Part shown: positions 1-64,000 of the stretch, in pieces
Layout of the letters: the number at the start of each line of letters is the position of its first letter
Numbering within the stretch: position 1 is the first letter of the stretch
Assembly: GCA_964385105.1 (NCBI GenBank)
Contig: CAYLMU010000001.1
Coordinates: forward strand, 258,252-322,251
DNA: 64,000 nucleotides
Reading direction: 5' to 3'
DNA from: an uncultured Candidatus Saccharibacteria bacterium
Lineage (GTDB): Bacteria; Patescibacteriota; WWE3; UBA101185; UBA10185
The notes under the pieces: generated by a model
Told to the model about the DNA's origin: nothing
What the model saw: only the letters and a program-made list of their open reading frames with translations
The model's database searches: none
Made by a program: the position numbers and the translations under genes

Positions 1-528
1 TCTATTTCAGGAAGAGGAACTGTTGCTACAGGAAGAATTGAAAGAGGTATTGTAAAAGTAGGAGAAGAAGTAGAGCTTGTAGGTATTAAAGGTACAAAGA
101 AAACCGTTGTGACCGGAGTTGAGATGTTTAACAAACAACTTCAGGAAGGTCAGGCCGGAGATAACGTAGGACTATTGTTAAGAGGTGTTGAAAGAGAAGG
201 TATTGAAAGAGGTCAGGTTTTGGCTAAAACCGGATCGATTCAACCTCATACCGAATTTGAAGCACAGATTTACGTGCTCTCAAAAGAGGAAGGCGGACGA
301 CACAAAGCATTTTTTACCGGATACAGACCTCAATTCTATTTACGAACCACTGACGTAACCGGAGAGATAACTTTACCGGACGGAGTTGAAATGGTAATGC
401 CTGGTGATGACGTAAGTATTAAAGTAAAACTTATCACACCTGTTGCATTGGAAGATGGTCTTAAATTTGCTATAAGAGAAGGCGGACATACAGTTGGAGC
501 AGGAGTTATTACAAAAGTAACTGCATAA
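1..528 (+). CDS. tuf: Elongation factor Tu, C-terminal fragment (5' end lies outside the window)
   Basis: Frame continuous from nt 1 ([16 protein letters not shown]...), showing EF-Tu domain 2/3 motifs; stop TAA 526-528; lies upstream of rpsJ as in the str/S10 arrangement. Confidence 0.93.
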
Positions 529-543
529 TAATCAAAAATTAGC

Positions 544-570
544 GGGGCGTCGCATAGACGCCCCTTTTTA
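544..570 (+). terminator. Rho-independent terminator after tuf (GGGGCGTC-GCATA-GACGCCCC + TTTTTA)
   Basis: Perfect 8-bp GC stem, 5-nt loop and U-tract seen directly in the sequence. Confidence 0.7.
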
Positions 571-585
571 AGCAGGAAATCAGAT

Positions 586-909
586 ATGGCAAAAGCAAAA
601 ACACAACAAACAAGAATAAGAATAAAACTAAACGCTTATGACAGCAGAATAATTGACTTAAGTTGTGATAGAATCGTGGATGCTGCTGTACGCACAGGAG
701 CATCAGTAGCCGGACCCATACCGTTACCTACAAGGATTGAAAAATTTACGGTAATTAGAGGTCCTCATATTGATAAAAGATCACGGGAACAATTTGAATT
801 AAGAACACACAAGAGGGTAATAGACGTGATAAATCCAACATCATCAACAATAGAGAATCTGTCTAATCTCAATCTACCGGCAGGAGTTGGGATTTCTATA
901 AAGATGTAA
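586..909 (+). CDS. rpsJ: 30S ribosomal protein S10
   Basis: 107 aa; conserved S10 sequence (IRIKLKAYD..., PIPLPT). Confidence 0.93.
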
Positions 910-1033
910 GATTCATATACGTAGTGAAAAGTTAAAATATGTGTATATTGAATAAAATTAATTATAATTTTTAAACTAAAGGGTTAAACTAAGGTACTTA
1001 AAGGCCCTTTAAGGGTCTTTTTTATTGAATAAG

Positions 1034-1474
1034 ATGACTGAAGAAACACAAAATAAAATAATAACAGGTTCAAAGATGCAAATGAGCCAGGTTTTTACAC
1101 CTGAAGGTAAAGTGATTCCTGTTACTATTGTTAAAGTTTCAGGAAAAGTGGATGAAGATTTAGAAAATAAAGAAGTTATAGTTGTAGGTAAGTCAAAAGG
1201 TAAAGGTTTTACCGGAACCATTAAAAAATGGGGATTTGCCCGCCAACCGGTTACCCGTGGACAGTCAGACAAAACAAGAGCTCCGGGGTCAATTGGTGCT
1301 CAAACTCCGGGAAGAGTTTTTAAAGGTAAAAAAATGGCCGGTCGCCATGGAAACAAACAGGTTACAATAAAAGGTTTAAAAGTTATTAAGGTAGATTTTG
1401 AAAATAATCATGTAATGGTTTCAGGACCCATACCGGGTGCAAGAAATTCTGAAGTGAAAATTAGGGTCATTTAA
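1034..1474 (+). CDS. rplC: 50S ribosomal protein L3 (unusually short, ~147 aa). The ATG at 1034 is the preferred start; the ORF track uses TTG at 1025.
   Basis: Motifs VFTPEGKVIPVT, GKGFTG, PGSIGA, KMAGRHG align to bacterial L3, but ~60 aa of the N-terminal globular region are absent. Confidence 0.85.
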   Translation: MTEETQNKIITGSKMQMSQVFTPEGKVIPVTIVKVSGKVDEDLENKEVIVVGKSKGKGFTGTIKKWGFARQPVTRGQSDKTRAPGSIGAQTPGRVFKGKKMAGRHGNKQVTIKGLKVIKVDFENNHVMVSGPIPGARNSEVKIRVI

Positions 1475-1475
1475 C

Positions 1476-2102
1476 ATGAAAATAGATATTTTTGATAAAA
1501 ACGGAAAATCTGTAGAAAAAGCCACATTATCTGATGAGGTTTTTGGTATTGAGCCAAGAACAACATTGCTAAGACAGTATATAAGAGTTGTTCAAAATAA
1601 TAAAAGACAAGGCACATCAGCGGCCAAAACACGAGCCGAAGTAAGTGGTGGCGGTAGAAAGCCATACAGACAAAAAGGAACAGGTAGAGCAAGAGCCGGG
1701 TCAACACGTAGTCCTTTATGGCGACACGGTGGTATAATCCATGGGCCAAAACCAAAAAGCTGGTCGTTGTCTTTTCCTAAGAAAATGAGGAGATTGGCAA
1801 TGCTTTCTGCGCTTTCAATTAAAGCTGCCGAAAATAAAATTATAGTAGTTGATCAATTAAAGTTTGATGAGCCAAAAATTACAAATATTGAAAGCTTTTT
1901 GAAAAATAATAATGTAGAAACCAAAAAAGGATTAATTGTATTAAATGAAAACGATATGGTTGTTAGAAAAAGTGCAAATAATCTTCCTATGGTAAGAACT
2001 GTGCTTTTAAACAATTTAAGTGCATATGATGTTCTTAAGTCAGACACGCTTATTTTTACAAAAGATTCGCTTGAGAAGTTAGAAGAGAAATATAAGGCAT
2101 AA
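1476..2102 (+). CDS. rplD: 50S ribosomal protein L4
   Basis: 208 aa; L4 signature (GGGRKPYRQKGTGRAR); position after rplC. Confidence 0.9.
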   Translation: MKIDIFDKNGKSVEKATLSDEVFGIEPRTTLLRQYIRVVQNNKRQGTSAAKTRAEVSGGGRKPYRQKGTGRARAGSTRSPLWRHGGIIHGPKPKSWSLSFPKKMRRLAMLSALSIKAAENKIIVVDQLKFDEPKITNIESFLKNNNVETKKGLIVLNENDMVVRKSANNLPMVRTVLLNNLSAYDVLKSDTLIFTKDSLEKLEEKYKA

Positions 2103-2105
2103 AAT

Positions 2106-2402
2106 ATGAATTTAAGTAAAGTTATAAAAAAACCAATAATTACCGAAAAAAGTATTTCAGGGCAAAATGCTCAAAATAAATATTTTTTTGAGGTACACAG
2201 AAGCGCATCAAAAGGTTTAATTAAAGAAGCTGTTGAAAATATGTTTGGTATAGATGTTGTGGATGTAAGAACGAGCATTGTTCCTGGTAAAAAGCGCCGA
2301 ATTTTAAGAACAAGAAAATTTACAAAGCTTCCTGCATGGAAAAAAGCAATTGTAACAGTTGCCGAGGGGCAGGAAATCAAACTGATTAAAGAAGGAAAGT
2401 AA
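2106..2402 (+). CDS. rplW: 50S ribosomal protein L23
   Basis: 98 aa; position between L4 and L2; L23-like sequence. Confidence 0.88.
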
Positions 2403-2403
2403 G

Positions 2404-3231
2404 ATGATAAAAAAATACAAACCGACAAGTCCGGGAATGAGGACACGAAAAACAATAAAAAGAGACGAAATAACAAAAAATCGTCCTGAAAAATCATTGA
2501 CTAAGCCGCTAAAAGGAGCAGTCGGTCGAAATAATGGCAGAATATCTATAAGAGCCAGAGAACGTGGTGCAAAAAAGCATTATAGAATAATTGACTTTAA
2601 ACGTGACAAAAAAGACATTCCTGCAAAAGTAGCTGCAATTGAATATGATCCCAACAGAGGGCCTAATATTGCTTTATTACATTATGCAGACGGAGAAAAA
2701 AGATATATATTAGCTCCTGAAGGTTTGGAAGTTGGCATGACCGTCATGTCGGGAGAAAATTCTGACATTAAAGTTGGAAATGCTTTACCTCTTGAAAAAA
2801 TACCACTTGGGTTTGAAGTTCATAATATAGAAATCAGCCCCGGTAAAGGAGGACAATTAGCTCGAGGTGCAGGTAATAAAGGTGTTTTATTGGCAAGAGA
2901 TGCAGGCATGGTGAATATAAAGTTACCAAGCGGAGAAGTTAAAAGAATAAGAGCTATGTGTTATGCTACAATCGGTGCGCTAGGTAATGCAGATGAAAGA
3001 CACACAAGACTTGGAAAAGCCGGAAAGAAAAGACACTTAGGTAGAAGACCACAAGTTAGAGGACTTGCTATGGCAAATCCAAAGGATCATCCGCATGCAG
3101 GTTCATATAGTGATACCGGTACAGGACATCCAAAAACTCCGTGGGGCAAGCCTACTAAAGGTTTTAAAACTAGAAAAAGAAAGCATACTAATAAGTATAT
3201 AGTTACACCAAGGCGTAAGAAGAAACGCTAG
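2404..3231 (+). CDS. rplB: 50S ribosomal protein L2
   Basis: 275 aa; L2 motifs ([24 protein letters not shown]). Confidence 0.95.
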
Positions 3232-3242
3232 TTAGGTAAAAT

Positions 3243-3518
3243 ATGGCAAGATCACTTAAAAAAGGTCCGGTAATAGATGAAAAGCTGATGAAAAAGCTTA
3301 ATAAAATGAAAGAATCCGGGCAGAAAAAACCAATAAAGACCTGGGCTAGATCCAGCACAATTACTCCTGAGATGGTGGGATATACTTTTCAGGTGCATAA
3401 CGGAAGAATTCACATAGATGTTTATGTGACCGAAGCAATGGTAGGTCACAAACTTGGAGAATTTTCACCAACAAGAACATTTAGAGGTCATTCATCCAAA
3501 AAAGCAAAAATGAGGTAA
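3243..3518 (+). CDS. rpsS: 30S ribosomal protein S19
   Basis: 91 aa; MARSLKKGP..., HNGR motif. Confidence 0.95.
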
Positions 3519-3522
3519 AAAT

Positions 3523-3873
3523 ATGAATAAAGCTTTAGTATACGCAAAAAGTAAATATGTACGAACATCCGTTAAAAAGACGCGACCTGTATTGGATTTG
3601 GTTAGAGGTAAAGATGTGAATGAAGCCAAAAAAATACTAAGATTTCATCCGGCAAAACCTGCAAAGTTGCTTTTGAAAACATTAAATTCTGCGGTTTCAA
3701 ATGCAAGGCATAATCTGGATTTAAATGAGAAAAACCTGTATATTTCAGAATTGTATGTTAATGAGGGTCCAACAATGAAACATGGTCAGTTTGTAGGTAG
3801 AGGAAGATTCAACCCTATTTTAAAAAGGACATCTCATATAGTTGTAGGTTTATCTGAAAGGGACAAGAAATAA
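3523..3873 (+). CDS. rplV: 50S ribosomal protein L22
   Basis: 116 aa; position and L22-like sequence. Confidence 0.88.
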   Translation: MNKALVYAKSKYVRTSVKKTRPVLDLVRGKDVNEAKKILRFHPAKPAKLLLKTLNSAVSNARHNLDLNEKNLYISELYVNEGPTMKHGQFVGRGRFNPILKRTSHIVVGLSERDKK

Positions 3874-4505
3874 TGGGACAAAAAATACACCCCCACGGTT
3901 TTAGACTTGGAATAATAAAAGACTGGAAATCCAAATGGTATGTTGACCAGGATAAATTTGGTGATTATGTTGTTGAAGATTTTAAAATTCGTCAATTTTT
4001 GGATAAGCAGCTAAGTACCGCAGGACTGGAATCGGTAATTATTGAGAGGTCGCCAAATGAAGTGAATATTATGGTTCGTGTGTCTCGCCCGGGATTAGTT
4101 ATTGGTAGAGGTGGTTCAGGTGTGGAAGAGCTTGAAAAGAAGCTTCGTAAATTAACCGAGTCAAAGCTAAAACTCACTGTAGAAGAGGTAAAGTCTCCGG
4201 AGCTTAATGCAGCACTTGTTGCAGAATATATAGGAAGACAATTTAAAAGAAGAATTCCGTACAGACGTGCAGTGAATTCTGCAGTTCAATCTGCAATGGA
4301 TAAAGGTGCCAAGGGTATAAAAATAAGAGTTTCAGGTTTATTAAGCGGAGGAAACTCTATTGCAAGAACCGAAACATATGAAAGAGGCTCTGTTCCGACA
4401 CAAACATTAAGAGCTAACATAGATTATGCACAAAAAGATATTCATTTAATTTACGGAACCGTAGGTGTGAAGGTTTGGATTTATCATGGAGAGGAAGAAA
4501 TTTAA
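3873..4505 (+). CDS. rpsC: 30S ribosomal protein S3
   Basis: 210 aa; MGQKIHPHGFRLG start, KH domain (GRGGSGVEEL). Confidence 0.95.
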   Translation: MGQKIHPHGFRLGIIKDWKSKWYVDQDKFGDYVVEDFKIRQFLDKQLSTAGLESVIIERSPNEVNIMVRVSRPGLVIGRGGSGVEELEKKLRKLTESKLKLTVEEVKSPELNAALVAEYIGRQFKRRIPYRRAVNSAVQSAMDKGAKGIKIRVSGLLSGGNSIARTETYERGSVPTQTLRANIDYAQKDIHLIYGTVGVKVWIYHGEEEI

Positions 4506-4521
4506 ATAAGGAAAAAAGCTT

Positions 4522-4929
4522 ATGTTGATGCCAAAAAAAGTAAAATTTAGAAAAGCAATGAGAGGAAATAACAAGGGCATGGCCGTTAGGGGTTCTACTG
4601 TTTCATTTGGTGAATATGCTTTAAAGGCTGAAGAAAGAGGTCTTCTTACATCAAGACAAATTGAGTCGGCAAGAAAAGCTGTGACACACAGAACAAAAAG
4701 AGGCGGAAAATTGTGGATTAGAGTGTTTCCTGATAAGCCTATATCAAAAAAGGCCGCAGAAACAAGAATGGGGGGAGGTAAATCCCCGGTCTCGCACTAT
4801 GCAGCTGTTATCAAACCCGGAAAAATCATCTTTGAGATTTCAGGAGTAACAGAAGAAACAGCTCGTGAAGCATTTAAAATGGCAGCAAATAAACTGCCTA
4901 TTAGAACAAGATTTATAAAGGTAGATTAA
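4522..4929 (+). CDS. rplP: 50S ribosomal protein L16
   Basis: 135 aa; [11 protein letters not shown]..., conserved L16 core. Confidence 0.95.
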
Positions 4930-4930
4930 T

Positions 4931-5128
4931 ATGGATTTAAAAGAATTAAGAAAACAATCTATAGAAGAATTAAAAGCAACATTAAAAGCGAAAGAATCGG
5001 AAGCACAGGAAGCGGTTATGGATTTATTGAAAGAAAAAGAAAAAAATGTTAGTAAAGTAAGGTTTTTAAAAAAGGATATTGCAAGAATAAAAACAATTAT
5101 AAATGAAAGGAAATTTGTAGAACAATAA
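4931..5128 (+). CDS. rpmC: 50S ribosomal protein L29
   Basis: 65 aa; position between L16 and S17; LRKQSIEELK motif. Confidence 0.85.
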   Translation: MDLKELRKQSIEELKATLKAKESEAQEAVMDLLKEKEKNVSKVRFLKKDIARIKTIINERKFVEQ

Positions 5129-5129
5129 T

Positions 5130-5369
5130 ATGGCTAAAAAAACATTTAAAGGATCAGTAGTTTCGGATAAGATGCAAAAAACCGTGGTAGTAGCGGTTGA
5201 GCTTCCGAAAAAACATCCTTTATATAACAAAGAAATAAAGAATACAAAAAGGTTTAAGGCACGAAATGAAGTTGATGCTAAATTAAACGATATTGTTGTT
5301 ATTGAAGAATGCAGACCTTACAGCAAAGAAGTTACATGGAAAGTGGTGGAGGTAGTTTCTGCCAAATAA
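5130..5369 (+). CDS. rpsQ: 30S ribosomal protein S17
   Basis: 79 aa; GSVVSDKMQKTVVV OB-fold start. Confidence 0.9.
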   Translation: MAKKTFKGSVVSDKMQKTVVVAVELPKKHPLYNKEIKNTKRFKARNEVDAKLNDIVVIEECRPYSKEVTWKVVEVVSAK

Positions 5370-5386
5370 TTTAGAAAAGGGAAAAT

Positions 5387-5755
5387 ATGGTACAAATTGG
5401 CACAACATTAAATGTAGCAGACAACTCGGGAGCAAAACTACTAAAAATTGTAGGTATACCCGGTCATTCAAAAAAGAAAGTAGCTAAAGTCGGAGATATT
5501 GTTACATGTGCTGTCAAAGGTGCTTCATCAAGGGGAGTAGTTAAAGACCATAGTGTGGTAAAAGTAGTTATTGTGAGAACAAAAAAGGAAACCAGAAGAA
5601 ACGACGGTTCATACATTAGATTTGACGATAACGCAGGTGTTGTGATTAATAAAGACAAAAACATGCTGGGAACAAGAATTTTTGGGCCGGTTGCAAGGGA
5701 ATTAAGAGACCAGGGTTATTTAAAAATAGCTTCATTGGCTAAAGAAGTTTGGTAA
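5387..5755 (+). CDS. rplN: 50S ribosomal protein L14
   Basis: 122 aa; [17 protein letters not shown] start. Confidence 0.95.
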
Positions 5756-5761
5756 AAATAT

Positions 5762-6070
5762 ATGAAAATAAGAAAAAATGACAAAGTAAAAATTATAGCA
5801 GGAAAAGATAAGGGTAAAACCGGGAAAGTTATTGCTGTGCTTACGGATAAAAATAAAGTTATAGTTGAGGGTGTTAATTTAGTTAAAAAACATATTAAAA
5901 AAGGTCAAGGCAGCGAAGAAGGCGGAATAGTTAATATGGAAAAGCCAATTGATGCGTCAAATGTAATGTTTATTGATGAAAAGTCAGGTTTACCCGTAAG
6001 ACTTGGATATAAAGTTGTAGACGGTAAAAAATATAGAGTTTCTAAAAAAAACGGAGAAATAATTAAATAA
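5762..6070 (+). CDS. rplX: 50S ribosomal protein L24
   Basis: 102 aa; KIRKNDKVKIIAGKDKGKTGKV KOW motif. Confidence 0.9.
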   Translation: MKIRKNDKVKIIAGKDKGKTGKVIAVLTDKNKVIVEGVNLVKKHIKKGQGSEEGGIVNMEKPIDASNVMFIDEKSGLPVRLGYKVVDGKKYRVSKKNGEIIK

Positions 6071-6071
6071 A

Positions 6072-6614
6072 ATGAATAGACTTAGAACAGCATACAAAGA
6101 AAAAGTTCAGAATCAATTAGTGGAAGATCTTGGTTTATCTAGTATAATGGAAGCTCCTAAGCTCCGAAAGATTGTTGTTAACGCAGGTATTGGAGATTTT
6201 AAAGATAACAAGGAAGCATTGGATTCATTTGTAGAAGAGTTAATGCAAATTACAGGTCAGAAACCGGCACCCAGAGCTGCACGAAAATCAGAATCGGGAT
6301 TTAAGATAAGACAGGGAGATGTAGTTGGGTACTCTGTAACCTTAAGAGGTGAAAGAATGTGGGCTTTTCTTGATAAGTTTATAAATATTGTATTGCCAAG
6401 AGTAAGAGATTTTAAGGGCTTAAACCCAAAATCTTTTGATGAAAGCGGTAATTATTCGGTTGGGATAAGGGAACATGTTATATTTCCGGAAATAAACCCA
6501 AACAAAGTTAAAGGAATTAGAAGTTTACAGATTACATTTGGTATATCTTCAAAAGAACCTGCACACAGCAGAGTATTACTTGAAAAACTTGGTATACCAT
6601 TTATGAAAGATTAA
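6072..6614 (+). CDS. rplE: 50S ribosomal protein L5
   Basis: 180 aa; L5 motifs. Confidence 0.93.
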
Positions 6615-6615
6615 T

Positions 6616-6801
6616 ATGGCTAAAAAAGCATTAGTACAAAAACAAAAAAAAGGATCAAAATTTTCTGTTAGAGATTACAACAGGTGTAAAATTTGTGGTA
6701 ACTCTCGCGGGTTTATGAGAAGATTTAAAATTTGTCGTAAATGTTTTAGGGAACTCGCACACAAAGGTGAGATTCCGGGTGTAAAGAAGTCAAGCTGGTA
6801 A
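6616..6801 (+). CDS. rpsN: 30S ribosomal protein S14, type Z (zinc-binding, 61 aa)
   Basis: [20 protein letters not shown] shows a C-x2-C ... C-x2-C zinc ribbon; position between L5 and S8. Confidence 0.9.
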
Positions 6802-6803
6802 AT

Positions 6804-7205
6804 ATGAGTAAAGATTTATTATCAAACATGTTAAGCACTATTCAAAATGCAGCCCTTGTTAAAAAGGAGTTTGTAGAAGTGCCTTTTAGTAATGAATGCT
6901 TGGCTGTGGCCGAAGTTTTAAAAAATCATGGTTATTTAACTGACGTAAAAACTTTTAAAGAAAAAGGAAAATATTACAAAAAGTTAAGATTAGATATTGC
7001 TTATAAATCAGACGGCACTCCAAAATTAAGTTCAGTTCAAAGAGTATCAAAACCAGGAAGAAGATTATACAAAGGCACATCAGCTATTGGAAGTGTTATG
7101 GGAGGATATGGTTTGCTTGTTGTTTCTACTTCCCGCGGGGTTATGTCGGGTGAAGAGGCAAAAAAGAAAAAATTAGGCGGAGAAGTTGTTTGTAGGATAT
7201 TTTAA
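6804..7205 (+). CDS. rpsH: 30S ribosomal protein S8
   Basis: 133 aa; position and S8-like sequence. Confidence 0.9.
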   Translation: MSKDLLSNMLSTIQNAALVKKEFVEVPFSNECLAVAEVLKNHGYLTDVKTFKEKGKYYKKLRLDIAYKSDGTPKLSSVQRVSKPGRRLYKGTSAIGSVMGGYGLLVVSTSRGVMSGEEAKKKKLGGEVVCRIF

Positions 7206-7207
7206 AA

Positions 7208-7750
7208 ATGTCAAGAATAGGAAAAAACCCAGTTTCAATACCAAGTGATGTTACCGTTCAAATAAATAACGGTGTTATAAATGTTAAAGGACCTAAAGGT
7301 GAATTAAGTTATGAAACACGACCGGAGATTGATGTAAAAGTGGTAGAAGATAAGGTGGTTGCCGAGGTAAAAATTGACACAAAACAGTCAAATGCTTTGT
7401 GGGGTTTGACACAATCTTTAGTAAAAAATATGATTGAAGGCGTAACAAAAGGATATGAAAAGAAATTGGAATTGGTTGGTGTTGGATATAGGGTAAAAAG
7501 TGTGAATCCTACTGAGGTAAGCATAACAGTTGGATATTCGCATCCTGTGGAATTTAAGGCTCCGGAAGGCGTTACTTTGGATGTAGAGGGTACAACCGAA
7601 CTAACAGTAAAAGGAATAGATAAACACCTGGTCGGGCAGACTGCGGCCAACATCAGAAAAATAAGAAAACCCGAGCCATATAAAGGTAAAGGAATAAAAT
7701 ATGCAGACGAAGTAGTTAGAAGAAAACCGGGTAAAACAGGTAAAGTTTAA
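7208..7750 (+). CDS. rplF: 50S ribosomal protein L6
   Basis: 180 aa; MSRIGKNPVSIP start. Confidence 0.9.
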   Translation: MSRIGKNPVSIPSDVTVQINNGVINVKGPKGELSYETRPEIDVKVVEDKVVAEVKIDTKQSNALWGLTQSLVKNMIEGVTKGYEKKLELVGVGYRVKSVNPTEVSITVGYSHPVEFKAPEGVTLDVEGTTELTVKGIDKHLVGQTAANIRKIRKPEPYKGKGIKYADEVVRRKPGKTGKV

Positions 7751-7758
7751 AGGAAAAT

Positions 7759-8118
7759 ATGTATCACGTTAAACTAAGAACAGGAAAAGAAAAAAGAAAG
7801 CTAAGAGTTAGAAAGAATATTTTCGGTACTCCAGAAAGGCCAAGGCTTTCTATTTTTAGATCAAATAAATATTTATATGCTCAGCTTATTGATGATGAAA
7901 AAGGAACTACAATTGTTTCGTTATCATCAAATGATGTAAAAAAAACTCATGCTGAAAACAAAAAAGTGGATGCAGCGTTTGAATTGGGTAAAAAACTTGC
8001 AAATAGCGCCAAAAAAGCTAAAGTTACAAAAGTAGTATTTGATCGAAGCGGGTACAAGTATCATGGTAGAGTAAAAAGTTTTGCAGATGGTGTCCGTGAA
8101 GGCGGTTTGGAATTTTAA
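7759..8118 (+). CDS. rplR: 50S ribosomal protein L18
   Basis: 119 aa; position and L18-like C-terminus (GYKYHGRVK..ADGVREGGLEF). Confidence 0.9.
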   Translation: MYHVKLRTGKEKRKLRVRKNIFGTPERPRLSIFRSNKYLYAQLIDDEKGTTIVSLSSNDVKKTHAENKKVDAAFELGKKLANSAKKAKVTKVVFDRSGYKYHGRVKSFADGVREGGLEF

Positions 8119-8120
8119 TT

Positions 8121-8585
8121 ATGAATAGAGGATTTAAACAAGATAGAGAATTTGAAGATAGAATTGTAGAAACTAAAAGAGTTTCAAAAAAAACCCGCGG
8201 AGGTAATAAAATCGGGTTTACTGCTTTAGTTGTGAGCGGAAATAGAGACGGAAAAGTAGGGTTTGGGCTTGGAAAAGCTCCGGACATTTCTTCTGCGATT
8301 CAAAAAGGTATTAAACTTGCAAAACGCAACATGATTGAAGTAAATCTTACTGAACACGGCTCTATTCCACATGAAATTACAGAAAAATACAAAGCATCCG
8401 TTGTAAAGCTCATGCCTGCTCCTGAAGGTTCGGGGGTTATTGCCGGCGGCGCTGTAAGGCACATTGTTGAATTGGCAGGAGTAAAAAATATTTCGGCCAA
8501 ATTAATCGGCTCTAATAATAAAATGGCTACAATTCAGTGTACTGTTAATGCTTTACAAAAATTAAAGTCTGAAAGTGAAAAATAA
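8121..8585 (+). CDS. rpsE: 30S ribosomal protein S5
   Basis: 154 aa; S5 dsRBD and C-terminal motifs (GFGLGKA, GSGVIAGGAVR). Confidence 0.95.
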   Translation: MNRGFKQDREFEDRIVETKRVSKKTRGGNKIGFTALVVSGNRDGKVGFGLGKAPDISSAIQKGIKLAKRNMIEVNLTEHGSIPHEITEKYKASVVKLMPAPEGSGVIAGGAVRHIVELAGVKNISAKLIGSNNKMATIQCTVNALQKLKSESEK

Positions 8586-9029
8586 ATGAAATTAGATAAT
8601 TTAAACAAATTAAAAGGTGTTAAATCTGCAAAAAAACGAAGAGGTCGTGGTGCAGGTAGTGGAAAAGGTATGCATACCACAGGGGCTGGTCACAAAGGGC
8701 AAAAAGCAAGAGCAGGAAATAGTATGCCATTTGGATTTGAGGGCGGTCAGGTTCCTTTATACAAGAAACTACCAAAGCTTGGAGGTTTTAGAAGCTTAAA
8801 CCCAAAAAAAGTTGCAATAATCAACTTATCTAATTTAAATAAGTTTGATGAAGGTGCAGTGGTTACTCCTGAAAGTATTGTTGAGAGTGGTATGATTAAC
8901 TTTATACCAAGACACGGCGTGAAAGTATTGGCAAACGGGGAAATAGAAAAGAAACTTACGTTAAAAGGCTTTTTGTTTTCGGAATCGGCAAAGCAAAAAC
9001 TTGAAAAAGCAGGCTGCAAAATAGAATAA
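8586..9029 (+). CDS. rplO: 50S ribosomal protein L15
   Basis: 147 aa; RRGRGAGSGKGMHTTGAGHKGQKARAG; its start abuts the S5 stop directly (no L30 gene). Confidence 0.92.
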   Translation: MKLDNLNKLKGVKSAKKRRGRGAGSGKGMHTTGAGHKGQKARAGNSMPFGFEGGQVPLYKKLPKLGGFRSLNPKKVAIINLSNLNKFDEGAVVTPESIVESGMINFIPRHGVKVLANGEIEKKLTLKGFLFSESAKQKLEKAGCKIE

Positions 9030-9036
9030 TTAATTC

Positions 9037-10311
9037 ATGATAAAAGCACTAAAGTTACCTCATTTAAGAAGAAAAATTCTTTTCACATTTTTAGTTATTG
9101 TTATTTTTAGATTTTTGGCATTTATACCTGTTCCCGGTGTTGATGTAAGCGCGGTTAAAAGTTATGTTGAATCAAACCAGCTTTTAGGAATTTATAATTT
9201 ATTGGGAGGTGGGGGTTTGCAAAACTTTTCATTAATTACGCTTGGTTTAGGCCCATATATTAATGCATCCATTATTATTCAGTTGTTTACGGCAATGATT
9301 CCAAGTCTTGAAGAGTTATCTAAAGAAGGAGAATCAGGCCGCGAGAAGATTAATCAGTATACAAGGCTGCTTTCGTTGCCTATTTCGGTAATGCAGGCCT
9401 ATGGAATTTACTTTTTATTGAGCAATCAGGCACAAATAGGTACTCAAAAAGTACTGGGAGATCTTGATGCTTTTGGACTGCTGGTGCTTATTACCTCAAT
9501 GACAGCCGGTTCGATGCTTTTAGTTTGGGTTGGAGATTTAGTTACTGAATATGGAATTGGAAACGGAGTTTCAATACTAATTTTTGCCGGAATTATTAGC
9601 AGTTTACCATTTGCAGCGTTGCAGTTTATTTCCTCGGCTCAATTAATAGGATTGATGAGCATTGTTGTCTTTTTATTTTTAAGTTTGATTGTTATTTTTG
9701 GAGTTGTGCTTGTCAATGAGGGAACAAGAAATATTCCCATCGAATATGGACGTAGGGGTACGTTGTCTCAAAAAGTTTCTAACCACTTACCTATTAAACT
9801 TAACCAGGCCGGTGTTATTCCAATAATTTTTGCTGTTTCTATTGTAACTTTGCCAACAATAATCAGCGGACCATTAAGTGCTGCTTCTCAGCCTTATTTA
9901 TATAACACAGGAATATTTTTGGCACAAAATTTTAACCCTCAATCGTGGGGCTACAACTTGCTTTACTTTTTATTGGTAGTCGGATTCACGTTTTTTTACA
10001 CATTTGTACAGTTTAATCCGGAAAAGATTGCAGATGACATAAAAAGACGCGGAGGGTTTATTCCGGGGATAAGACCGGGTAAATCAACAAAAGAATATTT
10101 GCAAAGTGTTGTTACCAGATTAACTTTATTCGGTTCTGTGTTTCTTGGTCTAATCGCAATATTGCCATACATAGTACAAAATATAACCGGTTTAACAAAT
10201 CTTTCAGTTGGAGGTACAGGATTATTAATTGTAGTATCAGTTGTTTTGGAAACTGTGAGGCAAATACAATCCCAGGCTGTAAATAAGAGTTACAGTAGTT
10301 ATTTAGATTAA
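9037..10311 (+). CDS. secY: Protein translocase subunit SecY
   Basis: 424 aa, 10 TM helices, SecY signature segments; position after rplO. Confidence 0.95.
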
Positions 10312-10332
10312 ATTTGGTAAAATAGAGGGGCT

Positions 10333-10602
10333 ATGATTGATAAATTACAAGCATTTAATCAAGTTAGAAAAATGAAAGCCGAAATGGAAAAGGAGCTGGA
10401 ACAGATTTTTCACCAGGAAGAAAAGGGTGATAATCTGATTTTGTTGAGAGGAGATAAACGGGTAGAAAGAATTGTTATAAACGGCGAAGAAAGAAAAGAA
10501 ATAAAAGATCTTATAAACGAAGCAATGAAAAGTCTTGATAAAAAAGTTGAAAAGAAAATGCGCGGCAGAACGGAAGATATTTTGTCGATGTTTGGAAAAT
10601 AA
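10333..10602 (+). CDS. YbaB/EbfC-like nucleoid-associated protein (89 aa, tentative)
   Basis: Pattern EEKGDNLILLRGDKRVERIVINGEE...KDLINEAMKSLDKKVEKKM resembles the YbaB_DNA_bd family; inserted between secY and adk. Confidence 0.45.
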   Translation: MIDKLQAFNQVRKMKAEMEKELEQIFHQEEKGDNLILLRGDKRVERIVINGEERKEIKDLINEAMKSLDKKVEKKMRGRTEDILSMFGK

Positions 10603-10604
10603 TC

Positions 10605-11216
10605 ATGAGATTACTGTTATTGGGACCTCCAAGTTCGGGTAAGGGTACAATTGGTGAGATGTTGAGTGAAAGGCTTAATATTCCGCTTATTGGCATGGGA
10701 AGTATTTTGCGAAGCTTACCCCAAACACATCCAAGGTATGAGGAAGTTGACAAAATTATGGATAGTGGCGGATTAGCCCCAAACGAACTCGTGAGCGGAC
10801 TTTTAAATGAAAGATTGCAACATCCTGATTGTGCAAACGGATACATTATTGACGGTTATCCCCGAGACCCCGACCAATTGGCATTATACGAACCACAAAT
10901 TGATAAAGCTATATTGCTATTGGTGTCAATTGATTCTATTTTCAGACGCGTAACCGGCCGTCGAATTTGTACAAGCGACAACAAACCTTACAACATATAC
11001 ACTCTTCCTGAAGAAGAACTAAAGAAATGTACAGGTGAGTTAATTCAACGAGATGACGACACAGAAGAAGCTTTGACCAAAAGACTGGAAATTTATTTGA
11101 ATAAATCCGTAAAAGTTAGTGATTATTATAGAAAAAAAGGAATTCTTTATGAGGTTAGCGCAGAACCGCTTCCACAGGAAATAGTAGAAAGCATAGAAAA
11201 ACTTTTAAATGATTAA
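10605..11216 (+). CDS. adk: Adenylate kinase
   Basis: P-loop GPPSSGKGT; adenylate kinase core and lid segment; canonical position after secY. Confidence 0.9.
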   Translation: MRLLLLGPPSSGKGTIGEMLSERLNIPLIGMGSILRSLPQTHPRYEEVDKIMDSGGLAPNELVSGLLNERLQHPDCANGYIIDGYPRDPDQLALYEPQIDKAILLLVSIDSIFRRVTGRRICTSDNKPYNIYTLPEEELKKCTGELIQRDDDTEEALTKRLEIYLNKSVKVSDYYRKKGILYEVSAEPLPQEIVESIEKLLND

Positions 11217-11958
11217 GCTTAAATCCCCTGAAGAAATTGAATTAATGAAAGAAGGAGGCAAAATTACCGAGGGTGCTATGCATGAGGTTTTGCTTGCAGT
11301 AAGAGAAGGAATTAGTTTGTTTGAACTTAACACAATAGCCGAAGATTATATAAAAAAAAGTAATGCCCAAGCTTCATTTAAGACGGTTGATGATTATGAC
11401 TTTGCCACATGTATAAATGTAAATGAAGGAATTGTTCACGGGATTCCAAATGATTACATGCTTAAAAGTGGTGATGTGGTAAGTGTAGATTTAGGTGTAT
11501 TATTTAAGGGTTTTCATACTGATTTGTCTTATACTGTTGAAGTAAGCACAAATAATGAAGAAAAATTTTTAGAAACAGGAAAAAAAGCTTTAAATAAGGC
11601 AATTGAGCAATGTATAACGGGAAATAGGTTAGGCGATGTGTCGGCAGCAATACAGGAAACTATTGAAAAAGAGGGTTATACGGTTTCTGAAGACTTGGTT
11701 GGTCATGGTATTGGTAGAAAGCTGCATGAAGCTCCGTATGTAATGTGTTATGGTAACAGGGGTGAGGGTATAAAGCTTAAAGAAGGTATGGTATTTGCAA
11801 TTGAGGTAATTTATCAAAAGGGAAATCCTGAACTGACGCTTGATGCTGACGGCTGGACGTTAAAAACTGCCGATGGAAGTTTGTCGGGATTATTTGAGAG
11901 TACTGTAGCTGTAGGAAAAAGTAGCCCGATAATTATTGCAAATTATTTTGAAAAATAG
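11209..11958 (+). CDS. map: Methionine aminopeptidase type I
   Basis: 249 aa; pita-bread metalloprotease motifs (D...D...H...E...E pattern, VGHGIGR); 8-nt overlap with adk. Confidence 0.9.
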   Translation: MIKLKSPEEIELMKEGGKITEGAMHEVLLAVREGISLFELNTIAEDYIKKSNAQASFKTVDDYDFATCINVNEGIVHGIPNDYMLKSGDVVSVDLGVLFKGFHTDLSYTVEVSTNNEEKFLETGKKALNKAIEQCITGNRLGDVSAAIQETIEKEGYTVSEDLVGHGIGRKLHEAPYVMCYGNRGEGIKLKEGMVFAIEVIYQKGNPELTLDADGWTLKTADGSLSGLFESTVAVGKSSPIIIANYFEK

Positions 11959-11992
11959 TGTTATGATGCTATTATCATAAAACGGGTTTTTA

Positions 11993-12021
11993 TTGACGGT
12001 ATAGCAATATTTTGTTAGAAT
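11993..12021 (+). promoter_or_regulatory. Sigma-70-like promoter upstream of infA (TTGACG - 17 nt - TAGAAT)
   Basis: -35 TTGACG at 11993-11998, 17-nt spacer, -10 TAGAAT at 12016-12021; lies ~25 nt upstream of the infA ATG. Confidence 0.5.
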
Positions 12022-12046
12022 TTGCCCCGTCTATATAATATAGTTA

Positions 12047-12268
12047 ATGCAAGATACAAAAGAAGTAGTAACTAAAGAAGGAATAGTAAAAGAAGCACAG
12101 GCAGGAGGCATGTTTAAAATAGAGTTTGAAGATGGTGAACAGGCATGGGGTGTATTATCGGGTAAGATGAGGAAGTTTAGAATAACTATTCTGCCGGGAG
12201 ATAAGGTTAAAGTAGAGTTTTCTCCGCACGACCTTACACGCGGAAGGATTACTTACAGGCAAAGGTAA
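12047..12268 (+). CDS. infA: Translation initiation factor IF-1
   Basis: 73 aa; S1-like OB fold with the IF-1 sequence ([26 protein letters not shown]). Confidence 0.95.
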
Positions 12269-12270
12269 AT

Positions 12271-12384
12271 ATGAAAGTTAGAAGTTCAGTAAAGAAAATT
12301 TGCAGAGATTGCAAAATAATAAAACGCGAGGGTGTGTTGCGAGTAATATGCAAAAACCCAAAGCACAAGCAAAGGCAAGGATAA
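12271..12384 (+). CDS. rpmJ: 50S ribosomal protein L36 (37 aa; absent from the ORF track because <60 aa)
   Basis: My manual translation gives [37 protein letters not shown]; C-x2-C...C...H zinc ribbon; sits exactly between infA and rpsM. Confidence 0.9.
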
Positions 12385-12774
12385 ATGGCCAGATTTTTAG
12401 GTATTGACATACCAGACAACAAAAGAGTAATAATAGCACTTACCTATATTAAAGGTATCGGTCGACCTACTGCTGAAAGGATTTTAAAAGAAACAGGTAT
12501 TGATGAAAATATTAGAACCCATCAATTAACCGATGCTGATTTTGCAAACTTGAGAAACAAGATTGAAGAGCTGAAGCTTCCTGTTGAGGGTGAATTGAGA
12601 AGAATTATCAATCAAAATATTAGAAGATTACAAGAAATTAAAAGCTACAGGGGTGACAGGCATACAAAAGGATTACCCGCAAGAGGACAGAGAACAAGAT
12701 CAAATTCTAGAACCAGAAAAGGAAAGAAAAAAACAGTAGCCGGAGCACAAAAGAAAGCTACTGCAAAGAAATAA
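12385..12774 (+). CDS. rpsM: 30S ribosomal protein S13
   Basis: 129 aa; [14 protein letters not shown] start. Confidence 0.95.
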
Positions 12775-12778
12775 TATT

Positions 12779-13168
12779 ATGGCAGTTAAGAAAAAAAAGA
12801 CAAAAAAATCAACGAGGCAAATACCTACTTCCGGAAGAGCATATATTGCAGCCGGTTTTAATAATACCCTTATCACAATAACTGATGCAGAGGGTAATGC
12901 TTTGTTTTCAGGTAGTGCCGGTGGAGCCGGATTTAAAGGCTCAAGAAAATCAACTCCTTATGCTGCTACCAAGTCAACCGAAGTTATTGCTCAAAGAGCT
13001 CATGAATCAGGATTGAGGGAAGTAGCTGTTTACATTAAAGGACCGGGTCACGGAAGAATTCCTGCGATTAAGGCTTTAAAAAGTGCAGGATTAAAAGTAA
13101 TCTCTATTGCGGATGTCACACCGATGCCTCATAATGGCTGTCGTCCTAGAAAGAAAAGAAGGGTTTAA
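12779..13168 (+). CDS. rpsK: 30S ribosomal protein S11
   Basis: 129 aa; conserved S11 core. Confidence 0.95.
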
Positions 13169-13177
13169 GGAAATAAT

Positions 13178-13780
13178 ATGGCAAGATATACCGGACCAAA
13201 GTGTAAATTATGCAGAAGAGAAGGAATGAAACTTTATCTTAAAGGTACAAGATGCGAGTCTGATAAGTGCGGTGTTGTTAGAAGAAACACAGCCCCCGGA
13301 CAACACGGTACATCAAGAAGAAGGCTTTCAAACTACGGTGTGCAACTTAGAGAAAAGCAGAAAGTTAAGAGAATTTATGGCGTACTCGAAAGGCAATTTA
13401 GGAACTATGTTAATGAAGCAATGAAAACAACAGGTGTGTCGGGTGAGGTTTTAGTACAAATGCTTGAAACCAGGCTTGATAATATGGTTTACAGAAGCGG
13501 ATTTGCCGTTTCAAGAGCTCAAGCACGGCAGCTTATTAGGTCGGGGTTTTTTATGATTAATGATGAAATCGTTAAAACTCCGTCATATAGAGTGCAAACC
13601 GGTGATATTATTAAACCGGTAAGTTTTGATAAGATTCATTTGCGTGAAGGGTTTGTTCTGCCTGAATGGATTGACGCAAATGTTAAAGAAAGATACGTAA
13701 AATTAGTAAGACTGCCTGAGTTGCAGGAAGTAACTGAAAACATAAATATTCAGTTAATTATCGAATTCTATTCGAGATAA
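13178..13780 (+). CDS. rpsD: 30S ribosomal protein S4 (zinc-finger type)
   Basis: 200 aa; CKLCRREG...CESDKC N-terminal Zn finger; S4 domain. Confidence 0.95.
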   Translation: MARYTGPKCKLCRREGMKLYLKGTRCESDKCGVVRRNTAPGQHGTSRRRLSNYGVQLREKQKVKRIYGVLERQFRNYVNEAMKTTGVSGEVLVQMLETRLDNMVYRSGFAVSRAQARQLIRSGFFMINDEIVKTPSYRVQTGDIIKPVSFDKIHLREGFVLPEWIDANVKERYVKLVRLPELQEVTENINIQLIIEFYSR

Positions 13781-13802
13781 TTTTTAAAGGAGGATTAAAA
13801 AA

Positions 13803-14723
13803 GTGTTATTACAAACAAGTGATGTACAAATTAAAAAAATATCCGAAAAAAATAACGAGGGTATTTTTGAGTTCAGCCCATTACCTGAAGGATTTGGTCA
13901 TACCTTAGGTAGTAGTTTAAGAAGAGTGTTACTGACATCCTTAAAGGGTGCAGCAGTTACCCAAGTGAGAATGCCTAAAGTTTCACATCAATTTACAACC
14001 GTGCCGGGTGTTAAAGAAGATGTAGTTGAGCTCACTTTAAATTTAAAGGGTATTAGAGCAAAAGTATACGGAGATAACCCTGTTGTTGGGAGAATAGAAA
14101 AATCCGGACCGGGAGCTGTTACCGCAAATGACATTGAGCTCTCATCTGATGCTGAAATAGTAAATAAAGACCTTCATATTGCTGAACTTGCAGATAAAAA
14201 TGCCAAATTTGAAGCTGATATTACAATAGAGCCCGGAACCGGGTATTTATCGGTGGAAGACAGAAAGTCATCAAAAGTAGGTGTTATTTTGATTGATGCA
14301 TTGTTTTCACCTGTAACACATGTTTCATATGAGGTAGAACCAACACGATTAGGTGAAGTAATTGGTTTAGATAAGTTAACAATCACAATAAAAACCGACG
14401 GCACTATGACACCAGGGGATGCAATAGTTGAGGCATCCACTTTACTTAGAAATTTCTTTTCAAGATTCTCAAAAGGTGAAGACCCAGTAGAAGAAGTTGA
14501 GGAACCAGTTACAAAAGAATCAGGAACCAAAGAAAAGTCTGTTACATATATTGAAGATTTGTCACTTCCTACAAGAACAATAAACGCCCTTAAAAAAGCA
14601 GGAATTGACACACTAAATCAACTTGCAAAATTGTCGGATGAAGAATTAGCTGACATCAAAAACCTTGGCGATAAGTCCATTGACGAGATTACCAAAGTTA
14701 TGAAAAAAGAAGGACTAATATAA
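13803..14723 (+). CDS. rpoA: DNA-directed RNA polymerase subunit alpha
   Basis: 306 aa; GTG start preceded by AAAGGAGG; NTD and CTD (HhH) motifs. Confidence 0.9.
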   Translation: MLLQTSDVQIKKISEKNNEGIFEFSPLPEGFGHTLGSSLRRVLLTSLKGAAVTQVRMPKVSHQFTTVPGVKEDVVELTLNLKGIRAKVYGDNPVVGRIEKSGPGAVTANDIELSSDAEIVNKDLHIAELADKNAKFEADITIEPGTGYLSVEDRKSSKVGVILIDALFSPVTHVSYEVEPTRLGEVIGLDKLTITIKTDGTMTPGDAIVEASTLLRNFFSRFSKGEDPVEEVEEPVTKESGTKEKSVTYIEDLSLPTRTINALKKAGIDTLNQLAKLSDEELADIKNLGDKSIDEITKVMKKEGLI

Positions 14724-14741
14724 AATTTTTAGTTAGATCTT

Positions 14742-15104
14742 ATGAGACACAGAGTAGCAAAAAAGAAATTAAATAGAGACACAGATCACAGAAAAGCCTT
14801 AATAAGGAATTTATCACGATCGTTGATTTTGGAGGGTAAAATAGAAACTACTCTGGCTAAAGCCAAATATGTACAGCCGTATGTTGAAAAACTGGTTACA
14901 AAAGCAAAAAAGGGAAGCGATTTTAATAACTTAAATAATTTAAATGCAAAGCTACGTTCAAATAAGGCCTTGGATGTTCTGGTTAAAGAACTTGCTCCAA
15001 AATACACATCAAGAAGTGGCGGATACACAAGAATAGTAAAGTTAGGATTTAGAGACGGCGATAAAGCACCTATGGCAAGAATAGAATGGGTAAAAAATGA
15101 CTAA
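14742..15104 (+). CDS. rplQ: 50S ribosomal protein L17
   Basis: 120 aa; MRHRVAKKKLNRDTDHRKAL start. Confidence 0.9.
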   Translation: MRHRVAKKKLNRDTDHRKALIRNLSRSLILEGKIETTLAKAKYVQPYVEKLVTKAKKGSDFNNLNNLNAKLRSNKALDVLVKELAPKYTSRSGGYTRIVKLGFRDGDKAPMARIEWVKND

Positions 15105-15519
15105 AACTACAATAACAAGAAAAGAAGACTTAAAAAGAGATTGGCATGTAATTGATGCACGCGGAAAAATATTAGGCCAGGTTGCATCTGAAGCCGCCCA
15201 ATTACTATTGGGAAAACACAAGCCTAATTTTACTTTTCATTTAAATAACGGAGATAAAGTCATTATTACAAATGCTTCAAAGATTGCTGTAACCGGAAAT
15301 AAAGAAAATGCAAAAGTTTATTCCAGGTATAGCGGATACCCTGGTGGAATAAAGTCAGAGACTTTAAAACAGCTAAAAGCCAGAAAACCTGATGAAGTAA
15401 TAAGGTTGGCAGTAAAAGGTATGTTGCCAAAAAATAAGCTTCAAAAAGACAGAATGAGTAATTTATATATTTATGAAGGTGAAAGCCACCCTCATCAAAA
15501 TATAGCTAAAGATAAATAA
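15097..15519 (+). CDS. rplM: 50S ribosomal protein L13
   Basis: 140 aa; WHVIDARGKILGQVAS motif. Confidence 0.9.
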   Translation: MTKTTITRKEDLKRDWHVIDARGKILGQVASEAAQLLLGKHKPNFTFHLNNGDKVIITNASKIAVTGNKENAKVYSRYSGYPGGIKSETLKQLKARKPDEVIRLAVKGMLPKNKLQKDRMSNLYIYEGESHPHQNIAKDK

Positions 15520-15520
15520 T

Positions 15521-16021
15521 ATGGCACAAGCACAAGATTTACAAACAAGTGAAAACATGGAAATAAAAAAAGGATTTAAATTCTGGAATAATGAAAAAAA
15601 TGCCGGTGAAGATGCTGAAAAAGGCAAGTTCATAATTACCGGAACTGGCAGAAGAAAAACTGCAGTCGCCAGATTATTTTTGTACACAGAAAAAGGCGAT
15701 TTTTTTGTAAACGATAAGCCGATTGACGAATATTTTGAATCTGAACAGGCTAAAGCAACTTGGATGAGGCCTTTTCATGCTGTAGGCATTTCTCACCCCA
15801 TGTCACAATTTAGCGGAACTGTTAAAATTCACGGGTCAGGTAAATCGGCTCAAGCTGACGCACTTATGCTTGCTTTTGCCCGAGCTCTGGATTTAGTAAA
15901 CGAAGAATACTCAAGTGCCATAAGAAAGCAAGGACTATTAACAAGAGATTCAAGAATGGTAGAAAGAAAGAAGCCTTTCTTAAAGAAAGCACGAAAGAGA
16001 CCTCAATACTCTAAACGTTAA
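15521..16021 (+). CDS. rpsI: 30S ribosomal protein S9 with an N-terminal extension of ~35 aa
   Basis: C-terminal ...PQYSKR and GTGRRKTAVARL core; 166 aa versus ~130 typical. Confidence 0.9.
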   Translation: MAQAQDLQTSENMEIKKGFKFWNNEKNAGEDAEKGKFIITGTGRRKTAVARLFLYTEKGDFFVNDKPIDEYFESEQAKATWMRPFHAVGISHPMSQFSGTVKIHGSGKSAQADALMLAFARALDLVNEEYSSAIRKQGLLTRDSRMVERKKPFLKKARKRPQYSKR

Positions 16022-16290
16022 TCAAGAAGTATTCGAATTTCTTCAAGCACAGATTCAACGTCTCTAATTCGTTGTGACAATATTACCTTTTGTTCCCTGG
16101 ATAAATAAAGTATACCTACATTGTATTCGTTTGAGATTTTTTCAAGTACTTTATAAGAAGGAATTACTTTTCCGGTTTCGTAGGCAGATATTGTTTTAGC
16201 GGACACGCCGATTTTTTTGCCAAACCTGTTTTGTGACAGATTGAGCTTTAATCTTAATAATTTTATTCTTGTGCCTACATTTTCATTCAT
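16018..16290 (-). CDS. XRE-family (Cro/CI-type) helix-turn-helix transcriptional regulator
   Basis: 90 aa; IKLLRLKLNLSQNRFGKKIGVSAKTISAYETGK HTH_3 motif; its stop codon overlaps the rpsI stop (convergent). Confidence 0.7.
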   Translation of the reverse strand: MNENVGTRIKLLRLKLNLSQNRFGKKIGVSAKTISAYETGKVIPSYKVLEKISNEYNVGILYLSREQKVILSQRIRDVESVLEEIRILLD

Positions 16291-16311
16291 ATCTATTTAT
16301 ATTAGAATATA

Positions 16312-16353
16312 CTATATTGTAATTAATGTTGCAATAACCTATATTGTGATTAT
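16312..16353. promoter_or_regulatory. Two 14-nt direct repeats (CTATATTGTAATTA / CTATATTGTGATTA) in the HTH/radC divergent intergenic region; candidate operators
   Basis: Repeats at 16312-16325 and 16340-16353 seen in the sequence; the second overlaps the radC ATG. Confidence 0.35.
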
Positions 16354-17056
16354 GCAAATGAGTTTAAAAATACATGACCTTCAATCCTCAGAAAAGCCTA
16401 GAGAGAGGCTGTTAAATTATGGTGAATCAATATTATCAGACGCGGAGTTACTTGCAATTATTTTAAGGTCAGGTGGTGTTAAAGGGTCTTCACTTAGTCT
16501 CGCGAGCGTGTTGTTGAAAAAGTTTTCAGGTTTGAATGGTGTAATATTTGCCAGATATGAAGAGTTGGTGGGAATAAAAGACGTAGGCCCTGCAAAGGCA
16601 ACGAGTATTAAGGCAATTTCTGAGATTGCACTTAGATTAAACATGGACAGTAAAGTAAAAAAATTTAAATTATCGGGTCCGCGAGATGTGTTTGTTTACA
16701 TGAAAAAATCCATTTATAAAAAAGAAAAAGAACACCTATATGTTATCTCACTTGATTCAAGAAATTTTGCTATATCTGCAGATTTAGTGTCTGTTGGTAC
16801 AGTAAATGAAACTTTAATTCATCCAAGAGAAGTGTTTCGTGAGGCTATTTATAAAAATGCCACTTATATAATTTTGGCTCATAATCATCCCTCTGGGGAT
16901 ACAAGCCCGAGTGAAGAAGATATACAGGTTACGCACAGATTAGTGGAAACCGGGAAAATTATTGGAATTCCGCTTGTTGATCATGTGATATTAAGCAATG
17001 ACTCATATACAAGCTTAAAGTCAAAAGATTTGATTAATAAAGAGGATAAACAATAA
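16352..17056 (+). CDS. radC: RadC-like JAB/MPN-domain protein (UPF0758 family). The ORF track starts it at 16217; I prefer the ATG at 16352.
   Basis: HhH N-terminus (SDAELLAIILRSG), JAMM motif HNHPSGDTSPSEED. Confidence 0.8.
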   Translation: MQMSLKIHDLQSSEKPRERLLNYGESILSDAELLAIILRSGGVKGSSLSLASVLLKKFSGLNGVIFARYEELVGIKDVGPAKATSIKAISEIALRLNMDSKVKKFKLSGPRDVFVYMKKSIYKKEKEHLYVISLDSRNFAISADLVSVGTVNETLIHPREVFREAIYKNATYIILAHNHPSGDTSPSEEDIQVTHRLVETGKIIGIPLVDHVILSNDSYTSLKSKDLINKEDKQ

Positions 17057-17096
17057 ATGTGAAAAGTAGTAGGTTTTTTTGAAAGGAGGTGAGAAG

Positions 17097-17675
17097 GTGA
17101 AAAAGCTAATTTATGTTTATGCTTCGCTTGCTGCTTTGGTTTTGGTTGTAGCCGGTGTGACGTATGCAGCGTTTTCTGATAAAGGCAACGTGTTAGGTTC
17201 GACTTTTTCTGTAGGCAGTGCGGATATAAAGTTACTAAATGACATAACACAAGGATTGGGTGAGGGTAATCTTGTTGAAGAAAAAGCAGGTCCGAATTTT
17301 AACAACATAAGTCCATTCTGGACGAAAGATTACCTGATGAAAATCTATAACAACGCTGCTACTCAAATTAGTTTAAGTTCCAATTCAAATTATGAGACGG
17401 CAAACGACCCCATGGAGCTTAGACAAATAATATTTGTTGAACCGTTTGAATGGAATGACAACAATAGTGATGGTGTATTGGATGCCGGTGAACTTGGGAC
17501 TTCGTATGGAAGAAAGACAATTGTGAAATGGAAAACCGAGGGTTTTAATTTGGGAAGTGTTGATGCAGGTGCAGTAAAAAGTTTAGTGTTAAGGTTTTCT
17601 ACTGATGCTGTTTCTGACACAAAGCAAGGTGCTAGTGCTTTGTTTGATTTTCAGTTTAGTTCTTTAGGGTTGTAA
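17097..17675 (+). CDS. Secreted protein with a SipW-cognate-class signal peptide (TasA/camelysin-like N-terminus)
   Basis: AAAGGAGG SD then GTG at 17097; N-terminus KKLIYVYASLAALVLVVAGVTYAAFSD matches the (T/V)xAxFxD motif of SipW-dependent signal peptides; the rest is Asn/Ser/Thr/Asp-rich. Confidence 0.5.
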   Translation: MKKLIYVYASLAALVLVVAGVTYAAFSDKGNVLGSTFSVGSADIKLLNDITQGLGEGNLVEEKAGPNFNNISPFWTKDYLMKIYNNAATQISLSSNSNYETANDPMELRQIIFVEPFEWNDNNSDGVLDAGELGTSYGRKTIVKWKTEGFNLGSVDAGAVKSLVLRFSTDAVSDTKQGASALFDFQFSSLGL

Positions 17676-17681
17676 TAAGAA

Positions 17682-17709
17682 ATTCTTGCCTACCCGGGAA
17701 GGCAAGAAT
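17682..17709 (+). promoter_or_regulatory. Perfect 9-bp inverted repeat (ATTCTTGCC - TACCCGGGAA - GGCAAGAAT) between the TasA-like gene and the signal peptidase gene
   Basis: Seen directly in the sequence; no U-tract follows, so it may be an attenuator or processing hairpin rather than a full terminator. Confidence 0.4.
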
Positions 17710-17715
17710 AAATAT

Positions 17716-18174
17716 ATGAAGAAAAAAGTTATACCTATTTTAATATCTCTTTTAATAATATGTGCTTATGTAATTGAGTATAGGCCAATGGTTTATATCA
17801 TTGCTTCAGATTCCATGTCTCCGGTAATTAGAAAAGGAAGCCTTATTGTTGTTGTAAAAAAAGATCAATACTCTTTGTATGATGTTGTAACTTATAAAGT
17901 ATCGTCAAAAATGGATACCTATGTTACACACAGAATTAATAGAATTACTGATATTGAGCAAGCTAAGATGTATTATACAAAAGGTGATGCTAACAAACAC
18001 GAAGATTTTTTGCCTATAACACAGGAAGAAATAATAGGTAAGGTTTATTTTGTTATTCCCTATTTTATATATATATTTCATCCGACTTTGTTATTGATGT
18101 TTTTTTATATGCCTGTTGGGTATTTAGCCGGAAGATTAGTAAAAAAGATTGTGTTATTATCATCGTATGAGTAA
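17716..18174 (+). CDS. Signal peptidase I, archaeal/ER-type (SipW-like, S26B)
   Basis: N-terminal TM then the SDSMSP(V) catalytic Ser box; ~150 aa size typical of SipW/Sec11-type peptidases; the TTG at 17686 used by the ORF track lies inside the hairpin. Confidence 0.7.
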   Translation: MKKKVIPILISLLIICAYVIEYRPMVYIIASDSMSPVIRKGSLIVVVKKDQYSLYDVVTYKVSSKMDTYVTHRINRITDIEQAKMYYTKGDANKHEDFLPITQEEIIGKVYFVIPYFIYIFHPTLLLMFFYMPVGYLAGRLVKKIVLLSSYE

Positions 18175-20746
18175 TTTGCTACCTTTAATTACCAGATTTT
18201 TTGAATGGTATATGGTCTATATACCCAAAAGATTGTTCAAACTGGCTCGGGTTTTAATATCGCTAACAAATAACTCAATGGCCTTTACTCTTAATCTTCG
18301 ACTGTTTTTTACCCCTTTATACGGCGACTATACTTGGATAGGAAGATTTATGGGTTTTACGGTCAGAAGTTTTCAGGTAGTTTTTGGGATACTTTTTTTA
18401 CTTGTAACAACATCCCTGCTTTTATTGTTACCGGTATTCTGGTTTGCTGTTCCAATATTGTTGTTTTATGTGCATGAGAGTTTAGTTTTTGTTTTTTATA
18501 TTGCACTGGCAGCTTATTACTTTTCCACAAATAAAAACCGGCCGGCAAAACGTGTTTATGAGGTTAAAAACGATGATGTAAAGAAGAGTTTTAGACCGTT
18601 AGTTTTGGATTTTTATAATCAATCTATGAGGTCAGGTTCAATGCCCAAAAATCTATTAGCTGAAAAAGATATTGTTTTGCTTTTGAAAAAGTCTGAAATT
18701 TATACCGATGAATTTATGAATAAAGTGGTTGAGGTCAAAGCCGATTTTAATACACTGGATCAAGCTGCATACAAGTATGCCACTGAACACGATTCCAGAT
18801 ATGTTGAAGTGGAGCATTTATTTTTAGGGTTATTAAGTTTATTACCTAAACTCGATGTAACACTGGCAGCATACAATTCGTCATTTCATCTAATTGAAGA
18901 AACGGCCAAATGGATGACATTTGAAAAAGAAAGCTTAAAAAATGTTTATTTCTGGCAGGAAGATTATGAATTGCCTAAAATGGGCGGTATCGGTAGAGGG
19001 TTAACAGGAAGAGTAACTCCCCAGCTTGATTCTGTTTCGGAAGATTTTACCAAACAAGCTCAAAAAGGAATCATCCAAAATATTGTTGCCCATCAAGACA
19101 AAATAAGTGAGGTAATGGAATTGTTGAGCAGTTCCAATAAAAATCTATTGCTAATAGGGCCTCCGGGGTCGGGGAAAACTTCGGTTATTAAGGGTCTGGC
19201 GGAAAGAATTGTAAAAGGAACTGATGTTAAAGGCGTAAAGTTTAAGCGTGTAGTGAGCATCGATACGGCATCACTAATTGCAGGAAGTAAAACGGTTGGT
19301 GATATTGCTCAAAGGTTTAAAAATATAATGTCGGAAATTAAAGCATCAGGTGACGTGATATTGTTTTTTGATGAAATTCATAACCTGGTCGCCGGGGTAC
19401 AGGGCGATAACTCATCAACAATATTTTCAATATTAGAACCGCATTTAACCGAAGGACATATTCAGTTTATTGGTGCAACAAATCTTGAAAATTATAGAAA
19501 ATATCTTGAACCAAGCGGGTCGTTTTCGACTTTGTTTACTACAATAGAAATTCCTCCTGCGTCGGATGAAGATACATTTGGTGTGCTAAAAACCCAAGCA
19601 AAAAAATATGAAAAAGAATATGGCGTTTTTGTTACCTACCCGTCATTGAGAGAAATTATAGTACTTTCAAAAAAACTAATTCACGACCGGGTGTTTCCCG
19701 ACAAAGCACTGGATATTTTAAATAGAGTTTGTGTAACAGCTGCTAAAGGTACAAAAGTTGTTGACTCTGAAACTGTACGTAAAGTCGTATCTGATATAAC
19801 ACATGTTCCCGTTACGTCACTTTCAGAAGACGAATCTCAAAAATTGTTGAATATTGAAAATGAGATTAAGAGCAGAGTCTTAGGACAGGATCATGCAATT
19901 ATTCAAATATCAAAAGCTTTACAAAGAGCAAGAGTGGGAATTAGAAGTGAGGGAAAGCCAATTGCAAGCTTTTTGTTTGTTGGAACTACAGGGGTAGGTA
20001 AAACAGAAACAGCCAAAGCACTTGCTGAAAAGTATTTTGGAAGTGAAAAGAATATGGTGAGAATTGATATGAGCGAATATCAACAACAGGATAGCATAAA
20101 CAGATTAATCGGTGAGCCGGGAGGCCGCACAAAGGGTATACTTACCGAGGCAATCAGGTCAAATCCATATACTTTGATATTGCTTGATGAGATTGAAAAA
20201 GCATATTCAAATATTTTACTTACATTTTTACAAGTTTTAGATGACGGAAGATTAACCGATTCTTCTGGATTTACCGTGGATTTTTCAAATACGATAATTA
20301 TTGCAACCAGTAACGTTGGTACCAGATCGATTCAGGACGTTGTGCAAAGAGGCGGTACATTTGAAGAGATAAATGAGATAGCAATGAGGGATGTTCGAAG
20401 TCATTATGCCCCCGAGTTTCTAAACAGATTTACGGGAATTATTGTATTTAGACCTTTAACTGTAGATGTTGTGAAAAAAATAGCAGAACTTACACTCCAG
20501 AAGGTGCGAATAATGGCTGAGGCTAAAAGTATTAAAGTAAGTTTTAAACCTGAGCTTATAGATGAGCTTGTGAAACGAGGATACAATGTTGAATGGGGTG
20601 CAAGGCCTCTGCGAAGATTAATTGAAGATACAGTTGAGTCTCACTTGGCAATGAAGATATTATCAAAGGATTATATTCAAGGCGATGAAGTAGAAGTGGG
20701 GCTTGAGGTTTTTGAAGAGGAAAGAATACCCACAGCTTTGTTATAA
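18149..20746 (+). CDS. Clp/Hsp100-family two-ring AAA+ ATPase with an N-terminal transmembrane anchor (ClpC/ClpA-like, no obvious M-domain)
   Basis: ~130 aa hydrophobic N-terminus (2-3 TM); Clp_N-like repeat (VEHLFLGLLS); D1 Walker A GPPGSGKTS; D2 Walker A GTTGVGKTETAKALA plus sensor motifs. Confidence 0.8.
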   Translation: MCYYHRMSNLLPLITRFFEWYMVYIPKRLFKLARVLISLTNNSMAFTLNLRLFFTPLYGDYTWIGRFMGFTVRSFQVVFGILFLLVTTSLLLLLPVFWFAVPILLFYVHESLVFVFYIALAAYYFSTNKNRPAKRVYEVKNDDVKKSFRPLVLDFYNQSMRSGSMPKNLLAEKDIVLLLKKSEIYTDEFMNKVVEVKADFNTLDQAAYKYATEHDSRYVEVEHLFLGLLSLLPKLDVTLAAYNSSFHLIEETAKWMTFEKESLKNVYFWQEDYELPKMGGIGRGLTGRVTPQLDSVSEDFTKQAQKGIIQNIVAHQDKISEVMELLSSSNKNLLLIGPPGSGKTSVIKGLAERIVKGTDVKGVKFKRVVSIDTASLIAGSKTVGDIAQRFKNIMSEIKASGDVILFFDEIHNLVAGVQGDNSSTIFSILEPHLTEGHIQFIGATNLENYRKYLEPSGSFSTLFTTIEIPPASDEDTFGVLKTQAKKYEKEYGVFVTYPSLREIIVLSKKLIHDRVFPDKALDILNRVCVTAAKGTKVVDSETVRKVVSDITHVPVTSLSEDESQKLLNIENEIKSRVLGQDHAIIQISKALQRARVGIRSEGKPIASFLFVGTTGVGKTETAKALAEKYFGSEKNMVRIDMSEYQQQDSINRLIGEPGGRTKGILTEAIRSNPYTLILLDEIEKAYSNILLTFLQVLDDGRLTDSSGFTVDFSNTIIIATSNVGTRSIQDVVQRGGTFEEINEIAMRDVRSHYAPEFLNRFTGIIVFRPLTVDVVKKIAELTLQKVRIMAEAKSIKVSFKPELIDELVKRGYNVEWGARPLRRLIEDTVESHLAMKILSKDYIQGDEVEVGLEVFEEERIPTALL

Positions 20747-20756
20747 TACACAATGA

Positions 20757-21758
20757 ATGGAAGAAGCAAAATCCAGACTGGAACAACTAAAAAGTGATCT
20801 CTTTATTGACGAAAAGCGTCAAAAAATCTTACAACTTGAAGAGCGTTTGCAGGATGAATCAATTTGGAATGAATGGGAAGAAGGAAAACGTGTTTCTCAA
20901 GATTTGGCTGAGTTAAGGCGGGATATAGAAGATTATGAAATGCTTGAGTTAATGTTGGCGGAGGGTGATTTGGATGCGTTTAACAAGGAATTTAAAAAAG
21001 CTGAGGTTAAAGCATTTTTGTCGGGTAAACATGATAAGGACGATGCTATATTGTCTATTCATGCCGGACAGGGTGGTACCGAAGCAATGGACTGGGCTGA
21101 GATGCTTTGGCGAATGTATTCACGTTTTGCTGAGAAAAAAGGTTGGAAAGTATCTGTAATAGATTCAACACCCGGGGATGAGGCCGGTATAAAGAGTGTA
21201 ACCCTTGAAATAACCGGATTGTATGCTTATGGATTTTTGAAAAATGAGTCAGGTGTTCATCGACTTGTGAGGCAATCTCCGTTTAATGCAGATAATTTAA
21301 GGCAAACATCATTTGCACTTGTGGAAGTTGTTCCATTAATTGATGAAGATGTTGAGGTAGAAATAAAAGATGAAGATATAGAGTTTGAAGCATTCAGGTC
21401 GGGAGGGCATGGTGGTCAGAATGTTAATAAAGTGTCTACTGCGGTAAGAATTAAACATATTCCTACAGGTATTGTGGTTGAATGTCAGGAAGAGCGCCAT
21501 CAAGGTAAAAATCGTGAAAAAGCTATGAAAATTTTGAGATCGCGATTATATGCCCTTGAACTCAAAAAACTTGAAGAAGAAAAAAATAAATTAAAAGGCG
21601 AATATAAGACTCCGGGGTGGGGAAATCAGATTAGAAATTATGTATTGCACCCTTATAAATTAGTTAAGGATTTAAGAACTGAGGTAGAAAGCACTCAGCC
21701 TGAAGCTGTTTTAGATGGGGAACTTACAGAATTTATAGATGCCGAAATTAAACTTTAA
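20757..21758 (+). CDS. prfB: Peptide chain release factor 2 (no programmed frameshift; short N-terminus)
   Basis: SPF tripeptide-anticodon motif and GGQ motif; 333 aa. Confidence 0.85.
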
Positions 21759-21786
21759 CAAAACCGCTTATAGTATAGGTCATTAC

Positions 21787-21815
21787 TAGACAAAGTTTGT
21801 ACTCAATTATATAAT
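21787..21815 (+). promoter_or_regulatory. Sigma-70-like promoter (TAGACA - 17 nt - TATAAT) upstream of the DUF3048 gene
   Basis: Hexamers at 21787-21792 and 21810-21815 with a 17-nt spacer. Confidence 0.45.
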
Positions 21816-21826
21816 CAACTTATACT

Positions 21827-23020
21827 ATGGATTTACAAAATATGGCAAATGATCAGCAAAATAAACCCCCTGTAAACATGTATCCCGGACTAGGAATGCA
21901 AAAAGATATGCCAAATCACAAGAAGAAAAAAATATTAATAGGTGTAGGGTTAATAATAGCTTTATTGGTTGGTGGATTCGTATATTATCAAGTATCCATA
22001 CCTAATAATTCAAATGTTTTTAAGCCAATAGCAAATGGTTCGTCTGGAGGCGGTGAAAAAAATGTGGAGAATCCTTTGACAGGAGTCAAATATACTGAAG
22101 CCGAAGCACAGGCTTGGATTGAAAAAAGACCTCTTGCAGCAATGGTAAATAATTTTGTTGATGCACGGCCTCATTCAGGTTTGGTTGATGCGGATATTGT
22201 ATATGAGATTGTAGCTGAAGGTGGTATAACAAGGTTTTTAGCGTTCTTTTTATCTGAAACACCCGAAAAAATAGGGCCTATTAGAAGTACAAGACATTAT
22301 TATTTGGTTGTAGTTAAAGAGCTTGGCGATGCAATGCTTGCACATATCGGATGGTCACCTCAGGCACTTGAAGCAATTGAGACATGGCCGGTTAGAAGTT
22401 TAGCAAGAGGTGGAGCTCAGTTTTGGAGGGATCAGGCAAGGATTGATTCGGGAATTGCAATTGAACACACAGCCTATTATAACGGAAAAGAATTACGTCA
22501 GCTTGGAGATGAACTTGGCTGGGACGGAAAAGACCCTAATTTTAGACCATGGCTATTTAAAGACGACTCACCCGCTGACGCCACAAGTTCAGTGGTAGGT
22601 GAAAACACTCCAATTGAAATTGATTTTTGGTTTGAAGGTGATTACAGTGCAATTTGGAATTATGACCGTGCCACAAATTCATATTTACGATTTACCGGTT
22701 ATGATAGTGGAGGGAATCCTATTCCCCATACCGATTTAGAGACCGGTGAACAAGTTACAGTTAAAAACCTTATTGTTCAATTTGTAACGGAAAGTGCAAT
22801 AACCGGAGATGATAGTAGTAGGTTGGATTATCAGTTAATAGGCAGCGGAAGTGGCATAGTATTTATTGATGGTAAAGCAATTAGAGTAACCTGGGCAAAA
22901 GATTCAAGAGAAGGAAGAACTGTTTTTTATGATGAAAATGGCAAAGAAGTTGAATTTAATAGAGGCAAGTTTTGGATAAGTATTGTACCTGAGAGAAATC
23001 AAACACAGGTAACTTACTAG
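21827..23020 (+). CDS. Membrane-anchored DUF3048 (YerB-like) domain protein
   Basis: N-terminal TM; segments NPLTG, ARPHSGL, ADIVYEIVAEGGITRFLAFF resemble the DUF3048 family; I could not confirm this without a search. Confidence 0.45.
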   Translation: MDLQNMANDQQNKPPVNMYPGLGMQKDMPNHKKKKILIGVGLIIALLVGGFVYYQVSIPNNSNVFKPIANGSSGGGEKNVENPLTGVKYTEAEAQAWIEKRPLAAMVNNFVDARPHSGLVDADIVYEIVAEGGITRFLAFFLSETPEKIGPIRSTRHYYLVVVKELGDAMLAHIGWSPQALEAIETWPVRSLARGGAQFWRDQARIDSGIAIEHTAYYNGKELRQLGDELGWDGKDPNFRPWLFKDDSPADATSSVVGENTPIEIDFWFEGDYSAIWNYDRATNSYLRFTGYDSGGNPIPHTDLETGEQVTVKNLIVQFVTESAITGDDSSRLDYQLIGSGSGIVFIDGKAIRVTWAKDSREGRTVFYDENGKEVEFNRGKFWISIVPERNQTQVTY

Positions 23021-23024
23021 GGGT

Positions 23025-23606
23025 ATGCTGAAAAAGCTTTTTGTCTCGGAAGTGAGACTGAACATACTTAAGACGATGCTGCCCAACCCGGAAAAATCCT
23101 TACACGTACGAGGTATTGTAAGATTAGTGGGAACCGAGATTAATGCCGTTAGACGTGAATTAAGAAAACTCGAAGCTCTTGGATTGTTAAAAAAAAGAAA
23201 AAGCAGTAATAGAGTTTATTATACCGTTGACACATCATGCATTTTATATCCAGAATTACTTTCATTAATTACAAAAGAAGAAGGTTTAGGTGCTGAGATT
23301 ATAAAAAACAAAAAAGAACTTGGTGATGTGAAATTTGCTATCTTATCAAGAAGGTTTTCCAGAAATCTACCTGCGACACCGTTAGATGTGGATTTATTTG
23401 TTGTAGGAGCAGTAAATTTTGACCTGCTTGAATCACTAATAAAGAAGTATCAGGCGGAATTAAAGCGAGAAATAAACTATACAGTTATGGGCGAAGAAGA
23501 ATTTAAATTTAGAAAAAGAAAGAATGACCAGTTTGTTTCAAAAGTACTGGCACAAGGTAGAACAATGCTTATAGGTGATGAACATGAATTTTGGTCTATC
23601 CAGTAA
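23025..23606 (+). CDS. Winged-helix DNA-binding protein (ArsR/MarR-like N-terminal wHTH), hypothetical
   Basis: VRLNILKTML...HVRGIVRLVGTEINAVRRELRKLEALGLL wHTH pattern; the C-terminal half has no recognisable family. Confidence 0.4.
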   Translation: MLKKLFVSEVRLNILKTMLPNPEKSLHVRGIVRLVGTEINAVRRELRKLEALGLLKKRKSSNRVYYTVDTSCILYPELLSLITKEEGLGAEIIKNKKELGDVKFAILSRRFSRNLPATPLDVDLFVVGAVNFDLLESLIKKYQAELKREINYTVMGEEEFKFRKRKNDQFVSKVLAQGRTMLIGDEHEFWSIQ

Positions 23607-25036
23607 CAACTATGAGCAGTTTCTTTGGCAATGTATATTTTAAATTGGGATTAATTCTCGGTTTATTCGTTGTCTCATTATTAATTGTACTGCCAAAAAC
23701 ACCGATAAAAATTAAAAATGAGTATGTGAGTATTGATACATCAATTGGCGGATATTATTTGACTTCATCCGATGGAGCAAGAGTACTTGATCTGAGGGGT
23801 TTCAAAAAGGGTTTTGACATTGACGGAGGTTTAAATATAGTATTAAAAGCTGATATGTCAGAGGTTTCTGCTGAAGAAAGGCTTGGTGTTTTAGAAACAA
23901 CGCGTGAGGTTATTGAAAACAGAATCATAATGCTGGGTGTTAGAAATGCAAATGTAACAGCCGAAATTTTAAATGATGAATACCTTATATCTATAAATCT
24001 ACCGCGTTTGGAAAGTGAAAGTAGAGTAATTGAGGTAATAAGCCAAACTGCCCGAATAAATTTTATGGAACTAAAAGACGGTTTTGATTGGGATGAAAGC
24101 AAACGTGAAGAATATTATTCTAACAAGCAGGTTTGGCAGGTAACAGATGTTAACGGTGCAGATATTAAAAGTGCTGAAGTGGTTTTTTTGGATGAATCCG
24201 GTAACGAGCCGGGTGTTCAAATTGTGTTTACTGATGAAGGGCAAAATGAGTTTGAGGAATTAGCAAAAAATAATATCGGTTTGCCTGTTGCTGTCTTTTT
24301 TGATAATTCTGATTTTCCAATTTTTATGCCCATTGTTAGTGAAGAATTTGCCGAAGGTAGCGTAGTGAACCCCACCATAAGCGGTGACTTTAATTTGGAA
24401 ACAGCAAGTTCATTGAGTATACAAATAAATTCAGGGGCTCTTCCCGTGTCGATTAGTTTAGTTGAACAAAATAATGTTGATGCTCCATTTGAAGTTTTGC
24501 AGGGTAAAAACTTGTTTTATATTGGTTTTTCAATAATTTCTTTGTTATCGGCAATTTTAATATTTTTATACGGCCGACTTGGATTAACAGCAATAATTTC
24601 TTTTATTTTGTATGAGACTATGCTGCTTTCGTTTTTTAAGCTTCTGCCTATTGTAGTGACTGTTCCCAGCTTAGTGGGGTATTTGCTTGCTTCTATTATT
24701 GCATTATATTTTCTCATTTTATTTTCTGAAATTTACAAACAGGAGATTAAAGGTAATAAGCCAAAAAATCTTGCCGTTATTTCAGGATTCTTGCGATCCT
24801 GGAAGCCTACACGAGATTCTATATTGTTAATTTTGGTAATATCAGGATTTTTAATGTACATTGGTATTGATTATGTGCAAGGGTTTGCGACTGCATTATT
24901 CTTGGGCATGTTATTATCACTTATTTTTACACTTTTTATAAGTAAGACGCTTATTAAGGTAATGGGTATAAAAAAAGACTCACAAAACTCTAAGTTTAAG
25001 CGGTTATTTTTTTGGAGAAAGTATGCAAGTTCTTAA
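23591..25036 (+). CDS. secD: Protein translocase subunit SecD (start possibly ATG at 23612)
   Basis: N-terminal TM, periplasmic domain with LDLRGF..GFDIDGG and ETTREVIENRIIMLGV motifs, C-terminal 5-TM block ending GFATALFLGML. Confidence 0.8.
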   Translation: MVYPVTTMSSFFGNVYFKLGLILGLFVVSLLIVLPKTPIKIKNEYVSIDTSIGGYYLTSSDGARVLDLRGFKKGFDIDGGLNIVLKADMSEVSAEERLGVLETTREVIENRIIMLGVRNANVTAEILNDEYLISINLPRLESESRVIEVISQTARINFMELKDGFDWDESKREEYYSNKQVWQVTDVNGADIKSAEVVFLDESGNEPGVQIVFTDEGQNEFEELAKNNIGLPVAVFFDNSDFPIFMPIVSEEFAEGSVVNPTISGDFNLETASSLSIQINSGALPVSISLVEQNNVDAPFEVLQGKNLFYIGFSIISLLSAILIFLYGRLGLTAIISFILYETMLLSFFKLLPIVVTVPSLVGYLLASIIALYFLILFSEIYKQEIKGNKPKNLAVISGFLRSWKPTRDSILLILVISGFLMYIGIDYVQGFATALFLGMLLSLIFTLFISKTLIKVMGIKKDSQNSKFKRLFFWRKYASS

Positions 25037-25685
25037 ATATAGCTTTATATATGTAATTTTAGCTCTTTTTACATTTTTGTTGTGTGCCTATCTGTTGTTT
25101 GATACATTTACTAACCTACAACTAACTGCTCAAACAGCAGGTTATGCAAAAAGTTCCATATTTGTGGTAGTCTTTGCAGCTTTGCTTATTTTTGCTTATA
25201 TAACATTTATATTCAGAAATATCCCAAAACCTTATGTAAGTTACAAATTAGGTATAATTATTGTTTTTGCTTTGTTACATGATATGGCTTTAACTTTTAG
25301 TGCATATACAATTTCTCATAAAATTATTGACTTTTCTGCTCAAGGCTGGTTGTTGATTGCAATTTTGTCAGTATTGGTTTTTTCTATAATCGATAAAATT
25401 GTGGTTTTTAGCTTAATTGAAGAAAATTTAAAAGAGTATAGAAAAAAGAAACTTTTTGAGAATGTTAATAATTCATTAAATGAAGTACTTAAAAAGTCAT
25501 TTGTAATCTTACTGGCACTTTTAATTATTTTAATTGGATTTATGTTAGCGGGCGGGATAGAAATAAGGTATTTTATTTTAGTTATGGGCATTGGATTAAT
25601 CTCAGGGACTTATTCGACCTTATTTATTGCAGCACCATTGTTTGTCTTGTTGGAAAACCCAAAAAAAACACAAAGAAAGAAATAA
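25023..25685 (+). CDS. secF: Protein translocase subunit SecF (minimal, 220 aa)
   Basis: C-terminal GTYSTLFIAAPLFVLLE SecF signature; 6 TM; short periplasmic loop. Confidence 0.72.
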   Translation: MQVLKYSFIYVILALFTFLLCAYLLFDTFTNLQLTAQTAGYAKSSIFVVVFAALLIFAYITFIFRNIPKPYVSYKLGIIIVFALLHDMALTFSAYTISHKIIDFSAQGWLLIAILSVLVFSIIDKIVVFSLIEENLKEYRKKKLFENVNNSLNEVLKKSFVILLALLIILIGFMLAGGIEIRYFILVMGIGLISGTYSTLFIAAPLFVLLENPKKTQRKK

Positions 25686-25710
25686 ATTTGTATGGTATTC
25701 TTAGCACATA

Positions 25711-27366
25711 ATGCGCTGGAATATTTTGAATGTACATACAAAAGAAAAAGATTTACTAAACCTGCTTCTTGAAAATAGAGGAATTTTAACAGATGATGAA
25801 AAGAAAAGATTTTTAAATCCTCCGGCGGTTGAGTACTTTTTGAAAGAATTACCCGTTGAGTTTAAGCAAAGTTTAAAAAAAGCGCGCGAGCTGGTTTTAC
25901 AGGCCATAAACGACAATATTCCGATTATTATTCACGGGGATTATGACGCCGACGGTATATGTGCTACTGCCATAATATACAATACACTAACTGATGAATT
26001 AAATTACAATAAGACGAGCGCTTTTATTCCAAACAGGTTTGAGCATGGTTACGGACTTTCAGAAGCGTCGATTAAAAATGCATTAGAGAAATTAAAAAGT
26101 GAAGTAGGTGACTTTGAAAAAGTGTTATTCATAACAGTTGATAGCGGAATTACAGCTGTAAAAGAAGTGGAATATATAAAGTCGCTTGGCCATTTGGTTA
26201 TTATTACCGATCATCACCAAAAACCGGAAAAATTACCTGATGCTGACTGCATTGTATGGAATGACGCGGTGGTAGGGTCTACAATTTCATGGCTTTTGAG
26301 TAAGGTTTTGGGCTCAAAGAATAAGCAGGATATAGCACTTGCAGGTCTTGCTACCGTTACAGACGTACAACTTCTAACCGGTTTTAACCGAACTCTTGTT
26401 AAAAACGCACTTGAAGTGTTAAACACCAATCCTCCGCATGGAATAAAAAAACTCATAGACATTTCAGGAAAGTCAAACGGTGAGATTACTACATATGACC
26501 TTGGCTGGGTAATTGGGCCAAGACTAAATGCAGCAGGTCGAATTGAAGATGCTCATCATTCGTTGACGCTACTTGTTGAGAAGAATTTAAATGAAATTGA
26601 ATCCTCAGCACGAAAACTTCATGCAATCAATCAAAACAGACAAGATGTGACGTTGGAAATGTTTGAGTTAGCAGCCGGAATAAATGACGCCAATATGCCA
26701 AAAGTTCTAATTTCCCATGACGAGAAATACCATGAAGGTATAATTGGGCTTGTTGCATCAAGACTTGTACAAAAGTATTATCGACCTTCTATTGTTATGA
26801 GTGTTGAAGACGGGTATGCAAAAGGTTCTGTTAGATCTGTTTCAGGAATCGACATAATTTCGATGTTGCAAAAGTTTAGTGATTTGTTTGTAAATGTTGG
26901 TGGTCATCCAATGGCTGCCGGGTTTACAATTGATTTAAAAAATTTAGATGTGTTTAAAGAAAAATTCACTCTTTTTTGTAACGAAGAAATTGATGAAACT
27001 TTACTCGTACCCGTACTCGATGTTGACGCGGAATTTACCGATGGATTACCATCATTAACTGAAGTTGAAAACCTGGATAAATTAAAACCTTTTGGAATTG
27101 GTAATAATGAACCTAAATTTCTAAGTAAAGGTATGGGAATTACCCAAACGAATTGGGTAGGAGGCAACAAACAGCACTTATCTCTTAAATTTTATAAAGA
27201 TAACGAATATTACAAAGCAATATACTTTAATGCCTTTGATAAACCTGAAAACTTTGACCTGAAGCTTGGAGACGTTGTGGATGTTGTATATAAACTCAAA
27301 AAAGATTCATATAACGGAAATGACAACTTAAACCTTATAGTTGTTGACTTAAAAAAACGTGAATGA
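25711..27366 (+). CDS. recJ: Single-stranded-DNA-specific exonuclease RecJ
   Basis: DHH motifs (IIHGDYDADGI, ITDHHQ), DHHA1 domain GGHPMAAG, C-terminal OB-fold region. Confidence 0.85.
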   Translation: MRWNILNVHTKEKDLLNLLLENRGILTDDEKKRFLNPPAVEYFLKELPVEFKQSLKKARELVLQAINDNIPIIIHGDYDADGICATAIIYNTLTDELNYNKTSAFIPNRFEHGYGLSEASIKNALEKLKSEVGDFEKVLFITVDSGITAVKEVEYIKSLGHLVIITDHHQKPEKLPDADCIVWNDAVVGSTISWLLSKVLGSKNKQDIALAGLATVTDVQLLTGFNRTLVKNALEVLNTNPPHGIKKLIDISGKSNGEITTYDLGWVIGPRLNAAGRIEDAHHSLTLLVEKNLNEIESSARKLHAINQNRQDVTLEMFELAAGINDANMPKVLISHDEKYHEGIIGLVASRLVQKYYRPSIVMSVEDGYAKGSVRSVSGIDIISMLQKFSDLFVNVGGHPMAAGFTIDLKNLDVFKEKFTLFCNEEIDETLLVPVLDVDAEFTDGLPSLTEVENLDKLKPFGIGNNEPKFLSKGMGITQTNWVGGNKQHLSLKFYKDNEYYKAIYFNAFDKPENFDLKLGDVVDVVYKLKKDSYNGNDNLNLIVVDLKKRE

Positions 27367-27388
27367 TAATCTGAATTAATGTAAAAGA

Positions 27389-27443
27389 CCAGGTGGCACA
27401 GTCCACCGTCAGGACCCTGGCGTTTTGTGCCGGGTTTTTTTTG
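27389..27443 (+). terminator. GC-rich compound hairpin followed by T8 tract; likely intrinsic terminator of recJ, possibly a leader element for aspS
   Basis: Alternative pairings CCAGG/CCTGG, GGTGG/CCACC and GGCAC/GTGCC followed by GGGTTTTTTTT; a local GC island in an AT-rich genome. Confidence 0.45.
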
Positions 27444-27460
27444 TTTTAAGGAGGCATTTT

Positions 27461-28750
27461 ATGCAACGAGTTCGTTTAAAGGAAATACATAGACATGTTG
27501 GATTTGAAGTTATAGTGAAAGGGTTTGTACATGCTATTAGGGATCAGGGCAGTATTAAATTTTTAATATTAAGAGATGTTTCAGGGTTGGCACAGGTTGT
27601 TGTGTTAAAAAGTAATTCTGACGTTTTTTCTCAAATTTCTGAACTTACCATTGAATCGGTTGTAGAAATTAAAGGAATTGTAAAAGAAGAAAAACAGGCG
27701 CCTGGAGGTTTTGAAATTGAAGCAAAAGAGATGAAGGTGTTATCGCGTGCTCACGCGGAATTGCCGATTCCTGTGGCGGTTGAAAAAGGCGCCGATGACG
27801 TGGAAATGACAAAAAGGTTTGACTGGAGGTGGCTTGACTTAAGAAAAAGTGAAAAGCAGCAGATATTTAGAGTTTGGACTGATTTTGAAGCAGGTGTTAG
27901 GAAATATTTTGCAGATTCCAACTATTTTCAATTATATTCACCTTCTTTTATGAGCACACCAAGTGAATCAGGGGCTGAAGTATTTGCAGTAAAATATTTT
28001 GACAGGTTTGCATATTTGGCTCAATCTCCACAATTCTACAAACAAATGGCCATGGCTGCAGGTTTTGAAAAAGTTTTTATGACAGGACCGGTGTTTAGAG
28101 CAGAGCCGTCATACACATCAAGACACATGACTGAATTTACCGGTTTGGATTTTGAAATTTCGTACATAGATTCACATTACGATGTAATGGCGGAAGAAGA
28201 AAAAATGATGGTAGAAGGATTTAAAAGCGTAAAAGAAGTAGGTTTTGATATTGATATACCTGTCATCCCTTTTCCAAAGGTAACTATGAAAGAAGCAAAA
28301 AACATGTTAAAAGAATCCGGCGTTATTGGTGAAAAAGAACATGACTTAAGCCCAGAAGAAGAAAGAGAGTTGAGCAGAATTATAAAAGAAAGTAAAGGTC
28401 ATGATTTTGTCTTTGTTACAGATTATTCAATTCACGTTAGACCTTTTTACCATATGAGGCACGAAGATGACCCCGAAATCACAAAAAGTTTTGATTTGCT
28501 TTATAAAGGTGTTGAGGTTACAACAGGCGCTCAAAGAGAACATAGAGATGATATTCTTGAAAAACAAGCTATTGAAAAAGGAATGAATCTTGAGTCATTG
28601 GATTATTACATAAACTTTTTTAGATTTGGTTGTCCGCCTCATGGTGGTGTAGGCATTGGCCCGGGTAGAATAATTATGCAGATGTTAGGATTACAAAGTG
28701 TTAAAGAAGCAGCACTTTTACCAAGAGACGTAAAAAGAATAAGCCCATAA
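27461..28750 (+). CDS. aspS: Aspartate--tRNA ligase, archaeal/eukaryal type (class IIb). SD AAGGAGG then ATG at 27461; the ORF track starts at TTG 27425.
   Basis: Motif 2 FRAEPSYTSRHMTEFTGLDFE (compare yeast AspRS FRAENSNTHRHMTEFTGLD), QSPQFYKQ, motif 3 GCPPHGGVGIGPGR; ~430 aa, not the ~590-aa bacterial type. Confidence 0.78.
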   Translation: MQRVRLKEIHRHVGFEVIVKGFVHAIRDQGSIKFLILRDVSGLAQVVVLKSNSDVFSQISELTIESVVEIKGIVKEEKQAPGGFEIEAKEMKVLSRAHAELPIPVAVEKGADDVEMTKRFDWRWLDLRKSEKQQIFRVWTDFEAGVRKYFADSNYFQLYSPSFMSTPSESGAEVFAVKYFDRFAYLAQSPQFYKQMAMAAGFEKVFMTGPVFRAEPSYTSRHMTEFTGLDFEISYIDSHYDVMAEEEKMMVEGFKSVKEVGFDIDIPVIPFPKVTMKEAKNMLKESGVIGEKEHDLSPEEERELSRIIKESKGHDFVFVTDYSIHVRPFYHMRHEDDPEITKSFDLLYKGVEVTTGAQREHRDDILEKQAIEKGMNLESLDYYINFFRFGCPPHGGVGIGPGRIIMQMLGLQSVKEAALLPRDVKRISP

Positions 28751-28775
28751 TTGAACCTGTGGTATCATCTATAAC

Positions 28776-29801
28776 ATGAGTTTTACAGCCCAAGATATTA
28801 AGCTCTTTGCGCTTAAAATTTTTCTGGAAATATTACTTTTTATTGATTTTTTGGAAGAGTTGCCTTCTAAATTTTTAAAATATTCATTACGCGCTATGTT
28901 TTTGTCACTAATATTTGCCGCCTTTTTTTCATTTTTTGCTTATGAGTCTGCTACTCACAGCTACCATAACATGGTTGCATATTTATTAATTCCCGAGTTG
29001 AGAAATTCCGCGTCGACGGCACTTCCGGTATATCCTAAGTTAAGAGAAAATATTGAATTCCCTCAAATCAGTGCAAAATCACTGCTTGTCGTAGATAACA
29101 AAAATCACAAAATTTTATATGAACTGAATTCAAATAATCCTTTACCTCCGGCTTCTACCACAAAATTAATGACGGCACTTGTAGTTTTAGATTCAGGTGT
29201 TGATTTATCAAATGTTGTTGTTATGCCCGAAGTATGTGTGCAAATTGAGTCGCAAAAAGTGGGTTTTTTGCCCGAAGAATTAGTAAGTGTGAACGACTTA
29301 TTATATAGCTTACTGGTGAGTTCGGCCGGTGATGCTGCATGTGCTTTGGCTTATAACACACTAGATTCCTACGACGCGTTTATATCTCAAATGAACAAAA
29401 AAGCGATGGATTTTAATTTAAAAAACACATTCTTTACAAATCCGATAGGGCTTGATGATCCAAATGGCTTACATGTTTCATCTGCTAATGATTTGTACGT
29501 GTTGACCGAAAATGTGTTAACTAACCCGCACGTTCAACAAATAATTCAAACAAAAGATTACAATATTACTACAGGCCATAATGTTAGAAAAATATTTAAC
29601 ACTAATGATATGTTATGGGATGTTCCCGGCACTGTAGGCGTGAAAACCGGAAGAACTTATGGTGCCGGGGAAGTGTTGATATATGAATATAAAAAAGATG
29701 CAGCAGACTTGATTATTGTTGTTATGGGAAGTGATGATAGATTTGAAGATACCAAAAAGATACTTGATTGGTCACTTAGAAGTTATGACTTTGGGAACTA
29801 A
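28776..29801 (+). CDS. D-alanyl-D-alanine carboxypeptidase (S11 family, PBP5-like), membrane anchored
   Basis: SxxK (ASTTK), KTG (KTGRT) and SAGD motifs; N-terminal TM. Confidence 0.75.
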   Translation: MSFTAQDIKLFALKIFLEILLFIDFLEELPSKFLKYSLRAMFLSLIFAAFFSFFAYESATHSYHNMVAYLLIPELRNSASTALPVYPKLRENIEFPQISAKSLLVVDNKNHKILYELNSNNPLPPASTTKLMTALVVLDSGVDLSNVVVMPEVCVQIESQKVGFLPEELVSVNDLLYSLLVSSAGDAACALAYNTLDSYDAFISQMNKKAMDFNLKNTFFTNPIGLDDPNGLHVSSANDLYVLTENVLTNPHVQQIIQTKDYNITTGHNVRKIFNTNDMLWDVPGTVGVKTGRTYGAGEVLIYEYKKDAADLIIVVMGSDDRFEDTKKILDWSLRSYDFGN

Positions 29802-30967
29802 TTTTGTTGAGTTTCTTGAGTGGGCTCCTGAGTTTCGAGCGGTATTACGTATTGCCCCGGAATTGCAGGGTAATAAAGGGTAATATTTCCTCCGGGACTG
29901 TTTCCTACATTATAGCTGCCTTCAAAAACGTAAATCGGTTGAATGTATTTTTGTCTTTCGGGTGTGTCGTAATATGCAAGATAAATGTTATTAATCAGCA
30001 CTTTATCAATTCTTGTAGGTACATAATTGTTAAAAATAGAAGAATTAACAGGTGTAATGTTTGTAATAACGCCTCTATTTTCTTGCGAAACTGCATGCCA
30101 TGCTTCTGCAACACCAATTATTGGATAAGTTGCACGTTGGTTTCCTGTTGTTGAAATAATTTCCCATTCTGAGTAGTTAATTAAAGAATGATTTAACACT
30201 ATACTTGCATCTTTTGGTCTGCTTACAGTAATATTTATTAATCCCTTTGCAGGGTCAGGGCCAAGAACCGTGTAATCGTTTATGTCTCTGAAAAAATCAA
30301 CTCGTGCCAATTCGGTATCAAGACTCCCGCTTCTGATAATTCCGTTTCCTTGAATCTTGCCCATAGTAACTGTTTGAGTACCCTCATTATAAAGAGTGTC
30401 ATATAATCGCCCGATTGATCTTAATGATTGAAAAGCCCAGTTTAAAGCAGCACTTTCAGTTACTGAACCGGGAACCATATACTGTTTTTTGTCACCCAAT
30501 GGTGTGTTTAATGTGAGTTTTTTGGTATTAATATCTATTTCCAACATGGCGTTTGTTTCAGTGTCGCGCCACCTATAAGTGTCGCCCTTTAGGTCTGTAA
30601 TTAACTCATCATCAGTAAAACCAAGAATTGCCGCATGTTGTTGAGCCAGTTTGCCGGCAGAATATGAAAATGCTGGTGTAGCGGTAGGATATACAACCAT
30701 ACTTGCAGGAAATCCCGCAGGAAGCCGACCGTCTTTTGTGTTGAGTTCAAAATTTAAAGGTTGGGTGTTTGTAATAGCTTTTTCAACAAATTCTAATGGT
30801 GGAAGCTGGCCATAAATCACATTAGGTGGGTTTCTAGGTGGGAATAACGTTTTAACCAATCCTTTGGCACCGGGGGCTAAAATAATTATTAGAAGATATA
30901 TTGTGGCAGCACCCAGAATTCCGGCTATAATTTTTCTGGCATAAAAGGCCACTTCGGTCAATGTCAT
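29798..30967 (-). CDS. Hypothetical membrane-anchored extracytoplasmic protein (no recognised family)
   Basis: 389-aa ORF, N-terminal TM then a polar Asn/Thr-rich domain; convergent and overlapping 4 nt with the dacA-like gene. Confidence 0.5.
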   Translation of the reverse strand: MTLTEVAFYARKIIAGILGAATIYLLIIILAPGAKGLVKTLFPPRNPPNVIYGQLPPLEFVEKAITNTQPLNFELNTKDGRLPAGFPASMVVYPTATPAFSYSAGKLAQQHAAILGFTDDELITDLKGDTYRWRDTETNAMLEIDINTKKLTLNTPLGDKKQYMVPGSVTESAALNWAFQSLRSIGRLYDTLYNEGTQTVTMGKIQGNGIIRSGSLDTELARVDFFRDINDYTVLGPDPAKGLINITVSRPKDASIVLNHSLINYSEWEIISTTGNQRATYPIIGVAEAWHAVSQENRGVITNITPVNSSIFNNYVPTRIDKVLINNIYLAYYDTPERQKYIQPIYVFEGSYNVGNSPGGNITLYYPAIPGQYVIPLETQEPTQETQQN

Positions 30968-31023
30968 TCAATATTATTTTGCCTTAAAACAGCACTAAAA
31001 GCAAAATATGATAAAATGCTTTT

Positions 31024-32451
31024 ATGACGGTAAGAACAAGAATGGCTCCCAGTCCTACAGGCGAATATCATATCGGCGGATTACGAACTTTTTTGTATAA
31101 CTACGCGTTTGCTAAAAAAAATAACGGGGCTATGATTTTGCGAATTGAAGACACTGATAAAGAACGTGAAGTTGAAGGAGTTTTGCAAAGAATAATTGAT
31201 GTTATACATGACTATGGCTTAGGTTGGGATGAAGGACCGTTTATTCAATCTCAACGGCTTGATTTGTATAAAAAACATGGGCAGGAGCTTGTTGAGAAAA
31301 ACCATGCATATTATTGTTTTTGTTCACCTGAAAGGTTAAAAAATCTACGTGAGCAGCAGATTAGTGAGGGCAAAATAACCAAATATGACAGACATTGCTT
31401 AAAACTTACACATGATGAGGTCAAAAAAAAGCTTGAGACTGGCGAAAATTATGTAATTAGAATGAAAGCTCCCGATGATGTGGCAATTTCTTGGAATGAT
31501 GAGATTTTGGGGGAGATTACTATAAATTCATCCGAGCTTGATGATCAGGTTTTGTTAAAGTCCGACGGGTATCCGACATATCATTTGGCAGTTGTGGTTG
31601 ATGACCATTATATGAATATATCCCACGTCTTGCGGGGTATGGAGTGGTTACCATCAACACCTAAACATATTTTACTTTTTAACTATTTTGAATGGAATTT
31701 ACCTAAATTTGGACATTTACCCAATCTAAAAGAAGTAGGATCAAACAAAAAACTTTCTAAGAGATTTGGTGATGTTCATGCAGAAAAGTTTTTGGAAAAC
31801 GGTTATCTGCCGGAAGCAGTTTTGAATTTTGTAATGTTTTTAGGCTGGAATCCCGGAACCGACCAAGAAGTTTATTCACTTGAGGAGTTTATAAATGATT
31901 TTACGCTTGAAAGAGTTCATAAGACTGATCTTGTAGCTTTTGATAGGGAAAAACTTGTGTGGTATAACGGTGTTTATATTAGAAACATGTCACCTGAATC
32001 GTTGTGGGAGCGCATAAAACAATGGGCAGAAAAATACTCTGTTAATCTGGTATCAGAAGGATTTGACGATGATTATGTAATTAAAGTATTGAGTACGGTT
32101 CAAGAAAGGATGAAGTTATTAAGCGAATTTAATTTATTGACTGAGTATTTCTTTACCGATAAGTTTACTGTTAATAGTGCAGATTTGGCTAAATTTGCTA
32201 AAGATAAAACCACTCAAATCTTGAAATTATTTATTGATGAATATTCAAAAGTAGATGAAAGTTTATGGAATAGCGAAAACTTAGACAGTCTGTCTCATGA
32301 AGTTATCAATAATCATGGTTATAAACCAAAAGAAGCGTTTATGACAATTAGAATTGCTGTTACGGGGAATACAGCTACACCACCTTTGTTTGATGTATTG
32401 GAATTGCTTGGTAAGGAAGAAGTTTTAAAAAGGCTAAATTTAAATGTTTGA
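31024..32451 (+). CDS. gltX: Glutamate--tRNA ligase
   Basis: HIGH motif (PSPTGEYHIGGLRT), KMSKS variant KLSKR; 475 aa. Confidence 0.9.
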   Translation: MTVRTRMAPSPTGEYHIGGLRTFLYNYAFAKKNNGAMILRIEDTDKEREVEGVLQRIIDVIHDYGLGWDEGPFIQSQRLDLYKKHGQELVEKNHAYYCFCSPERLKNLREQQISEGKITKYDRHCLKLTHDEVKKKLETGENYVIRMKAPDDVAISWNDEILGEITINSSELDDQVLLKSDGYPTYHLAVVVDDHYMNISHVLRGMEWLPSTPKHILLFNYFEWNLPKFGHLPNLKEVGSNKKLSKRFGDVHAEKFLENGYLPEAVLNFVMFLGWNPGTDQEVYSLEEFINDFTLERVHKTDLVAFDREKLVWYNGVYIRNMSPESLWERIKQWAEKYSVNLVSEGFDDDYVIKVLSTVQERMKLLSEFNLLTEYFFTDKFTVNSADLAKFAKDKTTQILKLFIDEYSKVDESLWNSENLDSLSHEVINNHGYKPKEAFMTIRIAVTGNTATPPLFDVLELLGKEEVLKRLNLNV

Positions 32452-32455
32452 AAAT

Positions 32456-32554
32456 TTACTTATTTGAGCCAAAAATACTGGTAATAGCCTGTATAACACT
32501 TGTAATAACTCCATCAACTATTGCTTCTATTACATCTGCCATTGCTTTCATCAT
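32456..32554 (-). CDS. Candidate leaderless small amphipathic protein (32 aa), speculative
   Basis: My manual translation gives MMKAMADVIEAIVDGVITSVIQAITSIFGSNK; the minus strand upstream reads TTGACT - 17 nt - TATATT ending 6 nt before the ATG; no SD. Confidence 0.25.
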   Translation of the reverse strand: MMKAMADVIEAIVDGVITSVIQAITSIFGSNK

Positions 32555-32697
32555 AAGCTAAATATAGCGCCATTACAATAAAAAGTCAAGGGGCTTATTG
32601 ATTGTAATATCTAGTGAAAATAGACTTATAGGCGTTGTAAAGGTGGGGTTTTTTGATACAATTCAAGTTAGAAATTTTTTTAGAAATGGAGATTAAA

Positions 32698-33780
32698 ATG
32701 GCAAAAAGTAAAAAAGATAATACCTCAAACGTAAATGATGTAGATAAAAATAAAGAATTAGCGCTGAAATCAGCACTTTCTCAAATAGAAAAAAATTTTG
32801 GTAAAGGTTCAATAATGAAACTTGGAGACCGCCCGACAGAAAAGAATGTTCCTGCAATTCCAACAGGTGCTATAGCATTAGATATGGCATTAGGTGTAGG
32901 AGGCATACCCAGAGGAAGAATTGTTGAATTATATGGCCCTGAATCATCAGGTAAAACAACTTTAGTCCAACATATAATTGCAGAAGCTCAGGAGCAGGGG
33001 GGAACAGCAGCGCTTATAGATGCCGAGCATGCTTTTGATCCTGTATATGCTGAAAAAACCGGAGTTGATGTTGATAATCTGTTAATTTCACAGCCGGATA
33101 CAGGTGAACAGGCCTTGGAAATTGCAGAAACGTTAATCAGATCTAATGCGGTTGATTTGATAGCAATAGACTCAGTTGCTGCTTTAACGCCTCGAGCTGA
33201 AATTGAAGGTGACATTGGAGACAGTCATATTGCTTTACAAGCCAGATTAATGAGTCATGCTTTAAGAAAAATAACCGGAGCCATAAACAAGTCCAACTGT
33301 ACAGTTATATTCACAAATCAATTAAGAACCAAGGTTGGTGTAATGTTTGGAAATCCTGAGGTGACTCCCGGTGGTAGAGCTTTAAAATTTTATGCATCCG
33401 TGCGAATGGAAATTAGAAGGATTCAAACAATAACCGAAGGATCAGATGCAGAAGGTATAAAAGTCAGAGTTAAAGTCGTTAAAAACAAAGTAGCACCTCC
33501 GTTTAGGGTAGCTGAGTTTGACATTATGTTTAATGAAGGAATCAGCAAGGAAGGTAATTTGGTGGATGTAGGTGTTGAAATGGGCGTGGTTAATAAAAGT
33601 GGTGCCTGGTATGACTATGAGGGTGAAAGACTTGGTCAGGGTAGAGAGTCAGCCAAAGCAACTCTTAAGGAAAACAAAAAACTTGCAGATGAAGTAGAAA
33701 AGAAAATCAGAGAAGCTTTATCAAGCGGCAAAGAAATACCTATGGCAATAAGTTCGGATGAGGAAGAAATTAGTGAATAA
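32698..33780 (+). CDS. recA: Recombinase RecA (SD GGAG then ATG at 32698; the ORF track starts at 32653)
   Basis: [18 protein letters not shown], Walker [11 protein letters not shown]1/L2 loop motifs. Confidence 0.95.
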
Positions 33781-34286
33781 TGTTTTCTACGGAGAATATT
33801 GAATCAAAGTGTCATGGCGCTGCGCTTAATTTTATAGCAAATCGTCCGCGGACTGAAAAAGAGGTATATGACAAGCTTAAAGTTTTGCTGGAAAAGCATT
33901 ACGGCAAAGGTTCAATAACACTAGAAGAAGGTTCTTTGGTTTTGAATAAAGTAATTTCTTCATTACGAGATGGAAAGCTTTTAAATGATGAAGAATATGC
34001 AAAAACGTATGTGTCACAAAGCATCAGAAAAACAAATCCATTGAGTAAATTTGAAATCATCTCGTTTTTGGCCAGAAAAGGAGTAAATAAAGCAATAATA
34101 ACAGACGCTTTAAGTTTATATGATGATGATGTAGAAAGAAAATCCATTGAAAAAATTGTGAAAAAAAGAATAAAAAACCCAATCATACTTACAGATACAA
34201 AAATGAAGGCAAAACATATTAATTATTTAGTACGACGGGGTTTTTCTTATAATTTAGCTTATGAGGTTCTAAGCAACTCAATTTGA
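33780..34286 (+). CDS. recX: RecX-like regulatory protein
   Basis: 168 aa helical-repeat protein immediately after recA, start overlapping the recA stop; LNFIANRPRTEKEV... repeats resemble RecX. Confidence 0.65.
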   Translation: MFSTENIESKCHGAALNFIANRPRTEKEVYDKLKVLLEKHYGKGSITLEEGSLVLNKVISSLRDGKLLNDEEYAKTYVSQSIRKTNPLSKFEIISFLARKGVNKAIITDALSLYDDDVERKSIEKIVKKRIKNPIILTDTKMKAKHINYLVRRGFSYNLAYEVLSNSI

Positions 34287-34510
34287 CACAAAAACTAAAA
34301 GAATCTACAATCAGTACAGGAATTTTGCTGTAATAACGGCATTACTTATTGAGTTAGCGGAAAATTATGTACAGAACAAAAAAGCTATTAAAACAAATTT
34401 ATACATCTAAAATATTTATTGGTTTTGAGGAACTTACTGTTCTAACCCCTAACATGCGTAAGTAAGCCTTTACAGCTAGTATTTGATTATTAGCCAAATT
34501 TAGGAGGCGC

Positions 34511-36088
34511 ATGGAAAATTTACTTTTAGTTATAGTTGCAGTGGTAATCCTATCGGGGTCAATAGGTACTGCCGTGTATTTCGCACTTACCAAAACAAAA
34601 AAATCAGAAGACACAGAAACTGTCAGTGCTGTAGTAAAGGAAGCAGCAAATATTTCTAGTACAGATGATGCAGTTTCTAAGCAACAGATTGTAATTGAAG
34701 CAAGAGCCAAAGCTAAAGAGATGATTATAGAGGCAAAGGATGCTGCTTTTAAAATAAAGACTGAAGCTGAAAAGCAGGCTCAGGAACTTAAAAAAAATCT
34801 TGAAGGAAAAGAAAAGGATCTTGCAATAAAGGAAACTGAGATTAACGTAAAAGAAAAGGAAATTAAAGATAGACAGGAAGAAGTAAAAGTATTAAAAGAA
34901 TCAATCGAGAAAAAGATTGAAAAAATCGATGTATTAACTAGACAAAAAAAAGAAAGTCTGGAAAAAGTCGCTAATTTAACTAGAGAAGAAGCACGTGAAG
35001 AACTCCTTGAAGCTTTTGATAAAGAATTGGCTGAAGAAAAGAGTAAAAGAATAAGAGCAATTGAAGAAGAAATCAAGAAAAATAAAGAAACTATGGCTCA
35101 AGAAATTTTAATTGATGCCATGAGACATGGAGCTACGGATTATGTGGTTCAGCATACCACCTCACATGTAAAACTCCCCGATGATGAAATAAAAGGCAGA
35201 ATAATTGGTAAAGAAGGTAGAAACATACGTAAATTTGAAGAACTCACCGGAGTTGAGCTTGACTTGGATTCGGCACCGGGGGAGGTAATTATTTCATCAT
35301 TTGATCCGGTAAGAAGAGAAATAGCAAGAGCAGCATTAGAAAAACTTATTGTAGACGGAAGAATACAGCCAACCAGAATTGAAGAATTAGTAGAAAAAAC
35401 TCAAGAGGAAATCGATCAGATGATGTATAAAGAAGGCGATAACTTATGTCACAGGGTGGGAGTTTACAATATTCCGGATGATTTGGTGAGAATGCTGGGA
35501 AGATTTAAGTACAGATTTTCTTATGGCCAAAACATGATTGAACATACACTTGAAGAAACACGAATAGGTGTGGCGATTGCAAAAGAGTTAAAAGCCGATG
35601 CCGAGGTAGTGAAGCTTGGATGTTTATTTCATGACATAGGAAAAGTTGTAAGCGACGAAGAAGGCACACATGTTGAGCTTGGGGTAGATTTATTAAAGAA
35701 ATACAAAATAGCCGAACCGGTTGTAAATGCCGTAGCAGAACATCATGAAGATAAGCCTTTTAGTTCTATTGAATCTGCAATTGTGGCGCTTGCTGACCAC
35801 ATAAGCGGTGCAAGACCCGGGGCAAGGTCTGAAGATTACGAATCTTATGCCGAAAGAATGAGAAACCTTGAAGAAGCTGCTATGTCGTTTGACGGAGTGA
35901 AACAAGCTTATGCCATATCGGCAGGGCGTGAAGTGCGAGTGTTTGTTGAACCGGCAAAGGTCGATGATGAAACCACAGCACTTCTGGCCAGGGAAATAGC
36001 TAAAAAAATAGAACTGGAACAATCATATCCCGGAATTGTTAAAGTAACGGTGATTAGAGAAACAAGGTACAGCGACACAGCGAAGTAA
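34511..36088 (+). CDS. rny: Ribonuclease Y
   Basis: N-terminal TM, long coiled-coil, KH domain (GRIIGKEGRNIRKFEELTGV), HD domain (LFHDIGK). Confidence 0.9.
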   Translation: MENLLLVIVAVVILSGSIGTAVYFALTKTKKSEDTETVSAVVKEAANISSTDDAVSKQQIVIEARAKAKEMIIEAKDAAFKIKTEAEKQAQELKKNLEGKEKDLAIKETEINVKEKEIKDRQEEVKVLKESIEKKIEKIDVLTRQKKESLEKVANLTREEAREELLEAFDKELAEEKSKRIRAIEEEIKKNKETMAQEILIDAMRHGATDYVVQHTTSHVKLPDDEIKGRIIGKEGRNIRKFEELTGVELDLDSAPGEVIISSFDPVRREIARAALEKLIVDGRIQPTRIEELVEKTQEEIDQMMYKEGDNLCHRVGVYNIPDDLVRMLGRFKYRFSYGQNMIEHTLEETRIGVAIAKELKADAEVVKLGCLFHDIGKVVSDEEGTHVELGVDLLKKYKIAEPVVNAVAEHHEDKPFSSIESAIVALADHISGARPGARSEDYESYAERMRNLEEAAMSFDGVKQAYAISAGREVRVFVEPAKVDDETTALLAREIAKKIELEQSYPGIVKVTVIRETRYSDTAK

Positions 36089-36096
36089 ATCTGCAC

Positions 36097-36279
36097 ATGT
36101 ATTATTTGCTGCTGTTTCTGCTTATTTTGATTTTGGCATCTGTTGTTGGATTCCTGGTTCATTCGGTTGCTAAAGGGTGTTTAATCGTTATATTTGTAAT
36201 AATTGTTGGACTTTTTATTTTTTTCCTTATAAAATCAACAATAGAACCAGTTGAGTTATTTAACGTTATGTTAAATTAG
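36097..36279 (+). CDS. Small two-TM membrane protein (60 aa), hypothetical
   Basis: Two hydrophobic helices; wedged between rny and ymdB with 8-nt and 4-nt gaps. Confidence 0.35.
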   Translation: MYYLLLFLLILILASVVGFLVHSVAKGCLIVIFVIIVGLFIFFLIKSTIEPVELFNVMLN

Positions 36280-36283
36280 AACC

Positions 36284-37066
36284 ATGAAATTTTTAATAAT
36301 AGGAGATATAGTTGCACAGCCGGGCAGAAAAGCAATAAGTGAAACTCTGCCTCAATTAAGGCAGGAATTAAACCCTGATTTGGTAATTGCAAATGTGGAA
36401 AATCTTGCACATGGCAGAGGAATAACTAAAGTCACTTTAGATGAAATGCACCTACACGGTGTAGAATTTTTTACCGGCGGCGATCACATTTTTTGGCAAA
36501 GAGAGCTATTGAATGAATTTTCTGATTTACCCCTTGTACGGCCTGCCAACTATCCAGAAGGCACTCCGGGAAATGGTTATAAGATTTTAGATATTGGAAA
36601 AAACGGAAAAGTGCTTATAATAAACTTAATGGGCAGGACATCTTTTGGTGGTACAGCTACATATTTAAATTGTCCCTTTAGAACCGCTGACCTTATTTTA
36701 GAAGAAGTATCATCACATAACGACATTTCACACACAATAATTGACTTTCATGCCGAAGCCACAAGCGAGAAGTATGCTTTTGCATTTTATATGGATGGTA
36801 GAGCAAATATTGTTTATGGAACTCATACTCATGTACCTACATGTGACCAAAGAGTTTTACCGCGAGGAACATATTATGTAAGTGATATCGGAATGACAGG
36901 TAATATTGATACAGTATTGGGCGTTAGAACGGAAATAGTACAACAAGTGTTTTTAACTGCACAAAATCAAAAATTTGAATGGGAAGAACAAGGACAAAAA
37001 GCTTTTAGAAGCATTTTTGTTGATACCGAACAAAAGACTATTGAGCGGGTAGACAGATATCTATAA
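36284..37066 (+). CDS. ymdB: YmdB-like metallophosphoesterase (2',3'-cyclic-nucleotide phosphodiesterase family)
   Basis: IIGDIVAQPGR, GDHIFW and NVENLAHGRGIT metallophosphatase motifs; rny-ymdB synteny as in Bacillus. Confidence 0.8.
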   Translation: MKFLIIGDIVAQPGRKAISETLPQLRQELNPDLVIANVENLAHGRGITKVTLDEMHLHGVEFFTGGDHIFWQRELLNEFSDLPLVRPANYPEGTPGNGYKILDIGKNGKVLIINLMGRTSFGGTATYLNCPFRTADLILEEVSSHNDISHTIIDFHAEATSEKYAFAFYMDGRANIVYGTHTHVPTCDQRVLPRGTYYVSDIGMTGNIDTVLGVRTEIVQQVFLTAQNQKFEWEEQGQKAFRSIFVDTEQKTIERVDRYL

Positions 37067-37120
37067 AGCCAGGTAGTTTTTTTCGCTAACCGCGAACAAA
37101 TTTGAAAGGGGGTGTAAACT

Positions 37121-37393
37121 GTGACAAAACAAGAAATAGTAAATCAGTTATCTGATAAAGCAGGTATGACTAAAGTTGATGCTAACAAAGCATTAGATGC
37201 ATTGACAGAAATAATCTCAGATGCATTAGCAAAAGGAGAAAAAGTAACTTGGACTGGCTTCGGAACATTCGAAGTTAGATCAAGAGCTGCCAGAATGGGA
37301 AGGAATCCCCAAACCGGATCTCCGTTACACATTCCTGAAACTAAGACACCGGCTTTCAAAGCAGGAAAAGGTCTTAAGGATGCTGTTAAATAA
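37121..37393 (+). CDS. hup: DNA-binding protein HU
   Basis: 90 aa; GFGTFEVRSRAARMGRNPQTG arm motif; GTG start with a GGGGG SD. Confidence 0.9.
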   Translation: MTKQEIVNQLSDKAGMTKVDANKALDALTEIISDALAKGEKVTWTGFGTFEVRSRAARMGRNPQTGSPLHIPETKTPAFKAGKGLKDAVK

Positions 37394-37414
37394 TTAACTG
37401 CTATCTCAGAAAAC

Positions 37415-37440
37415 AAGGCGGGCTTTTAGCCCGCCTTTTG
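37415..37440. terminator. Bidirectional intrinsic terminator (AAGGCGGGC-TTTTA-GCCCGCCTT) shared by hup (+) and the histidine-kinase operon (-)
   Basis: Perfect 9-bp GC-rich stem with T-runs on both sides, lying between convergent genes. Confidence 0.85.
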
Positions 37441-38607
37441 TTATTTACCGGCAGAATGTAAAGGCAGAGTTACCCAAAACGTACTACCTTTTCCTAGTCC
37501 TTCTGATGCAACACCAACCATTCCTTTCATCTTTTGTGTGTAAGTTTTCACAATATATAAACCAAGGCCTGTGCCACCTGTTTCAGCCATTGTTTGATAC
37601 GAACTGTCTATTCTGTGAAATTTTTGAAATAGCTTGTCTAACTGCTCTTTTTCAATTCCGGGGCCGGTGTCAATAACCGAAATTTTGGCAAAATCATTAT
37701 CTAGTGTAGGTGCTATGCGAATTGTGATTCCGCCCGACTCGGTGAATTTAACTGAGTTTCCTGCTAAGTTTATAATAATTTCCCGCAATTTCTGTCTATC
37801 TGCATAGATTTTTTTAACATCTTTAATATCCAGTTTGAAATACAAGTTTTTTTCTTTTGTTTTAATTTCAAGCTCATCATATATATCATGCATAAATTCT
37901 TCTATATCAATTTCTTCAAGTTTAAATTCCATCCTGCCCTGCTCTAGACGTGAAATATTCAAAATGTCGTTTATTAGATTTATCATCCTTTCGGTGCCTT
38001 TTACTGCTTTTTCAATATAATCTTTTTGCTTTTCGTTTAGTACACCGCCTTTTTCTGATTGCAGCATCCATAAATAGCTTTTTATTATAGTCATTGGCGT
38101 TTTTAATTCATGTGACGTAATTGATATAAACTCATCTTTTGTTTTTTCAAGTTCTTTTTCGCGTGTAACATCAGACATTGTTACCAGGTGTTCTTTATAG
38201 CCCATATCGGTTTCAATCGGGGATATTTTTATGTGTACATATCTGTCTTTGTTGGGAGTTTTTAATATGGCAAGTGGAGGAAGTTTTGGAAGGTCGGCAG
38301 TCTTTATAAACCGGCAATATTGTGTAATATCCAATAAATTTCCTTCTTCGTCGGTTAGTGTAACAACATCTGCAATATGTTTTCCCAATACTTCAGCCGA
38401 CTTTACATGCAGTAATTTTTCGAGGGCATGGTTAAAAAGTGTTATTCTACAAAATTCATCCACTGCGTAAATTGCTTCTGAGACCCTGTATAACAACTCT
38501 TCGGTACGCTTACGTTCTTTATGAAGCTCTACATTACGCTTGTATAGTTCTTTTGCAATAGTTTCTGAATCAAGTATTGTATTTTCTTGGGCAGTAGTGT
38601 CGGCCAT
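37441..38607 (-). CDS. Cytoplasmic PAS-domain sensor histidine kinase (no TM, no adjacent response regulator)
   Basis: H-box ITSHELKTPMTII, N/G1/G2 boxes (LAGNSVKF, DTGPGI, GTGLGL); PAS-like N-terminal region. Confidence 0.8.
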   Translation of the reverse strand: MADTTAQENTILDSETIAKELYKRNVELHKERKRTEELLYRVSEAIYAVDEFCRITLFNHALEKLLHVKSAEVLGKHIADVVTLTDEEGNLLDITQYCRFIKTADLPKLPPLAILKTPNKDRYVHIKISPIETDMGYKEHLVTMSDVTREKELEKTKDEFISITSHELKTPMTIIKSYLWMLQSEKGGVLNEKQKDYIEKAVKGTERMINLINDILNISRLEQGRMEFKLEEIDIEEFMHDIYDELEIKTKEKNLYFKLDIKDVKKIYADRQKLREIIINLAGNSVKFTESGGITIRIAPTLDNDFAKISVIDTGPGIEKEQLDKLFQKFHRIDSSYQTMAETGGTGLGLYIVKTYTQKMKGMVGVASEGLGKGSTFWVTLPLHSAGK

Positions 38608-38623
38608 TACTTTTTATGCATAA

Positions 38624-39532
38624 CTATTTGTAACTAATCTCAAATTTTTTTAAAAAATACTCAGGCTGCCAGGATTCCTTTGAACTTCGGAGATTTTGTA
38701 TACCAAGATCCTGCTCAATGTTTATATGTGTACAGCCCATTTTTTTAAATAATCGCAATGTCTCAATTTCAGCTACTTGCATTACCCCATCATATGCATA
38801 ATCGTATGAACCAAAAAGCCCGGTACAATATTTATTATACAGAGCATCGCTTATTGTGTAACCGACAATAGTGTTATCTACATAAATACCTATGGATATA
38901 AGTTCAAGAATATCACTTTGAGTCAAAATCTTTAGTGTGGCTTTAAATTCGGTTTCCGTCTCATTAGGATCTCTATTCTGAGCCCATTTCTTAAAAAGTT
39001 CAATTACATCATCTTGTGATTGTTTAAGGTTTAAATCAAGCAATCTAACTTCATAATGCGGGTATGCATTAATAAATTTAGTAACTTTTTTTCTGATTTT
39101 TTTATATTTGTTACCTTTTAAGCTCAAAGTTTCATTTATTGAAATTATATAGTCAAAATGGTCTCTCTCTTCTTTTAACACAAATATTTCGTTTAAATTA
39201 GCAAAATCAGTTTTCAAATTCTCTTCGGGTACAAGCTTAAGTGCATGGTGCAAATTTTTTTCGTTAGCAAACTTTAGTAATGTACTTATTGTTTCAACAG
39301 GTCTGTTTACGCCTAAAAAAGTTAAAAAGTGAAAATCTTCAAGATAATCTTTCATTTTAATAACAAGATTATCATTTAAAATTGTAAATTCCGCACTATC
39401 GCCAACATCATAACTCCATAAACTGTTGAAATTAAAATCAGAATAGGGAGCAAAATTTTTTGTGTAACTATCAAAATATTTTTTATCTGCAAGTTCTATT
39501 TGTTTGAAATTTGGAAATGTAGGCAGTTTCAT
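38624..39532 (-). CDS. Hypothetical protein, possibly a DUF2156 / MprF-C-terminal-like GNAT-fold transferase; co-operonic with the histidine kinase
   Basis: 302-aa soluble ORF lying 16 nt upstream of the kinase gene; family assignment by weak pattern memory only. Confidence 0.45.
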   Translation of the reverse strand: MKLPTFPNFKQIELADKKYFDSYTKNFAPYSDFNFNSLWSYDVGDSAEFTILNDNLVIKMKDYLEDFHFLTFLGVNRPVETISTLLKFANEKNLHHALKLVPEENLKTDFANLNEIFVLKEERDHFDYIISINETLSLKGNKYKKIRKKVTKFINAYPHYEVRLLDLNLKQSQDDVIELFKKWAQNRDPNETETEFKATLKILTQSDILELISIGIYVDNTIVGYTISDALYNKYCTGLFGSYDYAYDGVMQVAEIETLRLFKKMGCTHINIEQDLGIQNLRSSKESWQPEYFLKKFEISYK

Positions 39533-39586
39533 GTTTTATAACGACTTTGTTTATGTTAATCTTAATTAAGTTATATTAAATGTAGC

Positions 39587-40411
39587 ATGCTGTCAGTCAT
39601 AAAGAAAAACTATTATCTAATCTTTTTGCTCCTGCTTTATAAATTATTTATTTTATTCTGGATATATATTCACATGTTTGAACCGGCCGAGTCGCCATTA
39701 TATGGATTGTTTTCTGATTCATATGGATATTTGACTTTTCTTTCCGGAATATATGGTTTGTATATGTCGCGCAGGTGGGGAAGTTTTCAAAGCTACATGG
39801 GCAAAGCGGTGTCATTTTTGTCTATCGGACTTTTGTTACAGGGCTTTGGTCAGCTGGTATATTCATACTACTATCTGGTTTTAAATATTGACGTACCGTA
39901 CCCTTCACTTGGTGATGTAGGGTTTTTCGGAAGTATATTTATGTATATTTTAGGCGTATGGTTTTTAGGTAGAGCCTCAGGTGTTTCGTATAATTTAAAG
40001 TCAGCTAAGAGCTGGTTCTTAGCAATTTTAGTACCAATCGTCTTGTTGGCAATTTCATATAATATACTTCGATCAGAATATGCCTTTGATTCAAACAGTT
40101 CTCTTGTGATATTTCTAGATTTCGGGTATCCATTCGGACAGGCAGTATATATATCTCTTGCCGTATTGATTTATTTACTGACTAATAATTTCTTAGGCGG
40201 ATCTATGCGTCCTAAAATATTATTTATTATTTTTGCTTTATTTGTTCAATATGTTGCTGATTTTATGTTTTTATACCAGGTTGACCGTGAGACGTGGACA
40301 GCAGGCGGCCTCAACGAATTTATTTACTTACTGTCTTATTTACTAATGACTCTGGCACTTATTAAATTAGAAAGTACTTTTTCATTGTATAAGGTTAAAC
40401 CGGAAAAATAA
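39587..40411 (+). CDS. Polytopic membrane protein (about 7 TM), hypothetical
   Basis: 274-aa ORF rich in aromatic and hydrophobic residues, divergent from the kinase operon. Confidence 0.5.
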   Translation: MLSVIKKNYYLIFLLLLYKLFILFWIYIHMFEPAESPLYGLFSDSYGYLTFLSGIYGLYMSRRWGSFQSYMGKAVSFLSIGLLLQGFGQLVYSYYYLVLNIDVPYPSLGDVGFFGSIFMYILGVWFLGRASGVSYNLKSAKSWFLAILVPIVLLAISYNILRSEYAFDSNSSLVIFLDFGYPFGQAVYISLAVLIYLLTNNFLGGSMRPKILFIIFALFVQYVADFMFLYQVDRETWTAGGLNEFIYLLSYLLMTLALIKLESTFSLYKVKPEK

Positions 40412-40686
40412 TGGAAAAATATACACAAGCTGCCTCAAATATTATTATGGCTCAAAAAATGGTAATGGGGCCGTTGGCTTATGATTTGGCCAAACAGGTA
40501 GACGGATTAGTTTTGAGTAACAACGAAGTTGCAATAAACAAAGATCCAAAAGTTGTACTTACTAATTTAATTGTGCAATATAAAAGCCTGTTTGGTGATG
40601 CATCGGTTAGAGTGAGCAAAGAAGCCATAAAAGACATAAAATCCAGTTTTACACCTGATGAGCTTCCAAAAGAACTTTTTAGTTAA
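40411..40686 (+). CDS. Hypothetical small soluble protein (91 aa)
   Basis: ORF translationally coupled to the upstream membrane protein (ATG overlaps its stop). Confidence 0.4.
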   Translation: MEKYTQAASNIIMAQKMVMGPLAYDLAKQVDGLVLSNNEVAINKDPKVVLTNLIVQYKSLFGDASVRVSKEAIKDIKSSFTPDELPKELFS

Positions 40687-41594
40687 TTTATAAGTAAAGT
40701 TCCAAAAAAGATAATTGCTATGAAAATCACTTTTTTTGCCAAATCCTCTTTTTTTAATGATTCTTCACTTATTTTAGGCAAAAATACCGAAATCAAAATT
40801 CCGATTATAAGCACAAAAACGGGCTGAAATCCTCCGGTAATAACAGATACTAAAGCAACCGGAGCCAAAAGTGAAGCAAAATTAAATGAAAGTTTACCCA
40901 CAATATTAATTGACTCATTGAGTGAATTTAATAAAAGCACGCTTTTTGTGTCGGTCTTAATTACTTGCAAAAAACCTTTTCTATATGAACCAACAAGCAA
41001 AAGTAAAAGTGCTGCAACAAAAAATCCGATATATTCCCAAAAACTTGTTACAAGAAAGCTTTCTTCTATTGCAATATATTTAAAAATTAAAGCATTTAAA
41101 GCTACCAGAAAACTTGCAATAGTCATTAAAACAAGTACTTTTGTTTTTACTTTGGGTTTATGAATAACCGTAAGGTCTGAAGTTAGGCCGATAGCTCCTA
41201 TTATAATAAGCCCGGAACCTATAAGTTGAAGTGGCGTTAAAGCTTCACTCAAGAAAATATAGCCCAAAATAATTGTAAAAACTCCGCTCAATTGAAATAA
41301 AGGAACTACAATCGAGGCCTCTTCAATTTCAAGAGCATATAAATACGGCAATACAAATCCTATGTAAAACAGTCCGTTTATTATCATAATCAGCTTTGAA
41401 GTTGTGCTTATTTCAAATACATCGGGGTTTATGAGAAAAATAATAAATGCCACCGGTAGGCCAATTAGGGCTGAAAAAATTATGAGAGCGCCAATTCCTC
41501 TTCCCTTAATTATTTTATTTATAAGATATTTATCGGTATGATTTACCAAAGCCCACATAAAAGGAGCTATTAAAGTTATTGTTAGCCAATTCAT
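40683..41594 (-). CDS. EamA/DMT-superfamily transporter (10 TM)
   Basis: Two EamA-like 5-TM repeats; 303 aa. Confidence 0.72.
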   Translation of the reverse strand: MNWLTITLIAPFMWALVNHTDKYLINKIIKGRGIGALIIFSALIGLPVAFIIFLINPDVFEISTTSKLIMIINGLFYIGFVLPYLYALEIEEASIVVPLFQLSGVFTIILGYIFLSEALTPLQLIGSGLIIIGAIGLTSDLTVIHKPKVKTKVLVLMTIASFLVALNALIFKYIAIEESFLVTSFWEYIGFFVAALLLLLVGSYRKGFLQVIKTDTKSVLLLNSLNESINIVGKLSFNFASLLAPVALVSVITGGFQPVFVLIIGILISVFLPKISEESLKKEDLAKKVIFIAIIFFGTLLIN

Positions 41595-41595
41595 G

Positions 41596-42015
41596 TTAGT
41601 AAATGTTGTCGGTCGGGTATTTTAAACCCCTATCCATTTTCACAATATCCACATCTTTTGGTTCAAATGTTGTTTTTAGGTAATCTATTGCACCATTAAC
41701 GTTAAATTCCTTGCATGAATATAAGTCTATTGTTACAAAGCCGCGTCTGGCAAATGTATGAATGCTAATATGGGATTCCTGTATAACCAGAAAACCGGTA
41801 AAACCGCCGGGGTCTTTTCCCCCTAATGTTTCATTGCCATCGGCTTTAAGTACATAAGGTTCTGTGAGTTTTCTCATACCTGCAATTATTGCCAGATTGT
41901 TTAATACATCAAAGCAAAGTTCCATGTTATTGAGTTTTTCAAAAGGGCAGCCGTATGCGTCAAATATTAAGTGCGGGCCAAATCTTATTGTGCCTGAAAC
42001 TGTATTTATAGTCAT
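41596..42015 (-). CDS. speH: S-adenosylmethionine decarboxylase proenzyme, pyruvoyl-dependent class 1 (SpeH-like)
   Basis: 139 aa with the ESHISIHT self-processing motif characteristic of AdoMetDC/SpeH. Confidence 0.6.
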   Translation of the reverse strand: MTINTVSGTIRFGPHLIFDAYGCPFEKLNNMELCFDVLNNLAIIAGMRKLTEPYVLKADGNETLGGKDPGGFTGFLVIQESHISIHTFARRGFVTIDLYSCKEFNVNGAIDYLKTTFEPKDVDIVKMDRGLKYPTDNIY

Positions 42016-42084
42016 TATTTAACTTTAGCAAACTCAAATGTATTTGAGAAGAAAATTGGGCGCCTGTGTACTATAATTAAGTAC

Positions 42085-43062
42085 ATGCATAGTGACCTGC
42101 CCATTCATAAATCCGACCCAATTGATAAATATCAGTTCATGCATCATTTTGTTCCGCACCCCAAACACAAAAAAAGGGCAACATTACTTTCGAATAACGC
42201 ATTTAAATTTTACATTTTTTTATTGTTAATAAACTTTTTGGCATTAAGAATTACACCAAAAGTAGTACCTGGAATACTTGGCTATGCCTCAAGTATTTAT
42301 GTTCAGGAGTTATTGTCTGAAACAAACAAGGTTAGGCGTGAGCATGGGCTAGAGCCTTTGACCATTAACGCTGACTTGTCCCAGGCTGCACAACAAAAAG
42401 CTAATCACATGTTTGAAAACGATTACTGGGCACATGTTGCGCCCGATGGCACAAGACCCTGGGATTTTATACTTGGCCAACAATATGATTATGAATATGC
42501 AGGTGAAAACTTGGCAAAAAACTTTAATACATCAAAACAGGTTGTTGATGCATGGTTTGACTCTGAATCACACCGGGATAATTTGCTCAATAAAAATTAC
42601 ACTGAAATAGGCTTTGCTGTAGTAAACGGAGAACTTGATGGCTACGATACCACATTGGTGGTTCAAATGTTTGGTAAGCCGCGTGTGCCAAATTATCAAG
42701 CTGCTGGACCTACAAATCCACCAACTACCGAGGTTCCGGCTACTGCGCCTGAAACAGAAGTATTGGATGAAGTAGGAGTTGAGGTAACACCTGCAGTAAC
42801 ACAAGAACCACTTTTACAACAAAACGAAGCCGTACAAGTACATCCAGAACAAAATGAGGTTGTAATTGATGTTGGCGCTGTTTCAAGATATATGATTTTA
42901 ATTTTTGGTGTATTTTTTGTCGGATTACTTTCTTTAGATATTTGGTACTCGCATAGAAAAGGTATAGCCAAGTTTACGGGTCATACATTTGCTCATATGC
43001 TATTTTTAATTCTTATATTAACGAGTGTACTTATATCATTGAGTCCGGGAAGGGTTTTATAA
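42085..43062 (+). CDS. CAP/SCP (YkwD-like) domain protein with a Pro/Thr-rich linker and C-terminal TM anchor
   Basis: CAP motifs (HG..PL...LS.AAQ..A, YWAHVAPDG, GENLAKNF, WFDSESHRDNLL); C-terminal hydrophobic segment. Confidence 0.7.
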   Translation: MHSDLPIHKSDPIDKYQFMHHFVPHPKHKKRATLLSNNAFKFYIFLLLINFLALRITPKVVPGILGYASSIYVQELLSETNKVRREHGLEPLTINADLSQAAQQKANHMFENDYWAHVAPDGTRPWDFILGQQYDYEYAGENLAKNFNTSKQVVDAWFDSESHRDNLLNKNYTEIGFAVVNGELDGYDTTLVVQMFGKPRVPNYQAAGPTNPPTTEVPATAPETEVLDEVGVEVTPAVTQEPLLQQNEAVQVHPEQNEVVIDVGAVSRYMILIFGVFFVGLLSLDIWYSHRKGIAKFTGHTFAHMLFLILILTSVLISLSPGRVL

Positions 43063-43063
43063 T

Positions 43064-43336
43064 ATGGTTCATTTTAACGAAAATCAACATCCGCGCCACT
43101 TTTTACACTTGGCAATATTGTTTGGCGGTACAAGTGTAATTTGCATTTTATTTTATGTTTTTAGACATATCCCGTCATACCAGGTAATAACCGCGTTAAC
43201 CGGTTCGATTTTTTATTCGGCATGGGGTATAATTCACCATGCTATTGAAGGAAGATTAACAAGCATTATTGCTATTGAGTATATACTCCTTTCACTTTTA
43301 GCGTTTGTAGTAATTTTCACTGCCTTATTTATATAA
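43064..43336 (+). CDS. Small membrane protein (90 aa, 3 TM), hypothetical
   Basis: ORF immediately 5' of the glycosylation island. Confidence 0.4.
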   Translation: MVHFNENQHPRHFLHLAILFGGTSVICILFYVFRHIPSYQVITALTGSIFYSAWGIIHHAIEGRLTSIIAIEYILLSLLAFVVIFTALFI

Positions 43337-43340
43337 AAAA

Positions 43341-44477
43341 ATGAAAGTTGCAGTTGTAATACCAACTTATAATGAGGCAGAGAATATTAAGCAGTTAATT
43401 CCTGCGCTAAACGATGAGTTTAAAAAAATACCCCAACATGAATGTCATATTTTAATTGTGGACGGAAATTCTCCTGACGGTACCGGAAGTGTCGTAAATG
43501 AACTTAAAGAAGCATATTCCAATGTTCATCTGTTAACCGAAAAAGAGAAAAAAGGTCTTGGGGCAGCATATGTGTATGGGTTTAGGCACGCAATGGATGC
43601 ACTTAGTGCCGATATTATAGTAGAAATGGACGGGGATTTTCAGCACAACCCCGAAGATGTGGCTATTATGCTAAAAGAAATCGATAACGGGTACGATTAT
43701 GTTGTAGGTTCACGATTTATTGCTGGCGGGAGTATTCCCAAAGACTGGGAGTTATATAGAAAATTGTTAAGTTGGGGTGGAAATTTGTTTTCAAAAGTTG
43801 TGCTTGGTATGTGGTCTTTTAATGACTTCACTTCAGGTTTTAAAGCATCACGCGTAGAAGGATTTGCTAACAAACTTGATTTTGATAATATTTTGTCTCA
43901 AGGTTTTGCTTACAAAATTGACCTTTTGTACCGTATGCACAAACTTGGAGCAAAAATAAAAGAAGTTCCAATAACTTTCAGATCACGAGGCAGAGGAGCT
44001 TCAAAAATGGAAAAAAACAACTTTATTGACTCGTTGAAAGTGGTTTTGTTAATAAGAATGAGTGAAAACAAGAATTTTTTTAAATTTGTTATCGTTGGGT
44101 TTTTAGGACTATTTACCGATATTCTATTATCAAACGGTTTTAGACTTACCGACATGGCTCCAAACGTAGCGGCTTCTGTTGCTGCGCTTTGTGCAATGCT
44201 TGTTACATTTTTACTAAATAATTTCTGGTCATTTCGTGATAGGCCAATTAAAAGCAACAAAAAAAGAATCCAGAAGTTTGTTTTATATGTATTGTCGTCA
44301 TTTGTTCCTATAATTTTCAGATATTATTTTGTTGCATATATGATTAGTTTATTTGGTAATACGTTTATTATTTACAATCTTTCACTTTTTGTAAGTATTT
44401 CTTTTGGATTAATCTGGAATTTTACCGTTTACAGCAAAATAATCTGGAAAGAGCAGAATTTGAGTACTTTGGAATAA
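43341..44477 (+). CDS. GT2 polyprenyl-phosphate hexosyltransferase (DPM1/GtrB-like) fused to a C-terminal GtrA-like flippase domain
   Basis: VVIPTYNE...DGNSPDG...EMDGDFQH GT-A motifs; C-terminal 4-TM block typical of GtrA. Confidence 0.8.
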   Translation: MKVAVVIPTYNEAENIKQLIPALNDEFKKIPQHECHILIVDGNSPDGTGSVVNELKEAYSNVHLLTEKEKKGLGAAYVYGFRHAMDALSADIIVEMDGDFQHNPEDVAIMLKEIDNGYDYVVGSRFIAGGSIPKDWELYRKLLSWGGNLFSKVVLGMWSFNDFTSGFKASRVEGFANKLDFDNILSQGFAYKIDLLYRMHKLGAKIKEVPITFRSRGRGASKMEKNNFIDSLKVVLLIRMSENKNFFKFVIVGFLGLFTDILLSNGFRLTDMAPNVAASVAALCAMLVTFLLNNFWSFRDRPIKSNKKRIQKFVLYVLSSFVPIIFRYYFVAYMISLFGNTFIIYNLSLFVSISFGLIWNFTVYSKIIWKEQNLSTLE

Positions 44478-44503
44478 GTAAGTAGAATTAAGTTGGAGGA
44501 TTT

Positions 44504-45256
44504 ATGGAATATTCAATAGTTACGCCCGCATATAATGAAGCCGATAAAATAACTACTACGTTACGTCAGATGCTAGGTTTTATGAGGGAGTACAGTACGG
44601 AATTTGAGATCATTATTGTTGACGACGGTAGTAAAGACAACACAGCTCAAATAGTTGAAGAATACTCAAAAGAAAATCCTGAAGTACGAGTTATTCGCAA
44701 TAAACATAAAGGAAAAGGCCCGGCCGTTTGGAGAGGAATGATGGAAGCACAAGGAGATTTAATTTATATGGCTGACGCCGATCTTGCAACACCTATTTCA
44801 GAACTTAAAAAACTTTCAAACTGGATTAAAGACCATGACTTTGATATTGTAATCGCGTCACGAGAGGGTGTTGGGGCAGTACGGGTAAAAGAGCCTTTTT
44901 ACAGACATTTTGTGGGGCGTGTATTCAACTTTTTAGTACAAACGGTAGCACTTCCCGGAATTAAAGATTCGCAGTGCGGATTTAAACTTTTTAAAAAACA
45001 AGCAGCAAAAGATATTTTTGGTAAGCTTAAGATTTATGGAGACGACGCACCCGAGCGTGACCAGCCGTTTTTTGGTGCATTTGATGTGGAAGTATTGTAT
45101 TTGGCAAAAAAGCTTGGTTATAAGGTAAAAGAATTGCCGGTTACGTGGAATTTTGTAAAAACTCCAAGATTTAATTTTATTTACAATTCATTTAACATGG
45201 CAAAAGATGTATTAAAAGTGCGAATTAACGATATGCGTGGTGTTTATGAAGTGTAA
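44504..45256 (+). CDS. GT2 glycosyltransferase (soluble, DPM1/GtrB-like)
   Basis: IVTPAYNE, IIVDDGSKDNT, DADL(A) DxD-type motif. Confidence 0.8.
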   Translation: MEYSIVTPAYNEADKITTTLRQMLGFMREYSTEFEIIIVDDGSKDNTAQIVEEYSKENPEVRVIRNKHKGKGPAVWRGMMEAQGDLIYMADADLATPISELKKLSNWIKDHDFDIVIASREGVGAVRVKEPFYRHFVGRVFNFLVQTVALPGIKDSQCGFKLFKKQAAKDIFGKLKIYGDDAPERDQPFFGAFDVEVLYLAKKLGYKVKELPVTWNFVKTPRFNFIYNSFNMAKDVLKVRINDMRGVYEV

Positions 45257-45271
45257 TTTATATATTTTACA

Positions 45272-46465
45272 ATGAAAAAAATATTAATTTTTGTACCCGA
45301 ATTTCCTGTGCTAACTGAAACTTTCATAGAGCGTGATATATCAAAGCTAATAGAACTGGGCAATCTTGATATTAATGTTTTGTTTATTAAAAAGGGTAAC
45401 GGTCAAATGTCAAAAAATGTTGAAGACCGTGCTTATTTAATAAATCTTACATATTTTGAAGCTTTGCTGTCACTTGGCTACTTTATTACACACTTTAGCA
45501 GTGTAGTTCAATCTTTTAAATTATGTTTAAGTGATAATACAAAGCTATTGCCAAATAGAGTATTTTTATTTTTAAAATGCCTTGGGTATACCAGGGTTTT
45601 TAGTAAGTACCATCCTGATGAAATTCATGCTCACTTTCTTTCTGACCCTTCTACAATTGGAATGGTTGCATCGATAATGTTAAATATTCCATTTAGTGTG
45701 AGTGCACATGCCAAAGATGTGCTAGTTAATCCGACGCTTCCAAAACAAAAGGCACAAAGAGCAAAATTTATAACATTGTGTAATAAAAATGCCTATACAC
45801 GGGCAATTGAGCTAACACAAAATGAATCCAAAATACACTTAAATTATCATGGAGTTGACCCAAAAAAGCTTTTTTCGCAAAATTTTGAAAAAAAAGCTCA
45901 TGAACGACCGGTGATTTTTTTGGGAGGTACAAGGCTAGTTGAAAAAAAAGGTATTTTGTATGTTGTTGAAGCCTCAAAAACCTTAAAAGAGCGGGGAATA
46001 GCTCATCAAATGAGTGTTGTTGGTCCGGGGCCTCTTTTTGATGAAATAAAAGCCAAAATATCGGAATATGGGCTTGAAAATAACTTTTTTGTTCATGGAG
46101 ACGGTAAAGGTTTACCATTTGAAAAAGTGTCAGAATTGTATCTTGATGCAGACATATTTGTTTATGCCGGAATAAACACGTCCGAGGGTGATGCTGACGG
46201 CATACCAAATGTTTTAATCGAGGCAGCATTTGCAAAACTTCCAATAATTACAACAAATGCAGGCAGTATTTCAGAATTTGTTAATTCAAACAATGGAATC
46301 ATAATCCCGCAAAAAGATCCTTATGCCATAGCCGATTCTGTTGAAAGGTTAATATTTGATGAAGCTTTAAGAGTTGAACTAGGTAATAAAGTTTTTGAAA
46401 AGGCAAGTGCAATGTTTAACATAGAAAAAAATGTTAAAGAGTTAGAAGCACTTTTGTTAAAATAA
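45272..46465 (+). CDS. GT4-family glycosyltransferase (GT-B)
   Basis: C-terminal Glycos_transf_1 motifs (EGDADGIPNVLIEAAFAKLPIITT). Confidence 0.72.
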   Translation: MKKILIFVPEFPVLTETFIERDISKLIELGNLDINVLFIKKGNGQMSKNVEDRAYLINLTYFEALLSLGYFITHFSSVVQSFKLCLSDNTKLLPNRVFLFLKCLGYTRVFSKYHPDEIHAHFLSDPSTIGMVASIMLNIPFSVSAHAKDVLVNPTLPKQKAQRAKFITLCNKNAYTRAIELTQNESKIHLNYHGVDPKKLFSQNFEKKAHERPVIFLGGTRLVEKKGILYVVEASKTLKERGIAHQMSVVGPGPLFDEIKAKISEYGLENNFFVHGDGKGLPFEKVSELYLDADIFVYAGINTSEGDADGIPNVLIEAAFAKLPIITTNAGSISEFVNSNNGIIIPQKDPYAIADSVERLIFDEALRVELGNKVFEKASAMFNIEKNVKELEALLLK

Positions 46466-46468
46466 ATC

Positions 46469-47662
46469 ATGCGCATTGCTGTTTTTATTAAAAACACAAC
46501 ACATCATCAAAGTTATGGCGGTTTTGAAACCCAAAACAAAATTTTATGTGAAGGGCTTTCTGCGCGTGGTCATGAAGTTATAGTTTTTTCACCAAAAAAA
46601 GAACTCACAACAGAAAAAATAAGAGAGAACGGGGTAGAATACGTGTTTATTGACTGTATATTCAAAAAATTCAATCTTTTATATGAAAAAAGTGATAAAT
46701 CATGGCAGAATCGCTCTTATAAAACTTTTACGCAATTTCACAACCAAAGTAAATTTGATGTGATAATAAGCCAGAGTAGTTGGGGTTTGGGTGTAATTAA
46801 AAGAAAAGATGTTCATAAAGTTCCTGTTGTTTCAGTTTCACACGGGAGCAAAATAGGAGAATATAAAACCCGCATTCAAAGCGCAGTTTCAATAAAAGAC
46901 TACATTAGAATTGCAATTGATATTCCTCATGTGTTGTATGCTTTTTTTGTTACTCAAAGACGATTTCTTCATGGTTCCGACAATGTTGTAGCAGTGTCCA
47001 GTTCGGTAAAAAAACAAATTGTATCTGAAGCTTTTTTGCCGGAGCAAAAAGTAGTTGTAATTCATAACGGAATACATCCGCCATCAATAAACCTTAATTT
47101 GCAAAAAAACAGTAACAATGTGGAAATTTTGTATGTGGGAAGAATTCTTAGAGAAAAAGGTTTGTTTGCTTTGGTCGATGTTTTGGAAAAACTAATTAGT
47201 TTGGATTTAGAAGTAAATTTGAATTTGGTGGGAGAGGGCAATGACACTGAAGCACTTAAAAAATATGTGAGTGACAAAAGTCTTATTAAATATATTAATT
47301 TAGAGGGTAAATTGTCGTACACTGATGTTATAAACAGAATGGCACAGGCTGATATTTTTGTGTTACCTTCACTTAGGGTTGAAGGGTTTCCTATGACTAT
47401 TGTTGAAGCAATGTTTGCCGGATTGCCTGTTGTGGCATCCGATATAGGAGGAAATGCGGATGCGGTTGTTGATGGGGATACAGGATATTTGGTTGAGCCG
47501 GGCAATGTAGACTCACTTACAGAAAAACTTGAGCAATTAGTAAAAAACAAGGATGAAAGGTTGAGAATGGGTAAAAATGCACAAAATAAAGCTCAAAGTG
47601 AATTTACACAAGATATAATGATAGATAAGTATTTATCTGTTTTAACCGGAGTTATGAAATGA
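46469..47662 (+). CDS. GT4-family glycosyltransferase (GT-B)
   Basis: EGFPMTIVEAMFAGLPVVASDIGGNADAV canonical GT4 E-x7-E region. Confidence 0.8.
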   Translation: MRIAVFIKNTTHHQSYGGFETQNKILCEGLSARGHEVIVFSPKKELTTEKIRENGVEYVFIDCIFKKFNLLYEKSDKSWQNRSYKTFTQFHNQSKFDVIISQSSWGLGVIKRKDVHKVPVVSVSHGSKIGEYKTRIQSAVSIKDYIRIAIDIPHVLYAFFVTQRRFLHGSDNVVAVSSSVKKQIVSEAFLPEQKVVVIHNGIHPPSINLNLQKNSNNVEILYVGRILREKGLFALVDVLEKLISLDLEVNLNLVGEGNDTEALKKYVSDKSLIKYINLEGKLSYTDVINRMAQADIFVLPSLRVEGFPMTIVEAMFAGLPVVASDIGGNADAVVDGDTGYLVEPGNVDSLTEKLEQLVKNKDERLRMGKNAQNKAQSEFTQDIMIDKYLSVLTGVMK

Positions 47663-48855
47663 AAATAGTTAGAGTAATTTATGACTGGCCTCCACCATGG
47701 TATGGTCTGTCACCACATCCTTACGAGCTTACACTGGCTCAGGTAAAAGCAGGGCATGAGGTTGAAGTGTTTTGTGGCCGCTGGCCAAAAGCCGGCCCTG
47801 TGGAAACTTTTGACGGCGTAAATGTGCATGCTTATATGCGTGAGCCCTTTAAAGGATTAATTTTTTTTACTACAGCTTTGTTGGCATTTTTTGGTTTTCG
47901 TAAATGGAAGAAAAGAAACACCTATGATATTTTGCATGTACATGGGCATATGGGGATTTGGTTCTTTTTGCATAGGCATTTGTTAAAAAAATATAAAAAA
48001 AACTCACCGCAGCTTAAAATCCCGCTTGTTGCACATTTTCACAATACTATTGAGGGACGAAAACATGCACTACTGGAAAAAGGTGAAACTCCAAGCTTTA
48101 TATCAAGCAAACTGGAATGGCCATTGGCAAGATATTCAGATATGCTGGCTGTAAAAAATGCTGATGCGCTAATTTTTGCAGGAGAAGAAATAAAGGATGA
48201 AGCAATTAAATATTATGGAGCTGATGCAAATAAGTGTTACGTTGTTGAGTCGGGTGTAAATACTGATGAATTTCATTCTGTAGGGGCTGAAGAAAAAGGT
48301 AAAACGCGCAGTGAACTGGGTTTTGACCATACCGACATAGTAGTTTTAAATCACGGGTATATGGTTGAACGAAAAAACATACATTCATTGGTTGAAGCAT
48401 TTAAATACTTGCCCGAACAATACCGTTTGTTTTTGGTGGGTCCGTTTGATAGCGATGATTATAGATTTAAGATAAATACGTTAATTGAAGAAAATAAACT
48501 ACAAGAAAAAGTCACTATGACGGGGTATGTACCTTATCCCGAAACACCTATTGCTTTTCAGGCTTCTGATTTGTTTGTTTTACCGTCGTCGTTTGAAGGT
48601 GTACCTAAGGTGGTAATGCAAAGCCTTTCATGCGGTGTGCCGGCACTGGTATCAGGTTTTAGGCTAAATGAAGAAATTCAAGGTTTGAAATACCTTGATA
48701 CACAAGATCCAAAAGAAATTGCAGATCAAATAGTTAATACTTTTACCAATTATCCGGCTGTAGATGTTGCAAAAGTGCAAAGTCTTTACTCATGGAAAAC
48801 AAGAGCCAGATTAATAGATGAAATTTATGCATCTCTTAAACAAAATATATCTTAA
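47659..48855 (+). CDS. GT4-like glycosyltransferase (GT-B)
   Basis: FEGVPKVVMQSLSCGVPALVS C-terminal motif; start overlaps the previous stop. Confidence 0.68.
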   Translation: MKIVRVIYDWPPPWYGLSPHPYELTLAQVKAGHEVEVFCGRWPKAGPVETFDGVNVHAYMREPFKGLIFFTTALLAFFGFRKWKKRNTYDILHVHGHMGIWFFLHRHLLKKYKKNSPQLKIPLVAHFHNTIEGRKHALLEKGETPSFISSKLEWPLARYSDMLAVKNADALIFAGEEIKDEAIKYYGADANKCYVVESGVNTDEFHSVGAEEKGKTRSELGFDHTDIVVLNHGYMVERKNIHSLVEAFKYLPEQYRLFLVGPFDSDDYRFKINTLIEENKLQEKVTMTGYVPYPETPIAFQASDLFVLPSSFEGVPKVVMQSLSCGVPALVSGFRLNEEIQGLKYLDTQDPKEIADQIVNTFTNYPAVDVAKVQSLYSWKTRARLIDEIYASLKQNIS

Positions 48856-50401
48856 TTTAAAGCCTATTCACATTTTTGCGTTGTTTGTGTTTTTTCATTT
48901 GCTCTTGCTGAATTTCAATGCTGCTGAATGGGGTGATAGTTATAGGATTCTTCGAGCTACGGAGTTTATTAAAAACGATTTTACTTACCCTGAAGATGAA
49001 AAAAGACCACCATTATATTCGCTGGTTTTGGCATTTAGGCCTCAAAATATTGATGCAGTGCTGTGGGGGCGTCTTACAATGTTTGTTGTTAGTATTTTAG
49101 CCTTTGTGGTTTTTTATAGACTTTTGCAAAAAATTTTTCCGGACGACCTGAAAAAACAGCTACTTGGATTGCTTTTATTCACATTAAATCCCGTTTATCT
49201 ATATTGGTCTATAAGAATTATGTCGGATGTGTTTTTTTCGCTTATTATACTTACGGGTATTTATTATTACGAAAGTTATAAACACAAAATTAGGCCGAAA
49301 AACGCAGTTGTATTAGGTATTTTAGCGGGATTAGCAATTCTCACACGTTTTGAAGGTTTTATATTGTTTGGGGCTTTTGGTCTGGGATTGTTATATACAG
49401 AATCTTTCAATCTCAAAAAATTTACCCGACAAATAGCAAAAAATCTGAAAACTTTATTTTTTTACGTTATTTCAGCGTTTGCGGTACTTTTACCTTATTG
49501 GCTTTATAGAAACCCGCTTGATTCAACGTATTTTGAGGAACCTGCAAGCCGAACTTATGATTTAAATACAATTTTAATATTTCTAGGTTCGTTATTTTTT
49601 GTATTTGGATTTGTTTATGCATTTTATTTTATATTCCAAAATCGCCGGTCGGTTATTAAATTTTTATCAAGTCACATCGCAATATCTGCTTTTATTTTTG
49701 TTGAGCTTATATTAATACTTGCATGGCCTGCAGCAATTCCAAGGTTATTTGTACCTATAATACCTTTTTTAATAATTATTCTGGCTGATTCTATAATCGA
49801 ATTCTTTTTTAACAATACGCAAAATAAAATAAAAATACATGATGTAATACTGCTTGGGTTTTTATTGATAGCTTTTTTGGGAATTCAATATGTTTATAAG
49901 TTGCAATTTCTCATTTTAATCAAGCCGGTTCTGGGAGCTGTGGTAGTATTGTCAGTCTTTCAGGCTTTAGCTATATACAAAAAAAATTATAACCTCTTTT
50001 TGTTTTTGCTTATTCCCATTTTAACACTTTGGTCGTTTGCAACCATTTATATCCACAAAGATATTTTTGCCGTAATAAAAGAAGCAAATGTTTATGTGAT
50101 AAATAATCTTGAGGGAAGAGTGGGATATAATGACATAAGTAGCGTATCCGATTGGTATTTAAATCAGCGCAATAAAAACGATGACGTTGAAGGATTTTAC
50201 TATGACCTCACAAATCGTTCTAATCGAACGTATGAGAAGCTTATTGAAAACAATGTAGATTATATAACTGTCACCAATGAACACAATACAACAACAGAAC
50301 TTGACTTAGACGATTGGGAACACCTTGAAGTGATTAAAGAATTTAAAAAAGAAATTAACGGGAAAGAGTTTTGGACAAGAATTATTAAGTTTAACAAGTA
50401 G
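48818..50401 (+). CDS. GT-C-fold polytopic glycosyltransferase (ArnT/PMT_2-like)
   Basis: >10 TM; N-terminal periplasmic-loop motif GDSYRILRATEFIKN...DEKRPPLY resembling PMT_2/ArnT. Confidence 0.5.
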   Translation: MKFMHLLNKIYLNLKPIHIFALFVFFHLLLLNFNAAEWGDSYRILRATEFIKNDFTYPEDEKRPPLYSLVLAFRPQNIDAVLWGRLTMFVVSILAFVVFYRLLQKIFPDDLKKQLLGLLLFTLNPVYLYWSIRIMSDVFFSLIILTGIYYYESYKHKIRPKNAVVLGILAGLAILTRFEGFILFGAFGLGLLYTESFNLKKFTRQIAKNLKTLFFYVISAFAVLLPYWLYRNPLDSTYFEEPASRTYDLNTILIFLGSLFFVFGFVYAFYFIFQNRRSVIKFLSSHIAISAFIFVELILILAWPAAIPRLFVPIIPFLIIILADSIIEFFFNNTQNKIKIHDVILLGFLLIAFLGIQYVYKLQFLILIKPVLGAVVVLSVFQALAIYKKNYNLFLFLLIPILTLWSFATIYIHKDIFAVIKEANVYVINNLEGRVGYNDISSVSDWYLNQRNKNDDVEGFYYDLTNRSNRTYEKLIENNVDYITVTNEHNTTTELDLDDWEHLEVIKEFKKEINGKEFWTRIIKFNK

Positions 50402-50418
50402 GGTATAATTATTTAGAT

Positions 50419-51111
50419 ATGAAATTGTCCATTGTTATGCCGGTTTATAATGAAAAAGACACTTTGGTCAAAATACTTGATTTAATTCAAGATGTAAACT
50501 TAGGTGAAGTAGAAAAAGAAGTTGTTTTAGTTGATGATGCTTCAACTGACGGAACTACAGAAATATTAAAAAAGTTAAGCAACGAGAATCCGCAATATAA
50601 GGTTATTTTCAAACAAACAAACGAAGGAAAAGGTTTTGCACTTAGAGACGGGTTTAAGGTATCAACTGGTAATTATGTAATAGTTCAGGATGCAGATTTG
50701 GAATATGATCCCAATGACTATGTAAAATTGCTAAATGCGTTAAATACACAAAATGTTGATGTTGTTTATGGCTCACGTTTTTCGGGAAATTATAAGGATA
50801 TGTCGAGTTTGCACTATGTAGGTAATAAATTTCTGACTTTTGCTACAAATATATTGTATGGCGTTAAACTCACAGATATGGAAACTTGTTATAAGTTAAT
50901 TCCGGGGGATTTTATTAGAAATATGGAAATAAAAGCAGCAAGATTTAATTTTGAGCCCGAGATTACGGCAAAAATTTTAAAATCGGGAATGAATATTGGC
51001 GAGGTTTCCATAAACTATCACGGACGTTCACATGCCGAAGGTAAAAAAATTACCTGGAGAGACGGAATTTCGGCATTATGGACACTTATAAAATTTAGAT
51101 TCACAAACTAA
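50419..51111 (+). CDS. GT2 polyprenyl-phosphate sugar synthase (DPM1/GtrB-like, 230 aa)
   Basis: IVMPVYNE, LVDDASTDGT, QDADLEYDP. Confidence 0.8.
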   Translation: MKLSIVMPVYNEKDTLVKILDLIQDVNLGEVEKEVVLVDDASTDGTTEILKKLSNENPQYKVIFKQTNEGKGFALRDGFKVSTGNYVIVQDADLEYDPNDYVKLLNALNTQNVDVVYGSRFSGNYKDMSSLHYVGNKFLTFATNILYGVKLTDMETCYKLIPGDFIRNMEIKAARFNFEPEITAKILKSGMNIGEVSINYHGRSHAEGKKITWRDGISALWTLIKFRFTN

Positions 51112-53252
51112 TGAAAAATATATTCATAAAATTTAGGGAAAATTTTTTTGTTATTGCGCTTTTGTGTTTCATGTTAGGAGTGTTTGCAATCTCTGTAAGA
51201 ATAAACCTTTTTAGGTATAACAACTTTGATTATGGAAAATTTGACCTTGGTAATATGACCCAAATGGTGTGGAATACTTTACACGGAAGAGTTCTTTACA
51301 TGACTGATTATTTTGGAACAAATCTTCCTCGATGGTCAATGAGCCATGTTGACCCTATTTTACTTGTTTTTGTGCCGGTCTTTGCTTTGTTTCAGCATCC
51401 GTTGACTTTAGTTTTTTCACAAATAATACTTGTTTTGCTTTCTGCTCTAATAATTTATAAGATTGCTCTTTTGGAACTTAAGTCTAAATTTGCTGCGATG
51501 GCTTTTGGCTTGTCATTTTTGCTATATCCGGCTGTAGGATTTTTAATTGCATGGACAGGGTTTCATGGAGTAACCGCTGTTATACCGTTTTTCTTGCTGG
51601 CTTTTTACACTTTTGAAAAGATGTTTCACACAAAAAACTTTACTCGTCGTGGTGTTATTTTGTTTTGGATCTTTTTGATTCTAACTATGATGGGTAAAGA
51701 GCAGCTTCCGTTATATATTGTGATGTATGGGTTTTTTATAATTTTATTTAGGTTTGTTGAGCCTCTGCCTTTCCCGTCATGGGAAAATCTAAGTTCATGG
51801 TTTAAAGGCCTGTGGAAACACATAAATGTGAGAATTGGAACTGCCATGGTAATTGTTGGACTATTGTGGTTTTATATAGCTTTTTTTGTTGTAATTCCGG
51901 CATATTCTGATTTACGTGCACAGGGGTTTCAAAAATTTGCTGAAACCATGCGTATAGATCCCGATTCAGTAAGAGATGTAGATAGTGATAATTATTTTAT
52001 TAGTCGGTATGAGGCTTTCGGCGATACTTACACTGAGGTAATCTGGGGAATGATTACACATCCTAAAGAATTAGTGCTAATAAGTTTAGGTGGAGACAAA
52101 CCCGACAATTTAAAAAAGACTCTTGAGCCTATGATGTACACTTCTGTACTATATCCGCCGCTTTTTATAATTGCATTTCCGGACTTTTTAATTAATTATG
52201 CTACTTCTGCGGGGGGAATCGGTACTTCTGAAATTATAAATCATAGAATTTCTATGATTGTGCCTGTAGTTTTTATATCAAGTATTTATTCGATAGGGTT
52301 ATTGGCATATCTGGCATCCTCAATAACAAAACTCGACAAACGCTATTTAGTAATTGGCTTGTCGGGAGCTGTGTTGCTTGGAAATATTTATACTACCTTT
52401 CAATATAATAATCCTATTTATTTGTGGTTAACACAGGCCGTATCAAAAAGAATTCCTGTTTTGGCCAAGTCTGATACACAGATAATAAAAGAAAATATTG
52501 AAATAGGTGACAGGTTTACGCTTTCAAAACTGGAAACAAAAGATCGGGAATGTGCGGAAAAAATAGTTAGGATGATTCCTGATGATGCGTCGGTGTCAGG
52601 ACCTGATTATTTAGGTGCGCATTTATCAATGAGAGAAACTTATGCTATATTCCCAGCTTTATACAACGAAGCTGATTACGTGATTGTTGATGTTTTTTCA
52701 CAAAAAATCCTAAGAATTCTTGATGCTGATTTAACCTTAGTGCGTGACGTGGTATCTGACATTATAAAAGCTGAAGATTACGGCTTTAAACTTGGCTGCG
52801 GAAATCTTTTTGTCTTTGAAAAAACTCCAAATGCATCAAAATCAATGTTATTACCGCTTCAAGAAAGATATCAGTATGAGGAGCAGGTTAATTTGGAAAT
52901 ATTTGAAAGTCTAACAGTGGTAGATTATGAATTTCCTCAAGAAATGAAGAAAAACACTGTTTATGATGCTCAAATTGTGTATGTAAAAAAAGAAGAAAAA
53001 CGACTTGATGACTACGTATTATTTTTAACATTTATTAACAGCGAGTCGGGAGAAATTTATCAGGTGGCAAACTTACCTTCATTTGCATTAAACCAACTTC
53101 GAAATTGGCCTGAAGATATGTACTTTATTGAAAATCTGCAAATTGCGCCGCCTGAATTTTTAGCCACAGGTACTTATAAAGTTTTTATCGGTATGTCAAA
53201 CGAAATTAGAACCAGAAGTATTTATTTAGGCGATGCAGAAATTGTACAATGA
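51111..53252 (+). CDS. Large polytopic membrane protein with a ~300-aa extracytoplasmic C-terminal domain (GT-C-like architecture, possibly DUF2079-like)
   Basis: ~400-aa multi-TM N-terminus (FDLGNMTQMVWNTLHG loop) then a soluble domain; no STT3 WWDYG motif. Confidence 0.42.
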   Translation: MKNIFIKFRENFFVIALLCFMLGVFAISVRINLFRYNNFDYGKFDLGNMTQMVWNTLHGRVLYMTDYFGTNLPRWSMSHVDPILLVFVPVFALFQHPLTLVFSQIILVLLSALIIYKIALLELKSKFAAMAFGLSFLLYPAVGFLIAWTGFHGVTAVIPFFLLAFYTFEKMFHTKNFTRRGVILFWIFLILTMMGKEQLPLYIVMYGFFIILFRFVEPLPFPSWENLSSWFKGLWKHINVRIGTAMVIVGLLWFYIAFFVVIPAYSDLRAQGFQKFAETMRIDPDSVRDVDSDNYFISRYEAFGDTYTEVIWGMITHPKELVLISLGGDKPDNLKKTLEPMMYTSVLYPPLFIIAFPDFLINYATSAGGIGTSEIINHRISMIVPVVFISSIYSIGLLAYLASSITKLDKRYLVIGLSGAVLLGNIYTTFQYNNPIYLWLTQAVSKRIPVLAKSDTQIIKENIEIGDRFTLSKLETKDRECAEKIVRMIPDDASVSGPDYLGAHLSMRETYAIFPALYNEADYVIVDVFSQKILRILDADLTLVRDVVSDIIKAEDYGFKLGCGNLFVFEKTPNASKSMLLPLQERYQYEEQVNLEIFESLTVVDYEFPQEMKKNTVYDAQIVYVKKEEKRLDDYVLFLTFINSESGEIYQVANLPSFALNQLRNWPEDMYFIENLQIAPPEFLATGTYKVFIGMSNEIRTRSIYLGDAEIVQ

Positions 53253-54802
53253 AAAGTTTAACGGCCTGGCAGTTTGTAAGTTTTGTTTCAAGAGGTGTGG
53301 CAAATGTTATTGGGCTTGTTCAGACATTTATTTTTGTAAGAATTCTCACTGTTTCGGAATATGGTTTAGTACAGCTTGCTGCTGCAGTTGGCGGAGCACT
53401 AGGAATTTATCAGCATTTAGGGCTGGCTTCAGGCAGTACGCGTGAGATATCATCAGCAAAAGATGATACTGAGATTTTTAAAATTTTTTTGACGTCAGTT
53501 TTTATTCGTTATCTTGTGGCAATTCCTTTGGCTATTTGGCTATTTGTTTATGCAGACAATATTGCTGTAGATCAGTATTCACAACCATCATTAATAACCC
53601 CGCTAAAAATATATGCTCTTGTTTTACCGATTCAAGGTATGCAAGGAATTCTTAACTCAGTGATTGCAGGTACAAAGCGGTTTAAGCAGTTATTTACTTA
53701 TCAGGCAACTGTACCGTTGGTGAGCATAATTTTGTATGTGGCATTAATTTATATTTATCGGGTTGACGGCTATTTTTATGCATTTTTTATATTTAACTTA
53801 ATTTCAACCATTGTGTTGTCATATATTGCATTTCGCCCGTTAAAAGGCAAACTCATGCTACCCTCAAAAGACGATTTTAAAAGATTGTTAAAAGAATTAT
53901 TTTCAATTAGTCTGGCAATTTATGTTGTAAAAATCGTATATACATGGTGGGAAAAAGCCGGCCCTTTACTGCTTGGGTTTGAGGTAACACCTGAACTTGT
54001 AGGTATTTTTACTTTCGCTCTTTTATTTTCAAAAAAAATAATTCAGGTTTCTGATGCGGTTACCGATATTAATCTTCCGGTGTTTTCTGAAAAATATGTT
54101 CAAAATATTGATGAATTTAAAGAAATGTTTATCAGAAACTTTAATAAAGTATTTGCATTTATTATTTTTGCAGCCACCAGTGCTGTTTTCTGGTCGAGTG
54201 AAATTGTATATTTATTCGGAGGTTCTAAGTATGATGGCGCTGTTCCTCTCATATTACCTCTTGTGTTTACTTTCACTTTTTACGCGTTTACTAATATTAT
54301 TAAATCAAGCATACTAATTCCTGCAAAATTTATTAAAGAAATGATATTCAGCTTTATTATCATGTTATTTGTTACTACCGGATTTTACTCATTATTTACC
54401 GAAGCAAATATTTTGGTTAGGTTAAGTGGAATGCTTGGAATTGAGCATTTAGAAAGTTTAGCCCTGCGATTGCCCAATTTTGCTGAAATCTATTCTTTAC
54501 CTCAACTGGATTACTTATCCGGTATGACATTTGGGTTGTTAGCAGGCTCGTTCTTGGGCTTTGTTTATATGGTAGTTTCATCACAATATAAGCTAAAAAT
54601 GAAATATATCGACCATTCTCATATTTTAGTATTACTTCAAAGTTTTATTATTTCTCTAACAAAAGATATTGGCACTTTCTGGCAGAAAATCCCGTTATAC
54701 ATAGTTTTTGTAGTTTTGTACATGGTTGGGATTTATATAGCTCAATTCATAACAAAGGATGATTTATTACTGCTCAAAAACAAATTGAGGAGATTTACAT
54801 AA
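53249..54802 (+). CDS. Wzx-like MOP-superfamily polysaccharide/oligosaccharide flippase
   Basis: 517 aa, ~14 TM, polysaccharide-biosynthesis-protein pattern. Confidence 0.58.
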   Translation: MKSLTAWQFVSFVSRGVANVIGLVQTFIFVRILTVSEYGLVQLAAAVGGALGIYQHLGLASGSTREISSAKDDTEIFKIFLTSVFIRYLVAIPLAIWLFVYADNIAVDQYSQPSLITPLKIYALVLPIQGMQGILNSVIAGTKRFKQLFTYQATVPLVSIILYVALIYIYRVDGYFYAFFIFNLISTIVLSYIAFRPLKGKLMLPSKDDFKRLLKELFSISLAIYVVKIVYTWWEKAGPLLLGFEVTPELVGIFTFALLFSKKIIQVSDAVTDINLPVFSEKYVQNIDEFKEMFIRNFNKVFAFIIFAATSAVFWSSEIVYLFGGSKYDGAVPLILPLVFTFTFYAFTNIIKSSILIPAKFIKEMIFSFIIMLFVTTGFYSLFTEANILVRLSGMLGIEHLESLALRLPNFAEIYSLPQLDYLSGMTFGLLAGSFLGFVYMVVSSQYKLKMKYIDHSHILVLLQSFIISLTKDIGTFWQKIPLYIVFVVLYMVGIYIAQFITKDDLLLLKNKLRRFT

Positions 54803-55737
54803 TGAATAAAAAAGCGTTGCTAAAAGTTGTTATAAGTTCTGTTTTGCTGTTCATAACACTTAATAATGTTGACTTAGAACAATTGGTTCTAAATTTTAGG
54901 CAGTTCGAACTAATTTATATACCTTTGATTGTAGGGTTTTTATTGTTGAACTATGTTATCAGCTCGGTGAGATGGAAAAAACTTTTAATTTTTGAGAATT
55001 CACAAAAGGCTTCACTGTCGTATTTGATGAATTTATATTTTGTTGGGGCGTTTTTTAACAATTTCATGCCCACAAGCATTGGTGGGGATGTTTATAAAGT
55101 GTACAAATTAGGAAACAAAATAGGTAGCAAAGCAAATGCTTTTTCAGCCACATTTATGGAGCGATTCACAGGTATGGTGGCTTTAGTACTGATTTCATAC
55201 TTTGGTATTGTAAAAACCTGGAGTATTTGGCTATCTTTTTTACCCCAAGAAATTGCCCAAAGTAATTTATTGTTAACTATGTTTAAACTGATGATATTTT
55301 TAGGCTTTTGGGTCGGTGCCGTAGCTGCATTTGTGTTTTTGAAAATTTTGGCCAAAAAATCAAAGAAATTAAAAAAACTTTATGAATCAATAATGGTTTA
55401 TAAAAAAGAAAAAGAAGTTATGTTCTGGGCTTTTTTAACATCTTTTGTTGTACAGCTAATTTCTATTTTCACACAATTTTTTATATTTAAGGGGCTTAAC
55501 GTTGACATGAACATTTGGTATGCATTAGCAGTATTTCCTGTTATTACACTTGCAAGCTTTTTTATACCTTCTCTCAATGGAATCGGTGTTCAAGATGCAA
55601 TGTATAATCAGATTTTCACTGCTGGAGGTATAACTACAAGTACAATAGCTTTAAGCGCTTCAATTATTTATCATTTATTTAGATTATTTGTCAGTTTGAT
55701 TGGCGGATTTATTTATGCATTTAACAAAAATACTTAA
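54802..55737 (+). CDS. UPF0104 / MprF-N-terminal-like flippase-domain membrane protein
   Basis: RWKKLL...NNFMPTSIGGDVYKVYKL pattern of the LPG_synthase_TM family; 8 TM. Confidence 0.52.
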   Translation: MNKKALLKVVISSVLLFITLNNVDLEQLVLNFRQFELIYIPLIVGFLLLNYVISSVRWKKLLIFENSQKASLSYLMNLYFVGAFFNNFMPTSIGGDVYKVYKLGNKIGSKANAFSATFMERFTGMVALVLISYFGIVKTWSIWLSFLPQEIAQSNLLLTMFKLMIFLGFWVGAVAAFVFLKILAKKSKKLKKLYESIMVYKKEKEVMFWAFLTSFVVQLISIFTQFFIFKGLNVDMNIWYALAVFPVITLASFFIPSLNGIGVQDAMYNQIFTAGGITTSTIALSASIIYHLFRLFVSLIGGFIYAFNKNT

Positions 55738-57289
55738 AAATAAATATTTACCGGTAGGTCTTTTTATTTTGCTTTTTTTTACTACCCGATTACCGTCATT
55801 GGGTGTTGATGCAATAAATCCCGATGGAGTTAATTGGCACTACAGGTCACAACAATTTATAGTCGGTTTAAAATCAGGTGATTTTGAAAAAACTCATCAG
55901 CATTACCATCCCGGTGTTACGTTAATGTGGGTAGCCGGTATACCAATAGAATTAATAAAACAATTAAATCCTGAAGATGCAGTTTATACCCATCTCAACT
56001 TTATGAAATTTCACACTGCTGCTAAATTAGCACTTGTTTTGGTGCAGTTTATCGTTTCTATATTGATTATATTTGTTTTATACAAAGTTTTGTTGCTTAA
56101 AAACAGGCAATTTCCCTTGCTTATGTCAGTATTCACTGTTGGTCTGTTTTCTCTGGAGCCATTCTTTCTTGGGAACTCAAGGTTATTACACTTGGATGTT
56201 TTGTTGGCGTTACTATTGTTTTTAGGCTTGCTACTGTTTTACTTGTACATAGGCACTTACAAATATACATATGGTGTTTTTGCAGCAATTATTTTGAGTC
56301 TTGCTTTTTTGACTAAAAGTATTGCAATAGGCGCACTTTCTTTTTCATTAGCAATAGGAGGAATGTTATTTTTTAAAGAATTAGGCTTTAAAGGTACTCT
56401 CAAGTTGTTACTCCCATTTTTGGTAATTTATATTGTTACTTTATTTTTGTTCTTTCCTGCTATGTGGACGGCTCCGGTAGACACAATTTATAACATTTTT
56501 GACGAAGCTGAAAGGGTTGGAATAAGAAAAGGTCATGAACAAATCGTTTTTGGCGAGTATACACGTGATGCAGGTCCTTTATTTTATATTCTTGTGTTAT
56601 TACTTAAGACAACACCTTTTACATTAATCGGATTAGTGGCCTTTTTGGTGTTTAAGTTTAAAAGTGTTTTATTGAATATGAACGCCTCGATTGAAAAAAT
56701 AAAAATTTCGCCCGAATTGTTTCTGGGAATTTTTTACTTTGGTTATCTGCTTGTAATGATGTATCCGTCAAAAAAGCTTGATCGATACATGATTCCTCTG
56801 TATCCTTTTTTTGGGTTTATAGCAGTGTACGGTTACTATGAGCTTTATAATAAACTTAAAAGGGTTCATTTTGTCATATTAACTTTAGTTTTGAGTATGC
56901 TTTTTGTGGTATGTCCGGTATTAAAGCTACATCCTTATCCATTTACATATTCAACTCCATTAGTAGGAAGTGCTGACTCCGCACACAAAATCTTAGCACA
57001 AAAACCTTTTGGTATAGGTATACCGGCGCTAAGGGAATTTATTTTTGAAAAATACGGAGAATATCCTACGCTTGGTTTTATTGATACAAAACCTATGAGC
57101 GCTATTTACATGAATTCTCGTTTATTTGACATACGCGTGGATGGAACAAGCAATTACGATATTATTGTTTTGGCAGTTGATGAAGAAATGCCCCAAGAAA
57201 TCCTTGAATCCGAAAACAAGTTTGTTCATGACAGTTCATACTACATAAACGGATTGGAATACTGGAGAATTTATGTTAAAGAGAAGTAA
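55700..57289 (+). CDS. GT-C-fold membrane glycosyltransferase, paralog A (PMT/ArnT-like)
   Basis: Shares YHPGVTLMW, SLEPF(F/Y)LG..R..HL(D/E) and PSKKLDRY(M/L)(I/L)P blocks with the ORF at 58543-60177. Confidence 0.5.
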   Translation: MADLFMHLTKILKNKYLPVGLFILLFFTTRLPSLGVDAINPDGVNWHYRSQQFIVGLKSGDFEKTHQHYHPGVTLMWVAGIPIELIKQLNPEDAVYTHLNFMKFHTAAKLALVLVQFIVSILIIFVLYKVLLLKNRQFPLLMSVFTVGLFSLEPFFLGNSRLLHLDVLLALLLFLGLLLFYLYIGTYKYTYGVFAAIILSLAFLTKSIAIGALSFSLAIGGMLFFKELGFKGTLKLLLPFLVIYIVTLFLFFPAMWTAPVDTIYNIFDEAERVGIRKGHEQIVFGEYTRDAGPLFYILVLLLKTTPFTLIGLVAFLVFKFKSVLLNMNASIEKIKISPELFLGIFYFGYLLVMMYPSKKLDRYMIPLYPFFGFIAVYGYYELYNKLKRVHFVILTLVLSMLFVVCPVLKLHPYPFTYSTPLVGSADSAHKILAQKPFGIGIPALREFIFEKYGEYPTLGFIDTKPMSAIYMNSRLFDIRVDGTSNYDIIVLAVDEEMPQEILESENKFVHDSSYYINGLEYWRIYVKEK

Positions 57290-58565
57290 AAATATTGTTG
57301 TTGAGAATAAGCTTTTGTTTGGCATATTTGCTTTTACGCTCTTTTTAAGACTGCTTTCTATAGAACATTCATTCCCCAATATTGTGCATCCCGATGAACC
57401 TACAATTGTGAGGTCGGCACTTGGGATTAGATTTTTTCCAAATCCTAAGCATTTTGACTGGCCACATTTGTATATCTATTTAAATTACTTTGTATACATG
57501 CTTTTTGCCTGGGTACGTAATATTTTAGCAATGTTGGGGCTTAAGAGTACTTTTTCAAATATTTTTCCGCTTTTGTGGAACGATGACCTTATTTTTTATT
57601 TAATCAGCAGAATATTTTCATCATTTTTGGGAGCATTAACGGTTTTTCCGGTTTATCTGGCTGCATTAAATTTATTTAAAAATAAGAAAGTTGCCATTTT
57701 TTCGGCTTTAGTTATGGCTGTGTTACCATACCACATCTGGCATTCCCAGTACTCGTTGGCAGATGTTCCAATGACATTTTTTTTGGCTATGGCAATGTAC
57801 TTTTGCACGCATATATTTAAATCAAATAAAACTTTTTATTATATATTGGCAGGTTTATTTGTAGGTTTTGCCGCGTCTACAAAGTATAACGGTGGATTAT
57901 CGGCTTTAATTGTGCTAACAGCACATTTATTGCGCGTTTACAGCACCAAAGAAAGATTATTTAGCATTGAAAATTTAAAAAATTTGTTTTTGTCAGGTAC
58001 TTTTTCACTAATCGGATTTGTTATGGGAACTCCGTATGCTTTACTTGATTTTTCAACTTTTATACGAACAGATGGCCCAAAAGGAGCTTTGTGGCAGTTC
58101 ACAAACGTAGGTAAAGTTTCACTTGATTTACAGGTGATTAAATTTGTAAGTTTATTTTTTACCAAACTTCCGGACGATTTTGGTTTTATGCCTCTTATTG
58201 CATATCTTACGGTTGTACTTTCACTGCCCTTCAAAATAGTAAGAAATTTTATTTTTGTACATGTGGAGCCTTTATTATTGCTGATAATTCCTTCGTTGAT
58301 TTTTTTCTTTTATATTGCAGGATTTGAAAAAAGCAGATCTCATTATTATTTTATTACCTATCCTTTAGTGGCTGTTGTTGCTGGATATTTGGTACATAAA
58401 TTATTTGATTATGTTGGTACCTCATTTAATAAAAAGGTACAAATGTTAATGTTATTGCTCTTTTTCATTTTTCCGCTCATAGTAATAATACAAAATACAA
58501 TTTCCAGATTTGAAAGTTACAATATTGTAACGGAAGAAACTTATGAAACTAAAGAAGATTATTGA
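57273..58565 (+). CDS. GT-C-fold membrane glycosyltransferase (ArnT/PMT_2-like)
   Basis: HPDEPTIVRSALGI first-loop motif resembling the DE-containing loop of ArnT/PMT; >10 TM. Confidence 0.55.
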   Translation: MLKRSKNIVVENKLLFGIFAFTLFLRLLSIEHSFPNIVHPDEPTIVRSALGIRFFPNPKHFDWPHLYIYLNYFVYMLFAWVRNILAMLGLKSTFSNIFPLLWNDDLIFYLISRIFSSFLGALTVFPVYLAALNLFKNKKVAIFSALVMAVLPYHIWHSQYSLADVPMTFFLAMAMYFCTHIFKSNKTFYYILAGLFVGFAASTKYNGGLSALIVLTAHLLRVYSTKERLFSIENLKNLFLSGTFSLIGFVMGTPYALLDFSTFIRTDGPKGALWQFTNVGKVSLDLQVIKFVSLFFTKLPDDFGFMPLIAYLTVVLSLPFKIVRNFIFVHVEPLLLLIIPSLIFFFYIAGFEKSRSHYYFITYPLVAVVAGYLVHKLFDYVGTSFNKKVQMLMLLLFFIFPLIVIIQNTISRFESYNIVTEETYETKEDY

Positions 58566-60177
58566 TTTTAAATGGGAATTATCTTTTTTAATATTTTTTG
58601 TGGCTTCACGATTACCTATGCTTGGCCATGATATATTCAACACTGATGTATGGAAATGGAAAAGCCGAATTTTTGATTTTGGTACCGGAATATTCACATT
58701 AAACTTTGAAAAAACAATTCAAAGATATCATCCAGGTGTAACTTTAATGTGGATTGGTAGTTTTGCTGTTAAAGTTTATAACTTTGGGTATGAGCTAATA
58801 TTTAAAATTCCTCCGCCTGATAACTCAATACATACTATTTTTCAATTACACTTTATGCAAAAGTTTTTTATAGTTTTAGCTATCGGATTTACTTTATTTT
58901 TTGTGTTTTATGTTGTTAAACAACTGTTTTCGCTAAAGTATGCTTTGTTAACACTGCTAATGATGTCGCTTGAGCCTTTTTATGTCGGATTGACACGTGT
59001 AGTGCATCTAGAGGGGTTAATGTCAACATTTATGATTGCGTCGTTTGTTGCTTTTTATATGTATATAAGAAATTCCCATATGAGAAAATACATAATTCTC
59101 TCTGCATTCTTTGGTGCTTTAGCAATACTCACCAAAACGTCAGCACTTTTTTTGTTACCGATGATGGCTTTAATACTAGTGTGTGAGCGAATACCAGATT
59201 TTTCCCGCGGATTAAACTTGAAAAATTCAATAAATTATATATTAGTTAACTTTCTCACTTGGTTAGTATTTGTACTTATATTTTTTATAGCTTTGTGGCC
59301 GGCCATGTGGACAATGCCCCAACAAGCCCTAAGCACACTTTATTCAGGTATATCAGAAACCGGAGTAGAAGAAGGGCATATTCAATTATATTTTTCAAAC
59401 TTAGTTGAAGATCCCGGACTCACCTTTTATCCCGTTGTTTTGTTTTTGCGCTCATCAGTTATGTTGATTATTGGGGTCATTGGATTTTTCTTGATTTATA
59501 AAAAATTAAATGCAAATGAGCGTAAATTTGCGTCATATGCTTTGCTGTTTGCACTTTTTTATGGAATTGAAATGACAATCCCATCAAAAAAGCTGGATCG
59601 ATACCTATTGCCAAGTATTATAAGTTTATGGTTTACAGCAGGATTTTTTTATATACATCTATTAAAAAAGATTGAACCATTTGTTGTTGGTTTAATTATT
59701 TTATTATTGCTTCCGGTTTTCACATTGATTGTTTTGCATTCAGACTATTTGGCCTATTACAACCCGCTTATTGGTGGTACGGCAAAAGGTATTTATATCA
59801 TTGAGCCAAAGTGGATGATTGGCCAACATGAGATTGTGGATTACTTAAATGAGCTAAAAACACAAAACGCATACGCTAGCTTTGAAGACGGTGAAAGTAT
59901 TGATGAATACGTGAATACTGTTTTTATTCAGGATAAGCTTGTGGTAGGATTCCAGGAAAAATATTACACTCAAATATGGCCATTTGTTAATGAAATCGGA
60001 GCCAGAGCAACCATTACAGATTTAACAGGACAGGCAATTAATACAAAGTACTTTATATATCCTGTTTGGGATGATACTTCGCACGAAGAAGATCGCTTTG
60101 AGCTTGTTAAAGTTGGCGAAATTGAATCAAAAGGCATAATACTTTACCATGTGTACGAAAGGATAATAGTTTTATGA
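58543..60177 (+). CDS. GT-C-fold membrane glycosyltransferase, paralog B
   Basis: Paralogous to 55700-57289 (conserved blocks listed there). Confidence 0.5.
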   Translation: MKLKKIIDFKWELSFLIFFVASRLPMLGHDIFNTDVWKWKSRIFDFGTGIFTLNFEKTIQRYHPGVTLMWIGSFAVKVYNFGYELIFKIPPPDNSIHTIFQLHFMQKFFIVLAIGFTLFFVFYVVKQLFSLKYALLTLLMMSLEPFYVGLTRVVHLEGLMSTFMIASFVAFYMYIRNSHMRKYIILSAFFGALAILTKTSALFLLPMMALILVCERIPDFSRGLNLKNSINYILVNFLTWLVFVLIFFIALWPAMWTMPQQALSTLYSGISETGVEEGHIQLYFSNLVEDPGLTFYPVVLFLRSSVMLIIGVIGFFLIYKKLNANERKFASYALLFALFYGIEMTIPSKKLDRYLLPSIISLWFTAGFFYIHLLKKIEPFVVGLIILLLLPVFTLIVLHSDYLAYYNPLIGGTAKGIYIIEPKWMIGQHEIVDYLNELKTQNAYASFEDGESIDEYVNTVFIQDKLVVGFQEKYYTQIWPFVNEIGARATITDLTGQAINTKYFIYPVWDDTSHEEDRFELVKVGEIESKGIILYHVYERIIVL

Positions 60178-61466
60178 ACGGGGCAAAAATCACATCTATT
60201 CTAAAAGGCGATTTCATTTTAAAAGGTACTGCTTTGATGAGCATTGGATTTTTTGTTGCCAGCATATTTAATTATTTATTGCAGGTTGTATTGGGGCGAG
60301 TACTAACTATTCCGGAGTTTGGAGTTTTCAATGCATTATTGTCTTTATCATATTTGTTTATCGTTCCGGCTAATGTATTGTCGTTGTCTCTGGTGAAAGT
60401 AACTTCTGAATTAAAGGCAAAAAATTCGTTTAACGAACTCACTCACTTATATAAGTCTTTAGTAAAATGGGCTATTCTACTTGGATCTATACTTGCTTTA
60501 TTTATTTACTTAAGTAGCCCGTGGATATCGTCGTATTTGAGAATTGAAAACCGAAACATTTTTGCTACATATTCATTATTTCTTGGAGCCACTTTTCTGA
60601 CCATAATTCCTGCAGCATTTTTGCAAGGACTTCTTAGATTTAAAGGTTTTGCGTTTTTTGCAATTTCAAGTTCAGTAATAAGGTTAATATTACCGTTATT
60701 GTTTATATACCTGGGGTATAGAGTGGCAGGAGTTTTTGGAGGGCTTTTTATTTTTGCACTATTTAGTTATGTACTTGCACACCTGATTCTTAAAAAAAAT
60801 CTGATTGTTAAAGAAAAGATTGAGGTGAGAAATTTGTTGAGGCGTATACTAACGTTGAGTATTCCTGTGTTGATAATAAGAGTCAGTTTGGATTTAATGG
60901 GTAATGTTGATTTAATTTTGGTAAAACATTTTTTCACTGCTCATGATGCCGGGCTTTATGCGGGAGTAGTTACAATTTGCAAAGTCTTTTTGTTTGGTGC
61001 GGGAATGTTGGGAATGGTTATGTATCCAATAATTTCTGAGATTCACGCAAAAGGTGAAAGTATAATTCCTGCAGTAAAAAAATTTATTATAATACAACTT
61101 GTTTTAGTAACAGGGGGATTAATAACGTTTGTCTTTTTTCCGGATTTGATTTCGGGCGTAATGTTTGGGCAGAAATATATTGAATCAGCAGCATATGTTC
61201 CTCTTTTCGCGTTGTTTGTAGGTGTCTACATACTTATTAATTTTTTTACAATGTTGTGTATTGCAGTTGGAAAGGTGAATGTATATGCTATTTTATCAAT
61301 AGGGGTTATATTGCAGTTTATTGGAATTCAAATGTATCACACTAACCTGTATAACATTATAAGTGTAAACTTAGTTGTTTCAATATGCGTTTTGGTGGTT
61401 TTACTAGCCTATACTGCTAAAATATTAAATCATGAAAAAAGTATCCATAATAATTCCCGCCTATAA
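60174..61466 (+). CDS. Wzx-like MOP-family flippase (second copy)
   Basis: 430 aa, 12-14 TM, PST-family-like N-terminus. Confidence 0.5.
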   Translation: MNGAKITSILKGDFILKGTALMSIGFFVASIFNYLLQVVLGRVLTIPEFGVFNALLSLSYLFIVPANVLSLSLVKVTSELKAKNSFNELTHLYKSLVKWAILLGSILALFIYLSSPWISSYLRIENRNIFATYSLFLGATFLTIIPAAFLQGLLRFKGFAFFAISSSVIRLILPLLFIYLGYRVAGVFGGLFIFALFSYVLAHLILKKNLIVKEKIEVRNLLRRILTLSIPVLIIRVSLDLMGNVDLILVKHFFTAHDAGLYAGVVTICKVFLFGAGMLGMVMYPIISEIHAKGESIIPAVKKFIIIQLVLVTGGLITFVFFPDLISGVMFGQKYIESAAYVPLFALFVGVYILINFFTMLCIAVGKVNVYAILSIGVILQFIGIQMYHTNLYNIISVNLVVSICVLVVLLAYTAKILNHEKSIHNNSRL

Positions 61467-63252
61467 ACAAGAAAAAACGATAAAGCAGGATATTGACAAT
61501 ATTTGCAATACAATGAAACAAACCCGTTTGGATTTTGAAATTATTGTTGTTGACGATGGATCCACCGACAATACTTTTGATGAAGCGAAAAAAAGCCAGT
61601 GTGAAAATGTAAAAGTTGTGCGATACGAAGAAAATGAAGGAAAAGGTTATGCGGTAAGATATGGAATGGCACGTTCAAAAGGTGATTATATCGCATTTAT
61701 TGATGCAGGTATGGATATTGACTCAAATGGAATATCCATGCTTCTTGAACATATGGAGTGGTATGATGCTGATGTAATTGTGGGGAGTAAAAGACATCCT
61801 GCATCTCAGGTAAACTACCCTTTTACCCGAAGAATTTATAGCTGGGGCTATTACACATTGGTTAGATTATTGTTTGGGTTGAAAATTAGAGACACTCAAA
61901 CAGGACTAAAGGTGTTTAAAAGAGAAGTTCTGGAGCAAGTTTTGCCACGGTTGGTAATAAAAAGATTCGCTTTTGATATTGAAATTTTGGCGGTAGCACG
62001 TTATGTGGGATTTAAAAAGATATATGAGGCACCTGTACGCATCAGCTGGGACTTTAATAACACCAACTTTAAAAAATTTTTGATTTTTGAACCATTTATA
62101 AGAGGAATGATTGTAGATACTTTTGGTGTGTTTTACAGGATGCGTATTTTAAAGTATTACCATTCCGATAATAGCGGAAATTGGTATTTAAGCAAAAAAA
62201 TGACTCCGGGTGTTGTTGACGAGGCGTCACCTGTTACATACAAGTTTAGTGTAATTATCCCTGTCAGATCCTTTAATGACTTCTTAACAGAAAATATAAA
62301 AGCGTTGAAATCACAAACTTACAAAAATTTTGAAGTAATTATTATTTTAGACAATGAAGAGTCTTTTGACTTTAAAGGTGATAAAAGATTTAAGGTTATA
62401 GCTGCAGGTGAAATTGGACCTGGTGATAAAAGAAATATTGGAGCGAAAGCATCAACCGGGGATATCTTAGTTTTTTTGGACGATGACGCTTATCCTACTA
62501 TAACTTGGCTTGAATATGCAGATGATGTATTTAATGAAAATGATATTTATGCTTTGGGGGCGCCTGGTGTCACTCCTCCAAATGCCGGAGTTCGGGAGAG
62601 GTGTTCAGGTAGAGTCCTTGAGTCTATGCTTGCAAGTTATAAAGAAGTTTATAGACATATACCATCCTCAAGCCGATTAATAAGCGATTATCCTACGGTA
62701 AATCTTTTCGTAAAAAAAGATGCATTTTTTAAAGTAGGTGGATTTAATGAAAATTTCTGGCCGGGAGAAGACACAAAATTGTGTTTGGACTTAGTTAAAG
62801 AATTTGGAAAACCCTTTTTATACGACCCAAAGCCTGTAGTTTATCATCATCGAAGAAAGCTCTTTTTACCGCACTTAAAACAAATTTCCCGCTACGGGAA
62901 GCACCGGGGTTACTTTGCAAAAAAATTTCCCGAGACCTCCCGTAAGCTCTCATATTTTATTCCCTCCTTATTTGTCTTGGGATTATTTGCAGGACCTATA
63001 ATTGTGTTGTTTTTTAGAGATTTATTATGGATATATTTAATCGCCGTTTATATTTATATTTTCTTTTTGGTTTATGAAACGATAAAAACTATACTATACG
63101 AATTATCTTTTGTAAGTGGTTTATGTGTGGGAGTGGGAATTTTTTTGACTCACGTTGTTTATGGTATAAATTTCATGATTGGACTTTTAAAAAAGCCTGA
63201 CTTAAAATTAAAAAGATTTGACTCCGCTTCCGGAAATTATATAGAAGGATAA
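61432..63252 (+). CDS. Tandem GT2-GT2 two-domain glycosyltransferase with C-terminal TM helices
   Basis: Two GT-A modules (SIIIPAYKQE...VVDDGSTDNT and FSVIIPVRSF...LDDDAY) plus a C-terminal hydrophobic region. Confidence 0.8.
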   Translation: MKKVSIIIPAYKQEKTIKQDIDNICNTMKQTRLDFEIIVVDDGSTDNTFDEAKKSQCENVKVVRYEENEGKGYAVRYGMARSKGDYIAFIDAGMDIDSNGISMLLEHMEWYDADVIVGSKRHPASQVNYPFTRRIYSWGYYTLVRLLFGLKIRDTQTGLKVFKREVLEQVLPRLVIKRFAFDIEILAVARYVGFKKIYEAPVRISWDFNNTNFKKFLIFEPFIRGMIVDTFGVFYRMRILKYYHSDNSGNWYLSKKMTPGVVDEASPVTYKFSVIIPVRSFNDFLTENIKALKSQTYKNFEVIIILDNEESFDFKGDKRFKVIAAGEIGPGDKRNIGAKASTGDILVFLDDDAYPTITWLEYADDVFNENDIYALGAPGVTPPNAGVRERCSGRVLESMLASYKEVYRHIPSSSRLISDYPTVNLFVKKDAFFKVGGFNENFWPGEDTKLCLDLVKEFGKPFLYDPKPVVYHHRRKLFLPHLKQISRYGKHRGYFAKKFPETSRKLSYFIPSLFVLGLFAGPIIVLFFRDLLWIYLIAVYIYIFFLVYETIKTILYELSFVSGLCVGVGIFLTHVVYGINFMIGLLKKPDLKLKRFDSASGNYIEG

Positions 63253-63253
63253 T

Positions 63254-63517
63254 ATGCAAAAAAACGGTCAGGATGAATTTGCAGTAAACGCGAATTCAAA
63301 ACTAAGAATAAAAGTAATCAAAACTAAATGTATAAGTGCAGCTACGTGTGTGATTATTGCTCCTCTTACTTTTGACCTGGATGATGAAGGCATTGCATAT
63401 GTAAAAGAAGGTACGTGGGATGAAGCAGTTACAATAATTGATGCTGCAAAATCCTGCCCGACAACCGCAATTATTGTGGAAGATATGGACGGTAATCAAA
63501 TTTATCCGGCAATTTAA
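63254..63517 (+). CDS. Mono-cluster ferredoxin-like protein with three Cys ligands (probable [3Fe-4S])
   Basis: CISAATC ... CPTTAI resembles the Pyrococcus-type Fd C-x5-C...CP pattern, with Ala at the Asp/Cys ligand position. Confidence 0.55.
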   Translation: MQKNGQDEFAVNANSKLRIKVIKTKCISAATCVIIAPLTFDLDDEGIAYVKEGTWDEAVTIIDAAKSCPTTAIIVEDMDGNQIYPAI

Positions 63518-63520
63518 ATT

Positions 63521-64000
63521 ATGCACAAATCTTTATTTTTAAATACTATTTCACCTCAAACGCTAAATACTCTTAATAATATAAATTTAAGCTCACTCAT
63601 ATTGGATCAGTCGTTGGTTAACAAAGATTTAGTCGAAGAGATTAAACAGAAATTGAGCAACATTGAGATATATGTTTCAGTCTCTGTTTTTGATTCACAA
63701 AAATTGCAAAAATACGCCGATGCATTAGCTATTGATTCCGAAGGTAGAGATACAAGCAATGGTGGAGTTTGCCCAACTCACCCGGGCGTACGGTCTGAAG
63801 CACTTGATGCAATTAGAGCTTTATTAAATGAAAATATTGACGGAATTTGGTTGGATCAGCTTAAATACCCAACACAATGGGATGTTCCCGAGCCGAACAT
63901 TTTAGACACATGCTACTGTGGACGTTGTTTAAAGCTTTTTGAAGAGTACATTGGTGAGCCTATAGAAGGTGTTGGTGGAGAAGGTACCGAACTTGAAAAT
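63521..64000 (+). CDS. Hypothetical protein, 5' fragment (3' end lies outside the window); possibly a TIM-barrel glycoside-hydrolase-like (GHL/DUF4015-like) protein
   Basis: Frame open from the ATG at 63521 to the window end; family call is weak. Confidence 0.35.
   Translation, partial: MHKSLFLNTISPQTLNTLNNINLSSLILDQSLVNKDLVEEIKQKLSNIEIYVSVSVFDSQKLQKYADALAIDSEGRDTSNGGVCPTHPGVRSEALDAIRALLNENIDGIWLDQLKYPTQWDVPEPNILDTCYCGRCLKLFEEYIGEPIEGVGGEGTELEN

Follow-up and report, generated by a model that had tools for sequence, protein, structure and literature searches.

The locus raises the question of whether two membrane-protein genes flanking a third glycosyltransferase gene are genuine duplicates, how old their duplication is, and whether both copies perform the same reaction. 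They lie in the window, a 64,000-nucleotide stretch of DNA from an uncultured bacterium of the WWE3 lineage, within the following run of genes (all coordinates refer to the window):

43341-48855, + strand: upstream cytoplasmic glycosyltransferases (GT2-GtrA fusion with the GtrA domain at 43341-44477, GT2, three GT4; Pfam)
48818-50401, + strand: GTC0, a fourth PMT_2-type GT-C protein, 527 aa (Pfam PMT_2, 29.3 bits), syntenic in related loci
50419-51111, + strand: GT2c, a small GT2 enzyme (Pfam Glycos_transf_2)
51111-53252, + strand: DUF2079 protein, a large polytopic membrane protein, 713 aa (Pfam DUF2079, 1.1e-30)
53249-54802, + strand: flippase 1, a Wzx/MOP-type polysaccharide flippase (Pfam Polysacc_synt_3, Polysacc_synt)
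54802-55737, + strand: LPG_synthase_TM, a TIGR00374 "flippase-like" membrane protein (Pfam 6.3e-40; NCBIfam TIGR00374)
55715-57289, + strand: paralog A, a predicted GT-C glycosyltransferase, 524 aa (longest ORF from TTG 55700)
57273-58565, + strand: M, a PMT/ArnT-like GT-C glycosyltransferase, 430 aa
58543-60177, + strand: paralog B, a predicted GT-C glycosyltransferase, 544 aa, with the same core as A
60174-61466, + strand: flippase 2, a Wzx/MOP-type polysaccharide flippase overlapping B by 4 nt (Pfam)
61432-63252, + strand: GT2d, 606 aa, with two GT2 domains (Pfam, two stretches), closing the conserved cluster

All three central ORFs (A, M and B) were found on the + strand where the preliminary description had placed them, and they overlap as it reported: A and M by 17 nt (57273-57289), M and B by 23 nt (58543-58565). 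The start of A had to be moved. The ORF is indeed open from TTG 55700, but translation almost certainly begins at ATG 55715, since a database protein (524 aa, 100% identical to A) begins at this codon, orthologs align from there, and a Shine-Dalgarno-like motif (GGCGGA) is located 7 nt upstream. An exact-sequence lookup with the TTG-start protein gave no match, whereas the ATG-start protein is on record.

A and B are true paralogs. BLASTP with compositional adjustment aligned them over 492 aa with 29% identity and 50% positives (162 bits, E=6e-48), far above the similarity expected from transmembrane (TM) composition. One of the three shared blocks described earlier, EKT.Q.YHPGVTLMW, occurs exactly in both proteins; the other two, given as SLEPF.LG..R..HL and PSKKLDRY.IP, are present but should read SLEPF..G..R..HL (FLG in A, YVG in B) and PSKKLDRY.[IL]P. 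The strongest shared blocks are loops, not TM helices. The subfamily to which A and B belong comprises at least 1,644 cluster representatives (E<=1e-30), and some A and B orthologs are annotated by NCBI as "glycosyltransferase family 39 protein".

Ortholog groups of both genes were found across WWE3, with 45-55% identity to the window copies. In trees obtained by a crude procedure (neighbor joining on Kimura distances, bootstrapped in numpy), the A clade and the B clade are reciprocally monophyletic with 100% bootstrap support each, which places the duplication before the WWE3 radiation; support for the deep branches that relate A, B, S1, S2 and Z to one another (sister-lineage paralogs included) is below 55%. 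Each of the 4,473 cross pairs of A and B falls within 20-35% identity. At the 61 loci carrying both genes the same-genome identity is uniformly 22-32%, so that neither recent duplication nor gene conversion is apparent in these pairs. A and B are a paralog pair derived from an ancient duplication, and the earlier proposal of an ancient tandem duplication with divergence holds as regards age and divergence. The tandem origin itself is plausible, since A directly adjoins B in two WWE3 genomes and two paralogs of the subfamily are adjacent in two loci of the sister lineage.

The gene between the paralogs had been called ArnT-like, and M is indeed a PMT/ArnT-like GT-C protein matching Pfam PMT (58.3 bits, 1.1e-15) and PMT_2 (41.0 bits, 3e-10), with weak NCBIfam matches to Agl23 and ArnT. 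It carries a DE motif (PDEP) in loop 1, lacks a large C-terminal domain, and is flanked by A and B in almost all loci of sufficient length. M and GTC0 were also considered as closer relatives of A or B, but neither showed significant BLASTP similarity to them, and the kinship exists at the Pfam/fold level only.

A-M-B is the conserved core of a ~20-kb surface-glycan cluster kept across WWE3. In nearly every sufficiently long locus (74 were fetched) the gene order is three GT4 genes, GT-C, GT2, DUF2079, flippase, (LPG_synthase_TM), A, M, B, flippase and GT2, and the GT4 trio keeps its synteny in related loci. Of all genes in the cluster, GT2c is conserved best (58-74% identity across loci). Its best NCBIfam matches are AglJ, Dol-P-hexose transferase, PgfS (2e-18), ArnC and PpgS, all far below the equivalog cutoffs; it is a candidate polyprenyl-phosphate-sugar synthase, which would supply the GT-C enzymes with their donor. 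In most related loci the counterpart of GT2d consists of two separate ORFs. The two flippases are 20% identical (BLASTP E=7e-8) and the gene order forms no repeat unit, so a segmental duplication in which they were co-duplicated with A and B was rejected.

LPG_synthase_TM overlaps A (ATG 55715 start) by 23 nt, as it does in 30 of 52 related loci. Overlapping junctions are conserved across loci and Shine-Dalgarno-like motifs lie inside the upstream genes; the A-M-B block is tightly packed and probably translationally coupled. A scan of the cluster gave no excess of promoter-like sites (66 vs 81.6 expected) and a weak excess of terminator-like sites (19 vs 11.5±3.5 expected), which is compatible with one operon. 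Initiating phosphoglycosyltransferase and Wzy/ligase genes are absent from the window cluster, and the window gave no hits in tRNA and Rfam scans. A literature search on Patescibacteria GT-C enzymes, WWE3 glycosyltransferases and CPR O-mannosyltransferases found no account of the A-M-B cluster.

The AlphaFold2 models of A (pLDDT 92.5) and B (pLDDT 94.7) place both proteins in the GT-C fold class. Foldseek matched them with ArnT, AglB/STT3, ALG9/12, Pmt4, Emb, PglB, DPY19 and AftA (probability 1.0, TM-score ~0.45-0.54), and all PDB matches at E<=0.001 (TM-score 0.4-0.54) are GT-C enzymes; the best for A is ArnT (5f15, E 5.7e-7), and those for B include STT3 and ArnT. With Pfam PMT_2 (PF13231; gathering threshold 26.1 bits), A scores 23.4 and B 28.7 bits, and many A orthologs have a precomputed match to this family. 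Membrane topology was assigned from the positive-inside pattern and GT-C homology rather than by computed prediction; accordingly, A and B would each comprise 11 TM helices, followed in A by an outer alpha/beta domain of ~119 aa at the C-terminus.

A combined A+B profile found ArnT (5ezm) by sequence (E=1.1e-5), pairing A D161/B E157 with ArnT D158, K201/K198 with K203, H274/H279 with H267, and Y358/Y354 with Y345. What these ArnT residues do in binding sugar, acceptor and phosphate has been summarized (PMC7801869). The first extracytoplasmic loop, presumably outward-facing, contains conserved acidic residues just past TM1 (A D32/D37, B D30/D35), of which the second Asp never varies in either family and the first is conserved to at least 90%. 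In total, the two families have the same residue, conserved to at least 90%, at 37 positions, of which 27 fall in loops assigned to the outer face (among these N35, D37, W41, R44, E148, P149, R156, H159, H274, Q276 and K353-K354-D356-R357). Since the residues aligned with ArnT D158, K203, H267 and Y345 and the loop-1 aspartates are kept, both proteins look catalytically active, as far as their sequences indicate. The equivalents of Y345 and the adjacent Arg, which make phosphate contacts, are also conserved, and a polyprenyl-phosphate-linked sugar is the putative donor.

The paralogs had been described as differing in their extracytoplasmic segments. This applies to the C-terminal outer domain and to a few residues of EL1/EL2, but not to EL1-EL5 as a whole, where A and B are most alike: on the assigned topology, identity is 38% in EL1-EL5, which carry the catalytic and donor-binding residues, 23% in the TM helices and 14.5% in the cytoplasmic loops. 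The C-terminal extracytoplasmic domain shows 19.6% identity between A and B versus 54% within each family, and in B it contains an insertion of ~35 aa (EKYYTQIWPF...YPVWDD). Neither family's C-terminal HMM picks up the opposite paralog (E 0.34 and 2); comparison of the two profiles with hhalign shows homology (87%, E 4e-6) with the insertion in B. About five substitutions are fixed between A and B in EL1/EL2, and fixed family-specific residues lie beside the active site (A/B: D161/E157, N154/L150, E79/K77, H42/K40). Mean within-family identity is 46% for A and 48% for B; synonymous sites are saturated at this level of divergence, and the similar evolutionary rates indicate that neither copy is decaying.

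The reading that we favor, with a probability of about 0.58, is that A and B are ancient, independently maintained GT-C (ArnT/PMT/STT3-like) paralogs acting as non-redundant polyprenyl-phosphate-sugar transferases that differ in acceptor site, linkage or sugar. According to this scheme, (i) cytoplasmic GT2 enzymes such as GT2c would put sugars on polyprenyl phosphate, and (ii) A, M, B, GTC0 and the DUF2079 protein would each pass one sugar to an extracytoplasmic acceptor, possibly a growing cell-surface glycan or glycoprotein. A and B would share the donor-binding and catalytic machinery in EL1, EL2, EL4 and EL5. Their divergence, which affects the C-terminal outer domain and a few active-site-adjacent residues, makes such a division of labor into non-redundant steps the most likely outcome, and its pattern fits the earlier suggestion that they recognize different acceptors or sugars.

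The main rival explanation, possible though less probable, is that A and B, perhaps joined by M, make up a single obligate hetero-oligomeric GT-C complex resembling yeast Pmt1-Pmt2 or mycobacterial EmbA-EmbB, in which case their divergence would reflect asymmetric roles. The two genes occur together in every locus long enough for both (the 61 same-locus pairs), a strict co-occurrence that suits an obligate complex equally well and does not discriminate; the overlaps of A, M and B with probably coupled translation, and a second lineage that keeps two subfamily paralogs and an M-type gene side by side, point the same way. The fold matches include solved heterodimers of GT-C paralogs (6p25, Pmt1-Pmt2; 7bvc, EmbA-EmbB), and yeast Pmt1-Pmt2 is heteromeric (PMC5016187). 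However, two lone third A-like copies are located off-cluster with no partner B-like gene, on one sister-lineage contig only one member of the subfamily is present, with M immediately after it, and both paralogs carry the full set of catalytic residues.

It is improbable that A and B are redundant isoenzymes catalyzing the same reaction and retained for dosage or differential expression. Their catalytic loops are highly alike (EL5 69-88%, EL2 45-57% identity) and they share an operon, but two such copies would not normally be kept across the whole radiation of reduced ~0.9-Mb genomes, the C-terminal domains and fixed residues separate the families, and a common operon without an excess of internal promoter-like sites leaves little scope for differential regulation. 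There is very little likelihood that one copy is a catalytically dead pseudoenzyme serving as a scaffold or acceptor-binding subunit: this pattern is known among other duplicated enzymes, and the residue of B that aligns with ArnT D158 is E, not D, but the change is conservative, every other residue with a candidate role in catalysis or phosphate binding is conserved to at least 90% in both families, and A and B evolve at equal rates. Finally, an artefact of hydrophobic or low-complexity composition, conceivable for two polytopic membrane proteins from a 33% GC genome, is refuted by the E-value obtained despite composition-based statistics, by the polar loop motifs that form the top-conserved blocks, and by the lack of a significant BLASTP match to M or GTC0, which have the same composition.

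To our knowledge, WWE3 and other Patescibacteria have tiny genomes and no cultured representatives, and their cell envelope is essentially uncharacterized. A 20-kb cluster with five GT-C-type enzymes in an order fixed throughout the group suggests that a surface polymer or glycoprotein modification is evidently indispensable to them. A and B are also a natural experiment for GT-C enzymology: with the donor side alike, and the C-terminal outer domain and a few residues fixed differently, the contrast points to the residues and domain relevant for acceptor or linkage specificity in a poorly characterized subfamily. A bolder and rather unlikely idea is that A, M and B form a hetero-oligomeric extracytoplasmic GT-C "assembly line" which, with GTC0 and the DUF2079 protein, builds the principal envelope glycopolymer of WWE3. 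If true, this clade-wide operon would occupy ~2% of a ~0.9-Mb genome and define the surface by which these ultra-small, probably host-dependent bacteria meet their surroundings. The pair itself is a solid, fairly ordinary case of enzyme duplication and divergence and brings no new type of system to light.

Among known enzymes, ArnT (GT83; Cupriavidus metallidurans, 5EZM/5F15) gives the top structural match for A and nearly the top one for B, and the A+B sequence profile found no other solved structure. It shares with both proteins the GT-C fold, catalytic residues on the outer face, a C-terminal extracytoplasmic domain, a presumed polyprenyl-phosphate monosaccharide donor and conserved equivalents of D158, K203, H267 and Y345. 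ArnT has been described with 13 TM helices, versus the 11 assigned here; identity is 13-15% and the TM-score ~0.45-0.5, its loop 1 has a DE pair instead of the D-x4-D of A and B, and its R270 is not conserved. The NCBIfam equivalog model PRK13279 (cutoff 567 bits) gave no match with A or B and 21.3 bits with M. Lipid A is the acceptor of ArnT, and genes for lipid A/LPS synthesis are reported to be missing from the WWE3 RAAC2 genome (PMC3812714). A, B and M do not appear to be GT83 ArnT enzymes.

Nor do A, M and B seem to be GT39 protein O-mannosyltransferases (Pmt1-Pmt2, Pmt4; 6P25, 9I5K), judging from their motifs and domains. They share the GT-C fold and Pfam PMT/PMT_2 matches (that of A below the PMT_2 gathering score) with these enzymes, which work as paralog pairs, as A and B are paralogs. 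However, the MIR domain located between TM7 and TM8 in GT39 is absent here (no Pfam match), the DE motif is present in M (PDEP) but replaced by D-x4-D in A and B, and the Foldseek alignments of A and B to Pmt chains are partial (~265-280 columns).

The Gtr and CsbB-GtcA-YfhO systems likewise combine a GT2 polyprenyl-phosphate-sugar synthase, a small flippase (GtrA) and an outer-face GT-C enzyme, but they use a single GT-C on a pre-made polymer, whereas the A/B cluster encodes five GT-C-type proteins, GT4/GT2 enzymes and two Wzx-type flippases. In the Pgf system of S. mutans, two non-redundant GT-C paralogs (PgfM1, PgfM2) act with one GT-A Und-P-sugar synthase, PgfS (bioRxiv 10.1101/2024.05.05.592596). 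Its operon (PgfS, PgfM1, PgfE, PgfM2) resembles the A/B cluster in holding a paralogous GT-C pair, and GT2c matches the PgfS model. Unlike the PMT_2-type proteins described here, PgfM1 and PgfM2 are YfhO-type, and the operon lacks a third GT-C between the paralogs as well as Wzx flippases and GT4 genes.

The mycobacterial EmbC/EmbA/EmbB (GT53) and Aft enzymes also include tandem paralogous GT-C genes in one operon. They use a polyprenyl-phosphate-sugar donor on the outer face, their acceptors differ between paralogs, their C-terminal outer domains help to bind the acceptor, and several GT-C enzymes share one wall polymer. Emb and Aft are among the fold matches of A and B, yet show no detectable sequence similarity to them; at ~1,050-1,090 aa the Emb proteins have twice the length of A and B, they contain carbohydrate-binding modules, and neither the organisms nor the polymers are related. 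If the assembly-line idea were true, the cluster would be a Patescibacteria analogue of the Emb/Aft arabinogalactan machinery.

An ORF scan confirmed the presence on the + strand of three GT-C genes whose coordinates had been proposed in a preliminary description based on sequence alone: A and B, encoding paralogous membrane glycosyltransferases, and M, a PMT/ArnT-like gene located between them.

55700–57289, + strand: A, as originally described; very probable ATG start at 55715 (ORF scan)
57273–58565, + strand: M (ORF scan; Pfam PMT, 58 bits, and PMT_2, 41 bits)
58543–60177, + strand: B (ORF scan; Pfam PMT_2, 28.7 bits)

The described overlaps of 17–23 nt were also found (A/M, 17 nt; M/B, 23 nt), but A very probably starts at position 55715 rather than 55700, since its database copy (P0001; 100% identical, 524 aa) begins at this ATG, its orthologs align from this codon onward and a GGCGGA motif is located 7 nt upstream. 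With this start, A overlaps the upstream LPG_TM gene by 23 nt. Shine-Dalgarno-like sequences (GGAG and GGAAGA) are placed 5 nt before the starts of M and B, respectively, within the preceding genes.

The motif blocks reported as shared by A and B exist, although two of the proposed patterns were off by one residue. BLASTP with composition-based statistics aligned 492 residues of the two proteins (29% identity, 50% positives, 162 bits, E = 6e-48), whereas neither showed significant similarity to M or to GTC0, another GT-C protein of the same cluster. Since M and GTC0 are equally hydrophobic and AT-rich, composition cannot account for the match, and a compositional artefact is an unlikely source of the A-B likeness. 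In NJ trees, the A and B families formed separate clades, each with 100% bootstrap support. Mean identity was 46% within A and 48% within B, compared to 26% between the families (range 20–35%); pairs from the same genome (22–32%) were not closer than other cross pairs. The duplication is therefore older than the diversification of the sampled WWE3 genomes, and the sequences appear to have escaped homogenisation since then. These results bear out the ancient duplication with divergence that had been suggested for A and B.

Pfam analysis revealed that A-M-B is part of an uninterrupted + strand block (43.3–63.3 kb), described below together with a related ORF.

43.3 kb onward, + strand, in order: GT2-GtrA fusion, GT2, three GT4 (GT4a–c), GTC0 (PMT_2 GT-C), GT2c (small GT2), DUF2079 protein
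Continuing to 63.3 kb, + strand, in order: Wzx-type flippase (Flip1), LPG_synthase_TM "flippase-like" protein (LPG_TM), A, M, B, second Wzx-type flippase (Flip2), double-GT2 protein (GT2d)
54802–55737, + strand: LPG_TM, an LPG_synthase_TM-only "flippase-like" ORF within the glycan operon, with the 23-nt overlap with A
38624–39532, − strand: LPG_synthase_C-only ORF

The cluster (43341–63252) thus includes three GT4 and several GT2 enzymes, five GT-C-type membrane proteins, two Wzx-type flippases and one LPG_synthase_TM protein; in a ~0.9-Mb genome like that of RAAC2 (CP006914; 878,109 bp), its ~20 kb would account for about 2% of the sequence. An MprF-like protein is encoded in the window as two separate halves, by genes 15 kb apart; the half corresponding to the LPG_synthase_TM protein may have been co-opted for flipping lipid-linked sugars. 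The best NCBIfam matches of GT2c (AglJ, Dol-P-hexose transferase, PgfS, ArnC and PpgS), all below equivalog cutoffs, are polyprenyl-phosphate-sugar synthases. GT2d (61432–63252) is a single 606-aa ORF with two GT2 domains; its counterpart in most related loci consists of two adjoining ORFs of about 281 and 335 aa (e.g. 14307–15149 and 15152–16156 in locus L066), which reflects a gene fusion in the window or a split elsewhere.

The GC content is 32–37% across the window and almost all genes are on the + strand (about 60 of 64 ORFs of at least 120 aa within 1–64000). This bias, together with a positive GC skew in almost every 2-kb bin, suggests that the whole window belongs to a single replichore in which genes strongly favour one strand. 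Housekeeping genes at 16–40 kb encode ClpB, a release factor, SecDF, RecJ, two aminoacyl-tRNA synthetases, RecA, RecX, RNase Y and YmdB. Five ORFs of 162–389 aa interspersed with them gave no Pfam match at the thresholds used (17079–18174, 23025–23606, 29798–30967 on the − strand and 39587–40411). The small ORFs at 1–16 kb resemble a ribosomal-protein operon and may represent one.

The closest named homologs of A and B all originate from candidate division WWE3/Patescibacteria. When one genome per GTDB species was scanned with a degenerate pattern, 175 relatives were detected; the best 80 of these yielded 74 loci, whose ORFs were labelled by best match to the cluster proteins of the window. 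The order GT4a-GT4b-GT4c-GTC0-GT2c-DUF2079-Flip1-(LPG_TM)-A-M-B-Flip2-GT2d was found in nearly every sufficiently long locus among the 74. In 30 of 52 loci, LPG_TM and A share exactly 23 nt, and the typical overlaps are 17–20 nt for A/M and 4 nt for M/B. The A/B pair is part of a WWE3-wide conserved operon. In two WWE3 genomes, the cluster lacks M and A adjoins B directly (L012, 10016–13133, where the two genes overlap by 23 nt; L066, 9923–13080); judging from their A proteins, which are not close relatives, M was probably lost twice. In locus L044 (CAVXUZ010000005.1), in which Flip2 was not detected, M is matched by three consecutive ORFs (68%, 49% and 38% identity), indicating either a pseudogene or assembly frameshifts. 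Lone extra A-like copies, 37–38% identical to A and forming sisters inside the A clade, are present in L057 (4451–5998) and L063 (9956–11563). They have an unrelated neighbourhood without a B-like or M-like partner, in genomes that also hold the full cluster (L018 and L061).

A sister lineage, represented by the divergent protein L073, shows the order LPG_TM, S1, S2, M-like, where S1 and S2 are paralogs of the same subfamily, placed side by side. They are 29–34% identical to each other and 23–31% identical to A/B; on one contig, the M-like gene comes immediately after S1. The adjacent arrangement of S1 and S2 supports a tandem origin. The set comprising A, B, S1, S2 and a small further group (Z) was separated from Chloroflexi-type homologs at 100% bootstrap, and the branching order within it received values below 55%; A/B and S1/S2 arose either by one duplication before the lineage split or by two parallel duplications. 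Two subfamily paralogs and an M-type GT-C, preceded by an LPG_TM-like gene, form a recurring module, with M as the constant third partner whose position relative to the pair varies between lineages. The subfamily has many members: when 1.84 billion cluster representatives were searched with a profile, at least 1,644 matched at E≤1e-30 and 4,033 at E≤1e-10, and some of them carry lengthy additional C-terminal sequence. Sister-lineage clusters (L077, 18377–21340; L079, 8164–11160) also encode a ~990-aa fusion of Wzy_C (O-antigen ligase/polymerase-like) with a PMT-type GT-C, as well as a MurJ-like flippase, and L079 (12275–12908) a Bac_transf initiating phosphoglycosyltransferase; the window cluster lacks all three.

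Pfam classified A, M and B at the PMT/PMT_2 level, B scoring just above (28.7) and A just below (23.4) the PMT_2 threshold of 26.1; no NCBIfam model matched A or B. AlphaFold2 models built from ortholog alignments of 65 (A) and 63 (B) sequences had pLDDT values of 92.5 and 94.7 and pTM values of 0.93 and 0.94, respectively. Foldseek searches of the PDB gave significant E-values for GT-C enzymes only: ArnT (5f15; 5.7e-7), AglB/STT3, ALG12, EmbA/B, Pmt4 and ALG9 for A, and yeast STT3 (3.5e-6), ArnT, ALG9, PglB, Pmt4, DPY19 and AftA for B (TM-scores of about 0.4–0.54, identity 9–15%). Helices in the models, K/R-rich short loops and GT-C homology point to 11 TM helices, an inside N-terminus and an outside C-terminal alpha/beta domain (119 aa in A, about 145 aa in B).

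The joint A+B sequence profile matched only one solved protein, ArnT (E = 1.1e-5). In this alignment (chain numbering shifted by 3), A D161/B E157 pair with ArnT D158, K201/K198 with K203, H274/H279 with H267 and Y358/Y354 with Y345. In ArnT, D158 (salt-bridged to K203) is a sugar/acceptor contact and Y345 a lipid-phosphate contact, and an acidic pair in loop 1 is the universal GT-C catalytic site (PMC7801869). Directly after TM1, A contains D32-x4-D37 and B D30-x4-D35.

Mean identity by region was calculated for 69 A and 62 B sequences using the inferred topology.

Region-wise identity of A and B
Extracytoplasmic loops EL1–EL5: A vs B 38% (EL5 69%, EL2 45%); within A 61%, within B 61%
TM helices: A vs B 23%; within A 38%, within B 42%
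Cytoplasmic loops: A vs B 14.5%; within A 17%, within B 20%
C-terminal outer domain: A vs B 19.6%; within A 54%, within B 54%

The statement that the paralogs differ in their extracytoplasmic segments holds for the C-terminal domain (19.6% vs 54%) but not for the catalytic loops (38%). Thirty-seven positions are identical in both families and at least 90% conserved, 27 of them in inferred outer loops. Nine are fixed differently (A/B): P36/T34, H42/K40 and E79/K77 in EL1, N154/L150 in EL2, D161/E157 (aligned with ArnT D158), and four in the C-terminal domain. The C-terminal-domain HMM of each paralog failed to detect the other (E = 0.34 and 2) and weakly matched sister-lineage and some outgroup proteins; profile-profile comparison showed that the two domains are homologous (87% probability, E = 4e-6), B containing roughly 35 inserted residues. 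The divergence is centred on the C-terminal outer domain and on a few residues next to the active site rather than on the outer loops as a whole.

In the best-supported pathway, cytoplasmic GT2 enzymes would load sugar onto polyprenyl phosphate, flippase-type proteins would translocate the lipid-linked sugar, and A, M and B, with GTC0 and the DUF2079 protein, would each attach a sugar to an acceptor outside the membrane. The shared donor-side residues, the family-specific C-terminal domain and the active-site-adjacent substitutions suggest, with a probability of roughly 0.58, that A and B perform non-redundant steps differing in acceptor position, linkage or sugar. The main rival, an obligate A-B(-M) hetero-oligomer resembling Pmt1-Pmt2 or EmbA-EmbB, is compatible with independent enzymes and would fit the strict co-occurrence of A and B and the tight coupling of the three genes, but it is considered less likely; mild evidence against it comes from the A-like copies that lack a partner and from the contig with S1 alone. 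Judging from their sequences, both proteins look catalytically competent and are under similar constraint, and it is unlikely that one is a pseudoenzyme or that the two are functionally redundant.

WWE3 bacteria are rich in glycosyltransferases; the single complete genome lacks lipid A synthesis genes and has an incomplete peptidoglycan pathway, and a polysaccharide, glycoprotein or glycosylated S-layer has been proposed (Kantor et al., PMC3812714). Despite this reported incompleteness (PMC3812714), the window contains a Peptidase_S11 D-Ala-D-Ala carboxypeptidase gene (28776–29801; Pfam 8e-50). No description of the cluster was found in the literature on Patescibacteria/WWE3/CPR glycosyltransferases. 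The A/B pair adds two new members to the well-known GT-C class and lies in a polysaccharide/glycoconjugate cluster whose logic is familiar. It can inform work on Patescibacteria envelopes and on GT-C specificity, though a specialist would not find it surprising. A precedent for non-redundant GT-C paralogs is the Pgf system of S. mutans, in which one GT-A Und-P-sugar synthase is combined with two GT-C paralogs whose mutant phenotypes differ (bioRxiv 10.1101/2024.05.05.592596).
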